DNA of 64,000 bases, taken from contig OZ024740.1 of NCBI GenBank assembly GCA_964016885.1, positions 35,836,001 through 35,900,000 on the forward strand, in the 5' to 3' direction. A model generated the notes under the pieces. It saw only the letters and a program-made list of their open reading frames with translations, searched no databases and was not told the DNA's origin. Shown here piece after piece: positions 1 through 64,000 of the stretch. Numbering within the stretch: position 1 is the first letter of the stretch; each line of letters opens with the position of its first letter. Made by a program: the position numbers and the translations under genes. This DNA is from Eledone cirrhosa (Eukaryota).

Positions 1-3000
1 TGTCACAATTAATATATCCGTACTGTACACTTTATCCGTTATATACACTTCAAAACACTGTCACTACTAATATATCTATATTGTATATTTTACCTGTTCT
101 ATACACATCACAACACTGTCATAACTAATATATCTCTACTTTACACTTTATCGGTTATATACACCTCACAACTAATATATGTATATTGTAAACTTTATAT
201 GTTATATACACATCACAACACTATCACAACTAATAGATCTATACTGTACGCATTATCTGTTATATACACTTTACAACAAAGTCACAACTAATATATCTGT
301 ATTGTACACATATTCTGTTATATAAACCTCACAACACTGTCACAACTAATATATCTATATTCTACATTTAATCTGTTATATACACTTCAGAACACTGTCA
401 CAACTGATATCTATATTGTACACTATATCTGTTATATACACCTCACAGCACTGTCACAACTAATACATCTCTTCTGTACACTTCATCTGTTTTATACACT
501 TCATAACACTGTCACAACTAATATATCTGTCCTGTACACTTTATCTGTTATTTACCCTTCACAACACTGTCACAACTAATGTATTTTATTGTACACTTTA
601 TCTGTTATATACACTTCACAACACTGTTACAACCAATATATCTGTGTTGTACACTTTACCTGTTATATACACCTCACAGCACTGTCACAACTAATATATC
701 TATATTGTAACCTTTACCTGTTATATACAGTTCACCACACTGTCACAACTAATATATCTGTATTGTACACACTATCTCTTATATAAACTTCACAACACTA
801 TCACGACTAATATATCTATATTGTAGACTTTACCTGTTATATACACCTCACAACACTGTCACAACTAATATATCTGTATTGTACACTTTATCTGTTATAT
901 ACACCTCACAACACTGTCACAACTAATACATCTATATTGTACATTTTACCTGTTATATACACATTTCATCACTGTCAGAACAAATATATCTATACTTTAC
1001 ACTTTATCGGTTATATACACCTCACAACTAATATATGTATATTGTAAACTTTATCTGTTATATACACCTCACAACACTGTCACAACTAATATATCTATAT
1101 TGTACTCTTTATCTGTTATATACACTTCACAACACTATCACAACTAATATATCTGTACTTTCCACTTTATCTGTTATATACACCTCACAACACTGTCACA
1201 ACTAATATATTTGTATTGTACACTTTATCTGTTATATACACCTCACAACACTGTCCCTATTAATATATCTATATTGTACACTTTATCTGTTATATACACC
1301 TCAGAGCACTGTCACAACAAATACATCTCTTCTGTACACTTTATCTGTTATTTACACTTCACACACTGTCACAACTAATATATCCGTATTGTACACTTTA
1401 TCCGTTATATATACTTCACAAGACTGTTACAACTAATATATCTATATTGTAGACTTTACCTGTTATATACACCTCACAACACTGTCACAACTAATATATC
1501 TGTATTGTACACTTTATCTGTTATATACACTTCACAACACTGTCACAACATATATATTCGCATTGTACACTTTATCTGTTATATACACCTCACAACACTA
1601 TCACAACTAATATATCTATATTGTACATGTTACCTGTTTTATACACATCACATCACTGTCATAATTAATATATCTCTACTTTACACATTATCGGTTACAT
1701 ACACCTCGCAACTAATATATGTATATTGTAAACTTTATATGTTATATACACCTCACAACACTGTCACAACTAATATACCTATATTGTACACGTTATCTGT
1801 TATATGTACCTCACAACACTGTCTCAACTAATATATCTATATTGTACACTTTACCTGTTGTATACACCTCACAGCACCGCCACAAGTAATACATCTCTAC
1901 TGTACACTTTTATCTGTTATATACACTTACCAACACTGTCACAACTAATATATTTGAACTGTACCCTTTATCTGTTATATAAACCTTACAAAACTGTCAC
2001 AACTAATATATCTGTATTGTACACTTTATCTGTTATATACACCTCACAACACTGTCACTATTAATATATGTATATTGTACACTTTATCTGTTATATACAC
2101 TTCACAACACTGTCACAACTAATATATCTGTATTGTACACTTTATCTGTTATATAAACCTCACAGCACCGCCACAACTAATACATCTCTACTGTACACTT
2201 TATCTGTTATATACACTTCCCAACACTGTCACAACTAATATATTTGAACTGTACCGTTTATCTGTTATACACACTTCACAACATTGTCACACTAATACAT
2301 CTCTTCTGTACACTTTATCTGTTATATACACTTCACAACACTGTCACAACTGATATATCTGTACTGCACACATTATCTGTTATTTACACTTCACAACACT
2401 GTCACAACTATTATATCTGTATTGTATACTTAATCTGTTATATAAACCTTATAACACTGTCACAACTAATATATCTGTATTGTACACTTTACCTGTTATA
2501 TACATTTCACAACATTGTCACACTAATACATCTCTTCTGTACACTTTATCTGTTATTTACACTTCACAACACTGTCACAACTAATATATCTGTATTGTAC
2601 ACATTATCTGTTATATACACTTCACAACACTGTCACAACTAATATATCTATTTGTAAACTTTATCTGTTATATACACTTCACAACACTGTCACAACTAAT
2701 ATATCCGTATTGTACACTGTATCCGTTATATACACTTCACAACACTGTTACAACTGATTTCTCTATATTGTAGACCGTACCTGTTATATACACCTCACAA
2801 CACTGTCACAACTAATATATCTGTATTGTACACTTTATCTGTTATATACACTTCACAACACTGTCACAACATATATATTCGCATTGTACAATTTATCTGT
2901 TATATACACCTCACAACACTGTCACAACTAATATATCTATATTGTAAACTTTACCTGTTATATAAACTTCACCACACTGTCACAACTAATATATCTATAT

Positions 3001-6000
3001 TGTACACTTTACCTGTTATATACACTTCACAACATCGTCACAAATAATATATCTATATTGTACACTTTATCTGTTACATACACCTCACAACACTGTAACA
3101 ACTAATATATCTGTATTGTACACTTTATCTTTTATATACAGCTCACAGCACCGCCACAACTAATACATCTCTATTGTACACTTTATCTGTTATATACACC
3201 TCACAACACTGACACAACTAATATATTTGAACTGTACCCTTTATCTGTTATATACACTTCACAACATTGTCATAAGTAATATATCTGTATTGTACACTTT
3301 ACCTCTTATACACACTTCACAACACTGTCACAACTAATATATCTGTATTGTACACATTATCTGTTATATACACATCACAACACTGTCACAACTGATATAT
3401 CTGTAGTGTACACTTAATCTGTTATATAAACCTTACAACACTGACACAACTGATATATCTGTATCGTACACTTTACCTGTTATATACACTTCACAAAATT
3501 TTCACAACTAATACCCCTCTTCTGAACACTTTATCTGTTATATACACTTCACAACACTGTCACAACTAATATATCTGTACTGCATACTTTATCCGTTATT
3601 TACACTTCACAACACTGTCACAACTAATATATCTGTACTGCATACTTTACCTGTTATATACACCTCACAACATTGTCACAAATAATACATCTCTTCTGTA
3701 CACTTTATCTGTTATATACACTTCACAACACTGTCACAACTAATATATCTATATTGTAGACTGTACCTGTTTTATACACCTCACAACAATGTCACAACTA
3801 ATATATCTGTATTGTACATTTTACCTGTTATATACACATCTCATCACTGTCAGAACTAATATATCTCTACTTTACACTTTATCGGTTATATACACCTCAA
3901 ACTAATATAAGTATATTGTAAACTTTATATGTTATATACACTTCAGAACACTGTCACAACTAATATATCTGTATAGTACCCGTTACCTCTTATATACACT
4001 TCACAACACTGTCACAACTAATATATCTATACTGTACACTTTATCTGTTATATACATCTCACAACTCTGTCAAAACTAATATATCTATATTGTACGCTTT
4101 ATCTGTTATATACACTTCACAACACTGTCACAATATATATATTCGTATTGTACACTTTTTCTGTTATATACACCTCACAACACTGTCACAACTAATATAT
4201 CTGTACTGCATACTTTATCCGTTATTTACACTTCACAACACTGTCACAACTAATATATCTGCACTGCATACTTTACCTGTTATATACACCTCACAACATT
4301 GTCACAACTAATACATCTCTTCTGTACACTTTATCTGTTATATACACTTCACAACACTGTCACAACTAATATATCTGTACTGCATACTTTATCTGTTATT
4401 TACACTTCACAACACTGTCACAACTAATATATCTGTACTGCATACTTTACCTGTTATATACACCTCACAACATTGTCACAACTAATACTTCTCTTCTGTA
4501 CACTTTATCTGTTATATACACTTCAGAACACTGTCACAACTAATATATCTGTATAGTACACGTTACCTCTTATATACATTTCACAACACTGTCACAACTA
4601 ATATATCTATACTGTACATTTTATCTGTTATATACATCTCACAACTCTGTCACAACTAATATATCTATATTGTACGCTTTATATGTTATATACACTTCAC
4701 AACACTGTCACAATATATATATTCGCATTGTACACATTATCTTTTATATACACCTCACAACACTGTCACAACTAATATATTTATATTATAACTTTATCTG
4801 TTATATACGCGTCACAACACTGTCACAACTAATATATCTATATTGTATATTTTACCAGTTCTATACACATCACATCACTGTCATAACTAATATATCTCTA
4901 CTGTACACTTTATCTGTTATATACACCTCACAACTAATATATGTATATTGTAAACTTTATATGTTATATACACCTCACAACACTATCACAACTAATATAT
5001 CTATACTGTACGATTTACCTGTTATATACACCTCACAACACTGTCACAACTAATATATCTATATTGTACATTTTCTCTGTTATATACACTTCAGGACACT
5101 GTCACAACTAATATCTATGTTGTACACTTTATCTGTTATATAGACCTCACAGCACTGTCACAACTAATACATCTCTTCTGTACACTTCATCTGTTTTATA
5201 CACTTCACAACACTGTCACAACTAATATATCTGTATTGTACACTTTATCTGTTATATAGAATTCACAACACTGTTACAACTAATATAACTGTGTTGTACA
5301 CTTTACCTGTTATATACACTTTACAACACTGTCACAACTAATATATCTATACTGTACACTTTATCTGTTATATACACCACACAGCACTGTCATAACTAAT
5401 ATATCTATGTTGTACAAATTATCTGTTATATACACCTCACATCACTGTCTCAACTAATATATCTATATGGTACACTTTACCTGTTATATACACCTCACAG
5501 CACCGCCACAACTAATACATCTCTACGGTACACTTTATCTGTTATATACACTTCCCAACACTGTTACAACTAATATATCTATATTGTACACTTTATCTGT
5601 TATATAAACTTCACAACACTGTCATAACTAATATATCTGTATTGTACGCCTTATCTGTTGTATATACCTCACAGCACTGTCACAACTAATATATCTATAT
5701 TGTACACTTTATCTGTTATATATATCTCACAACACTGTCACAACTAATGTATCTATATTGTAAACTTTACCTGTTATATAAACTTCACCACACTGTCAAA
5801 AATAATATTTCTGTATTGTACACATTATGTGTTATATACAACGCACAACACTGTCACAACTAATATACCTATATTGTACACGTTATCTGTTGTATACACC
5901 TCACAAAACGGTCTCAACTAATATATCTATATTGTACACGTTATCTGTTGTATACACCTCACAACACTGTCACAACTAATATATATGTATTGTACACTTT

Positions 6001-9000
6001 ATCTGTTATATACACGTGACAACACTGTCACAACTAATATATCTATATTGTATATTTTACCAGTTCTATACAGATCTAATCACTGTCATAACTAATATAT
6101 CTCTACTTTACACTTTATCGGTTATATACACCTCACAACTAATATATGTATATTGTAAACTTTATATGTTATATACACCTCACAACACTATCACAACTAA
6201 TATATCTATACTGTACACATTATCTGTTATATACACTTCACAACACTGTCACAACTAATATATCTATATTGTACACTTTACCTGTTATATACACTTCACA
6301 ACATTGTCACAAATAATATATCTATATTGTACACTTTATCTGTTACATACACCTCACAACACTGTCACAACTAATATATCTGTATTGTACACTTTATCTG
6401 TTATATACACCTCACAGCACCGCCACAACTAATACATCTCTATTGTACACTTTATCTGTTGTATACACCTCACAACACTGACACAACTAATATATTTGAA
6501 CTGTACCCTTTATCTGTTATATACACTTTTCAACATTTTCATAAGTAATATATCTGTATTGTACACTTTACCTCTAATACACACTTCACAACACTGTCAC
6601 AACTAATATATCTGTATTGTACACATTATCTGTTATATACACATCGCAACACTCTCAAAGCTGATATATCTGTAGTGTACACTTAATCTGTTATATAAAC
6701 CTTACAACACTGTCACAACTGATATATCTGTATTGTGCACTTTACCTGTTATATACACTTCACAACATTGTCACAACTAATACATCTCTTCTGAACACTT
6801 TATCTGTTATATACACTTCACAACACTGTCACAACTAATATATCTGTACTGCATACTTTATCTGTTATTTACACTTCACAACACTGTCACAACTAATAAA
6901 TCTGTATTGTACACTTTACCCGTTATATACACCTCACAACATTTTCACAACTAATACAACTCTTCTGTACACTTTATCTGTTATATACACTTCACAACAC
7001 TGTCACAACTAATATAACTATATTGTAGACTGTACCTGTTTTATACACCTCACAACAATGTCACAACTAATATATCTGTATTGTACATTTTACCTGTTAT
7101 ATACACATCTCATCACTGTCAGAACTAATATATCTCTACTTTACACTTTATCGGTTATATACACCTCAAACTAATATATGTATATTGTAAACTTTATATG
7201 TTATATACACTTCAGAACACTGTCACAACTAATATATCTGTATAGTACACTTTACCTCTTATATACACTTCACAACACTGTCACAACTAATATATCTATA
7301 CTGTACACTTTATCTGTTATATACACTTCACAACACTGTCACAACTAATATATCTGTATAGTACACTTTACCTCTTATATACACTTCACAACACTGTCAC
7401 AACTAATATATCTATACTGCACACTTTATCTGTTATATACACTTCACATCACTGTCACAACTAATATATCTATATTGTACGCTTTATCTGTTATATACAC
7501 TTCACAACACTGTCACAATATATATATTCGCATTGTACACATTATCTGTTATATACACCTCCCAACACTGTCACAACCAATATATTTATATTACGACTTT
7601 ATCTGTTATATACTCGTCACAACACTATCACAACTAATATATCTATATTGTATATTTTAGCTGTTTTATACAAATAACATCACTGTCATAACTAATATAT
7701 CTCTACTGTACACTTTATCGGTTATATACACCTCACAACTAATATATGTATATTGTAAACGTTATATGTTATATACACCTCACAACACTATCACAACTAA
7801 TATATCTATACTGTACACATTATCTGTTATATACACTTCACAACAATGTCACAACTAATATATCTGTATTGTAAACTTAATCTGTTATATAAACCTTACA
7901 GCACTGTCACAACTAACATATCTGTATTGTACACATTACCTTTTATATACACTTCACAACATTGTCACAACTAATATATATATACTGTACGATTTACCTG
8001 TTATATACACCTCACAACACTGTCACAATTAATATATCTATATTGTACATATTATCTGTTATATACACTTCACAACACTGTTACAACTAATATATCTGTG
8101 TTGTACACTTTACCTGTTATATACACTTCACAACACTGTCACAACTAATATATCTATATTGTACACTTTATCTGTTATATACACCACACAGCACTGTCAT
8201 AACTAATATATCTATGTTGTACACATTATCTGTTATATACACCTCACAACACTGTCTCAACTATAATATCTATATTGTACACTTTACCTGTTATATACAC
8301 CTCACAGCACTGTCACAACTAATGTATCTATATTGTAAACTTTACCTGTTATATAAACTTCACCACACAGTCACAACTAATATTTCTGTATTGTACACTT
8401 TATGTGTTATATACACCTCACAACACTGACACAACTAATATACCTATATTGGACACGTTATCTGTTGTATACACCTCACAACACGGTCTCAACTAATATA
8501 TCTATATTGTACACTTTATCTGTTATATACACTTCACAACACTGTTACAACTAATATATATGTATTTTACACTTAATCTGTTATGTAAACCTTACAACAC
8601 TGTCACAACTAATATATCTGTATTGTACACTTTATCTGTTATATACACCTCACAACACTGTCACTATTAATATATCTATATTGTACACTTTATCTGTTAT
8701 ATACACCTAACAGCACTTTCACAACAAATACATTTCTTCTGTACACGTTATCTGTTATATACACGTCACAACAATGTCACAACTAATATATCTATATTGT
8801 ATATTTTATCAGTTCTATACAGATCACATCACTGTCATAACTAATATATCTCTACTTAACACTTTATTGGTTATATACACCTCACAACTAATATATGTAT
8901 ATTGTAAACTTTATATGTTATATAAACCTCACAAAACTATTACAACTAATATATCTATACTGTACACTTTATCTGTTATATAAACCTCACAGCACCGCCA

Positions 9001-12000
9001 CATCTAATACATCTCTACAGTACACTTTATCTGTTATTTACACTTCCCAACACTGTCACAACTAATATATATGAACTGTACCCTTTATCTGTTATATACA
9101 CTTCACAACACTGTCACAACTAATATATCTGTATTGTACACATTATCTTTTATATACACTTCACAACACTGTCACAACTAATATATCTATATTGTACACT
9201 TTATCTGTTATATAAACCTCACAGCACCGCCACAACTAATACATCTCTACTGTACACTTTATCTGTTATTTACACATCCCAACACTGTCACAACTAATAT
9301 ATTTGAACTGTACCCTTTATCTGTTATATACACTTCACAACAATGTCACAACTAATATATCTATATTGTATACTTTACCTGTTATATACACTTCACAACA
9401 TCGTCACAAATAATATATCTATATCGTACAGTTTATCTGTTACATACACCCCACAACACTGTCACAACTAATATATCTGTATTGTACACTATATCTGTTA
9501 TATACACCTCACAACACTGACACAACTAATATATTTGAACTTTACCATATATCTGTTATATACACTTCACAACATTGTCATAAGTAATATATCTGTATTG
9601 TACACTTTACCTCTTATACACACTTCAGAACACTGTCACAACTAATATATCTGTATTGTACACATTATCTGTTATATACACTTCACAACACTGTCACAAC
9701 TGATATATCTGTAGTGTACACTTAATCTGTTATATAAACCTTACAACACTGTCACAACTGATATATCGGTATTGTACACTTTACCTGTTATATACACTTC
9801 ACAACTTTGTCACAACTAACACATCTCTTCTGAACACTTTATCTGTTATATACACTTCACAACACTGTCACAACTAATATATCTGTACTGCATACTTTAT
9901 CTGTTATTTACACTTAACAACACTGTCACAACTAATATATCTGTATTGTACACTTTACCTGTTATATACACCTCACAACATTGTCACAACTAATATATCT
10001 GTATTGTACATATTACCTGTTATATACACATCTCATCACTGTCAGAAATAATATATCTCTACTTTACACATTATCGGTTTTATACACCTCACAACTAATG
10101 TATATATATTGTAAAGTTTATATGTTATATACACCTCACAACACTGTCACAACTAATATATCTATACTGCACACTTTATCTGTTATATACACTTCACAAC
10201 ACTGTCACAACTAATATATCTATACTTTACACATTATCTGTTATATATATCTCACAACACTGTCACAACGTATATATCTATACTGTACACTTTATCTGTT
10301 ATATACACCTCACAACACTATCACAACTAATATATCTATACTGTACACATTATCTGTTATATACACTTCACAACACTGTCACAACTAATATATCTGTATT
10401 GTACACTTTACCTTTTAAATACACTTCACGACATCGTCACAAATAATATATCGATACTGTACGATTTACCTGTTATATACACCTCACAACACTGTCAACA
10501 ATTAATATATCTATATTGTACATTTTATATTTTATATACACTTCACAAGATTGTCACAACTAATATATCTGTATTGTACACACTATCTCTTATATACACT
10601 TCACAACACTGTCACAACTAATATATCTATATTGTACACGTTATCTGTTATATACACCACACAGCACTGTCATAACTAATATATCTATGTTGTACACATT
10701 ATCTGTTACATACACTTCACAACAATGTCACAACTAATATATCTGTATTGTACGCCTCATCTGTTGTATACACCTCACAGCACTGTCACAACTAATGTAT
10801 CTATATTGTAAACTTTACCTGTTATATAAACTTCACATCACTGTCACAACTAACATTTCTGTATCGTACACTTCATGTGTTATATACACCTCACAACACT
10901 GTCACTATTAATATATCTATATTGTACACTTTATCTGTTATATACATCTAACAGCACTTTCACAACAAATACATTTCTTCTGTACACTTTATCTGTTAAA
11001 TACATGTCACAACACTGTCACAACTAATATATATCTACTTTACACTTTATCGGTTATATACACCTCACAACTAATATATGTATATTGTAAACTTTATATG
11101 TTATATACACCTCACAACACTATCACAACTAATACATCTCTTCTGAACACTTTATCTGTTATATACACTTCACAACACTGTCACAACTAATATATCTGTA
11201 CTGCATACTTTATCTGTTATTTACACTTCACAACACTGTCAGAACTAATATATCTGTATTGTACACTTTACCTGTTATATACACCTCACAACATTGTCAC
11301 AACTAATACATCTCTTCTGTACACTTTATCTGTTATATACACTTCACAACACTATCACAACTAATATATCTATATTGTAGACTGTACCTGTTTTATACAC
11401 CTCACAACAATGTCACAACTAATATATCTGTATTGTACACTTTATCTGTTATATACACTTCACAACACTGTCAGAACTAATATATCTATATAGTACATAT
11501 TACCTGTTATATACACATCTCATCACTGTCAGAACTAATATATCTCTACTTTACACATTATCGTTTATATACACCTCACAACTAATATATGTATATTGTA
11601 AACTTTATATGTTATATACACCTCACAACACTGTCACAACTAATATATCTATATTGTACACTTTATCTGTTATATACACTTCAGAACACTGTTACAACTA
11701 ATATATCTGTTTAGTACACTTTACCTCTTATATACACTTCACAACACTGTCACAACTAATATATCTATACTTTACACATGATCTGTTATATATATCTCAC
11801 AACACTGTCACAACTAATATATCTGTACTTTACACATTATCTGTTATATATATCTCACAACACTGTCACAACTAATATATCTATACTGTACACTTCATCT
11901 GTTATATACGCCTCACAACACTGTTACAATTAATATATCTATATTGTACACTTTATCTGTTCACCTCACATCATTTTCACAAGAAATACATCACTTCTGT

Positions 12001-15000
12001 ACACTTTATCTGTTATTTACACTTCACACACTGTCACAACTAATATATCCGTATTGTACACTTTATCCGTTATATGCACTTCACAACACTATCACAACTA
12101 ATATATTTATATTGTACACTTTACCTGTTATATACACTTCACAACACTGTCACAACTAATATATCTGTATTGTACACTTTATCTGTTATATACACTTCAC
12201 AACACTGTCACAACATATATATTCGCATTGTACATTTTATCTGTTATATACACCTCACAACACTGTCACAACTAATATATTTATATTACAACATTATCTG
12301 TTATATACACGTCACAACACTGTCACAACTAATATATCTATATTGTATATTTTACCTGTTCTATACACATCACATCACTGTCATAACTGATATATCTCTA
12401 CTTTATACTTTATCGGTTATATACACCTCACAATTAATATATGTATATTGTAAACATTATATGTTATATACACCTCACAACACTATCACAACTAATATAT
12501 CTATACTGTACACATTATCTGTTATATACACTTCACAACACTGTCACAACTAATATATCTGTATTACACACTTTACCTTTTATATACACTTCACGACATT
12601 GTCACAACTAATATATCGATACTGCACGATTTACCTGTTATATACACCTCACAACAGTCACAATTAATATATCTATATTGTACATTTTATCTGTTATATA
12701 CACTTCATAACACTGTCACAACTAATATCTATATTGTACATTTTATCTGTTATATACACCTTACAGCACTGTCACAACTAATATATCTCTTCTGTACACT
12801 TCATCTGTTTTATACACTTCACAACACTGTCACAACTAATAAATCGGTACTGTACAATTTATCTGTTATTTACCCATCACAACACTGTCACAACTAATAT
12901 ATCTGTATTGTACACTTTATCTGTTATATATACTTCACAACACTGTTACAACTAATATATCTGTGTTGTACACTTTATCTGTTATATACACTTCACAACA
13001 CTGTCACAACTAATATATCTATATTGTACACTTTATCTGTCATATACACCTCACAGCACGGTCACAACTAACATATCTGTATTGTACACTTTATCTGTTA
13101 TATACACTTCACAACACTGTCACAACATATATATTCGCATTGTACACTTTATCTGTTATATAGACCTCACAACACTCTCACAACTGATATATCTATATTG
13201 GACATTTTACCTGTTATATACACATCTCATCACTGTCAGAACTAATATAACTCTACTTTACACTTTATCGGTTATATACACCTCACAACTAATATATCTA
13301 TATTGTACTCTTTATCTGTTATTTACACTTCAGAACACTGTCACAACTAATATATCTGTATAGTACACTTCACATCTAGTATATACACTTCACAACACTG
13401 TCACAACTATTATATCTATACTGTAAACTTTATCTGTTATATACACTTCATACCACTGTCACAACTAATATATCTGTACTTTACACATTATCTGTTATAT
13501 ATATCTCACAACACTGTCACAATTAATATATCTACACTGTACCATTTATCTGTTATATACACCTCACAACACTGTCACAATTAATATATCTATATTGTGC
13601 ACTTCATCTGTTATATACACTTCACAACACTGCCACAACTAATATATCTGTACTTTACACTTTATCTGTTATATACACTTTAGAACACGGTCACAACTAA
13701 TATATCTATATTGTACACTCTATCTCTTATATACACTTCACAACACTGTCCCAACTCATATATCTATAATGTACAATGTACCAGTTATATACACTTCACA
13801 ACACTGTCAGAACTAATATATCCGTATTGTACACTGTATCCGTTATATACACTTCACAACACAGTCACAACTAAAGTATCTATATTGCATACTTTACATG
13901 TTATACACACTAACAACACTGTCACAACTAATATATCTATATTGTAGACTTTATCTGTTATATACACTTCACAACACTGTCACAACAATATATCTATATT
14001 GTGCACTTCATCTGTTATATACATTTCACAACACTGTCACAACTAATATATCTGTACTTTACACTTTATCTGTTATATACACTTTAGAACACGGTCACAA
14101 CTAATATATCTATATTGTGCACTTTAACTGTTATACACTCCTCACAACACTGTCACAACTAATATATCTATATTGTACAATTTATCTGTTATATGCACTT
14201 CACAACACTGTCAGAACTAATATATCCGTATTGTACACTGTATCCGTTATATACACTTCACAACACAGTCAAAACTAAAGTATCTATATTGCACACTTTA
14301 CATGTTATACACACTAACAACACTGTCACAACTAATATATCTATATTGTAGACTTTATCTGTTATATACACTTCACAACACTGTCACAACTAATATATCT
14401 GTACTTTACACTTTATCTGTTATATACACTTTAGAACACTGTCACAACTAATATATCTGTATTGTACACATTATCTATTATATACACTTCATAACACTGT
14501 TACAACTAATATATCTGTGTTGTACACTTCACCTGTTATATACACTTCACAACACTGTCACAACTAATATATCTATATTGTACACTTTATCTTTTATATA
14601 CACCTCACAGCACTGTCACAACTAATATATCTATATTGTACACTTTATCTGTTATATACACCTCACAGCACTGTCACAACTAATATATCTGTATTGTACA
14701 CTTCACCTGTTATATACACATCACAACACTGTCACAACTAATACATCTATATCGTACAATTTATCTGTTATATACACCACACAACACTGTCATAACTAAT
14801 ATATCTACGTTGTACACTTTAGCTGTTACATACATTTCACAACACTGTCACAACTAATATATCTGTATCGTACGTTTTATCTGTTATATACACCTCACAG
14901 CACTGTCACAACTAATATATCTATATAGTACACTTTTTCTGTTATATATATCTCACAACACTATCACAACTAATATATCTGTATTACACACTTTACCTTT

Positions 15001-18000
15001 TATATACACTTCACGACATTGTCACAACTAATATATCGATACTGCACGATTTACCTGTTATATACACCTCACAACAGTCACAATTAATATATCTATATTG
15101 TACATTTTATCTGTTATATACACTTCATAACACTGTCACAACTAATATCTATATTGTACATTTTATCTGTTATATACACCTTACAGCACTGTCACAACTA
15201 ATATATCTCTTCTGTACACTTCATCTGTTTTATACACTTCACAACACTGTCACAACTAATAAATCGGTACTGTACAATTTATCTGTTATTTACCCATCAC
15301 AACACTGTCACAACTAATATATCTGTATTGTACACTTTATCTGTTATATATACTTCACAACACTGTTACAACTAATATATCTGTGTTGTACACTTTATCT
15401 GTTATATACACTTCACAACACTGTCACAACTAATATATCTATATTATACATGTTATCTGTTATATACACCTCACAACACTGTCACAACTAATATATCTAT
15501 ACTGTACACTGTTTCTGTTATATACACTTCACAGCCCTTTCACAACTAATATGTCTGTACTGTACCCTTTATCTTTTATATACACCTCACAGAACTGTCA
15601 CAACTAATATATCTATATATACACTTTATCTGTTATATACATTTCACAACACTGTCACAACATATATATCTGTACTTTACCCTTTACCTGTTATATACAC
15701 TTCAGAACACTGTCACAATTAATATATCTGTATTGTACACTTTATCTGTTATATACACGTCACAACACTCTCACAACTAATATATCTATATACTACATTT
15801 TACCTGTTATATACACATCACATCACTGTAAGAACTAATATATCTCTTCTTTACAATTTATCTGTTATATATACTTCGCAACACTGTCAAAAGTAATATA
15901 TCTGTGTTTCTACACTTTATCTGTTAAATACGCTTCACAACACTGTCACAACTAATATATCTATGTTGTACACTTTATCTGTTATATACACCTCACAACA
16001 CTGTCACAACTAATATATCCGTATTGTACACTTTATCTGTTATATACACCTCACAGCACTGTCACAACTAATATATCTATATTGTACACTTTATCTGTTA
16101 TATATATATCTCACAACACTGTCACAACTAATATATCTGTATTGTACACTTTATCTGTTATATACACATTATAACAATGTCACAACTAATATATCTCTAC
16201 TTTACACTTTATCGGTTATATACACCTCACAACTAATATATGTATATTGTAAACTTCATATGTTATATATACCTCACAACACTGTCACAACTAATACATC
16301 TATATTGTACACTTTATCTGTTATATACATTTCACAACACTGTCACAATTAATATATCCGTATTGTACACTTTATCCGTTATATACACTTCACAACACAG
16401 TCACAACTAATGTATCTATATTACACCCTTTACATGTTATACACACCTAACAACACTGTCACAACTAATATATCTATATTGTACACTTTACCTCTTATAC
16501 ACACTTCACAACACTGTCACAACTAATATATCTGTACTTTACACTTTATCTGTTATATACTCCTCCCAACACTGTCCCAACTAATATATCTATATTGTAC
16601 ACTTTACCTGTTATATACACTTCACAACATCGTCACAACTAATATATCTATATTGTACACTTTATCTGTTATATACACCTCACAACACTGTCACAACTAA
16701 TATATCTGTATTGTACACTTTATCTGTTATATACACCTCACAGCACCGCCACAACTAATACATCTCTACTGTACACTTTATCTGTTATATACACTTCCCA
16801 ACACTGTCACAACTACTATATTTGAACTGTACCCTTTATCTGTTATATACACTTCACAACATTGTCATAAGTAATATATCTGTATTGTACACTTTACCTC
16901 TTATACACACTTCACAACACTGTCACAACTAATATATTTATATTGAACACTGTATCTGTTCTATATATCTCACAACACTGTCACAACTAATATATATGTA
17001 TTGTACACTTTACCTGTTATATACACCTCACAACACTGTTACAACTAATATATCTATATTGTACACTTTATCTGTTATATACACCTCACAGCACCGTCAC
17101 AACTAATATATCTCTACTGTACACTTCATCTGTTATATACACTTCACAACACTGTCACAACTAATACATCTGTATTGTACACTTTATCTGTTATGTACAC
17201 CTCACAACACTGTCACAACTAATATACCTGTATTGTACACTTTATCTGTTATATACACCTCACATCACCGTCACAACTAATACATCTCTACTGTATATTT
17301 ATCTGTTATATACACTTCACAACACTGTCAAAACTAATATATCTGTACTGTACACTTTATCTGCTATATACACCTCACAACTAATATATCGTTTTTGTAC
17401 ATTTGATCTGTTATATACACTTCACCACACTGTCACAAATAATATATCTGTATTGTACACTTCATCTGTTATATACAACTCACAGCACTATCACAACTCA
17501 TACATCTCTACTGTACACTTTATCTGTTATATACACTTCACAACACTGTCACAACTAATATATCTGTACTGTACACTTTATCTTTTATATACACCTCACA
17601 ACTTATATATGTATATTGTACATTTCATCTGTTATATACACTTCACCACACTGTCACAACTAATATATCTATATTGTACACTTCATCTGTTTTATACACC
17701 TCACAGCACTGTCACAACTAATACATCTCTACTGTACACCTTATCTGTTATATACACTTCACAACACTGTCATAACTAATATATCTGTACTATACCCTTT
17801 ATCTGTTATATACACTTCACAACATTGTCATCATTAATATATCTATATTGTACACTTTATTTGTTATATATATCTCACAACACTGCCACAACTAATATAC
17901 CTGTACTGTACACTTTACTTGTTATATACACTTCACAACATTTTCACAACTAATATATCTATATTGTACACTTTATCTGTTATATACACTCAACAACACT

Positions 18001-18993
18001 GTCACAACTAATATATCTATATTGTAAACTTTACCTGTTCTATACACATCACATCACTGTCATAACTGATATATCTCTACTTTACACTTTATCGGTTATA
18101 TACACCTCACAATTAATATATGTATATTGTAAACTTTATATGTTATATACACCTCACAACACTATCACAACTAATATATCTATACTGTACACATTATCTG
18201 TTATATACACTTCACAACACTGTCACAACTAATATATCTGTATTGTACACTTTACCTTTTATATACACTTCACGACATTGTCACAACTAATATATCGATA
18301 CTGCACGATTTACCTGTTATATACACCTCACAACAGTCACAATTAATATATCTATATTGTACATTTTATCTGTTATATACACTTCATAACACTGTCACAA
18401 CTAATATCTATATCGTACATTTTATCTGTTATATACACCTTACAGCACTGTCACAACTAATATATCTCTTCTGTACACTTCATCTGTTTTATACACTTCA
18501 CAACACTGTCACAACTAATAAATCGGTACTGTACAATTTATCTGTTATTTACCCATCACAACACTGTCACAACTAATATATCTCTACTGTACACCTTATC
18601 TGTTATATACACTTCACAACACTGTCACAACTAATATATCTGTATTTTACACTTTATCTGTTATATACACCTCACAACAGTGTCACAACTAATATATTTA
18701 TATTGAACACTGTATCTGTTATATATATCTCACAACACTGTCACAACTAATATATCTGTATTGAACACTGTATCTGTTATATATATCTCACAACACTGTC
18801 ACAACTAATATATCTGTATTGTACACTGTACCTGTTATATACACCTCACAACACTGTCACAACTAATATATCTATATTGTACACTTTATCTGTTATATAC
18901 ATCTCACAACACTTTCACAACTAATATATTTATATTCTACACTTTACCTGTCATATACACATCACAACAGTCACAACCAAAAGATCTGTATTG
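1..18993. repeat. 58-bp tandem satellite array (>=19 kb, runs off the window start), intronic
   Basis: Consensus CTGTCACAACTAATATATCTATATTGTACACTTTATCTGTTATATACACTTCACAACA repeated continuously with point variants. A recurrent variant lacks 11 nt (CACTGTCACAA). The array degenerates at ~18990. Confidence 0.97.
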
Positions 18994-19004
18994 AATTATT
19001 AATC

Positions 19005-19082
19005 CAGGGGTTAATTAAATAAAGTACCAGTAATACACTGGGGTAATTGCTGACCTTGTGCCAAAAGAAGAAACAATTATTA
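19005..19082 (+). mobile_element. 3' fragment of a SINE (Octopus OR-like family)
   Basis: TAAAGTACCAGTAATACACTGGGGTAATTGCTGACCTTGTGCCAAAAGAAGAAACAATTATT is nearly the same as the 3' half of the copy at 50745-50892. Family assignment is from recalled resemblance to octopus SINE tails. Confidence 0.55.
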
Positions 19083-19173
19083 ATCCAGTCATATTCTACA
19101 AAGCATCTTTATATCAACATTTACTTTAAACACACACACATATATATAATCTTACTTCAAACAAATTCTTCAG

Positions 19174-19335
19174 GTTCAGAGTGGACGCACTACAATAGTC
19201 GTTGCTCACAGATTATCAACAATTCGATCGGCAGACAAGATCTTAGCTTTTAAGAGCGGAGAAATTGTTGAAAGAGGATCACATGATGAATTAATGAAAC
19301 TAGATGGATATTATGCTTCGCTTGTTAGGGCTCAG
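19174..19335 (+). CDS. ABCB1: Internal exon of an ABCB1/MDR1 (P-glycoprotein)-like ABC transporter: C-terminal part of NBD1 with H-loop
   Basis: Flanked by ttcttcAG and GTAAG. 162 nt, phase 0/0, translating [54 protein letters not shown]. This matches the ABCB GRTTIVIAHRLST...G.H.ELM..G.Y..LV..Q signature. A splice donor and acidic linker follow rather than a stop, so this is NBD1. Exact paralogue (ABCB1/4/5/11-like) is not resolvable. Confidence 0.93.
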
Positions 19336-19554
19336 GTAAGATTAGAAACTATTCAATTCTTTCTCATTTAATCAATAATGTTTTTGTCTCTAGCTCTATG
19401 AAGGCTTTCAACAGAATTTTCATTATCGTTTTTCTTTCGGAAAACGGGTTTCTCATATATCAGTTTTTACGAGAAAATTGAGAATAATTCAAAAACATTA
19501 CGTTGGTAAAGGCACCCATTATTATATTCAACTGTGTTTGATACCTTCGACGGA

Positions 19555-22500
19555 AATAAAGTCTATTAGATGGTTTCTTGTACCAACCACTGATACAGGA
19601 ACTAAAACTTTTGGATGGTTTCTTGTACCAACCACTGACACAGGAAGTAAATCTTTTGGATGGTTTCTTGTACCTACCACTGTCACAGGAAGTAAATCTT
19701 TTGGATGGTTTCTTGTACCAACAACTGACACAGGAAGTAAATCTTTTGGATGGTTTCTTGTACCTACCACTGTCACAGGAAGTAAATCTATTGCATGGTT
19801 ATTGTACCTACCACTGACACAGGTAGTAACAAATTTGGATGGTTTCCTGTACCAACCACTGACACAAGAAGTAAATCTATTGGATGGTTTCTTGTACCAA
19901 CCACTGACACAGGAAGTAAAAACTATTGGATGGTTTCTTGTAACTTGCAATGACACTGAAAGTAAAATCTAATGGATGGTTTCTTGTAACTTGCAATGAC
20001 ACTGGAAGTAAAATCTATTGCATGGTTTCTTGTAACTACCACTGACACAGGAACTAAAAACATTTGGATGGTTGCTTGTAACTTGCAATGACACTGAAAG
20101 TAAAATCTAATGGATGGTTTCTTGTAACTTGCAATGACACTGGAAGTAAAATCTATTGGATGGTTTCTTGTAACTACCACTGACACAGGAACTAAAAACA
20201 TTTGGATGGTTGCTTGTACCAACCACTGACACAGGAAGTAAATCTTTTGGATGGTTTCTTGTACCAACCACTGACACAGGGAGTACATTTTTGGATGGTT
20301 CCTTGTAGCTACCACTGACGCAGGAAGTAAATCTATTGGATGGTTTCTTGTACCTACCACTGATACCGGAAGTAAAGCCTATTGGATGGTTTCTTGTACC
20401 AACCACTGACACTGGAAGTAAAACATTTTGGATGGATGCTTGTACCAACCACTGACAGAGGAAGTAAATCTATTGGATGGTTTCTTGTACCTACCACTGA
20501 CACAGGAAGTAAATTTATTGGATGGTTTCTTGTACCTACCACTGATACCGGAAGTAAAGCCTATTGGATGGTTTCTTGTACAAACCACTGACACAGGAAG
20601 TAAAGCTTTTGGATGGATCTTGTACCAACCACTGACAGAGGAAGTAAATCTATTGGATGGTTTCTTGTACCTACCACTGACACAGGAAGTAAATTTATTG
20701 GATGGTTTCTTGTAACTTGCAATGACACAGGAAGTAAAACTATTGGATGGTTTCTTGTACATACCACTGACACAGGAAGTAAATCTATTGGATGATTTCT
20801 TGTACGAACCACTGTCACAGGAAGTAAACACTTTTGGATGGTTGCTTGTACCAACCACTGACAGAGGAAGTAAATCTATTGGATGGTTTCTTGTACCTAC
20901 CACTGACACAGGAAGTAAATTTATTGGATGGTTTCTTGTAACTTGCAATGACACAGGAAGTAAAACTATTGGATGGTTTCTTGTACATATCATTGTCACA
21001 GGAAGTAAATCTCTTTGATGGTTTCTTGTACCAACCACTGACACAGAAAATAAATCTATTGAAGGTATTATTGTAACTACCACTGACACAGGAGGTAAAT
21101 CTGTTGGATGGTTAATTATACCAACCACTGTCACAGAAAGTAAAGACTTTTGGATGGTTTCTTGTACCAACCACAGACACAAGAAGTAAATCTATTGGAT
21201 GATTTCTTATACCTACCACTGACACAGGAGGTAAATCTATTGGATGGTTTTTTGTAACTTGCAATGACACAGGAAGTAAAATTATTGGATGGTTTCTTGT
21301 ACCTACCACTGCCACAGGAAGTAAATATATTGGATTGTTTCTTGTACCTACCAATGAGACAGAAAGTAAATCTATTGGATGGTTTCTTGTAACTTTCAAT
21401 GACACAGGAAGTAACATTTTGTATGGTTTATTGTACCAACCACTGACACAGGAAGTAAATTTATTGGATGCCTTCTTGTACCAACCACTGACACAGGAAG
21501 TAAATCTATTTGATGGTTTCTTGTACCAGCCACTGACACAGGAAATAAAAACTATTGGATGGTTTCTTGTAAATATTATTGTTACAGGAAGTAAAATCTA
21601 TTGGATGGTTTCTTGTAACTACGACTGACACAGGAAGTAAAAACTATTGGATGGTTTCTTGGAACTTGCTATGACACAGGAAGTAAAAACTATTGGATGG
21701 TTTCTTGTAAATACCACTGACACAGGAAGTAAAAACATTTGGATGGTTTTTTGTAGCTACCACTGACAGAGGAAGTAAATCTATTGGATGGTTTCTGTAC
21801 CTACCACTGACACAAGAAGTAAAACCTATTGGATGGTTTCTTGTACATATCATTGTCACAGGAAGTAAATCTCTTTGATGGTTTCTTGTACCAACCACTG
21901 ACACAGAAAATAAATCTATTGAAGGTATTATTGTAACTACCACTGACACAGGAATTTAATCTATTGGATGGTTCCTTATACGTACCACTGACACAGGAAG
22001 TAAAATCTATTGGATGGTGTCATGTACCAACCACTGACACAGGAAGTAAAATCTATTGGATGGTTCCTTATACGTACCACTGACACAGGAAGTAAAATCT
22101 ATTGGATGGTTTCTCGTACCTTCTACTGTCACAGGAAGTAAATCTATTGGATGGTTTCTTGTACCTACCACTGATACAGGAACTAAGAACTATTGTATGG
22201 TTTCTTGTCACCTGCAATGTCACAGAAGTAAAAACTATTGGATGTTTTCTTGTAACCTGCAATGTCACAGGAATTAAAAACTATTGGATTGTTTCTTGTA
22301 ACATGCAATGACACAGGAAGTAAAAACTATTGGATGTTTTCTTGTAACCTGCAATGTCACAGGAAGAAAAAACTATTGGATGGTTCCTTGTAACTACCAC
22401 TGACACAGGAAGTAAAATCTATTGGATGGTTTCTTGTAACTTGCATTGACACAGGAAGTAAAAACTATTGGATGGTTTCTTGTACCAACCACTGATAAAG

Positions 22501-25500
22501 GAAGTAAATCTATTGGATGGTTTCTTGTACTTACCACTGACACAGGAAATAAATCGATTGATGGTTTATTGTACCAACCACTGACACAGGAAGAAAATCT
22601 ATTGGATGGTTTCTTGTACCTATCAGTGACACAGGAAGTAAATCTATTGAATGGTTTCTTGTACCTACCACTGACACAGTAAGTAAATCTATCGGATGAT
22701 TTCTTGTACCTACCACTGACACAGGAAGTAAATCGATTGATGGTTTATTGTACCGACCACTGTCATAGGAAGGAAATCTATTGGATGGTTTCTTGTACCT
22801 ACCACTGTCACAGGAAGTAAATGTATTGGCTGGTTTCTTGTACGTTCTACTGTCACAGGAAATAAATCTATTGGATGGTATCTGTAACTACAACTGACAC
22901 AGGAAGTAAATCTATTGGATGGTTTCTTGTACCAACCACTGACACAGTAAGTAAATCTATTGGATGGTATCTGGTACCAACCACTGACACAGAAAGTAAA
23001 TCTATTGGATGGTTTCTTGTACCTACCTCTGTTACAGGATATAAATCTATTGATAGTTTCTTATACCTACCACTGACTCAGGTAGTAAATCTATTGGATG
23101 GCTTCTTGTACCTACCACTGACACAGGATATAAATCTATTGGATGGTTTCTTGTACCAACCACTGACACAGGAAGTAAATCGATTGGATGATTTCTTGTA
23201 CCTACCACTGACACATGATATAAATCTATTGGATGGTTTCCTGTACCAACCACTGACACAGGAGGTAAATCTATTTGATGGTTTCTTGTACCTAACACTG
23301 ACACAGGAAGTAAAATCTATTGGATGGTTTCTTGTACCTACCATTGACACAGGAACTAAAAACATTTGGATGGTTGCTTGTAACTTGCAATGACACTGAA
23401 AGTAAAATCTAATGGATGGTTTCTTGTAACTTGCAATGACACTGGAAGTAAAATCTATTGCATGGTTTCTTGTAACTACCACTGACACAGGAACTAAAAA
23501 CATTTGGATGGTTGCTTGTAACTTGCAATGACACTGAAAGTAAAATCTAATGGATGGTTTCTTGTAACTTGCAATGACACTGGAAGTAAAATCTATTGGA
23601 TGGTTTCTTGTAACTACCACTGTCACAGGAACTAAAAACATTTGGATGGTTGCTTGTACCAACCACTGACACAGGAAGTAAATCTTTTGGATGGTTTCTT
23701 GTACCAACCACTGACACAGGGAGTACATTTTTGGATGGTTCCTTGTAGCTACCACTGACGCAGGAAGTAAATCTATTGGATGGTTTCTTGTACCTACCAC
23801 TGATACCGGAAGTAAAGCCTATTGGATGGTTTCTTGTACCAACCACTGACACTGGAAGTAAAACATTTTGGATGGATGCTTGTACCAACCACTGACAGAG
23901 GAAGTAAATCTATTGGATGGTTTCTTGTACCTACCACTGACACAGGAAGTAAATTTATTGGATGGTTTCTTGTACCTACCACTGATACCGGAAGTAAAGC
24001 CTATTGGATGGTTTCTTGTACAAACCACTGACACAGGAAGTAAAGCTTTTGGATGGATCTTGTACCAACCACTGACAGAGGAAGTAAATCTATTGGATGG
24101 TTTCTTGTACCTACCACTGACACAGGAAGTAAATTTATTGGATGGTTTCTTGTAACTTGCAATGACACAGGAAGTAAAACTATTGGATGGTTTCTTGTAC
24201 ATACCACTGACACAGGAAGTAAATCTATTGGATGATTTCTTGTACGAACCACTGTCACAGGAAGTAAACACTTTTGGATGGTTGCTTGTACCAACCACTG
24301 ACAGAGGAAGTAAATCTATTGGATGGTTTCTTGTACCTACCACTGACACAGGAAGTAAATTTATTGGATGGTTTCTTGTAACTTGCAATGACACAGGAAG
24401 TAAAACTATTGGATGGTTTCTTGTACATATCATTGTCACAGGAAGTAAATCTCTTTGATGGTTTCTTGTACCAACCACTGACACAGAAAATAAATCTATT
24501 GAAGGTATTATTGTAACTACCACTGACACAGGAGGTAAATCTGTTGGATGGTTAATTATACCAACCACTGTCACAGAAAGTAAAGACTTTTGGATGGTTT
24601 CTTGTACCAACCACAGACACAAGAAGTAAATCTATTGGATGATTTCTTATACCTACCACTGACACAGGAGGTAAATCTATTGGATGGTTTTTTGTAACTT
24701 GCAATGACACAGGAAGTAAAATTATTGGATGGTTTCTTGTACCTACCACTGCCACAGGAAGTAAATATATTGGATTGTTTCTTGTACCTACCAATGAGAC
24801 AGAAAGTAAATCTATTGGATGGTTTCTTGTAACTTTCAATGACACAGGAAGTAACATTTTGTATGGTTTATTGTACCAACCACTGACACAGGAAGTAAAT
24901 TTATTGGATGCCTTCTTGTACCAACCACTGACACAGGAAGTAAATCTATTTGATGGTTTCTTGTACCAGCCACTGACACAGGAAATAAAAACTATTGGAT
25001 GGTTTCTTGTAAATATTATTGTTACAGGAAGTAAAATCTATTGGATGGTTTCTTGTAACTACGACTGACACAGGAAGTAAAAACTATTGGATGGTTTCTT
25101 GGAACTTGCTATGACACAGGAAGTAAAAACTATTGGATGGTTTCTTGTAAATACCACTGACACAGGAAGTAAAAACATTTGGATGGTTTTTTGTAGCTAC
25201 CACTGACAGAGGAAGTAAATCTATTGGATGGTTTCTGTACCTACCACTGACACAAGAAGTAAAACCTATTGGATGGTTTCTTGTACATATCATTGTCACA
25301 GGAAGTAAATCTCTTTGATGGTTTCTTGTACCAACCACTGACACAGAAAATAAATCTATTGAAGGTTTTATTGTAACTACCACTGACACAGGAATTTAAT
25401 CTATTGGATGGTTCCTTATACGTACCACTGACACAGGAAGTAAAATCTATTGGATGGTGTCATGTACCAACCACTGACACAGGAAGTAAAATCTATTGGA

Positions 25501-28500
25501 TGGTTCCTTATACGTACCACTGACACAGGAAGTAAAATCTATTGGATGGTTTCTCGTACCTTCTACTGTCACAGGAAGTAAATCTATTGGATGGTTTCTT
25601 GTACCTACCACTGATACAGGAACTAAGAACTATTGTATGGTTTCTTGTCACCTGCAATGTCACAGAAGTAAAAACTATTGGATGTTTTCTTGTAACCTGC
25701 AATGACACAGGAAGTAAAAACTATTGGATGTTTTCTTGTAACCTGCAATGTCACAGGAAGAAAAAACTATTGGATGGTTCCTTGTAACTACCACTGACAC
25801 AGGAAGTAAAATCTATTGGATGGTTTCTTGTAACTTGCATTGACACAGGAAGTAAAAACTATTGGATGGTTTCTTGTACCAACCACTGATAAAGGAAGTA
25901 AATCTATTGGATGGTTTCTTGTACTTACCACTGACACAGGAAATAAATCGATTGATGGTTTATTGTACCAACCACTGACACAGGAAGAAAATCTTTTGGA
26001 TGGTTTCTTGTACCTATCAGTGACACAGGAAGTAAATCTATTGAATGGTTTCTTGTACCTACCACTGACACAGTAAGTAAATCTATCGGATGATTTCTTG
26101 TACCTACCACTGACACAGGAAGTAAATCGATTGATGGTTTATTGTACCGACCACTGTCACAGGAAGGAAATCTATTGGATGGTTTCTTGTACCTACCACT
26201 GTCACAGGAAGTAAATGTATTGGCTGGTTTCTTGTACGTTCTACTGTCACAGGAAATAAATCTATTGGATGGTATCTGTAACTACAACTGACACAGGAAG
26301 TAAATCTATTGGATGGTTTCTTGTACCAACCACTGACACAGTAAGTAAATCTATTGGATGGTATCTGGTACCAACCACTGACACAGAAAGTAAATCTATT
26401 GGATGGTTTCTTGTACCTACCTCTGTTACAGGATATAAATCTATTGATAGTTTCTTATACCTACCACTGACTCAGGTAGTAAATCTATTGGATGGCTTCT
26501 TGTACCTACCACTGACACAGGATATAAATCTATTGGATGGTTTCTTGTACCAACCTCTGACACAGGAAGTAAATCGATTGGATGATTTCTTGTACCTACC
26601 ACTGACACATGATATAAATCTATTGGATGGTTTCCTGTACCAACCACTGACACAGGAGGTAAATCTATTTGATGGTTTCTTGTACCTAACACTGACACAG
26701 GAAGTAAAATCTATTGGATGGTTTCTTGTACCTACCATTGACACAGGAACTAAAAACATTTGGATGGTTGCTTGTAACTTGCAATGACACTGAAAGTAAA
26801 ATCTAATGGATGGTTTCTTGTAACTTGCAATGACACTGGAAGTAAAATCTATTGCATGGTTTCTTGTAACTACCACTGACACAGGAACTAAAAACATTTG
26901 GATGGTTGCTTGTAACTTGCAATGACACTGAAAGTAAAATCTAATGGATGGTTTCTTGTAACTTGCAATGACACTGGAAGTAAAATCTATTGGATGGTTT
27001 CTTGTAACTACCACTGTCACAGGAACTAAAAACATTTGGATGGTTGCTTGTACCAACCACTGACACAGGAAGTAAATCTTTTGGATGGTTTCTTGTACCA
27101 ACCACTGACACAGGGAGTACATTTTTGGATGGTTCCTTGTAGCTACCACTGACGCAGGAAGTAAATCTATTGGATGGTTTCTTGTACCTACCACTGATAC
27201 CGGAAGTAAAGCCTATTGGATGGTTTCTTGTACCAACCACTGACACTGGAAGTAAAACATTTTGGATGGATGCTTGTACCAACCACTGACAGAGGAAGTA
27301 AATCTATTGGATGGTTTCTTGTACCTACCACTGACACAGGAAGTAAATTTATTGGATGGTTTCTTGTACCTACCACTGATACCGGAAGTAAAGCCTATTG
27401 GATGGTTTCTTGTACAAACCACTGACACAGGAAGTAAAGCTTTTGGATGGATCTTGTACCAACCACTGACAGAGGAAGTAAATCTATTGGATGGTTTCTT
27501 GTACCTACCACTGACACAGGAAGTAAATTTATTGGATGGTTTCTTGTAACTTGCAATGACACAGGAAGTAAAACTATTGGATTGTTTCTTGTACATACCA
27601 CTGACACAGGAAGTAAATCTATTGGATGATTTCTTGTACGAACCACTGTCACAGGAAGTAAACACTTTTGGATGGTTGCTTGTACCAACCACTGACAGAG
27701 GAAGTAAATCTATTGGATGGTTTCTTGTACCTACCACTGACACAGGAAGTAAATTTATTGGATGGTTTCTTGTAACTTGCAATGACACAGGAAGTAAAAC
27801 TATTGGATGGTTTCTTGTACATATCATTGTCACAGGAAGTAAATCTCTTTGATGGTTTCTTGTACCAACCACTGACACAGAAAATAAATCTATTGAAGGT
27901 ATTATTGTAACTACCACTGACACAGGAGGTAAATCTGTTGGATGGTTAATTATACCAACCACTGTCACAGAAAGTAAAGACTTTTGGATGGTTTCTTGTA
28001 CCAACCACAGACACAAGAAGTAAATCTATTGGATGATTTCTTATACCTACCACTGACACAGGAGGTAAATCTATTGGATGGTTTTTTGTAACTTGCAATG
28101 ACACAGGAAGTAAAATTATTGGATGGTTTCTTGTACCTACCACTGCCACAGGAAGTAAATATATTGGATTGTTTCTTGTACCTACCAATGAGACAGAAAG
28201 TAAATCTATTGGATGGTTTCTTGTAACTTTCAATGACACAGGAAGTAACATTTTGTATGGTTTATTGTACCAACCACTGACACAGGAAGTAAATTTATTG
28301 GATGCCTTCTTGTACCAACCACTGACACAGGAAGTAAATCTATTTGATGGTTTCTTGTACCAGCCACTGACACAGGAAATAAAAACTATTGGATGGTTTC
28401 TTGTAAATATTATTGTTACAGGAAGTAAAATCTATTGGATGGTTTCTTGTAACTACGACTGACACAGGAAGTAAAAACTATTGGATGGTTTCTTGGAACT

Positions 28501-31500
28501 TGCTATGACACAGGAAGTAAAAACTATTGGATGGTTTCTTGTAAATACCACTGACACAGGAAGTAAAAACATTTGGATGGTTTTTTGTAGCTACCACTGA
28601 CAGAGGAAGTAAATCTATTGGATGGTTTCTGTACCTACCACTGACACAAGAAGTAAAACCTATTGGATGGTTTCTTGTACATATCATTGTCACAGGAAGT
28701 AAATCTCTTTGATGGTTTCTTGTACCAACCACTGACACAGAAAATAAATCTATTGAAGGTTTTATTGTAACTACCACTGACACAGGAATTTAATCTATTG
28801 GATGGTTCCTTATACGTACCACTGACACAGGAAGTAAAATCTATTGGATGGTGTCATGTACCAACCACTGACACAGGAAGTAAAATCTATTGGATGGTTC
28901 CTTATACGTACCACTGACACAGGAAGTAAAATCTATTGGATGGTTTCTCGTACCTTCTACTGTCACAGGAAGTAAATCTATTGGATGGTTTCTTGTACCT
29001 ACCACTGATACAGGAACTAAGAACTATTGTATGGTTTCTTGTCACCTGCAATGTCACAGAAGTAAAAACTATTGGATGTTTTCTTGTAACCTGCAATGTC
29101 ACAGGAATTAAAAACTATTGGATTGTTTCTTGTAACATGCAATGACACAGGAAGTAAAAACTATTGGATGTTTTCTTGTAACCTGCAATGTCACAGGAAG
29201 AAAAAACTATTGGATGGTTCCTTGTAACTACCACTGACACAGGAAGTAAAATCTATTGGATGGTTTCTTGTAACTTGCATTGACACAGGAAGTAAAAACT
29301 ATTGGATGGTTTCTTGTACCAACCACTGATAAAGGAAGTAAATCTATTGGATGGTTTCTTGTACTTACCACTGACACAGGAAATAAATCGATTGATGGTT
29401 TATTGTACCAACCACTGACACAGGAAGAAAATCTATTGGATGGTTTCTTGTACCTATCAGTGACACAGGAAGTAAATCTATTGAATGGTTTCTTGTACCT
29501 ACCACTGACACAGTAAGTAAATCTATCGGATGATTTCTTGTACCTACCACTGACACAGGAAGTAAATCGATTGATGGTTTATTGTACCGACCACTGTCAC
29601 AGGAAGGAAATCTATTGGATGGTTTCTTGTACCTACCACTGTCACAGGAAGTAAATGTATTGGCTGGTTTCTTGTACGTTCTACTGTCACAGGAAATAAA
29701 TCTATTGGATGGTATCTGTAACTACAACTGACACAGGAAGTAAATCTATTGGATGGTTTCTTGTACCAACCACTGACACAGTAAGTAAATCTATTGGATG
29801 GTATCTGGTACCAACCACTGACACAGAAAGTAAATCTATTGGATGGTTTCTTGTACCTACCTCTGTTACAGGATATAAATCTATTGATAGTTTCTTATAC
29901 CTACCACTGACTCAGGTAGTAAATCTATTGGATGGCTTCTTGTACCTACCACTGACACAGGATATAAATCTATTGGATGGTTTCTTGTACCAACCACTGA
30001 CACAGGAAGTAAATCGATTGGATGATTTCTTGTACCTACCACTGACACATGATATAAATCTATTGGATGGTTTCCTGTACCAACCACTGACACAGGAGGT
30101 AAATCTATTTGATGGTTTCTTGTACCTAACACTGACACAGGAAGTAAAATCTATTGGATGGTTTCTTGTACCTACCATTGACACAGGAAGTAAATCTATT
30201 GGATGGATTCTTGTACCAACCACTGACACAGGGAGAAAATCTTTTGGATGATTTCTTGTACCTACCACTGTCAAGGAAAGTAAAGCTATTGGAGGGTATC
30301 TTGTACCTACCACTGACACAGCAATTAAATCTATTGGATTATTTCTTGTAGCTAACACTGACACAGGAAGTAAATCTATTGGATGGTTTCTTGTACTTAC
30401 CACTGACACAGTAAGTAAATCTATTGGATGGTATCTTGTACCTACCACTGACACAGCAATTAAATCTATTGGATTATTTCTTGTAGCTAACACTGACACA
30501 GGAAGTAAATCTATTGAATGGTTTCTTGTACCAACCACTGACACAGGAAGTAAATCTATTGGATGATTTCTTGTACCAACCATTGACACAGGAAGTAAAA
30601 TATATTGGATGATTTCTTTTACCAACCACTGACACAGGAATTAAAATCTATTTGATTAGTTTCTTGTACCTACCATTGTCACAGGAATTAATTCTATTGG
30701 ATGGTTTCTTGTACAAACCACTGACACAGGAAGTAAATCTCTTGGATGGATTTTGTAACAACCACTTACACAGGAATTAAAGCTATTGGATGGCTTCTTG
30801 TACGTACCACTGACACAGGAAGTAAAATCTATTGGATGGTGTCTTGTACCAACCACTGACACAGGAAGTAAAATCTATTGGATGGATTCTCGTACCTACG
30901 ATCGACACAGGAAGTAAAATGTATTGGATGGTTTCTTGTACCTACCACTGTCAGAGCAAGTAAATCTATTGAATGGTTTCTTGTACCTACCTCTAACACA
31001 GGGAGTAAATCTATTGGATGATTTCTTGTACGAACCACTGTCACAGGATTTAAACACTTTTGGATGGTTTCTTGTACCTACCATTGACACAGGAACTAAA
31101 AACATTTGGATGGTTGCTTGTAACTTGCAATGACACTGAAAGTAAAATCTAATGGATGGTTTCTTGTAACTTGCAATGACACTGGAAGTAAAATCTATTG
31201 CATGGTTTCTTGTAACTACCACTGACACAGGAACTAAAAACATTTGGATGGTTGCTTGTAACTTGCAATGACACTGAAAGTAAAATCTAATGGATGGTTT
31301 CTTGTAACTTGCAATGACACTGGAAGTAAAATCTATTGGATGGTTTCTTGTAACTACCACTGTCACAGGAACTAAAAACATTTGGATGGTTGCTTGTACC
31401 AACCACTGACACAGGAAGTAAATCTTTTGGATGGTTTCTTGTACCAACCACTGACACAGGGAGTACATTTTTGGATGGTTCCTTGTAGCTACCACTGACG

Positions 31501-34500
31501 CAGGAAGTAAATCTATTGGATGGTTTCTTGTACCTACCACTGATACCGGAAGTAAAGCCTATTGGATGGTTTCTTGTACCAACCACTGACACTGGAAGTA
31601 AAACATTTTGGATGGATGCTTGTACCAACCACTGACAGAGGAAGTAAATCTATTGGATGGTTTCTTGTACCTACCACTGACACAGGAAGTAAATTTATTG
31701 GATGGTTTCTTGTACCTACCACTGATACCGGAAGTAAAGCCTATTGGATGGTTTCTTGTACAAACCACTGACACAGGAAGTAAAGCTTTTGGATGGATCT
31801 TGTACCAACCACTGACAGAGGAAGTAAATCTATTGGATGGTTTCTTGTACCTACCACTGACACAGGAAGTAAATTTATTGGATGGTTTCTTGTAACTTGC
31901 AATGACACAGGAAGTAAAACTATTGGATGGTTTCTTGTACATACCACTGACACAGGAAGTAAATCTATTGGATGATTTCTTGTACGAACCACTGTCACAG
32001 GAAGTAAACACTTTTGGATGGTTGCTTGTACCAACCACTGACAGAGGAAGTAAATCTATTGGATGGTTTCTTGTACCTACCACTGACACAGGAAGTAAAT
32101 TTATTGGATGGTTTCTTGTAACTTGCAATGACACAGGAAGTAAAACTATTGGATGGTTTCTTGTACATATCATTGTCACAGGAAGTAAATCTCTTTGATG
32201 GTTTCTTGTACCAACCACTGACACAGAAAATAAATCTATTGAAGGTATTATTGTAACTACCACTGACACAGGAGGTAAATCTGTTGGATGGTTAATTATA
32301 CCAACCACTGTCACAGAAAGTAAAGACTTTTGGATGGTTTCTTGTACCAACCACAGACACAAGAAGTAAATCTATTGGATGATTTCTTATACCTACCACT
32401 GACACAGGAGGTAAATCTATTGGATGGTTTTTTGTAACTTGCAATGACACAGGAAGTAAAATTATTGGATGGTTTCTTGTACCTACCACTGCCACAGGAA
32501 GTAAATATATTGGATTGTTTCTTGTACCTACCAATGAGACAGAAAGTAAATCTATTGGATGGTTTCTTGTAACTTTCAATGACACAGGAAGTAACATTTT
32601 GTATGGTTTATTGTACCAACCACTGACACAGGAAGTAAATTTATTGGATGCCTTCTTGTACCAACCACTGACACAGGAAGTAAATCTATTTGATGGTTTC
32701 TTGTACCAGCCACTGACACAGGAAATAAAAACTATTGGATGGTTTCTTGTAAATATTATTGTTACAGGAAGTAAAATCTATTGGATGGTTTCTTGTAACT
32801 ACGACTGACACAGGAAGTAAAAACTATTGGATGGTTTCTTGGAACTTGCTATGACACAGGAAGTAAAAACTATTGGATGGTTTCTTGTAAATACCACTGA
32901 CACAGGAAGTAAAAACATTTGGATGGTTTTTTGTAGCTACCACTGACAGAGGAAGTAAATCTATTGGATGGTTTCTGTACCTACCACTGACACAAGAAGT
33001 AAAACCTATTGGATGGTTTCTTGTACATATCATTGTCACAGGAAGTAAATCTCTTTGATGGTTTCTTGTACCAACCACTGACACAGAAAATAAATCTATT
33101 GAAGGTTTTATTGTAACTACCACTGACACAGGAATTTAATCTATTGGATGGTTCCTTATACGTACCACTGACACAGGAAGTAAAATCTATTGGATGGTGT
33201 CATGTACCAACCACTGACACAGGAAGTAAAATCTATTGGATGGTTCCTTATACGTACCACTGACACAGGAAGTAAAATCTATTGGATGGTTTCTCGTACC
33301 TTCTACTGTCACAGGAAGTAAATCTATTGGATGGTTTCTTGTACCTACCACTGATACAGGAACTAAGAACTATTGTATGGTTTCTTGTCACCTGCAATGT
33401 CACAGAAGTAAAAACTATTGGATGTTTTCTTGTAACCTGCAATGTCACAGGAATTAAAAACTATTGGATTGTTTCTTGTAACATGCAATGACACAGGAAG
33501 TAAAAACTATTGGATGTTTTCTTGTAACCTGCAATGTCACAGGAAGAAAAAACTATTGGATGGTTCCTTGTAACTACCACTGACACAGGAAGTAAAATCT
33601 ATTGGATGGTTTCTTGTAACTTGCATTGACACAGGAAGTAAAAACTATTGGATGGTTTCTTGTACCAACCACTGATAAAGGAAGTAAATCTATTGGATGG
33701 TTTCTTGTACTTACCACTGACACAGGAAATAAATCGATTGATGGTTTATTGTACCAACCACTGACACAGGAAGAAAATCTATTGGATGGTTTCTTGTACC
33801 TATCAGTGACACAGGAAGTAAATCTATTGAATGGTTTCTTGTACCTACCACTGACACAGTAAGTAAATCTATCGGATGATTTCTTGTACCTACCACTGAC
33901 ACAGGAAGTAAATCGATTGATGGTTTATTGTACCGACCACTGTCACAGGAAGGAAATCTATTGGATGGTTTCTTGTACCTACCACTGTCACAGGAAGTAA
34001 ATGTATTGGCTGGTTTCTTGTACGTTCTACTGTCACAGGAAATAAATCTATTGGATGGTATCTGTAACTACAACTGACACAGGAAGTAAATCTATTGGAT
34101 GGTTTCTTGTACCAACCACTGACACAGTAAGTAAATCTATTGGATGGTATCTGGTACCAACCACTGACACAGAAAGTAAATCTATTGGATGGTTTCTTGT
34201 ACCTACCTCTGTTACAGGATATAAATCTATTGATAGTTTCTTATACCTACCACTGACTCAGGTAGTAAATCTATTGGATGGCTTCTTGTACCTACCACTG
34301 ACACAGGATATAAATCTATTGGATGGTTTCTTGTACCAACCACTGACACAGGAAGTAAATCGATTGGATGATTTCTTGTACCTACCACTGACACATGATA
34401 TAAATCTATTGGATGGTTTCCTGTACCAACCACTGACACAGGAGGTAAATCTATTTGATGGTTTCTTGTACCTAACACTGACACAGGAAGTAAAATCTAT

Positions 34501-37500
34501 TGGATGGTTTCTTGTACCTACCATTGACACAGGAAGTAAATCTATTGGATGGATTCTTGTACCAACCACTGACACAGGGAGAAAATCTTTTGGATGATTT
34601 CTTGTACCTACCACTGTCAAGGAAAGTAAAGCTATTGGAGGGTATCTTGTACCTACCACTGACACAGCAATTAAATCTATTGGATTATTTCTTGTAGCTA
34701 ACACTGACACAGGAAGTAAATCTATTGGATGGTTTCTTGTACTTACCACTGACACAGTAAGTAAATCTATTGGATGGTATCTTGTACCTACCACTGACAC
34801 AGCAATTAAATCTATTGGATTATTTCTTGTAGCTAACACTGACACAGGAAGTAAATCTATTGAATGGTTTCTTGTACCAACCACTGACACAGGAAGTAAA
34901 TCTATTGGATGATTTCTTGTACCAACCATTGACACAGGAAGTAAAATATATTGGATGATTTCTTTTACCAACCACTGACACAGGAATTAAAATCTATTTG
35001 ATTAGTTTCTTGTACCTACCATTGTCACAGGAATTAATTCTATTGGATGGTTTCTTGTACAAACCACTGACACAGGAAGTAAATCTCTTGGATGGATTTT
35101 GTAACAACCACTTACACAGGAATTAAAGCTATTGGATGGCTTCTTGTACGTACCACTGACACAGGAAGTAAAATCTATTGGATGGTGTCTTGTACCAACC
35201 ACTGACACAGGAAGTAAAATGTATTGGATGGTTTCTTGTACCTACCACTGTCAGAGCAAGTAAATCTATTGAATGGTTTCTTGTACCTACCTCTAACACA
35301 GGGAGTAAATCTATTGGATGATTTCTTGTACGAACCACTGTCACAGGATTTAAACACTTTTGGATGGTTTCTTGTAACAACCACTGACACAGGAAGTAAA
35401 TCTGTTGAATGGTTAATTGTACCTACCAATGAGAGAGAAAGTAAATCTATTGGATGGTTTCTTGTAACTTGCAATGACACAGGAAGTAAAATTTTGTATG
35501 GTTTCTTGTACAAACCACTGACACTGGAAGTAAATTTATTGGATGGCTTCTTGTACCAACCACTGACACAGGAAGTAAATATATTGGATGGTTTCCTGTA
35601 CCTTCTACTGTCACAGGAAGTAAATCTAATGGATGGTTTCTTGTACCTACCACTGATACATGAACTAAGAACTATTGTATGGTTTCTTGTAACCTGCAAT
35701 GTCACAGGAAGTAAAAACCATTGGATGTTTTCTCGTAACTTGCAATGACACAGGAAGTAAAATATATTGGATGGTTTCTGGTAACTTTCAATGACACAGG
35801 AAGTAAAATATATTGGATGGTTTCTGGTAACTTGCATTGACACAGGAAGTAAAAACTATTGGATGGTTTCTTGTACCAACCACTGATAAAGGAAGTAAAT
35901 CTATTCGATGGTTTCTTGTACTTACCAATGTAACAGGAAGTAAATCGATTGATGGTTTATTTTACCAACCACTGACACAGGAAGTAAATCTATTGGATGA
36001 TTTCTTGGACCTACTACTGACACAGGAAGTAAAACCTATTGGATGGTTTCTTGTACATATTGTCACAGGAAGTAAATCTCTTTGATGGTTTCTTGTACCA
36101 ACCACTGACACAGAAAATAAATCTATTGAAGGTTTTATTGTAACTACCACTGACACAGGAGTTTAATCTATTGGATGGTTTCTGGTACGTACGACTGACA
36201 CAGGAAGTAAAATCTATTGGATGGTGTCATGTACCAACCACTGACACAGGAAGTAAAATATATTGGATGGTTTCTGGTAACTTTCAATGACACAGGAAGT
36301 AAAATATATTGGATGGTTTCTGGTAACTTGCATTGACACAGGAAGTAAAAACTATTGGATGGTTTCTTGTACCAACCACTGATAAAGGAAGTAAATCTAT
36401 TGGATGGTTTCTTGTACTTACCAATGTAACAGGAAGTAAATCGATTGATGGTTTATTGTACCAACCACTGACACAGGAAGTAAATCTATTGGATGATTTC
36501 TTGTACCTACTACTGACACAGGAAGTAAAACCTATTGGATGGTTTCTTGTACATATTGTCACAGGAAGTAAATCTCTTTGATGGTTTCTTGTACCAACCA
36601 CTGACACAGAAAATAAATCTATTGAAGGTTTTATTGTAACTACCACTGACACAGGAATTTAATCTATTGGATGGTTCCTTATACGTACCACTGACACAGG
36701 AAGTAAAATTTATTGGATGGTGTCATGTACCAACCACTGACACAGGAAGTAAAATCTATTGGATGGTTCCTTATACGTACCACTGACACAAGAAGTAAAA
36801 TCTATTGGATGGTTTCTTGTACGTACCACAAGCACAGGAAGTAAAATCTATTGGAGGGTGTCATGTACCAACCACTGACACAGGAAGTAAAATCTATTGG
36901 ATTGTTCCTTATACGTACCACTGACACAGGAAGTAAAATCTATTGGATGGTGTCATGTACCAACCACTGACACAGGAAGTAAAATCTATTGGATGGTTCC
37001 TTATACGTACCACTGACACAGGAAGTAAAATCTATTGTAGGGTGTCATGTACCAACCACTGACACAGGAAGTAAAATCTATTGGATGGTTTCTTGTACCT
37101 ACCACAAGCACAGGAAGTAAAATCTATTGGATGGTGTCATGTACCAACCACTGACACAGGAAGTAAAATCTATTGGATGGTTTCTTGTATCTTCTACTGA
37201 TACAGGAACCAAGAACTATTGTATGGTTTCTTGTAACGTGCAATGTCACAGGAAGTAAAAACTATTGGATGTTTTCTTGTAACCTGCAATGTCACAGGAA
37301 GTAAAAACTATTGAATGGTTCCTTGTAACAACCACTGATAAAGGAAGTAAATATATTGGATGGTTTCTTGTACTTACCACTGACACAGGAAGTAAATCGA
37401 TTGATGGTTTATTGTACCAACCACTGACACAGGAAGTAAATCTATTGGATGATTTCTTGTACCTACCAGTGACACAGGAAGTAAATCTATTTAATGGTTT

Positions 37501-38361
37501 CTTGTACCTACCACTGACAGTAAGTAAATCTATTGGATGATTTCTTGTACCTACCACTGATACAGGAATTAAATCTGTGGGATGGTTTCTTGTACCTTCT
37601 ACTGTCACAGGAAGTAAATCTATTGGATGGCTTCTTGTACCTACCACTGATACAGGAACTAAGAACTATTGTATGGTTTCTTGTAACCTGCAATGTCACA
37701 GGAAGTAAAAACTATTGGATGTTTTCTTGTAATCTGCAATGTCACAGGAAGTAAAATATATTGGATGGTTTCTGGTAACTTTCAATGACACAGGAAGTAA
37801 AATCTATTGGATGATTTCTTATAACTTGCATTGACACAGGAAGTAAAAACTATTGGATGGTTTTTTGTACCAACCACTGATAAAGGAAGTAAATCTATTG
37901 GATGGTTTCTTGTACTTACCAATGAAACAGGAAGTAAATCGATTGATGGTTTATTGTACGAACCACTGACACAGGAAGTAAATCTATTGGCTGATTTCTT
38001 GTACCTACTACTGACACAGGAAGTAAAACCTATTGGATGGTTTCTTGTACATATTGTCACAGGAAGTAAATCTATTGGATGGTTTCTTGTACCTACCACT
38101 GATACAGGAACTAAGAACTATTGTATGGTTTCTTGTAACCTGCAATGTCACAGGAAGTAAAAACTATTGGATGTTTTCTTGTAATTTGCAATGTCACAGG
38201 AAGTAAAAACTATTGGATGGTTTCTTGTAACTTGCAATGACACAGGATGTAAAATATATTGGATGGTTTCTGGTAACTTTCAATGACACAGGAAGTAAAA
38301 TCTATTGGATGGTTTCTTGTACCAACCACTGACACAGGAAGTAAAAACTATTGGATGGTTT
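19555..38361. repeat. 45(-46)-bp tandem satellite, left part, intronic
   Basis: Consensus TATTGGATGGTTTCTTGTACCTACCACTGACACAGGAAGTAAATC, with a second sub-type carrying GTAACTTGCAATGACAC in the middle. Confidence 0.97.
19920..35370. repeat. Higher-order repeat of the 45-bp satellite, ~4 near-identical copies of 3.4-4.3 kb
   Basis: Identical or near-identical repeat-derived ORFs recur at 20379, 23819 (+3440), 27213 (+3394) and 31559 (+4346), and at 29709/34055 (+4346). Confidence 0.9.
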
Positions 38362-38913
38362 TTTAGCAGTATTAGTTATTGAGTAGTCGCCACTTTAGCA
38401 GGGTGGTAGAATCAGTGGTCGTTAGTTGCCAGTGTGGTAAGTGATAGTATCCTCCTTGGATTATCTTGTTGACATAGACGTGAGGGAAGGTCCCTCGATC
38501 TATTTACCATCTATTTACAATATTCCTTTCGTCAGGTCGCCAATTCCAGCAGCATGGATTAAAGATGTCATTGAGACACGAGTAACATAACAACGACTTC
38601 AACCGCAGTAATTAGAGATGAAATGTTTGTTTATTTATATGGTTGAAGTTACAGATAAAAAGAGGTTACAAAAGGGAATGTGCCATTGCGCCGTTAAGCC
38701 GGCGAGGCTAGGGGTGCAATATCTCACTGCTACATTATGCGTGTTGCTGGCTTGAAGTTTCCGGTACAAAAGAGAGATTCTTCAAATCTTCGCGGGGAAT
38801 TTCTTCCTCGGGGCGCGTAGGGATACATCCTCTTCTACTGGCGCTGATTGGCTGAACTGAGCCAAATCACGCACAGAGAATGTATGTGAGCCCGCGGAAT
38901 GTAGGTCACTACA
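38362..38913 (-). repeat. 3' LTR (552 bp)
   Basis: Direct repeat of 40491-41042 with about 7 substitutions by eye. Preceded on the minus strand by the PPT. Confidence 0.92.
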
Positions 38914-38925
38914 TCACCTCCCACC
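38914..38925 (-). promoter_or_regulatory. Polypurine tract of the LTR element
   Basis: Minus strand GGTGGGAGGTGA directly abuts the TGTAG start of the 3' LTR. Confidence 0.75.
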
Positions 38926-40476
38926 AGATTTTCAGCCGAAAATCGATAACGAAGAAACCAAGGACCCACATATTAAATCAGCAAGAACAAATGCTGAAAG
39001 AGCACATCAGTGAAAAAATAATTGAGCAGAAGGTTGCATGCAAGAACAAAAAATGAGGCGCTACGGGCCGTGTTGAGCCGCTGTGTCAAATGACCAGTTG
39101 TTTTGTTGTTTATACGTGACCGCCAAAGGTCTAACAAAAAACGGATAAAGTCTGACATGGGCGAAGTTGCTGTTCTTGCATTAAATGTTAATGGTAAGCG
39201 TTGTACCAGTAGCTGTGAACGAAGCTATTATGGTAGTTTACCAGTGCTGGCGAGAAAATGATGGCCCCCAGATGTATTGTCGAATGTGCCTTGGAGCCAG
39301 GAAAAAATGGCTGGCTGCTTTGTAAAGAACAAAAGGCAAGTTTAATCTGTAGGTGGGTTGCAGTGTAAATTCCATAATTCGGGCGAATCCACAGAAGTGG
39401 CCGAAATGTTGACAAGTCCAGTTCAATTTGTTGCTTTCCCAGCGAGTCGGGCAAAAACAACAAGACGGATGGCCGTCATGGACGATCAGTGTGCAACGAG
39501 ATGCGAAGCTGTTTGAGTTCAGCGTCAATTAGTATTCTCGTGTTGCGGTGACTGTTTGAATCCAGTGGATTAAGATCTGTGAGCTGCCAGCATCTCAACC
39601 AGGTGAAAAGGGACTCGCAGAATATTACGTTTGAAGAACATATACCAAGAACAACATGTTGGTGTGTGATAAAAAAAAATGTGTGCATATGCAGGCATGT
39701 AAAACAACAAAGAATGTGAATGAACAAAAACCATGAGCAAGCAAATAGCAAAAGAGCACAAAACAAGTAAATGCATTCTACAAAGAAATATGTGAATGTA
39801 ACAAACTGATAATTCAAAGTCAATCTAGGGGAGCAGAGAAATTGCTCAATAAGTTCAAAGTTTTTCAAAGTCAAATAGTTCACACATCACCAGTGTACAG
39901 ACACTAGTTCTATCTGAAAACTGAAAAAGAAGTTTGTTAATGCCGTTAGGGGTTAGATGTATGGTGTTTTTGTGAGATTTCGTGGCCATGTTCCCGTCCC
40001 GCCACACGGTTGTGTTGCTTATTGTTAAAGCAAAGTCAAAGAATCTTCTGTAGAGTAGGAGTCACCAAATATGGCAGTCACGTCTGACGCCATAATGGTG
40101 AGAAAACTACTGTCTCAATTTCTCGCGTCCCTGTGGTAACGAGACAGAAGGTATGGTGGTTGCGTCGGTAAAGTTACAAGCCGTTTTGAAATTTCCGATG
40201 TGTGGTGGTTGGCGTCGGTAAGGTTATGAAGCTGCCACTCACTGTTCCCTGTATTGGTCAGTGGTTAAACAACGCTGTCGCTGCTGCTGTCATTGTTGTT
40301 GTCAAGCGTAGCCATGACATGTCGGTAGCCATCTTGAAATTTTTTCGTGGCGAAAAAGTTTTTGAAATACTGCTAATTTTTCAAAAATCTTAAAAGGAAT
40401 ATTCTGGATTTTCGCAAGTTGCGACGTGGCAATAAAAGTTAAACTGAATGAATAAGAAGGGCTGCGTGATATTCTT

Positions 40477-40489
40477 ACGTCGGTCACCA
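40477..40489 (-). promoter_or_regulatory. Primer-binding site, tRNA-Trp-like
   Basis: Minus strand TGGTGACCGACGT lies one base after the 5' LTR. It resembles the tRNA-Trp PBS TGGTGACCCCGACGTGAT with 2 nt missing. Confidence 0.7.
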
Positions 40490-40490
40490 C

Positions 40491-41042
40491 TTTAGCAGTA
40501 TTAGTTATTGAGTAGTCGCCACTTTAGCAGGGTGGTAGAATCAGTGGTCGTTAGTTGCCAGTGTGGTAAGTGATAGTATCCTCCTTGGATTATCTTGTTG
40601 ACATAGACGTGAGGGAAGGTCTCTCGATCTATTTACCATCTATTTACAATATTCCTTTCGTCAGGTCGCCAATTCCAGCAGCATGGATTAAAGATGTCAT
40701 TGATACACGAGTAACATAACAACGACTTCAACCGCAGTAATTAGAGATGAAATGTTTGTTTATTTATATGGTTGAAGTTACAGATAAAAAGAGGTTACAA
40801 AAGGGAATGTGCCATTGCGCCGTTAAGCCGGCGAGGCTAGGGGTGCAATATCTCACTGCTACATTATGCGTGTTGCTGGCTTGAAGTTTCCGGTACAAGA
40901 GAGAGATTCTTCAAATCTTCGCGGGGAATTTCTTCCTCAGGGCGCGTAGGGATACGTCCTCTTCTACTGGCACTGATTGGCTGAACTGAGCCAAATCACG
41001 CACAGAGAATGTATGTGAGCTCGCGGAATGTAGGTCACTACA
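40491..41042 (-). repeat. 5' LTR (552 bp)
   Basis: Direct repeat of 38362-38913. Followed on the minus strand by the PBS. Confidence 0.92.
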
Positions 41043-44000
41043 GTTTCTTGTACCAACCACTGATAAAAGAAGTAAATCTATTGGATGGTTTCTTGTACTT
41101 ACCAATGAAACAGGAAGTAAATCGATTTATGGTTTATTGTACCAACCACTGACACAGGAAGTAAATCTATTGGATGATTTCTTGTACCTACTACTGACAC
41201 AGGAAGTAAAACCTATTGGATGGTTTCTTGTACATATTGTCACAGGAAGTAAATCTCTTTGATGGTTTCTTGTACCAACCACTGACACAGAAAATAAATC
41301 TATTGAAGGTTTTATTGTAACTACCACTGACACAGGAATTTAATCTATTGGATTGTTTCTGGTACGTACCACTGACACAGGAAGTAAAATCTATTGGATG
41401 GTTCCTTATACGTACCACTGACACAGGAAGTAAATCTATTGGATGGTTCCTTATACGTACCACTGACACAGGAAGTAAAATCTATTGGAGGGTGTCATGT
41501 ACCAACCACTGACACAGGAAGTAAAATCCATTGGATGGTTTCTCGTACCTTCTACTGTCACAGGAAGTAAATCTATTGGATGGTTTCTTGTACCTACCAC
41601 TGATACAGGAACTAAGAACTATTGTATGATTTCTTGTAACCTGCAATGTCACAGGAAGAAAAAACTATTGGATGGTTCCTTGTAACTACCACTGACACAG
41701 GAAGTAAAATATATTGGATGGTTTCTGGTAACTTTCAATGACACAGGAAGTAAAATCTATTGGATGGTTTCTTGTACCAACCACTGATAAAGGAAGTAAA
41801 TCTATTGGATGGTTTCTTGTACTTACCACTGACACAGGAAGTAAATCGATTGATGGTTTATTGTACCAACCACTGACACAGGAAGTAAATCTATTGGATG
41901 ATTTCTTGTACCTACCAGTGACACAGGAAGTAAATCTATTGAATGGTTTCTTGTACCAACCACTGACAGTAAGTAAATCTATTGGATGATTTCTTGTTCC
42001 GACCACTGTCACAGGAATTAAATCTGTGGGATGGTTTCTTGTACCTACCACTGTCAGAGGAAGTAAATCTATGGGATGGTTTCTTGTATCTACCACTGTC
42101 ACAGGAAGTAAATCTATTGGAGGTTTTCTTGTACCTACCACTGACACAGGAAGTAAATGTATTGGCTGGTTTCTTGTACGTTCTACTGTCACAGGAATTA
42201 AATCTATTGGATGGTATCTGTAACTACAACTGACACAGGAAGTAAATCTATTGGATGGTTTCTTATACCAACCACTGACACAGGAATTAAATCTATTGGA
42301 TGGTTTCTTGTACCAACCACTGACACAGGAAGTAAATCTATTGGATGGTTTCTTGTACCTACAACTGACACAGGAAGTAAATCTATTGGATGGTTTCTTG
42401 TACCTACCACTGACACAGGAAGTAAATTTATCGGATGGTTTCTCTACCTACAACTGTAACATGAAGTAAAATCTATTGGATGTTGTCTTGTACCTACCAC
42501 TGACACAGGAAGTAAATCTATTGGATGGTTTCTTGTACCTACCTCTGTTACAGGATATAAATCTATTGGATGGTTTCTTATACCTACCACTGACACAGGA
42601 TATAAATCTATTGGATGGTTTCTTGTACCAACCACTGACACAGGAATTAAATCTATTGGATGATTTCTTGTACCTACCACTGACACATGATATAAATCTA
42701 TTGGATGCTTTCCTGTACCAACCACTGACACAGGAATTAAATCTATTGGATGATTTCTTGTACCTACAACTGACACATGATATAAATCTATTGGATGCTT
42801 TCCTGTACCAACCACTGACACAGGAAGTAAATCTTATGGGTGGCTTCTTGTACCAACCTCTGACACAGGAAGTAAATCTTTTGGATGGCTTCTTGTACCA
42901 ACCACTGGCACAGGAAGTAAATATTTTGGATGGCTTCTTGTACCAACCACTGACACAGGAAGTAAAAACTATTGGATGGTATCTTGTAACTACCACTGAC
43001 ACAGGAACTAAAAATAATTGGATTGTTCCTTGTAACTTTCAATATCACAGGAAATAAATACTATTGGATGATTTCTTGTAAATTGCAATGACAAAGGGAG
43101 TATAAACTATTGGTGGATACTTGTACCTACCACTGACACAGGAAATAAATCCATTGGACGGTTCTGGTAACTTTCAATGACGCAGGAAGTAAAAATTATT
43201 GGATGATTTCTTGAACCTACCACTGACATAGTAATTAAATCTATTGGATGGTTTCTTGTACCTACCACTGCCACAGGAAGTAAATCTTTTGGATGGCTTC
43301 TTGTACCAACCACTGACACAGGAAGTAAAATCTATTGGATGGTATCTTGTAACTACCACTGACACAGGAACTAAAAATTATTGGATTGTTTCTTGTAACT
43401 TTCAATATCACAGGAAATAAATTCTATTGGATGTTTTCTTGTAACTTGCAATGACACAGGAAGTAAAATCTATTGGATAGTTTGTTGTACCTACCACTGA
43501 CACAAGAAGAAAATCTATTGGATGGTTTCTTGTTCCTACCACTGACACAGGAAGTAAATCTATTGGATGGTTTCTTGTACCTACCATAGAGGCAGGAATT
43601 AAAATCTATTGGGTGGTTTCTTTACCTATCACTGACACATGAAGTAAATCTATAGGATGGTTTCTTGTACCACAACTGACACAGGAAGTAAATCTATCGG
43701 ATGGTTTCTTGTTCCTACAACTGACACAGGAGTAAATCTATTGGATGTTTTCTTGTACCTACCATAGAGGCAGGAATTAAAATCTATTGGATGGTTTCTT
43801 GTACCTACCACTGACACCTGGAGTAAATCTATTGGATGGTTTCTTGTAACTACCACTGACACAGGAAGTACATCTATTTCATGGTTTCTTGTAACTACAA
43901 CTGACACTGGAAGTAAATCTATTGGATGGTTTCTTGTAACTACCACTGAAACAGGAAGTAAATCTATTGGATGGTTGCTTGTACCTACCACTGTCACAGG

Positions 44001-47000
44001 AAGTAAATCTATTGGATGGTTTCTTGTACCTACCATAGACACAGGAATTAAAATCTATTGGATGGTTTCTTGTACCTACCATTGTCACAGGAAGTAAATC
44101 TATTGAATGGTTTCTTGTACCAACCACTGACACAGGAAGTAAATCTATTGGATGGTTTCTTGTACCTACCACTGTCACAGGAAGTAAATTTAATAGATGG
44201 TTTCTTGTATCTACCACTGAGAGAGGAAGTAAATCTATTGGGTGGTTTCTGGTACTTACCACTGACACATGAAGTAAATCTATTGGATGGTTTCTTGTAC
44301 CAACCACTGACACAGGAAGTAAATCTATTCGTTGGTTTATTGTAACTATGATTGGTACAGGAAGTAAAATCTATTGGATGGTTTCTTGTAACAACCACTG
44401 ACACAGGTAGTAAAAATTATTGGATGGTTTCTTGTAACTTGTAATGACACAGGAATTAAAGTATTGGATGGTATCTTGTAACTACCATTGACAGAGGCAC
44501 TAAAAATTATTGGATTGTTTCAATAACACAGGAAGTAATTACTATTGGATGGGTTCTTGTAACCACCACTGACACAGGAAGTAAAATCTATTAGATGGTT
44601 CCTTGTAACTACCACTGACACATGAAGTAAAAACTATTAGATGGTTCCTTGTAACTACCACTGACACAGGAATTAAAATATATTGGATGGTTTCTTGTAA
44701 CTTGCAATGACACAGGGAGTAAAAACTATTGGATGGTTTCTTGTAACTTGCAATGACATAGGAAGTAAAAATTATTGGATTGTTTCTTGTAGTGTTCAAT
44801 GAAATAGGAAGTAAAAAATTTGGATGGTTTCTTGTAACATGCAATGACAAAGGAAGTAAAAACTATTGGATGGTTCCTTCGAACTACCACTGACACAGGA
44901 ATTAAAATATATTGGATGGTTTCTTGTAACTTGCAATGACAAAGGAAGTAAAAACTATTGGATGGTTCCTTCGAACTACCACTGACACAGGAATTAAAAT
45001 ATATTGGATGGTTTCTTGTAACTTGCAATGACACAGGAAGTAAAATCTATTGGATTGTTTGTTGTGCCTACCACTGACACAGGAAGTAAATCTATTGGAT
45101 GGTTTCTTGTACCTACCATAGAGGCAGGAATTAAAATCTATTGGATGGTTTCTTGTAACTACCACTGACACAGGAAGTAAATCTATTGGATGGTTTCTTG
45201 TAACTACCACTGACACAGGAAGTACATCTATTGGATGGTTTCTTGTAACTACCACTGACACAGGAAGTAAATTGATTGGATGGTTTCTTGTAACTACCAC
45301 TGACACAGGAAGTAAATCTATTGGATGGTTTTTGTAAATACCACTGACACTGGAAGTAAATCTATTGGATGGTTTCTTGTTCATACCACTGACACAGGAA
45401 GTATATCTATTCGATGGTTTCTTGTACCTAGCATAGAGGCAGGAATTAAAATCTATTGGATTGTTTCTTGTACCTTCCACTGACACAGGAAGTAAATCTT
45501 TTGGAGGGTTTCTTGTACCTACCACTGTCACAGGAAGTAAATCTATTGGATGGTTTCTTGTACCTACCATAGACACAGGAATTAAAATCTATTGGATGGT
45601 TTCTTGTACCTGCCATTGTCACAGGAAGTAAATCTATTGAATGGTTTCTTGTACCAACCACTGACACAGGAAGTAAATCTATTGGATGGTTTCTTGTACC
45701 TACCATAGACACAGGAATTAAAATCTATTGGATGGTTTCTTGTACCTGCCATTGTCACAGGAAGTAAATCTATTGGATGGTTTCTTGTACCTACTATAGG
45801 CACAGGAATTAAAATCTATTGGATGGTTCCTTGTACCTGCCATTGTCACAGGAAGTAAATCTATTGGATGGTTTCTTGTAACTACCACTAACACAAGAAG
45901 TAAATCTATTGGATGGTTACTTGTACCTACCACTGTCACAGGAAGTAAATCTATTGGATGGTTTCTTATAATTACCACTGACACAGGAAGTAAATATATT
46001 GGATGGTTTCTTGTACCTACCACTGACAGAGGAAGTAAAATATATTGGATTGTTTCTTGTAACTTGCAATGACACAGGAAGTAAAATTTATTGGATTGTT
46101 TCTTTTAATTTTCAATGAAACAGGAAGTAAAAACTATTTGATGGTTTCTTGTAACTTGCAATGACACAGGAAGTAAAAACTATTGGATGGTTCCTTCTAA
46201 CTACCACTGACACAGGAATTAAAATATATTGGATGGTTTCTTGTAACTTGCAATGACACAGGAAGTATAATCTATCGGATCGTTTGTCGTACCTACCACT
46301 GACACAGGAAGTAAATCTATTGGATGGTTTCTTGTACCAACCACTTACACAGGAATTAAGAACTATTCGATTGTTTCTTGTAACTATGATTGTCACAGGA
46401 AATAAAATCTATTGGATGGTTTCTTGTAACTACCACTGACACACGTAGTAAAACTTATTGGATGGTTTCTTGTAACTTGTAATGACACAGGAAGTAAAAG
46501 TATTGGATAGTATCTTGTAACTACCACTGACAGAGGAACTAAAAATTATTGTATTGTTTCAATAATACAGGAAGTAATTACTAATGGATGGTCTCTTGTA
46601 ACTACCACTGACACAGGATGTAAAAACTATTAGATGGTTCCTTGTAACTACCACTGACACAGGAATTAAAATATATTGGATGGTTTCTTGTAACTTGCAA
46701 TGACACAGGAAGTAAAAATTATTGGATGGTTTCTTGTAATTTTCAATGAAACACGAAGTAAAAAGTATTGGATGGTTTCTTGTAACTTGCAATGACACAA
46801 GAAGTAAAAACTATTGGATGGTTCCTTTTAACTACCACTGACACAGAATTTTAAATATTTTGGACGGTTTCTCGTAACTTGCAATGGCACAGGAAGTAAA
46901 ACTATTGGATGGTTTCTTGTACCTACCACTGACACAGGAAATAAATCTATTGGATGGTTTCTTGTACCTACTATAGAGGCAGGAAGTAGAATCTATTGGA

Positions 47001-47580
47001 TGGTTTCTTGTACCTACCATTGTCACAGGAAGTAAATCTATTGGATGGTTTCTTGTACCTACCATAGACACAGGAAGTAAAATATATTGAATGGTTTCTT
47101 GTACCTAACACTGATACAGGAAGTAAATATATTGGATGGTTTCTTGTACCTACCACTGACACAGGAAGTAAATCTTTTGGATGGTTTCTTGTACCAACCA
47201 CTGACACAGGAAGTAAATCTATTGGATGGTTTCTTGTACCTTCCACTGTCACAGGAAGTAAATCTATTGGATGGTTTCTTGTACCTTCCACTGTCACAGT
47301 AAGTAAATCTATTGGATGGTTTCTTGTACCTACCACTGATACAGGAAGTTAATCTATTGGATGGTTTCTTTTACCTACCACTGTCACAGAAGTAAATCTA
47401 TTGGATGGTTTCTTGTACCAACCACTGACACAGAAAGTAAAATCTATTTTGTGATTTCTTGTACCTACTACTGACACAGGAAGTAAAATCTATTGGGTGG
47501 TTTTTTGTACCTACCACTGATACAGGAAGTAAAATCTATTGGGTGGTTTCTTGTAACTATGATTGGTACAGGAAGTAAAA
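41043..47580. repeat. 45-bp tandem satellite, right part (more diverged, no obvious kb-scale HOR)
   Basis: Same consensus resumes in register after the TSD and ends abruptly at ~47580. Confidence 0.96.
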
Positions 47581-47649
47581 ACCAACCCTGACACGAATGT
47601 TAGATTTGTTTGTACTAATATTTATATTTTGTGTTAAATATAGTAGATT

Positions 47650-47745
47650 ACACACATACACTCACACATACATACATACATGCATATATACATAATCCAT
47701 ACATACAAACATACACACACACACTGACATACACATACATACATA
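47650..47745. repeat. Compound (CA)n/(CATA)n microsatellite
   Basis: Seen directly. Confidence 0.85.
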
Positions 47746-47935
47746 CCCAGTCCATTCTGAATGATGGTGGTACTGGTGTCACAAGAAAAGAGCCCCCATT
47801 CCACCTTGTATGACGGTAATGCAAAAAGTGCATGCGAGCAAAACATGGTCACCAGATCGGCCTAATCCCATTGCGTGATAGTCCTCTAATGCATGCATGT
47901 ATGGAAAATAGACGTTAAATGTGATGATGATGATA
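47746..47935 (+). mobile_element. Decayed SINE 3' part (Octopus OK-like tail)
   Basis: Ends in ...ATGGAAAATAGACGTTAAATGTGATGATGATGAT, resembling the GGAAAGCGGACGTTAAA(TGA)n tail I recall for an abundant octopus SINE. Confidence 0.5.
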
Positions 47936-48152
47936 CTATACACATACATACATACATAATTGTATTATTTTGCTTTTACCACAACCAGTGGATCCTACCA
48001 AAGCAATTGTTTAACCAGGTTCTGCAAAGAAGCTTATGCTATGCAAAACCTACAACAGTGAAGGTTTTATGTAAATTAATCATGCATAATCATTGAAGAA
48101 TTGTCACAATAAATAACATTATGATGTGGTTTAAACACACCGAAGATTTAGT

Positions 48153-48260
48153 TACACACACACATACATACATACATACATACATACATACATACATACA
48201 TACATACATACATACATACATACATACATACATACATACATACATACATACATACATACA
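48153..48260. repeat. (CATA)n microsatellite, ~24 perfect units
   Basis: Seen directly. Confidence 0.95.
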
Positions 48261-48610
48261 TGATGGCTACCGCCTCGTTATCGAGTATAGCCATTGCACA
48301 ATATAACATTATTAATAATTATCAATTAATGCTATAGTGCAATGCCGGTGCCTAAAGATTTTTTTAAAGTGAGGAAAGACTGTAGACTGAGCCAATCCCA
48401 CTCTCTGAGCGACAGTAGCTATAACCCGAAAAGAAGAAAAGAGCAACATCATCGGTAACTATTCTGCCACAGGTTTTATGTTGGAGTTATCCCAGTTTAT
48501 TGAGTTGCTTTCTCCTGGAAGAATGCCCTGACAAAGGCTAGGGGTCCTTCACTCCCAGTGGTTTAACCGCACGATCGGGCAACTAGTCCAATTATTTCTA
48601 TGTCCCCGCG

Positions 48611-49845
48611 CATACATACATACATGATGGCTGCAAACTCTGCTAAGAGTATTGCAATCGCTTGTCAGATTCAGCTGTGTGATGCTCGAATATGACTTTT
48701 CAAGCCTGCTAGAGACTTGCACTCCTTCGCACACTGACGACAACTATGGATCTCCCTGGCCTTAGGTCTTGCATCAGGCTGCTTGTGAATCCTCACAATA
48801 CCGTGGAGATCATAGTTCACTGGTTCTCTTTGAACATGGTTGGGACTATGGCTCCTGAGACCAGATTTGCTCAAGCATATTTTTCCACACCCAGGGCACT
48901 TCAATTCAATGGAGACACCGATAGTTTCGAGAGATACACCAGGGCATTGCTTACGCACATCCCGTTTGATCTTCTCGTGCTCTATGCGTCTGTCCTCAAA
49001 ATTATGGACCCCATCACTCACCATTCCACGCCAAGTTTCGCTTTCAAGAGCTTCTATCTCACCATCAAACCAGTTTTTTTTCAATGAGTCCTTTACACAA
49101 TCCTTGAATCGGAGCCTTGGCTTGTGAGGTGGTCTCTTACCCTCACAAAGCTCGCCATACAAGAGTTATTTGGGGATTCGATCATCCTCCATTCTGCAGA
49201 GGTGTCCAGTCCATCGCAAACGCCGTTGGTGGATGATACTCTCAATACTCCGACACTCACTTCTCTCCAGGACCTCAACATCACTCACAAGCATATGCCA
49301 CTTAATACCGAGCATCTTTCTGTAGGCAACCCATGTCTCACACGCATACAGAAAAGCTGGCAGTACACATGCAGCATACACTCGCACCTTGAGCCTCATT
49401 GTGATTCCTCGCCTGCACCAAAGATGGTCGCTGAGCATTCCAAATGACTCACTTGCTTTACTAACACGTAGACCAACTTCTGCATCCAGAGAGCAGGTCA
49501 CACTCAGAGTACTCCCCAAATACACAAATGTGTCAGCATCCTTCAGCTTTTGACCGTATACGTATATGGAGGGTTTATTGAAAACTTTGTCGTCATGTAC
49601 TAACCTGCTACGGATAGTCTTCTTCAGACTGATTGACAGTACCAAAGCACTGCACGCATTCAAAAAAGAATTCATAAGGTGTTGCAGGACACTCTGGGAG
49701 TGTGCAAAGAGATCACAATCATCTGCATACAGAAATTATCTTATTAAGATACTCAGTACCTTAGTGTTGTCAGTGAGACGCCTGAGGTTAAACAGCTTGC
49801 CGGAAGTGGGATATCTGAGATAGATACCATCTTGACAATCCTTGA
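48611..49845 (-). mobile_element. 5'-truncated, disrupted RTE-clade LINE (RT C-terminus plus C2H2 zinc fingers)
   Basis: Minus-strand peptides: YLRYPTSGKLFNLRRL, FVYLGSTLS, RRLRWTGHLCRMEDDRIPK, YGELCEGKRPPHKPRLRFKDCVKDSLK, CPGCGKICLSKSGLRSH, CRQCAKECKSLAGLKSH. Stops and frameshifts present. Ends in a (TATG)n tail. Confidence 0.9.
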
Positions 49846-49950
49846 CATACATACATAAATACATACATACATAAATACATAAATACATACATACATGCAT
49901 ACATACATACACAAATACATACATATATACGTACACATATACATATACAT
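49846..49950. repeat. Degenerate (CATA)n microsatellite
   Basis: Seen directly. Abuts the RTE 5' truncation point. Confidence 0.85.
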
Positions 49951-50132
49951 ATGACCCGCTTAAATAAACTAGAGAAAAGGATTTTTACACTTTGTTTCTC
50001 AAATATATTTATTAAAAATGAAGTTTTTCCTCTAATCATGCATTAAAACATTAAGCTGTTATATTGAATGAAATATTTACAGTTTTAACTAAATATTCAT
50101 TTGATGTTATTTGTACTTTTATATTATTTCAG

Positions 50133-50157
50133 AGAATCAATGAGGAAAGCGAAGACA
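50133..50157 (+). CDS. ABCB1: Probable 25-nt micro-exon of the ABCB1-like linker (RINEESED + 1 nt)
   Basis: T-rich tract plus tttcAG acceptor and a perfect GTAAGT donor. The phase-0 start fits the upstream exon and the phase-1 end fits the exon at 55218. The acidic peptide fits the post-NBD1 linker. Confidence 0.62.
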
Positions 50158-50209
50158 GTAAGTTACATAATAGCAAAACAGTTTTATATCCTGTTTCTAC
50201 CATCTTCTT

Positions 50210-50334
50210 TTCAATCCCCGAGGTAATAACAAACAAACGCTCGATTTGTTTGGGTCGATCTCGTTATAAAGAATTGTTCGTTACAACGAATTTTTTTATA
50301 CCCCGTGAATTTCGTTATAACGGAATTTCCCTGT
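50210..50334. mobile_element. Partial copy of the neighbouring Tigger/pogo-like MITE
   Basis: ATAACAAACAAACGCTCGATTTGTTT...TTCGTTATAACGGAATTTCCCTG-TA duplicates 50495-50603. Confidence 0.65.
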
Positions 50335-50418
50335 ATTATCTTACAACCTTTATTCCTAAGTTACTTGCAGAACTTACAGTTACCCAAGAAGCAATCTTCA
50401 AATATGGCCATTTGCATA

Positions 50419-50603
50419 CAGGTAAAATTCCGTTATAACAAATACCATTATAACGAATTTTTCTGTATAACGAGTTTTTTTCAATCCCTGATATAATAAC
50501 AAACAAACGCTCGATTTGTTTCGGTCGATCTCGTTATAAAGAATTTTTCGTTACAACGAATTATTTTATACCCTGTCAATTTCGTTATAACGGAATCTCA
50601 CTA
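50419..50603. mobile_element. Tc1/mariner (Tigger/pogo-like) MITE, ~185 bp
   Basis: TA|CAGGTAAAATTCCGTTATAAC ... GTTATAACGGAATCTCACTA|TA terminal inverted repeats with TA flanks and internal GTTATAAC/ACGAA sub-repeats. Confidence 0.7.
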
Positions 50604-50744
50604 TATAAGGTAAACCTCGAGATATCAACCATAATCTTTAAAAATCAGATCGTGAATTTTCTTTAAAGACACTCTTAATAAATAAATCATCAAGTTACTA
50701 CTTAGGGAAAATCCAGATATGCATCAAACCGGTTACAGCCCTTG

Positions 50745-50892
50745 CAGCATAGAGTTACGGCCCTTTATGACTTGAGTTCAGATCACGCTGAGGTTAGCGT
50801 TACCTTTCATCCTTACGGGGTCATACAATAAAGCACCAGTAATGCACTGGGGTAATTGCTGGCCTTCTACTAAATGAAGAAACAATTATATT
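50745..50892 (+). mobile_element. Decayed tRNA-derived SINE (Octopus OR-like, Nin-type central domain)
   Basis: B-box-like GAGTTCAGATC, then CCTTTCATCCTTACGGGGTC...AAGCACCAGTAATGCACTGGGG. Same tail as 19005-19082. Confidence 0.6.
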
Positions 50893-51012
50893 CTAAACTA
50901 AAAAAAGTACTTCATATTCTGTTTATAACCTCTTCTATTAAATTGACGCTCTTTCGAACAGCATCAAAGTTGATAAAGAGTTGTACAAGTGTGATGGCTG
51001 GTTGGACTTCAT

Positions 51013-51063
51013 TGTTGTTGTTGGTGGTGGTGGTGGTGGTGGTGGTGGTGTTGGTGTTGTTGT
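51013..51063. repeat. (GTT)n/(GGT)n microsatellite
   Basis: Seen directly. Confidence 0.9.
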
Positions 51064-51588
51064 ATTGATAATGTAGGTATGGTTAGATAAGGAAACCATT
51101 GGCATCAGGTGAAACACCAGTTTTTATTGTAGGGTGGATATTTTCTTCTATTTTTCTCTTCCTCCGTACACAGACCTCTTGTGATGGTTTGCTGCCCACC
51201 GTCACCTGACGAGGTCTCGGATTCAGAGAAGTTTAAGACCGAGAAAACGGAGAGGTATATTTGTGTGTGTATTTGTATTTATGTTTAGCTGGGGGGGAAA
51301 GAGAGAACTGTTGTGATACTGGGTAGAGAGGATGTGATAGAAACCCGGCTTCGGTGGACCCCTGATCAATGTGGATCAGTCGAAAGCCTATTTTCGAGGA
51401 TTATGTAGCATTCACATCTGGTTGTCTGTGTGGAGTAGGAGGCAGTGTCGTTTCGGAAATGTTTGGGTTTCAAAGTAAGGACGATATTCCTGGGCCTAGA
51501 ATTATGTTGGTGGTAGTGCTGGGCGTTCCATCAATAGATGTACCAATAAGGTTACATCATTAGATACACGAGTAAAGTTACATTAATA

Positions 51589-51995
51589 CATGTACCACTG
51601 AAGTTATATCAGCAGATGTACCAATGAAGTTATATCAGCAGATGTACCAATGAAGTTATATCAACAGATGTACCATTGAAGTTATATCAACAGATGTACC
51701 AATGACGTTATATCAACAGATGTACCACTGAAGTTATATCAACAGATGTACCAATGAAGTTGTATCAACAGATGTACCACTGAAGTTATATCAACAGATG
51801 TACCACTGAAGTTATATCAACAGATGTACCACTGAAGTTATATCAACAGATGTACCACTGAAGTTATATCAACAGATGTACCAATGACGTTATATCAACA
51901 GATGTACCAATGACGTTATATCAACAGATGTACCAATGAAGTTGTATCAACAGATGTACCAATGACGTTATATCAACAGATGTACCAATGAAGTT
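51589..51995. repeat. 26-bp minisatellite, ~15 copies
   Basis: Unit GATGTACCAATGAAGTTATATCAACA with CACTG/CAATG and GAAG/GACG variants. Confidence 0.95.
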
Positions 51996-53090
51996 CCAAC
52001 GAAGAAACCTTTCATAAATTTCACCAGAAAACAAATACTCCCTTTCTTTCCTCAACTTCCTTTCCAAGTGGTAGTTGAAAATGTTGATAAAGGCTTGGCC
52101 TGTGTTCGCAAACTTTTCATTCGTGTTCATCACACAACTTATTTCGCAATAGCCACCAAACAGGGCAAAACTTGTGCCCTTCCTTGCCGAGAGAAGGCGG
52201 CAAGTTGATTTTCAATAGAGATTCGGCTAATAACCGAATGCGTCTCACACGCGATAGCGGATGTTCGACGACCGTGGGGCTGGACCGAGGGGATGGCAAA
52301 AGGCCACACGGTATGATCACCTTCCCGTTCCGCGGTGGCAAACCCCTCGTCTGGGATGTCACTTGCAGCGACACTTTCTCCAGCCGCAACCTGGTGCAGT
52401 CTGCGACTGACCCAGGTTCTGTTGCACGTCGGGCTGAGGAGGCCAAACTCTCCAAACACTGGTCGCTCTCCAACAGGTTTGCGGTTGTACCCTTGGCAGT
52501 GGAGACTTCTGGTGTCCTTGGCCCTAGGGCTACCTCCCTATTCACCACCATAGGTGCTGAGCTAGCCAGCTGCAGGTGTGAGCCTCGCGAGTTGGAATGG
52601 CTCTTCCAGCGCATTTCCCTTACCATCCTCCGGGGAAACGCCTTCTCCATCCTGTCTGCCGGGGCTGTGGGGAGGCCAGCACGTGGGACCCCATTTGCTC
52701 ACCATACGGATTAATAGGCAAAGTTATAAACTATTGTAAATAAATATTTATATATGCAAAAAAAAAGCTTACAAATCTGCAACGCACGTTGACTGGACGA
52801 TGGCGTGCAGGATGGTCTCGTCTCTCTGCATGTCACTCGGATAAGTTCGGTTGTTGGCACTTCTGTGCTCGTAGAGCTTGTTTCCAACAGGTAATTCCCA
52901 TCCCCATCTCTGTAGTACAGCCGATCCAAACACTTTGGAAATTGTTCATGAAACGCGCGGCATTTATTCGGTGGTCGAATGAAAAGATCACTCCTCGGAG
53001 TTTTTCGAGCGACATGCTCAGTCCATCAGTGATGTCACCCCACTTCTCTCCTGTGTATGTTGGTACTGTAACTATTCCTGCAGAACAAAA
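51996..53090 (-). mobile_element. Decayed Tx1/L1-clade LINE ORF2 C-terminus (zf-RVT region), split by a CRE insertion
   Basis: Joining minus-strand frames gives MNNFQ...LPVGNKLYEHRSANNRTYPSDMQRDETILHAIVQSTCVADL*A | VEHPLSRVRRIRLLAESLLKINLPPSLGKEG...CLVAIAK*VV...GQAFINIFNYHLERKLRKER. This is the LP...CPxC..ETxxH..xC pattern of zf-RVT, and it is continuous across the insertion. Confidence 0.65.
52271..52766 (+). mobile_element. 5'-truncated CRE-clade non-LTR retrotransposon: restriction-like endonuclease C-terminus with poly(A)
   Basis: GLDRGDGKRPHG...GKPLVWDVTCSDT...AEEAKLSKH...VPLAVETSGVLG...LFQRISLTILRGNA matches the CRE RLE pattern, with the catalytic PD read as PH. Stop at 52714, then AATAAA and an A10 tail at 52757-52766. 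Confidence 0.85.
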
Positions 53091-53609
53091 TGAAGGTCAT
53101 CCCTCTGGAACTGGTTCATTTTGACAATCGAATAGAAAAGTGAGATTTTACAGTATCGGGGTCACAGTGAAAACGAGAGAATTGGTCAAAAGTACAAAAT
53201 GTTATCGATTGAATAGCATAAAACTACCTAAACACGCTTTTTGGTAATTATGTTCAGTATGGTTTCCTTTATTCACGATAAAATTAGTTATCCGAGCAAA
53301 ATACTGAACACCATTCATTCTTTCAGGTTTGATAAAACATGAGGAGTCGATTAAATCGACCAAATTTATTCTCCAAATTATGTCAATACTTACTTTAATG
53401 ACCTGTGACACTTCGATGCAGATGATATCACTTATCACTCGTTCTTAACCATAAGCACACTGACATCATCTATGTGCAATCTTGACACCTCACCTTTGTG
53501 ACACGCACCTCGAAATCTTCTCCAAATTTAATCAATAGTTCAAAGACACGACCAAAGAGAAACAACTTGTACCTTACACAAGTCTTGGACAATATGAAAT
53601 AAAAAATAA

Positions 53610-53875
53610 AAAATTTAACGCTAGGTTTCTGAATCCCTGAAAGGCCAGAGATTATTTCTGCTCCAAACAACTGCTGACTTTCCACAAAGCTCATTTGAGA
53701 CAAACAATGGAATACAGCTCCCACATCGGCGATGGTCCTACTATTGCACACAAAATACTCTTCGATCAATACCAAACGAAGGTCATCTGACTGGACTCAT
53801 TTACTTCCACACTCTAGCCTCTTTTCCCTAGTCTTCTTATTTTACGGCTACTTTAATGGCCTCTTCTCTGCTTTT
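53610..53875 (+). mobile_element. Decayed CR1/Jockey-group LINE fragment (post-RT region)
   Basis: Translates KARDYFCSKQLLTFHKAHLRQTMEYSSHIGDG, similar to the LxxLYKAQVRPxMEYCSHIWGG motif. Stops downstream. Confidence 0.6.
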
Positions 53876-55217
53876 CAGCGTTGAGCACCAACCAAAGCTA
53901 ATTTGACAATGTTGTATGGAGTATTTTAACTGTATTAATCGAGGTACGACTGATCTCGAGGGATGATATCTGTATTCTCGACTCACTGATTCTTTCGATA
54001 ACTGACCAAGAGTGCATGAAAGCCAAACAAGAAAACATCGCAAGAATGACCAACAAATTGCACCCCACTGATTGTCAAGCAGCACTCTTTCTGTTAACGA
54101 ACTACTTCGCTCCCTTGAAATTACTCTTTTCGTTGCGTAGTGCTTCAAGCTAGTAATACACTCGAAAGATGCCTTCATCACGCAGTCATTTTAATGCCGA
54201 TCGTTGGCGTTTATTGAAACAAATTGTTCAACTGAGTCTGTAGAGTGGTTTTGGGTTTTAGATGTCGTGTATATTCATTTAACGCAGTTTAGATAATTCT
54301 ATATAACTGTCAAAGTTTATTCTTAAATATCTGATGCATTCCAACTGGGATTTTCTAAGATAAAGTTTAGCTTTACAAGCGGTTAAGAAGCTATTAAAAC
54401 ATTTCTGCAGCGACGAAGAGAATTTCCGCTATGTTCCAATCAAATAGAACAAGTCTTGGCACTTTACTGGCATTGAAAACACTTATTTTGGGACACTCTG
54501 AATCTGGTGATTAGTCCATATGTGTTTAGAGATAATTACTTTTTATATTAAACTGTGTTTAGTTCCTGATTAGAGAAATAAAGCAAATATTCTTACCGCT
54601 TGGTCTATCGCTATTTACAGACGTTAAACATGAATAAATTTCATCCTTATATCATACTTTGTTTATAGCTTAATCTTTGGAGCAAATAATCTATTCACAA
54701 CTCTTCAATGTCTGACATGACTGGATAGGGATAGCTGCCTACTAAGTTTATTTTTAAATTAGAACTTTTGGAAAAACAGTGTTTGAGGGAAAGTAGGGTG
54801 GCAGGGAGCTTGAGTGTAGCAGTTCGTGTTTTTTATATAATTTAAATCTATATCATATATTTCAAAATTGATTTTTAATCTAGGGTCATAGATTATAATC
54901 AAACGTTTTAATTGCCAATGAAATTAAAGGTCGCTTTACTGGTCTTTCTTACCTTTGACCCGATGATGTACACACGTGGTTTATTTCAGTTTAATATAAA
55001 CATAATCCACGTGGAATATTTTTTATATTGTATATTTTTATCTAACTATCTATTAGACTGATTAAAAATAATCTATAAACATTTGTTTCAAAATTTGGTT
55101 ATTTATATAATGACCAATTTGAAAGTGTTTCAAAAGAAGCTGTATGACTTCTGGAAGTGATAAGTTGCATAATCACGTAGCCTATTCTAATCAAGTATTT
55201 TTACTTTTATTTTGAAG

Positions 55218-55315
55218 CAAACAATACAGAAAAAGCGTCCACAGAACAGCGTGAAAGAGTGAAATCAATTGCATCCGATGACGAAGAAACAATGGACGAA
55301 GTATTATCGGAAGAG
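55218..55315 (+). CDS. ABCB1: Probable 98-nt linker exon of the ABCB1-like gene ((T)NNTEKASTEQRERVKSIASDDEETMDEVLSEE)
   Basis: T-rich tract plus AG acceptor and GTTTGA donor. Open only in the phase-1 frame set by the micro-exon and ends phase 0. Charged linker-like peptide with an RxxS motif. Confidence 0.68.
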
Positions 55316-55563
55316 GTTTGACATGTTTTAAATTACATTTATTTATGGCAGTGTATAAACATAGTTACATCACACTTGATCTAAGATGATGTTCGTGAGA
55401 TGTGTAATGAACACATTTTGAATTTGATGTGAACGTAACTTTGAACTTACAAATATTTGTATTATTATAGACATAGAATATTCGAAAATATTCTGTATGT
55501 TTATAATAAACATTTTGAAGACCTAATCGCTATAGAATAGAATACGTCACGTATTACAATTAG

Positions 55564-55652
55564 ATTCTCGACAAAAGCAAGGGAAGTAATCTACGCGTTT
55601 CATTCTTGTTAGAAATCATCAGGACCACATATCCAGTGCTTTTATCGAGAAT
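55564..55652 (-). ncRNA. Type I hammerhead ribozyme, first of 8 minus-strand copies (repeat every 310 nt to ~57800)
   Basis: Minus strand GTGGTC-CTGATGA-TTTCT AACA AGAAT-GAAA-CGCG-TA^GATTAC. Stem I is GUGGUC/GAUUAC, extended by ATTCTCGATAAAAGCA/TGCTTTTGTCGAGAAT. Minimal palindromic stem III ACGCGT. Confidence 0.85.
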
Positions 55653-58043
55653 GACACAGCTAGAGACTTATAGAATACTTAGCTGTGTACAGGAACTGGT
55701 TTGAAAGAGCGGTTGCCGGTCCGGCAGAAATTAGAAATTGGAATAAATGCTCTGAAATAGCGATATATATGTGAATATAGACATAGAATATTCGAAAATA
55801 TTCTGTATGTTTATAATAAACATTTTGAAGACCTAATCGCTATAGAATAGAATACGTCACGTATTACAATTAGATTCTCGACAAAAGCAAGGGAAGTAAT
55901 CTACGCGTTTCATTCTTGTTAGAAATCATCAGGACCACATATCCAGTGCTTTTATCGAGAATGACACAGCTAGAGACTTATAGAATACTTAGCTGTGTAC
56001 AGGAACTGGTTTGAAAGAGCGGTTGCCGGTCCGGCAGAAATTAGAAATTGGAATAAATGCTCTGAAATAGCGATATATATGTGAATATAGACATAGAATA
56101 TTCGAAAATATTCTGTATGTTTATAATAAACATTTTGAAGACCTAATCGCTATAGAATAGAATACGTCACGTATTACAATTAGATTCTCGACAAAAGCAA
56201 GGGAAGTAATCTACGCGTTTCATTCTTGTTAGAAATCATCAGGACCACATATCCAGTGCTTTTATCGAGAATGACACAGCTAGAGACTTATAGAATACTT
56301 AGCTGTGTACAGGAACTGGTTTGAAAGAGCGGTTGCCGGTCCGGCAGAAATTAGAAATTGGAATAAATGCTCTGAAATAGCGATATATATGTGAATATAG
56401 ACATAGAATATTCGAAAATATTCTGTATGTTTATAATAGACATTTTGAAGACCTAATCGCTATAGAATAGAATACGTCACGTATTACAATTATATTCTCG
56501 ACAAAAGCAAGGGAAGTAATCTACGCGTTTCATTCTTGTTAGAAATCATCAGGACCACATATCCAGTGCTTTTATCGAGAATGACACAGCTAGAGACTTA
56601 TAGAATACTTAGCTGTGTACAGGAACTGGTTTGAAAGAGCGGTTGCCGGTCCGGCAGAAATTAGAAATTGGAATAAATGCTCTGAAATAGCGATATATAT
56701 GTGAATATAGACATAGAATATTCGAAAATATTCTGTATGTTTATAATAAACATTTCGAAGACCTAATCGCTATAGAATAGAATACGTCACGTATTACAAT
56801 TAGATTCTCGACAAAAGCAAGGGAAGTAATCTACGCGTTTCATTCTTGTTAGAAATCATCAGGACCACATATCCAGTGCTTTTATCGAGAATGACACAGC
56901 TAGAGACTTATAGAATACTTAGCTGTGTACAGGAACTGGTTTGAAAGAGCGGTTGCCGGTCCGGCAGAAATTAGAAATTGGAATAAATGCTCTGAAATAG
57001 CGATATATATGTGAATATAGACATAGAATATTCGAAAATATTCTGTATGTTTATAATAAACATTTTGAAGACCTAATCGCTATAGAATAGAATACGTCAC
57101 GTATTACAATTAGATTCTCGACAAAAGCAAGGGAAGTAATCTACGCGTTTCATTCTTGTTAGAAATCATCAGGACCACATATCCAGTGCTTTTATCGAGA
57201 ATGACACAGCTAGAGACTTATAGAATACTTAGCTGTGTACAGGAACTGGTTTGAAAGAGCGGTTGCCGGTCCGGCAGAAATTAGAAATTGGAATAAATGC
57301 TCTGAAATAGCGATATATATGTGAATATAGACATAGAATATTCGAAAATATTCTGTATGTTTATAATAAACATTTTGAAGACCTAATCGCTATAGAATAG
57401 AATACGTCACGTATTACAATTAGATTCTCGACAAAAGCAAGGGAAGTAATCTACGCGTTTCATTCTTGTTAGAAATCATCAGGACCACATATCCAGTGCT
57501 TTTATCGAGAATGACACAGCTAGAGACTTATAGAATACTTAGCTGTGTACAGGAACTGGTTTGAAAGAGCGGTTGCCGGTCCGGCAGAAATTAGAAATTG
57601 GAATAAATGCTCTGAAATAGCGATATATATGTGAATATAGACATAGAATATTCGAAAATATTCTGTATGTTTATAATAAACATTTTGAAGACCTAATCGC
57701 TATAGAATAGAATACGTCACGTATTACAATTAGATTCTCGACAAAAGCAAGGGAAGTAATCTACGCGTTTCATTCTTGTTAGAAATCATCAGGACCACAT
57801 ATCCAGTGCTTTTGTCGAGAATCTAATTGTAATACGTGACGTATTCTATTCTATAGCGATTAGGTCTTCAAAATGTTTATTATAAACATACAGAATATTT
57901 TCGAATATTCTATGTCTATATTCACATATATATCGCTATTTCAGAGCATTTATTCCAATTTCTAATTTCTGCCGGACCGGCAACCGCTCTTTCAAACCAG
58001 TTCCTGTACACAGCTAAGTATTCTATAAGTCTCTAGCTGTGTC

Positions 58044-58132
58044 ATTCTCGATAAAAGCACTGGATATGTGGTCCTGATGATTTCTAACAAGAATGAAACG
58101 CGTAGATTACTTCCCTTGCTTTTGTCGAGAAT
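58044..58132 (+). ncRNA. Type I hammerhead ribozyme in the inverted arm (sense to the host gene)
   Basis: CTGATGA 58074-58080, GAAA 58095-58098, predicted GUA cleavage after 58104. Same fold as the minus-strand copies. Confidence 0.85.
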
Positions 58133-58326
58133 CTAATTGTAATACGTGACGTATTCTATTCTATAGCGATTAGGTCTTCAAAATGTTTATTATAAACATA
58201 CAGAATATTTTCGAATATTCTATGTCTATATTCACATATATATCGCTATTTCAGAGCATTTATTCCAATTATTTGTATTATTATTAATTCTACGTGGAAC
58301 CAATATATTCTTTACTTTTACAGCAC

Positions 58327-58641
58327 AATTTTGAACCGGGGAAAATTTTAAGAAACAACGTCCCGGACGGTAAATTCACAGAAAAACAGCTGTTCGGTGG
58401 GAAATTATTCTTTTTCATAGTTGTATTTTTCGTGTATTTTCAACGAATCTGACCTGCGAATCTGTCGGAAACGACTTTTCTTTTAGAAAAAGGAAGGCGG
58501 TTTTCTAAAAAAAAACGAGACGTATCTGACTGATTTGGAGGTCAAATTCGTTGAAAACATAAAAAAGGCTAGGAAAAAGAACAATTTCTCACCGAACGGC
58601 CGAGGAGTTTATTCTGTAAATTTATCTCTAGCGGTTCAATT
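58327..58641. mobile_element. Degenerate palindromic MITE / foldback element
   Basis: Long imperfect inverted repeats: TTCGGTGGGAAATTATTCTTTTTC...TTTTCAACGAATCTGACCT versus AGGTCAAATTCGTTGAAAA...GAAAAAGAACAATTTCTCACCGAA. Outer TTGAACCG/CGGTTCAA. Confidence 0.65.
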
Positions 58642-58692
58642 CTCTTTCAATCACGAAAAGAACCATGGATTTTAGTTTAAGCTTAACCCAGC

Positions 58693-60490
58693 TTGTCATT
58701 TATGAACTCGGAGGTGATGGGGAGATACAACATAGAAGTAAGCAACAAATTTGAAGCACTCCAACTACTTCAAGAACAGAGAATGCCAGAAGAGCTGTTT
58801 ACGACACTCAAGGAGACAGTAAAGACAGTAGCGGAGGAAGTGTTTGGGAACGAGTCAAAAAGACCGAGGAAAGCGTGGATCTCCAAAGCCACTCTCCATC
58901 TAATGGACGAGCGCAAAAAACTCGAACGTACCAGGGCTACTTCCGAGTTTAATGAAACAAAGTACCAGGAATTGGATAAAGCAGTACAGAGGGAAGCCAG
59001 AGAGTACAAGGCAACATAGTTGAAAGAGCAGTGTGTTGAGGTTGGGGAGGCATTGCAGATACATAATATACGGAAGGCATACAGTGTCATAAAGTCACTA
59101 AAAAAAGGCTTCCATGTAAAACAAAGAAATATTGAGGACGATGAAGGAATGGTCCTGACTAATCTTCAGGACATTCTTAAAGGTGGAAGGAATATGGTGA
59201 AAGACTAAGGGGAGGCAACTAATCAACAAGTCGATGTTGGAAGGGATGAATTTCCATCCATTCTGGAATCAGAAGTCAGGGAGTCTTTGAATAGGATGCC
59301 TAACAATAAAGCTGCTGGTATCGATGACCTGCCTGTAGGGCTTTTCAAGATAGACAACGAAACAAAGATTAAGATATTGTGCTGACTATGCAACAGAATT
59401 GTAGAAACAGGCAAGTGACCTGCCAATTGGAAGAAGGCAGTTTTTATTCCCATACCAAAGATTTCCACACTATCCACACTAGCAAGATCCTCTCTTAGAG
59501 AGAACGCATAGAACGGTTGAAGAACAATGTGCGGACGAACAAATGGGTTTCAGAATGGATCAGATTTTCAATATCAGAATTATCATGGAAAAAACAAGGG
59601 AGTTTAATGTGCCTTTGTATTTAGCATTTGTAGATTACAAAAAGGCATTTGACTCTGTATTACATTCAACGCTTTGGAACGTATTGAAGAGGATGGGGTG
59701 AATGGCTCAATGGTGAAATTATTAAAGAATCTGCATCACGAGCAACAAGCTGCTGCAGTGACTGGAAAAAGAATTCACAGAATGGTTCACTGTAAACAGA
59801 TGAGTTCAACAGGGATGTCTGGTGTCACCTTTGGCATTCAATTTTTACTCTGAAAAAGTAATAAGAAAGTCAGTAGATATGCTCTCTTGGATCGAGGTTA
59901 CTGTTGGTGGGAAATAGATCAACAACCTGCCGTATGCTGAACATATAATGCTCATAGCAAACACTGCTGGCTAAAATTTACAGAATTTCAAAGGAATATA
60001 GTCTGGAGATCAACATCAAAAAGACAAAAGTAATGGCAGCAACTAGACAGAAGGAAGAAATGACTATAAGGTGATAGGCTTGAACAAGTAGAGAAGTTCA
60101 ATACTTGAGCAGACGGCAAAGATGAAGCTGGGAAATAAGGGCGAAACAAGCAACTGGAAGAACAGTTCTGAGCACACTCAGCAGCCTCTGGAAGATAGAG
60201 CTCTTACAAAGTCCTCAAATAAGAAAGTAATCAAAACATTAGTGTGGCAGGTAGCTTTACATGGTTGTGAATCAAGGACTTTAAAGGCATCTGACTTGAA
60301 ACAACTGAGTGCATTTGAAATGTTATGCTATAGGTGTGAACTCAGAATTAGCTGGACAGATGATATTAAGGAATGGACAGGAGGGAGTTTGGTGGAATGT
60401 ACAGCAATGGCAAGAGACAGGAAAAGATAGAGAGTACTGGTCCATAAGTTCATAACCCCCGACCCTCAAATATGAGGATGGGATAGAGAA
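58693..60490 (+). mobile_element. Decayed RTE-clade LINE (tether plus RT), many stops and frameshifts
   Basis: Peptides KAWISKATLHLMDERK, ILESEVRESLNRMPNNKAAGIDDLP, WKKAVFIPIPK, DQIFNIRIIMEKTREFNVPLYLAFVDYKKAFDSV, QGCLVSP, LEINIKKTKVM, VALHGCES. Confidence 0.92.
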
Positions 60491-60669
60491 GAACATATAT
60501 ATATCATGAAGGAAGTGTTGTAAGGAACTAGGTGGACCATAACGCACCAGAGTACTCGATACTATGGGTAGTAGAGTGGGTAATAGGAAAAGTGTCAGAC
60601 CCCGATGGCTGAGCTCCGGCCGTTTCGACAGCAATTTCTGAACGCTGTCGGGGTTCTGACTCTTTTCTT

Positions 60670-60702
<33 letters not shown>

Positions 60703-60707
<5 letters not shown>

Positions 60708-61105
60708 AAATTTCGCTCTACATGGCTGAATACAATACATGTAATCTGAGTTTTTCGAATATTAACAATAACATTCGATTCGTTTGCAATTATGCAAACA
60801 AGCCTCAATTTTATGCAGATCTGACTGATCAGCCAGTCTGCTAATATGTAAATCAGGCCGATCAGTCACTGTGTACTTTTGAAAATAGCATATATTTTCA
60901 CGAGCTCTGATAGCTTGTCAGGTGAACAGTGAGCTGTACTGATGAAGGGTGATACCCAGAAACATTAGTGTCTGCAGTTCTGTTCGCATGCCAACACAAG
61001 AGCAAGAATGAAGGGTTTATTCTACTGACATGGCTATAAAATTGAGGCTTGTTTGCAAAATTGCAAACGAATCGAATGTTAATATTCGAAAAACTCAGAT
61101 TACAT
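60703..61105 (+). mobile_element. Hammerhead-containing non-coding element B with ~75-bp inverted ends, inserted between (TA)n tracts
   Basis: Inverted repeats at 60739-60814 and ~61035-61105 (GTAATCTGAGTTTTTCGAATATTAACA...). Internal type I HHR. 36 extra nt lie between the left inverted arm and the (TA)n. Confidence 0.75.
60922..60987 (+). ncRNA. Type I hammerhead ribozyme
   Basis: GTGAACA-GT-GAGCTGTA-CTGATGA-A-GGGT GAT ACCC-A-GAAA-CA TTAG TG-TC^TGCAGTTC-TGTTCGC. Stem I has 8 bp plus a 7-bp extension. Predicted GUC cleavage after 60972. Confidence 0.82.
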
Positions 61106-61430
61106 TAATTATATATATATATATATATATTAGAATTGGTGCTCTGAAATAGCTATATATATATGAATGTATATATAGTGTATGTTGCAATACACTGTAT
61201 GCTTAATTAAGTGAGTCTGTCACTACTCTAAAACAATAGCATAAGGTCTTAGAAATGCTTTTAATTAAGAATAGAGTGTATTGCAAAATACACTGTATGT
61301 ACATTCATATATATATATAGCTATTTCAGAGCACCAATTCTAATTTTCAATTTCTGCTTGACTGGCAACCGCTCTGTATAATAAGTTCCTGATTATTTAC
61401 TAGAATTCTATAAGAACCAAACATCCATGA

Positions 61431-61522
61431 TTTCAGCAAACAGGAGGAGTAGTTGGCTTTGATAAGCATCAATAAATGCGAAACAAGGCCTTGTCAGCTT
61501 TATCTCCCCCTGTTTGCTGAAA
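61431..61522 (+). ncRNA. Type I hammerhead ribozyme with variant core UUGAUAA (U3-A8), copy 1
   Basis: GGCT-TTGATAA(61459-61465)-GCAT CAATAA ATGC-GAAA-CAAGGCCTTG-TC^AGCT. Outer stem TTCAGCAAACAGG/CCTGTTTGCTGAA. Palindromic stem III ACAAGGCCTTGT. Confidence 0.78.
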
Positions 61523-61754
61523 ATTAAAGTAAGTGAGTCTGTCACTACTCTAAAACAATAGCATAAGGTCTTCGAAATGCTTTTAATTAAGCATACAGTG
61601 TATTGCAAAATACACAATATATACATACATATATATATATATAGCTATTTCAGAGCACCAATTCTAATTTTAAATTTCTGCTTGACCGGCAACCGCTCTG
61701 TATAATCAGTTCCTGATTATTTACTAGAATTCTATAAGAAACAAACATCTATGA

Positions 61755-61846
61755 TTTCAGCAAACAGAGGGAGTAGTTGGCTTTGATAAGCATCAATAAA
61801 CGCGAAACAAGGCTTTGTCAGCTTTATCTCCCCCTGTTTGCTGAAA
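61755..61846 (+). ncRNA. Type I hammerhead ribozyme with variant core UUGAUAA (U3-A8), copy 2
   Basis: Same fold 324 nt downstream, with one mismatch in stem II (GCAT/ACGC) and one change in stem III. Confidence 0.7.
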
Positions 61847-61949
61847 ATTAAAGTAAGTGAGTCTGTCACTACTCTAAAAGAATAGCATAAGGTCTTCGAA
61901 ATGCTTTTAATTAAGCATACAGTGTATTGCAAAATACACAATATATACA

Positions 61950-61952
<3 letters not shown>

Positions 61953-62006
<54 letters not shown>
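61953..62006. repeat. (TA)n microsatellite (further tracts at ~60675-60702 and 61111-61130)
   Basis: Seen directly. Confidence 0.95.
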
Positions 62007-62009
<3 letters not shown>

Positions 62010-62782
62010 TATATAATGCGTACAGGCTTTATTTCTAACACATCTCTGCTACTCAGTTCTTTTCGAACTTCTTCCCTCAGCACGAGGAATCTATCATCAC
62101 ACAGAATTCACTCTCACCCTCACTCAAAACTTTCATCTAGATATGTGCAACAAAGATCTTTAGTCATTCTGGCTCAAATTCTTTCATCTCAATTATTTCA
62201 TGTTGGAATGATGGGAAATGTTGAAGCATTGGGTATCACAAGTTGTTCCTCGTGGCAACAACTCTTCTAACCCATCATAGTTGGTATAGTGTTTGCTACC
62301 TCCCCATATATCTCTAGCCAATAGTGTAGAGTTTGCCACTATCCCAATTCTTCTTCCATATCACTTTTTCTTTCGTCTTTTTTTGTCTTTTTGTCATTAT
62401 GATATAAATGTATTTTAAATAAAATAATTACTAAATATTTTATGTTGACTTTACTGTTTTCCGAATGCCTTCAACCCTAAAAGGACGTTCAACTATATTT
62501 TGTTCTGTATAACATGTCAAACACACCTTATATCAACGTATTAGACGTTCAGACTGACCACTGTCGTTTACATTGACAGCTCCAGTCTGGAGTTGTCTGG
62601 AAAGTGTCTGAGAATTCACTCACAAAGTAATATAAAAAACGGTCCCATTATCCTGGGAACAATTGATTTATTCCATGAAAATTCAATAAACAGTTTCAGA
62701 TTTTATAAGATTTAGATTTATAGAGGATGGATAATTGAATACTCTGACATTTATGTTTTTTTCCAAACACACAAGCAATGTA

Positions 62783-63934
62783 CGAGGGTCGGCTGAAAGT
62801 GTCATAGGCTAACCTGGATACTCTCATAGAATGGGACCAAATGACGTCTATTTTTCAACATAGCCCCACTGGCGGTTCACACACTTCTTCCACCAGTGTT
62901 TCAGTGCTTGGATCCTTCATCCTGGAAGCTTTCATCCTGTTGGTCAAAAAGTTATCAACAGAAGATATGACGTTATCATCACTATGACACTGGTTCCCAG
63001 CTAAATGTATTTTTCATGTTGGGGAATCAGGAAAATGAGGAATCTGACCAAACAGTTCAAAGGCGCAGTCACACACTGCAGCCTTTGATACCAAGGCTTT
63101 ATATGCTGGAGCTTTGTCCTGATGTAACAAGACCCTTTTCTTCAGTTTACATGGCCGTCTGGTCTTGAAAGCCTTTCATAACTATCTTGGCAAGTTGGCA
63201 TAGCAATCACCATTGATGGTGTGGTCTTCTTGAAGATAGTCAATAAACGCATACCTTTTGCACCCCAAAACCTGAGGACATCATCTTCACTTCTGATAAA
63301 ACGACCCTGGCCTTCTTTGGAACAGGTGAGGGGGGGTGTTTCCAATGCATGGATTGTCTCTTTGTCTCTAGGTTAGAAGGAAACCAGCTGGATCTTCCTC
63401 AAATAATGTCAGATTTCCCCGTCATGCCAAGTTCATTTTGCAGAATATTATCAATTCTCTCACAAAATATGCTAATAGCATTGACTATTTGATTTATAGT
63501 CAATCGTCTGTTATCCATTGCCATATGCTGAAAACAATTAATGTATTCCTAGGTGGTGGCAGTTGCAGGACGTCCAGACCTTGGGTCATCTTCAAAACTC
63601 TCCCTTCCTCTCCTAAATTCAGCTGCCCACTTTTACACTGTTGATAAAGCTGAAGTGTCGCCCTCTAATGTAGCAACCATGTCAGCATGAATGTCCTTTG
63701 GGGCTAAACCCTTTTTCTGTCGGTACTTGATAACACCACGGTGCCAAATTTTTGTCAATTTTCAAGAATTCATTACTAGTTACATTTGATGTCTTCTTTG
63801 AATAGTCACATGTCTGTTTACATGGAAATTGATGCAGTTATTAACAAGAGAAGTTGAAATTAATGCATGCAATATTTCACAGCTTTAGCATCACTCCTTC
63901 ATAGCCAACCTATGAACTTTTCAGCCCACCCTCG
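62783..63934 (-). mobile_element. Decayed mariner transposon with both TIRs (~1.15 kb)
   Basis: TA|CGAGGGTCGGCTGAAAGTGTCATAGG ... CCTATGAACTTTTCAGCCCACCCTCG|TA. Minus-strand peptide KIWHRGVIKY...KDIHADMVATL...KWAAEFRRGRESFEDDPRSGRP...RRLTI is the mariner HTH region, with stops and frameshifts. Confidence 0.92.
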
Positions 63935-64000
63935 TATATAAACTGAATTGAATGCAATTGTGAATTAAAACAGATTCACGGATTCATCTCGCGGTGACAC

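What the first reader, a model, noticed from the sequence alone, without database searches (positions are those of the whole stretch)
57807..61210. Three independent HHR elements share one end architecture: inverted 5' arm with a ~35-40 nt extension (Penelope-type signature)
Seen, relative to the HHR-sense strand. Element A's main array ends at ...TATGTCTATA (55469) while its inverted arm runs ~40 nt further (58231-58270, through GCTATTTCAGAGCA). Element C's array ends at the equivalent point by the (TA)n, and its inverted arm (61131-61210) also extends through GCTATTTCAGAGCA. Element B's left inverted arm has 36 extra nt (60703-60738) absent from the right end. Known: PLE insertions often carry an inverted, truncated terminal repeat with a 30-40 nt tail extension. 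Inference: all three were integrated in trans by PLE reverse transcriptase/GIY-YIG machinery, with defined start points on the RNA. This is sequence evidence for the retrozyme-PLE link.
Basis: partly seen in the sequence, partly recalled or inferred. Interest (0 to 1): 0.8.

Follow-up and report, generated by a model that had tools for sequence, protein, structure and literature searches.

The report
Ribozyme arrays with Penelope-type insertion ends
Three families of non-coding repeats carrying hammerhead-ribozyme motifs sit in this animal genome as head-to-head arrays with one short and one roughly 35-base-longer end, as its own Penelope-type retrotransposons do, so those transposons' enzyme likely pastes whole arrays in from one RNA.

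Summary
A (310 nt), B (~440) and C (324) are non-coding tandem units with type I hammerhead motifs (non-LTR retrozymes). Across 99 loci their outer ends fall at two fixed sites about 35 nt apart, mostly in (TA)n. Of 56 two-armed copies ending at those sites, 54 have one short and one long end; A's inversion points look random. The window's A array has an 11-15-nt target duplication, and another sample has the empty site. Both arms always share one haplotype, and in 15 of 54 neither arm contains the other: two primings on one RNA fit best; a circular template is plausible, untested. The genome's Neptune-type Penelope elements show the same ends, but none of seven sampled families is homologous to A, B or C, so the driver is unidentified. 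Corrections: A and C are sister families, and the tail lies on either arm. The retrozyme-Penelope link was proposed in 2020 and in a 2026 preprint; I found no end-signature evidence in the papers searched. The scan noted similar ends on a tRNA-like array in another genome.

The parts
55454..55468 (+). Left copy of the target-site duplication of element A (15 nt at most, 11 after allowing for microhomology)
   Evidence: single copy in the empty allele
55469..57813 (-). Element A long arm: 7.6 units of 310 nt, eight hammerhead motifs; carries the short end (phase 122-125 after the predicted cut)
57807..57813 (.). Inversion junction of A with a 7-nt overlap between the arms
57807..58269 (+). Element A short arm, 1.5 units; carries the long end (phase 164)
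58068..58110 (+). Minimal type I hammerhead motif of A; predicted cut after 58104
   Evidence: Motif scan; Rfam HH9 only far below threshold
58235..58269 (+). Family-wide 35-nt tail of A (phases 130-164); about 40 nt against this copy's own short end
   Evidence: modal exact ends 129 and 164
58270..58284 (+). Right copy of the target-site duplication
60669..60702 (.). (TA)17 flank left of B
60703..60814 (-). Element B inverted arm with the long end; tail 60703-60738
60812..61105 (+). Element B second arm (0.7 unit) with type I hammerhead motif at 60931-60980 (predicted cut after 60972); short end
61110..61130 (.). (TA)10 between B and C
61131..61210 (-). Element C inverted arm with the long end (phase 172)
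61208..61950 (+). Element C array, 2.3 units of 322-324 nt, two U3-A8 hammerhead variants (predicted cuts after 61495 and 61819); short end merges with (TA)n
61951..62015 (.). (TA)n flank right of C

Best explanation
A, B and C are non-coding tandem repeats with hammerhead motifs whose copies end at two fixed sites about 35 nt apart, one per arm, and they are likely inserted in trans, as ready-made head-to-head arrays, by a Neptune-type Penelope reverse transcriptase-endonuclease. Shown: the two end sites, the one-short-one-long rule, random inner junctions in A, (TA)n targets, one 11-15-nt duplication with an empty allele, one haplotype per locus on both arms of A, and the same geometry in the genome's coding elements. 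Inferred: the enzyme nicks both strands of AT-rich DNA with a stagger; each 3' end primes a cDNA on the same RNA, one at the short site and one at the long site; both run back through a variable number of units; the two cDNAs are joined by 0-7 nt of microhomology and filled in. Less certain (about 55%): the template is the monomeric circle made by ribozyme cleavage and ligation, read round repeatedly, rather than a linear multimer. Which Penelope family drives it is unknown.
For: Short+long in 23 of 23 A, 14 of 16 B and 17 of 17 C two-armed loci whose ends both fall at the fixed sites (p 1e-7, 0.002, 8e-6 against 50:50). A inner junction phases are uniform (n=48, KS p=0.56); overlaps 0-7 nt in 19 of 23. 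(TA)n directly outside 46/52, 48/64 and 39/54 ends. Empty site with one copy of the 15-mer in sample S1. The locus haplotype is the same on both arms in 24 of 24 two-armed A loci, although the marker alleles make up about 1% or less of A depth in run X1. Neither arm contains the other in 15 of 54. Coding RT+GIY-YIG families have HHR-like motifs (core motifs read by eye, one family's degenerate) and two fixed ends in (TA)n: N1 76/141, N2 124/164, N3 177/215, N4 125/~177, N6 117/145; short+long in 10 of the 12 loci with both strands resolved, and 5 of 5 N3 loci. In vitro, an anole Penelope protein cuts and extends both strands and starts at two sites that bound the tail (PMC11167929).
Against: No terminal-repeat homology between A, B or C and the coding families sampled (local alignment z at most 2.3; BLAST). 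The best tail match (N3) is p=0.007 uncorrected with its commonest copy and does not survive correction for 10 candidates. Only 75 of 10,596 GIY-YIG candidates were examined. 15 of 64 B ends and 5 of 54 C ends lie outside the two sites, and 28 of 99 loci have one arm only. One singleton variant is shared in register between arms (L181), which a monomeric circle does not predict. One C array of 27 units has higher-order repeats, so local expansion does occur (L102). The A sample is selected for rare alleles. The short ends are AT-rich, so some priming by homology with (TA)n is not excluded, unlike the anole result.
Confidence: 0.8

Rival explanations
1. Short Penelope-type insertions came first, and the arrays grew in place afterwards by unequal crossing-over, as satellites do (the scenario discussed in the 2026 preprint). 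This keeps Penelope integration but denies that multimers are inserted whole.
For: C locus L102 has 27 units with variant classes repeating at a 12-unit period. L032 and L036 each repeat a variant in two units. In-place growth would also give one haplotype per locus.
Against: A units differ from their locus haplotype at only 44 of 77,946 bp, nearly all singletons; both arms are often multimeric; the window's 9-unit insertion is absent from another sample, so it is young.
Confidence: 0.12
2. One cDNA is made from RNA and then folds back to copy itself (self-priming), making the inverted arm; an endonuclease cut sets the second end.
For: It explains the shared haplotype; 39 of 54 loci have one arm contained in the other; the in-register variant in L181; self-priming was proposed for rotifer Penelope elements (PMC3846280).
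Against: In 15 of 54 loci, including window B, neither arm contains the other. 16 of 17 singletons in the arm overlap are on one arm only, so first-strand errors are not copied across, unless most arose after insertion.
Confidence: 0.06
3. A LINE reverse transcriptase mobilises them as SINE-like RNAs, with twin priming giving the inversion.
For: A decayed LINE-like RT fragment lies between A and B (translation); the 11-15-nt duplication is in the LINE range (recalled).
Against: No poly(A) or repeat tail; ends are internal to the monomer at two fixed sites; the arms overlap in sequence, unlike L1 twin priming (recalled); the geometry matches the genome's GIY-YIG elements.
Confidence: 0.03
4. 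B (and the others) are MITEs of a DNA transposon inserting at TA.
For: Window B alone looks like a 400-bp unit with ~75-nt inverted ends in (TA)n.
Against: B's inverted part varies from about 40 to over 600 nt, the ends are offset, B also occurs as a tandem unit, and either side carries the tail.
Confidence: 0.01

Closest known systems
Animal non-LTR retrozymes (Cervera and de la Pena 2020, PMC7229834; Li, Clavereau and Pollet 2026, bioRxiv 10.64898/2026.07.22.740005)
   Same: Tandem 150-450-bp AT-rich non-coding units with type I hammerheads, self-paired, proposed to be moved by Penelope-like elements through circular RNA.
   Different: Those papers argue from co-occurrence and pLTR homology; the main texts contain no tail or inverted-arm analysis ('inverted' 0 hits in the first; 'tail' 0 hits in the second). 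Here the ends carry the signature but pLTR homology to a coding element was not found. Cleavage and circles are untested here.
EN+ Penelope-like element insertions, Neptune type (Craig et al. 2021, PMC8557442; Frangieh et al. 2024, PMC11167929; Arkhipova et al. 2013, PMC3846280)
   Same: Inverted 5'-truncated copy, 30-40-nt tail at either end, AT-rich or (TA)n targets, hammerhead upstream of the ends, 8-10-bp duplications in the rotifer elements.
   Different: No ORF; many identical short units instead of partial tandems of a 3-6-kb element. A counted one-short-one-long rule and a shared haplotype on both arms were not seen in the passages read.
Non-autonomous Chlamys elements such as MRC1 (PMC8557442)
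   Same: Non-autonomous Penelope-type elements with multicopy head-to-tail insertions.
   Different: Algal; they resemble their autonomous partners at the 3' end, and that clade lacks canonical hammerheads.
Earlier scan finding e1-7881736 (unchecked AI note)
   Same: Non-coding tandem arrays with inverted head and Penelope-type ends in another animal genome.
   Different: tRNA-like unit without a ribozyme.

Membership tests
Non-LTR retrozyme | Tandem monomer of 150-450 bp | tested here: met
   310, 442 and 324 nt; B is tandem in L056 and L071
Non-LTR retrozyme | Type I hammerhead motif in each unit | tested here: met
   Core and stems by motif scan and folding. Rfam gives nothing at threshold and only 17-22 bits against 52 for A and C, none for B. 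A has U-U and B has A-A closing stem II; C has the U3-A8 core known from Penelope elements.
Non-LTR retrozyme | Self-cleavage of the RNA | not testable with these tools
   Needs in vitro transcription; 8 of 9 predicted frog elements did not cleave in the preprint
Non-LTR retrozyme | Low GC, no coding capacity | tested here: met
   GC 33-39%; longest ATG frame 30-83 aa
Non-LTR retrozyme | Highly self-paired monomer | tested here: met
   Circular fold z -4.4, -8.3, -5.0 against 40 dinucleotide shuffles
Non-LTR retrozyme | Expressed as circular RNA | not testable with these tools
   Needs RNA data from this species
Non-LTR retrozyme | Target duplication longer than 4 bp where present | tested here: met
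   One case, 11-15 nt, with empty allele; unreadable inside (TA)n
Penelope-type insertion | 30-40-nt tail at either end | tested here: met
   A modal exact ends 129 and 164; B about 140 and 174; C 131-147 and 172
Penelope-type insertion | Inverted 5'-truncated copy, head to head | tested here: met
   Two-armed in 24/28 A, 25/39 B, 22/32 C
Penelope-type insertion | AT-rich or (TA)n target | tested here: met
   133 of 170 ends abut (TA)n; no genome background rate computed
Autonomous Penelope-like element | RT plus GIY-YIG ORF | tested here: not met
   None in A, B or C; present in other loci
Derivative of a known autonomous family | Homology to a coding element's terminal repeat | tested here: not met
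   Not found in 7 families from 75 loci; N3 tail match inconclusive
MITE | Uniform terminal inverted repeats and fixed length | tested here: not met
   Arm lengths from about 40 to 9,132 nt, offset ends

The most novel reading that the evidence does not exclude
A dimeric Neptune-type enzyme twin-primes on a single ribozyme-made RNA circle from two fixed sites 35 nt apart and rolls round it in both reactions, writing multi-kilobase head-to-head 'satellite' arrays in one step; these RNAs parasitise the enzyme without sequence homology to its own terminal repeats, and the one-short-one-long rule is the general footprint of Penelope integration.
Probability: 0.4. Interest if true: 0.78.

Novelty: new member of a known kind. 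Interest (0 to 1): 0.6.

Why it matters
What mobilises animal retrozymes, and how Penelope elements make inverted ends with a tail, are both open. Here a very young family (units 99.9% alike, one insertion polymorphic) records the reaction many times. It gives copy-level evidence for the Penelope link, exact predicted priming sites (phases 129 and 164 of A) for an existing in vitro assay, and a rule that constrains the mechanism of coding elements too. It also suggests that some satellite-like arrays arrive ready-made. The element class and the tail signature are each known.

Tried and rejected
Horizontal spread of A: 20 runs under 17 coded organisms hold 63-91% of its words. In the three foreign runs laid (X4, X5, X6), A has depth 5-54 against 3-5 x 10^5 in X1, together with read-length scraps of B, C and the neighbouring repeat. 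Trace carry-over fits; it is not evidence of transfer.

Expression: no RNA holder listed.

Unbiased A sample: a query without the rare alleles returned nothing because common words are skipped.

Partner search: 150 of 10,596 GIY-YIG candidates were scored and 75 loci read; they fell into N1-N6, P7 and a few P7-like copies. An apparent A match in L142 and L135 is only the hammerhead of a separate small unit D. N1 was rejected. N3 looked best with L128's tail (p=0.0025 for A) but fell to 0.007 for A and 0.018 for C with the tail found in 27 of 30 copies.

Rfam at threshold found nothing. A Pfam check of the LINE-like fragment did not run. Earlier-findings look-ups by genome and by sequence were empty. 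Papers on schistosome W-elements and Ectocarpus had nothing on these ends in the passages shown.

Full report
Observation. The window lies in a 3.0-Gb genome. A is a 310-nt array on the minus strand (55466-57813) joined head to head, with a 7-nt overlap, to a 464-nt arm (57807-58270) that runs about 40 nt past the array's end. B (60703-61105) and C (61131-61950) have the same layout inside (TA)n. Each monomer has a type I hammerhead motif; C's has the U3-A8 core reported in Penelope elements (PMC4209133). Rfam supports these only below threshold. The monomers are 33-39% GC, non-coding and fold more stably than shuffles. A 15-nt direct repeat frames A. In sample S1 (runs X1-X3, one sample) a 1529-nt contig joins 55468 straight to 58285 with one copy of that repeat. 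Its depth, 11.3, is close to the sum of the two alleles at the neighbouring bubble (5.3 + 7.5), so both chromosomes appear to lack A. A is therefore a young, polymorphic insertion.

Relatedness. A and C are sister families (209/329 identical). B does not align to either overall. Its last 40 nt resemble family G (p=0.0005) and C (p=0.009), but not A significantly (p=0.12-0.16). The three are three insertion events but at most two lineages.

Ends across the genome. I mapped 28 A loci (the window plus the 27 clusters visible in the 150 listed rows), 39 B loci and 32 C loci. I dropped L052 and L085, which duplicate the window's B+C block, and TA-only hits, and took the largest arm cluster per locus. 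Counting from the predicted cut, exact A ends peak at 129 and 164; B ends cluster at 137-147 and 169-178, C at 131-147 and 169-179. These windows hold 51/52, 49/64 and 49/54 ends; they were chosen after the fact, so the binomial p-values there are overstated. The pairing test depends less on that choice. Of 71 two-armed loci, 56 have both ends at the fixed sites, and 54 of these are one short plus one long (A 23/23, B 14/16, C 17/17). The other 15 have an end elsewhere, and 28 loci have one arm. The tail is on the shorter arm in 30 and the longer in 24. A's inner junctions are spread evenly (n=48, KS p=0.56), with 0-7 nt overlap in 19 of 23, short inserts in 3 and one complex case. (TA)n abuts 133 of 170 ends.

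Template. Each A locus carries one haplotype in nearly all its units and on both arms (24 of 24 two-armed loci), with 44 deviations in 77,946 bp. Three variants private to one locus are fixed in 6/6, 4/4 and 3/3 units. The marker alleles 19G and 275G are about 1% and 0.5% of A depth in X1, so two RNAs drawn from the pool would rarely match. Caveat: the search is seeded by those rare alleles and may favour arrays fixed for them; the private variants were not selected. Of 17 singletons in arm overlaps, 16 are on one arm and 1 is shared in register (L181). In 15 of 54 loci neither arm contains the other, which fold-back copying cannot give. I infer two primings on one RNA molecule. Fixation of new variants needs a one-monomer bottleneck, which a circle supplies simply; template jumping on a cleaved monomer, or local homogenisation, would also do. 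L102, a 27-unit C array with 12-unit periodicity, shows that local growth happens too.

Candidate drivers. A GIY-YIG search gave 10,596 candidates, 150 scored; 75 loci were read. [quoted passage not shown] L126 and L128 have open frames of 938 and 1096 codons. Five of the six families show two fixed ends in (TA)n downstream of a hammerhead-like motif, with tails of 28-65 nt; N5 showed one broad end class. Short+long holds in 10 of the 12 loci with both strands resolved (L152 is two tail-to-tail copies; L143 is N5) and in 5 of 5 N3 loci. The N1 and N3 queries selected long-ended copies. None is homologous to A, B or C. N3 (38-nt tail, median 0.9% divergence) is a weak lead only.

Mechanism. See Best explanation. 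It rests on PMC11167929 (parts 1-2 of 4 read): both strands cut and extended, two start sites bounding the tail, dimer predicted, ribozyme cleavage not needed in vitro. One difference: here the short sites run into AT-rich bases, and the window's non-TA copy ends 4-7 nt earlier at a 3-nt match with the target, so short homology may help priming.

Literature. Searches. PMC7229834 (passages) defines the retrozymes, shows circles, and names Penelope elements as strong candidates with RT making tandem cDNA from a circle. The 2026 preprint (parts 1-3 of 5 plus term search; supplements not seen) adds co-occurrence and pLTR homology, and also discusses local amplification. PMC8557442 (passages) describes the tail at either end and non-autonomous Chlamys arrays. 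PMC3846280 (passages) shows mobilisation in trans and proposes self-priming. PMC8969392 (passages) repeats the hypothesis. PMC4209133 (part 1 of 4) notes hammerhead pairs on opposite strands. In these I found no end analysis of retrozyme arrays; Repbase, Dfam and subscription papers were not searched, and supplements may hold such cases.

Verdict. A new set of members of a known class, with better mechanistic evidence than I found in print. Summed contig depth (about 4 x 10^5 against 11-13 single-copy) hints at tens of thousands of A units, but that is not a copy-number measurement. Interest 0.6.

Noticed in passing
window 60495-60668: A fourth head-to-head unit (F) directly left of B: two fixed ends about 82 nt apart in (TA)n, with what looks like the 3' half of a hammerhead; very common in held loci, and summed depth up to 9 x 10^5 in X1.
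   Followed up: partly
G000:C1:34668693-34672488 (L052, L085): A 98-99% identical duplicate of the window's F+B+C block 1.2 Mb away on the same contig.
   Followed up: partly
L112:2433-2894; L227:65-175 and 1542-1652; L142:3192-3333: More families with such ends: E (72-78% to C), G (links the tails of B and C) and D (hammerhead close to A's, 68-nt tail).
   Followed up: partly
window 58074-58104; L112, L129, L142: Stem II of the hammerheads in A, D, E and N4 is closed by U-U, with compensating stem changes between families; N2's motif reads GCAA in place of GAAA and may be inactive.
   Followed up: no
window 58070 and 58124: A's majority alleles in X1 turn U-G pairs into U-A in stem I and in the long rod; single and double rare haplotypes all occur, hinting at recombination or template switching.
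   Followed up: partly
window 58700-60480: Decayed LINE-like reverse-transcriptase fragment with many stops and frameshifts, read from translation only.
   Followed up: no
window 58389-58600: Imperfect 210-nt palindrome (76% self-match), possibly a small DNA-transposon remnant.
   Followed up: no
window 1-18993 and 19552-47579: Two abutting large satellites of 58-bp and 45-bp units; also a 26-bp minisatellite at 51530-51995 and a 270-bp-spaced repeat at 50205-50606.
   Followed up: no
runs X4-X19: A is present in runs filed under 16 other organisms; at trace depth in the three laid.
   Followed up: partly
L102 (G000:C14:23498500-23508499): 27-unit C array with a 12-unit higher-order repeat inside one pair of Penelope-type ends.
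   Followed up: partly

What the first reader, a model, noticed from the sequence alone, without database searches (positions are those of the whole stretch)
57850..61950. Covarying non-ribozyme RNA module shared by the 310- and 324-nt families (UUCG versus GCAA tetraloop swap)
Seen: the HHR domains of A and C differ in sequence, but outside them both keep the same ordered module. It runs AGGTCTTC, a hairpin (ATGTTTA-t-TAAACAT-type in A, ATGCTT...AAGCAT in C), a second hairpin (AGAATATT-TTCG-AATATTCT in A, GTGTATT-GCAA-AATACAC in C), a short (TA)n, GCTATTTCAGAGCA, then GACCGGCAACCGCTCT and CAGTTCCTG. The stems covary and one stable tetraloop type is replaced by another. Both main arrays terminate just after the tetraloop hairpin. 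Inference: this is a conserved cis-element for RT recognition, priming or transcription, not explained by the ribozyme and possibly a new RNA motif.
Basis: partly seen in the sequence, partly recalled or inferred. Interest (0 to 1): 0.72.

Follow-up and report, generated by a model that had tools for sequence, protein, structure and literature searches.

The report
Retrozyme module holding reverse-transcription start sites
Two self-cutting-RNA repeat families in this animal genome share a conserved non-ribozyme stretch in which their insertions stop at two fixed points, so it is likely the place where a borrowed Penelope-type reverse transcriptase binds and starts copying the RNA.

Summary
The ordered module is real. 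The 310-nt (A) and 324-nt (C) hammerhead repeats share AGGTCTTC, two hairpins, a TA run, GCTATTTCAGAGCA, GACCGGCAACCGCTCT and CAGTTCCTG. Module identity is 75%, against 55% for the rest and 46% for shuffles.

Two more lineages in the genome, E and F, carry the same module. Covariation is real but thin. Three base pairs (one in hairpin 1, two in hairpin 2) change on both sides, with a U.G intermediate. The other pairs never vary between lineages. In a 93-copy alignment the event-type measure does not exceed shuffles.

The stronger result is positional. Insertion ends fall at two fixed sites 25-26 nt apart inside the module. T1 lies just before GCTATTTCAGAGCA. T2 lies 11 nt after it. Of 19 two-ended insertions, 18 have one end of each kind. 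Arms are always back to back, and targets are mostly (TA)n.

This is the published Penelope-like-element footprint: two internal start sites, a one-sided tail and an inverted copy. I read the module as the likely RT binding and start region of a retrozyme superfamily.

The partner element was not identified and no RNA data were available. Earlier notes of this scan describe the two-armed 310-nt family on other DNA. The shared module is the addition here.

The parts
55469..57822 (-). Family A (310 nt), left arm, about 7.6 monomers with the ribozyme sense on the minus strand. The outer (left) end lies 6-9 nt after hairpin 2.
   Evidence: TRF period 310, 99% matches. Sequence; coordinates.
57823..58269 (+). 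Family A, right arm, 1.44 monomers. The inversion junction lies at the 16-nt stem TGCTTTTGTCGAGAAT / ATTCTCGATAAAAGCA. The outer end is at T2, after TTTATTCCAAT.
55454..55468 (.). Left copy of the 15-bp target-site duplication TATTTGTATTATTAT flanking the whole two-armed A insertion.
   Evidence: exact repeat at 58270-58284
58270..58284 (.). Right copy of the 15-bp target-site duplication.
57862..58029 (+). Shared module, family A copy. It contains AGGTCTTC 57862-57869, hairpin 1 57873-57889, hairpin 2 57892-57911 and the TA run ending at 57934 (T1). The 25-nt tail GCTATTTCAGAGCA+TTTATTCCAAT is at 57935-57959 (T2 after 57959). Further parts are GACCGGCAACCGCTCT 57975-57990, CAGTTCCTG 57998-58006 and ATTCTATAAG 58020-58029.
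   Evidence: fold
58074..58104 (+). Family A hammerhead core, CTGATGA - helix II - GAAAC - palindromic ACGCGT, with predicted cleavage after GTA. Helix I is formed by GTGGTC (58068-58073) and GATTAC (58105-58110).
   Evidence: Read from the sequence. No Rfam match at E<=1.
61130..61207 (-). Family C, short inverted left arm. Its outer end is at T2 (reverse complement of GCTATTTCAGAGCACCAATTCTA) and abuts (TA)n. The junction lies in the hairpin 1 palindrome.
61208..61967 (+). Family C (324 nt), right arm, 2.4 monomers, ending in the TA run (T1 class) that merges with the flanking (TA)n.
   Evidence: TRF period 324, 95% matches
61566..61738 (+). Shared module, family C copy. It contains AGGTCTTC 61566-61573, hairpin 1 61577-61594, hairpin 2 61598-61615 and the tail GCTATTTCAGAGCACCAATTCTAAT 61644-61668. 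Further parts are GACCGGCAACCGCTCT 61684-61699, CAGTTCCTG 61707-61715 and ATTCTATAAG 61729-61738.
   Evidence: fold
61783..61819 (+). Family C hammerhead with core TTGATAA...GAAAC (U3 and A8 in place of C3 and G8) and the palindromic helix III ACAAGGCTTTGT. A second copy is at 61459-61495.
   Evidence: Rfam Hammerhead_HH9 at E=0.13 and 0.31, below gathering score

Best explanation
The shared stretch of about 170 nt is the best-conserved part of four related hammerhead retrozyme lineages and holds the two fixed points where their genomic insertions end; it is likely the region where a Penelope-like reverse transcriptase, supplied in trans, binds the retrozyme RNA and starts cDNA synthesis.

Shown here:
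- The module is present and conserved in lineages A, C, E and F.
- There are two end classes, T1 and T2, 25-26 nt apart on either side of GCTATTTCAGAGCA plus 11 nt.
- There is one end of each class per insertion.
- Arms lie back to back with their 3' ends pointing outward.
- Targets are mostly (TA)n, and the window's A insertion has a 15-bp target duplication.
- RT + GIY-YIG elements with the same end logic exist in this genome.

Inferred: the array is transcribed, the hammerhead cuts out unit-length RNA, and this RNA is probably circularised. The Penelope-type protein then nicks both strands of an AT-rich target. Each 3'-OH primes at T1 or T2, and each polymerase runs round the RNA. The two cDNAs are joined at internal palindromes. 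Hairpins 1 and 2 and the predicted helix between GCUAUU.CAGAGC and GCUCUG...AAU.AG would position the start sites or bind the enzyme.
For: Conservation:
- Module identity between A and C is 75%, against 55% for the rest and 46-49% for shuffles.
- The exact two-block pattern occurs 16,732 times in the genome, and the reversed control pattern 0 times.
- The module is also present in lineage F and lineage E.
- The lineages otherwise have different ribozyme domains, CUGAUGA in A and F and UUGAUAA in C and E.

Ends:
- Seventy candidate terminal partial copies were listed. A minority were locus-edge or internal artefacts. The rest cluster at T1 (A position <=72, C <=78) and T2 (A 98, C 103, and some at 106-110).
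- By my tally of the table, 18 of 19 loci with two recorded ends have one end of each class.
- Lineage E has 33 terminal copies: 15 T1, 14 T2 and 4 other.

Layout:
- Adjacent opposite-strand copies are always (-,+): 9 of 9 and 6 of 6.
- Most ends abut (TA)n.
- The window's A insertion has a 15-bp duplication.

Published parallel:
- A Poseidon element starts reverse transcription at two adjacent internal sites, and the 30-40-bp 'tail' lies between them. Its protein-binding motif maps around and downstream of those sites, and it cleaves and extends both target strands (PMC11167929, main text read).
- Penelope-like insertions have an inverted 5'-truncated copy and a one-sided tail, and Naiad and Hydra elements prefer (TA)n (PMC8557442, passages read).

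Same genome:
- It ends at CACTTTCTAAT|(AT)n in 3 of 3 copies. Its inverted arm ends 64 nt earlier in 1 copy.
- It shares the terminal TTCTAAT with T2 of family C.

Structure:
- Hairpin 2 is predicted in all four lineages and hairpin 1 in C and E.
- Three pairs are compensated, and lineage F has a U.G intermediate.
Against: No element that encodes a protein and carries this module was found. The 22 GIY-YIG loci and 18 loci of another hammerhead family gave only nearby retrozyme inserts and one weak partial match. That is a tiny sample of 10,596 GIY-YIG candidates.

The one well-characterised Penelope-type element here shares only a terminal heptamer with the module.

T1 lies in the element's own TA run next to a (TA)n target. 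Some T1 ends could therefore be later deletions or slippage rather than start sites, and their exact position cannot be read.

Covariation is thin. In 93 copies, 4 of 36 pairs change on both sides, no more than in shuffles (328 of 500 shuffles reach it). The long-range helix never varies, so it is untested. Folding z-scores are modest at -0.9 to -3.2, and the two strands tested in both orientations scored alike.

No RNA run was on record, so transcription, circles and start sites are all unobserved.
Confidence: 0.58

Rival explanations
1. The module is conserved because it carries an internal promoter or other transcription signal for the array, and the fixed ends are a side effect.
For: ATTCTATAAG, a TATA-like box, is nearly invariant in all four lineages and lies upstream of the ribozyme. 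The 2024 Poseidon paper assumes a promoter in the pseudo-LTR (PMC11167929, main text).
Against: The best-conserved blocks (GCTATTTCAGAGCA, GACCGGCAACCGCTCT) flank the insertion ends rather than a start of transcription. The TATA-like box lies at the 3' edge of the module. No RNA data could be obtained to place a transcript start.
Confidence: 0.12
2. There is no specific cis function. The four lineages are diverged relatives, or recombinants made by template switching. The module changes more slowly because it forms part of a compact rod-like fold needed for stability or ligation of the circular RNA.
For: The rest of the A and C monomers is still slightly above random (55% against 46%), so the monomers are homologous throughout. 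Metazoan retrozyme RNAs are described as highly self-paired (PMC7229834, passages read). Hairpins occur all along the monomer. Copies mixing E-like and C-like features exist, such as L176.
Against: General folding does not explain why unpaired or invariant sequence blocks are the most conserved parts. It also does not explain why both insertion ends sit on either side of one of those blocks in four lineages.
Confidence: 0.2
3. The palindromes act at the DNA level, as hairpins in single-stranded cDNA that let the two arms anneal and join. They are not RNA signals.
For: Inversion junctions lie in palindromes. The family C junction is in hairpin 1 at 61190-61207, and the family A junction is in the 16-nt stem at 57807-57838. 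Minus-strand folds are about as stable as plus-strand folds.
Against: Lineage F carries U.G at pair 4 of hairpin 1 in several independent loci (L033, L097, L098, L112). That pairs in plus-strand RNA but would be C.A on the minus strand. The joining role also does not need the unpaired conserved blocks.
Confidence: 0.08

Closest known systems
Internal reverse-transcription initiation region and 'tail' of Penelope-like elements (Poseidon PAc of Anolis carolinensis, Frangieh et al. 2024, PMC11167929; insertion architecture in Craig et al. 2021, PMC8557442)
   Same: Two fixed start sites a few tens of nucleotides apart, about 100-150 nt downstream of a type I hammerhead cut site. The extra tail is found at one end of an insertion only. 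An inverted 5'-truncated partner copy is present. Targets are AT-rich or (TA)n.
   Different: Here the element is non-coding, 310-347 nt long and tandemly multimeric. The tail is 25-26 nt rather than 30-40 nt. One start site sits in a (UA)n run that can pair with the (TA)n target, whereas the paper stresses lack of homology with the target. No sequence similarity to a coding Penelope-like element was found beyond TTCTAAT at the end.
Metazoan non-LTR retrozymes (Cervera and de la Pena 2020, PMC7229834; Li, Clavereau and Pollet 2026 preprint, 10.64898/2026.07.22.740005)
   Same: Tandem repeats of 170-400 nt, each with a type I hammerhead, AT-rich, with no LTR, PBS or PPT. Penelope-like elements are proposed as the mobilisers. 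In Xenopus the retrozymes resemble pseudo-LTRs.
   Different: The passages and sections of those papers that I read name no conserved non-ribozyme element or start site. The 2020 paper says only that a properly primed circle must be recognised by the RT. Here a specific conserved module with mapped ends is proposed for that role.
Non-autonomous elements that share the 3' recognition region of their autonomous partner (SINE/LINE pairs; from general knowledge, not read here)
   Same: Unrelated or diverged bodies keep one common segment at the place where reverse transcription starts.
   Different: In this case the partner carrying the same segment has not been found, and the start is internal on a probably circular template.

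Membership tests
Metazoan non-LTR retrozymes | Each monomer carries a type I hammerhead ribozyme | tested here: inconclusive
   In A, the core CUGAUGA...GAAAC with helices I and II and a palindromic minimal helix III can be read from the sequence, but there is no Rfam match at E<=1. In C, Hammerhead_HH9 matches at E=0.13 and 0.31, below the gathering score, with U3/A8 in the core. Cleavage was not tested.
Metazoan non-LTR retrozymes | Short tandem repeats of about 170-400 bp without LTR, PBS or PPT | tested here: met
   TRF gives period 310 x 7.6 copies and period 324 x 2.4 copies. No long terminal repeats are visible in the sequence.
Metazoan non-LTR retrozymes | Expressed as linear and circular RNAs | not testable with these tools
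   No listed run is on record as RNA. Only contigs could be laid.
Penelope-like-element insertion footprint | Inverted 5'-truncated copy adjoining the main copy | tested here: met
   Both window insertions are two-armed. Adjacent opposite-strand copies are (-,+) in 9 of 9 cases and 6 of 6 cases.
Penelope-like-element insertion footprint | Short extension (tail, 30-40 bp in the literature) at one end only, bounded by two fixed ends | tested here: met
   The tail is 25-26 nt. By my tally of the table, 18 of 19 two-ended loci have one T1 and one T2 end. Lineage E has 15 T1, 14 T2 and 4 other of 33 ends. The length is slightly below the published range.
Penelope-like-element insertion footprint | AT-rich or (TA)n target preference | tested here: met
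   Most ends abut (TA)n. The window's A insertion is in TATTTGTATTATTAT.
Penelope-like-element insertion footprint | Mobilised by an RT + GIY-YIG protein | not testable with these tools
   Such elements exist in the genome (10,596 GIY-YIG candidates; RVT_1 + GIY-YIG in a 938-aa frame). No link to this module beyond a shared terminal TTCTAAT was found.
Structured RNA motif supported by covariation | Several base pairs kept through changes on both sides, in excess of controls | tested here: inconclusive
   With 12 sequences, 3 of 30 pairs are compensated and the covariation score is 0.089 against 0.065 (4 of 500 shuffles reach it). With 93 sequences, 4 of 36 pairs are compensated, not above shuffles (328 of 500). 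Cell-based measures are above every shuffle but are inflated by relatedness. A simple substitution null gives 0.008 for hairpin 2 between A and C and about 0.06 for each of the other two events.
Any Rfam family | Match of the module to a curated covariance model | tested here: not met
   cmscan of 54000-64000 at E<=1 gave only two weak hammerhead matches and one chance miRNA match outside the module.

The most novel reading that the evidence does not exclude
The module is a portable 'start here' signal. It is an RNA fold (two hairpins, a UA run, and a long-range helix enclosing a 25-nt tail) that recruits one Penelope-type reverse transcriptase and fixes its two start sites. At least four ribozyme lineages with different catalytic-core variants have kept it in order to parasitise that enzyme. 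It would be the first defined cis-acting recognition element of animal retrozymes.
Probability: 0.35. Interest if true: 0.72.

Novelty: new variant of a known kind. Interest (0 to 1): 0.5.

Why it matters
The 2020 retrozyme paper states that a properly primed circular RNA must be recognised by a reverse transcriptase, but leaves open what is recognised. The only biochemical study of a Penelope-like element (2024) maps internal start sites in one lizard element.

If the reading holds, this genome offers thousands of young insertions in which the start sites of a non-coding passenger can be read directly. It also offers a short conserved RNA segment that can be mutated and tested. That would make the proposed Penelope-retrozyme dependence, and rolling reverse transcription of RNA circles, directly testable.

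If the module is only a slowly diverging part of related repeats, the finding is ordinary repeat biology.

Tried and rejected
Rfam scan of 54000-64000 at E<=1 found nothing for the module.

Rfam scan of eight GIY-YIG loci gave only spurious miRNA matches on (TA)n and was uninformative.

Search for a coding partner:
- Pfam GIY-YIG in the genome.
- Ten long-frame loci fetched.
- Block, hammerhead and nhmmer scans.
- No coding element carrying the module turned up. The only hits were a nearby retrozyme insert (L142) and a weak partial look-alike (L146, E=9e-4), which I did not resolve.

The Rfam Hammerhead_1 search of the genome returned one other family (D, 18 loci) without the module.

RNA evidence: no RNA holder was listed. 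The contigs laid cannot show starts, ends or strand.

A 'captured SINE/MITE' origin was rejected, because the monomers are collinear and weakly alignable throughout.

Earlier-notes look-up by sequence found nothing.

I considered a snap-back (self-primed) origin of the second arm. I rejected it because the two arms end at different sites (T1 against T2) and differ in length.

I considered that hairpin 3 (TAATCAG/CTGATTA in C, GTTTAA/TTAAAC in E) covaries. The pairing registers differ, so I did not count it.


Full report
WHAT IS THERE

The last 9 kb of the window holds two tandem families. Family A has period 310 and 7.6 copies at 99% identity, at 55466-57822. It continues in the opposite orientation to 58269. 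Family C has period 324 and 2.4 copies at 61208-61967, preceded by a short inverted stub at 61130-61207.

Each monomer carries a hammerhead-like domain. In A it reads CTGATGA-helix II-GAAAC-ACGCGT, with helix I formed by GTGGTC and GATTAC (58068-58110). It is read from the sequence only, and Rfam gives no match at E<=1. In C the core is TTGATAA...GAAAC with a palindromic helix III. Rfam Hammerhead_HH9 matches weakly, at E=0.13 and 0.31.

THE OBSERVATION

A global alignment of rotated monomers gives 114 of 151 identical columns (75%) from AGGTCTTC to CAGTTCCTG. The rest gives 101 of 182 (55%). Shuffled sequences give 46-49% (sd 2, maximum 55%).

The two monomers are therefore homologous throughout, and the module is the slowly evolving part. 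Peaks of 83-87% lie over GCTATTTCAGAGCA and GACCGGCAACCGCTCT.

THE GENOME

The window lies in a 3.0-Gb assembly. The exact pattern GCTATTTCAGAGCA-N(20-50)-GACCGGCAACCGCTCT occurs 16,732 times, and its reversed control 0 times.

Patterns that exclude the A and C flanks and a DNA search showed two more lineages with the same ordered module.
- Lineage F is about 320 nt and has a canonical CUGAUGA hammerhead.
- Lineage E is about 347 nt and has a UUGAUAA core like C, with 4,417 first-look candidates.

A fifth hammerhead family, D (18 loci), lacks the module.

COVARIATION

At the level of lineages the hairpins differ as follows.

| Feature | A | C | E | F |
|---|---|---|---|---|
| Hairpin 1, pair 4 | U-A | C-G | U-A | U.G (some F copies C-G) |
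| Hairpin 2, pair 3 | A-U | U-A | U-A | U-A |
| Hairpin 2, pair 4 | A-U | G-C | A-U | A-U |
| Hairpin 2 loop | UUCG | GCAA | AUCA or AUUA | GCCA |

The U.G state in F occurs in several independent loci. No lineage-level difference breaks a pair.

Formal counts are modest.
- On 12 representative copies, 3 of 30 pairs change on both sides. The covariation score is 0.089 against 0.065, and 4 of 500 shuffles reach it.
- On 93 genomic copies, 4 of 36 pairs change on both sides, which is no more than in shuffles (328 of 500). The cell-based measures exceed all shuffles, but the tool warns that relatedness inflates them.
- Under a simple independent-substitution null, keeping all eight pairs of hairpin 2 through the four A-to-C stem changes has probability 0.008. 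The other two events have about 0.06 each.

RNAalifold adds a long-range helix between GCUAUU.CAGAGC and GCUCUG..AAU.AG, and a small inner hairpin. Both are invariant and therefore untested.

Hairpin 2 is in the minimum-energy fold of all four lineages. Hairpin 1 is in the folds of C and E, and in the circular fold of A. Z-scores range from -0.9 to -3.2. The two stretches folded on both strands scored alike. The U.G pairs favour the plus (ribozyme) strand.

Many copies carry uncompensated single changes. This is expected for copies that decay after insertion.

WHERE INSERTIONS END

This is the main result. I mapped terminal partial monomers in all fetched loci. Seventy candidate ends were listed, of which a minority were locus-edge or internal artefacts. 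The ends fall into two classes.
- T1 lies in the element's TA run, immediately 5' of GCTATTTCAGAGCA (A position <=72, C <=78).
- T2 lies 11 nt after that block (...TTATTCCAAT| in A, ...CCAATTCTAAT| in C). Some ends lie 3-7 nt further on.

By my tally of the table, 18 of 19 loci with two recorded ends have one end of each class, and 1 has two T2-class ends. Lineage E gives 15 T1, 14 T2 and 4 other ends out of 33. Most ends abut (TA)n.

Where copies of opposite orientation adjoin, the order is always minus then plus. That means the 3' ends point outward. This holds in 9 of 9 cases and 6 of 6.

In the window, the A insertion (55469-58269) is flanked by an exact 15-bp duplication, TATTTGTATTATTAT. 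Its right end is T2. Its left end lies 6-9 nt after hairpin 2, with a 3-nt overlap with the target. That is earlier than usual, and this is one of the few insertions not in (TA)n.

The C insertion has T2 at its left end and a T1-class end at its right.

COMPARISON WITH WHAT IS KNOWN

Frangieh et al. 2024 (PMC11167929, main text read) showed in vitro that a Poseidon element starts reverse transcription at two adjacent internal sites, with the genomic 'tail' between them. The element nicks and extends both target strands. It prefers AT-rich DNA. Its protein-binding motif lies in the RNA around and just downstream of the start sites, about 100 nt past the hammerhead.

Craig et al. 2021 (PMC8557442, passages read) describe the inverted 5'-truncated copy and the 30-40-bp tail at one end. 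They also describe (TA)n targeting by Naiad and Hydra elements.

Cervera and de la Pena 2020 (PMC7229834, passages and part of the Discussion read) propose Penelope-like elements as the mobilisers. They say only that a properly primed circle must be recognised by the RT. Li et al. 2026 (preprint; abstract and one results section read) relate Xenopus retrozymes to pseudo-LTRs.

Three full-text searches listed no paper whose title or abstract defines a conserved start or recognition element in animal retrozymes. Beyond the four papers above I did not read the listed papers.

The footprint here matches the published one point for point, apart from a slightly shorter tail of 25-26 nt. T1 lies about 120 nt and T2 about 146 nt downstream of the predicted cut site.

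PENELOPE-TYPE ELEMENTS IN THIS GENOME

Pfam GIY-YIG gives 10,596 first-look candidates. One element (L154, L155, L162) has a 938-aa frame. It matches RVT_1 at 28 bits, just under the cut-off, and has a C-terminal GIY-YIG domain at 28.3 bits, over the cut-off.

Its pseudo-LTRs carry a UUGAAAA...GAAACCGGTA minimal hammerhead. It ends at CACTTTCTAAT|(AT)n in 3 of 3 copies. Its inverted arm ends 64 nt earlier in 1 copy.

The enzyme class and the two-ended logic are therefore present. The terminal TTCTAAT equals that of T2 in family C. Family D also ends after ...TAAT or ...TTCTAATCCTT (10 and 8 of 18 loci).

This element has no other similarity to the module. No coding element with the module was found among 22 GIY-YIG loci. 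That sample is very small, so the partner remains unknown.

READING

The module is most likely the reverse-transcription start and binding region of a retrozyme superfamily. It would be kept by selection in the active lineages because all of them depend on the same Penelope-type enzyme.

The positions of the ends, the arm layout, the targets and the conservation are shown. Binding, priming at T1 and T2, rolling copying of a circle and the role of each hairpin are inferred.

T1 needs the most caution, because it sits in a TA run beside (TA)n. The rivals are a promoter, general folding or shared ancestry, and cDNA-level palindromes for arm joining. None is excluded, but each explains less.

OTHER DATA

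No run on record as RNA holds the sequence. Contigs from one run hold family A at a summed word depth of several hundred thousand. That would fit genomic DNA of a host with thousands of copies, though depth is not a copy number. Three runs labelled as other coded organisms each hold a 340-nt contig covering one 310-nt unit plus about 30 nt, at depth 10-48. Their kind is unknown, so I draw nothing from them.

EARLIER NOTES OF THIS SCAN

The two-armed, Penelope-type reading of the 310-nt family has been reached several times on other DNA of this genome. One note on Penelope stumps pointed me to the 2024 paper. The addition here is that the start region is a module shared by four lineages, together with the explicit test of its covariation.

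Noticed in passing
window 61459-61495 and 61783-61819; L116, L079, L154: The hammerhead cores of lineages C and E, and of a coding Penelope-type element, read UUGAUAA or UUGAAAA. C3 and G8 are both replaced (U3, A8), which would keep the C3-G8 pair as U-A. Lineages A and F keep CUGAUGA. This is a natural double change in the catalytic core. Activity was not tested.
   Followed up: partly
window 60703-61110: A fold-back element of about 400 bp lies between two (TA)n runs. It has terminal inverted repeats of about 70 bp (TGTAATCTGAGTTTTTCGAATATTAACA...) and an internal CTGATGAAGGGTGATACCCAGAAAC hammerhead-like core. A related copy lies beside the inverted arm of the Penelope-type element in L162.
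   Followed up: no
window 58285-60660: A degraded retrotransposon-like stretch with many stops lies directly after the right target duplication of the A insertion. Its open frames were listed and not scanned against any protein library. At 58434-58559 it contains an inverted repeat that Rfam scores as a chance miRNA match.
   Followed up: no
window 1-18993 and 19552-47579: Two very long satellites fill three quarters of the window. One has period 58 with about 331 copies, and the other period 45 with about 618 copies.
   Followed up: no
L043-L060: A separate hammerhead family (CCCTGATGAGTCCTAAATAGGACGAAACATTGTC) also ends at two fixed sites in (TA)n. Ten of 18 loci end after ...CTCTTAAT and 8 of 18 end about 115 nt further on, after ...TTCTAATCCTT. 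It has no sequence similarity to the module.
   Followed up: partly
L146:511-615: A weak partial look-alike of the 5' half of the module (ATAGC..AAGGCTTTCTAAATGTT...AAACATAC) ends at AATTCTCTTAT|(AT)n. It may be a more distant lineage.
   Followed up: no
window 57823-58270 laid on coded runs X4-X6: Runs labelled as three other coded organisms each hold a 340-nt contig of family A. Each covers one 310-nt unit plus about 30 nt at 99% identity or more, at depth 10-48. Such a contig could come from a tandem or a circular template. The run kind is unknown.
   Followed up: partly
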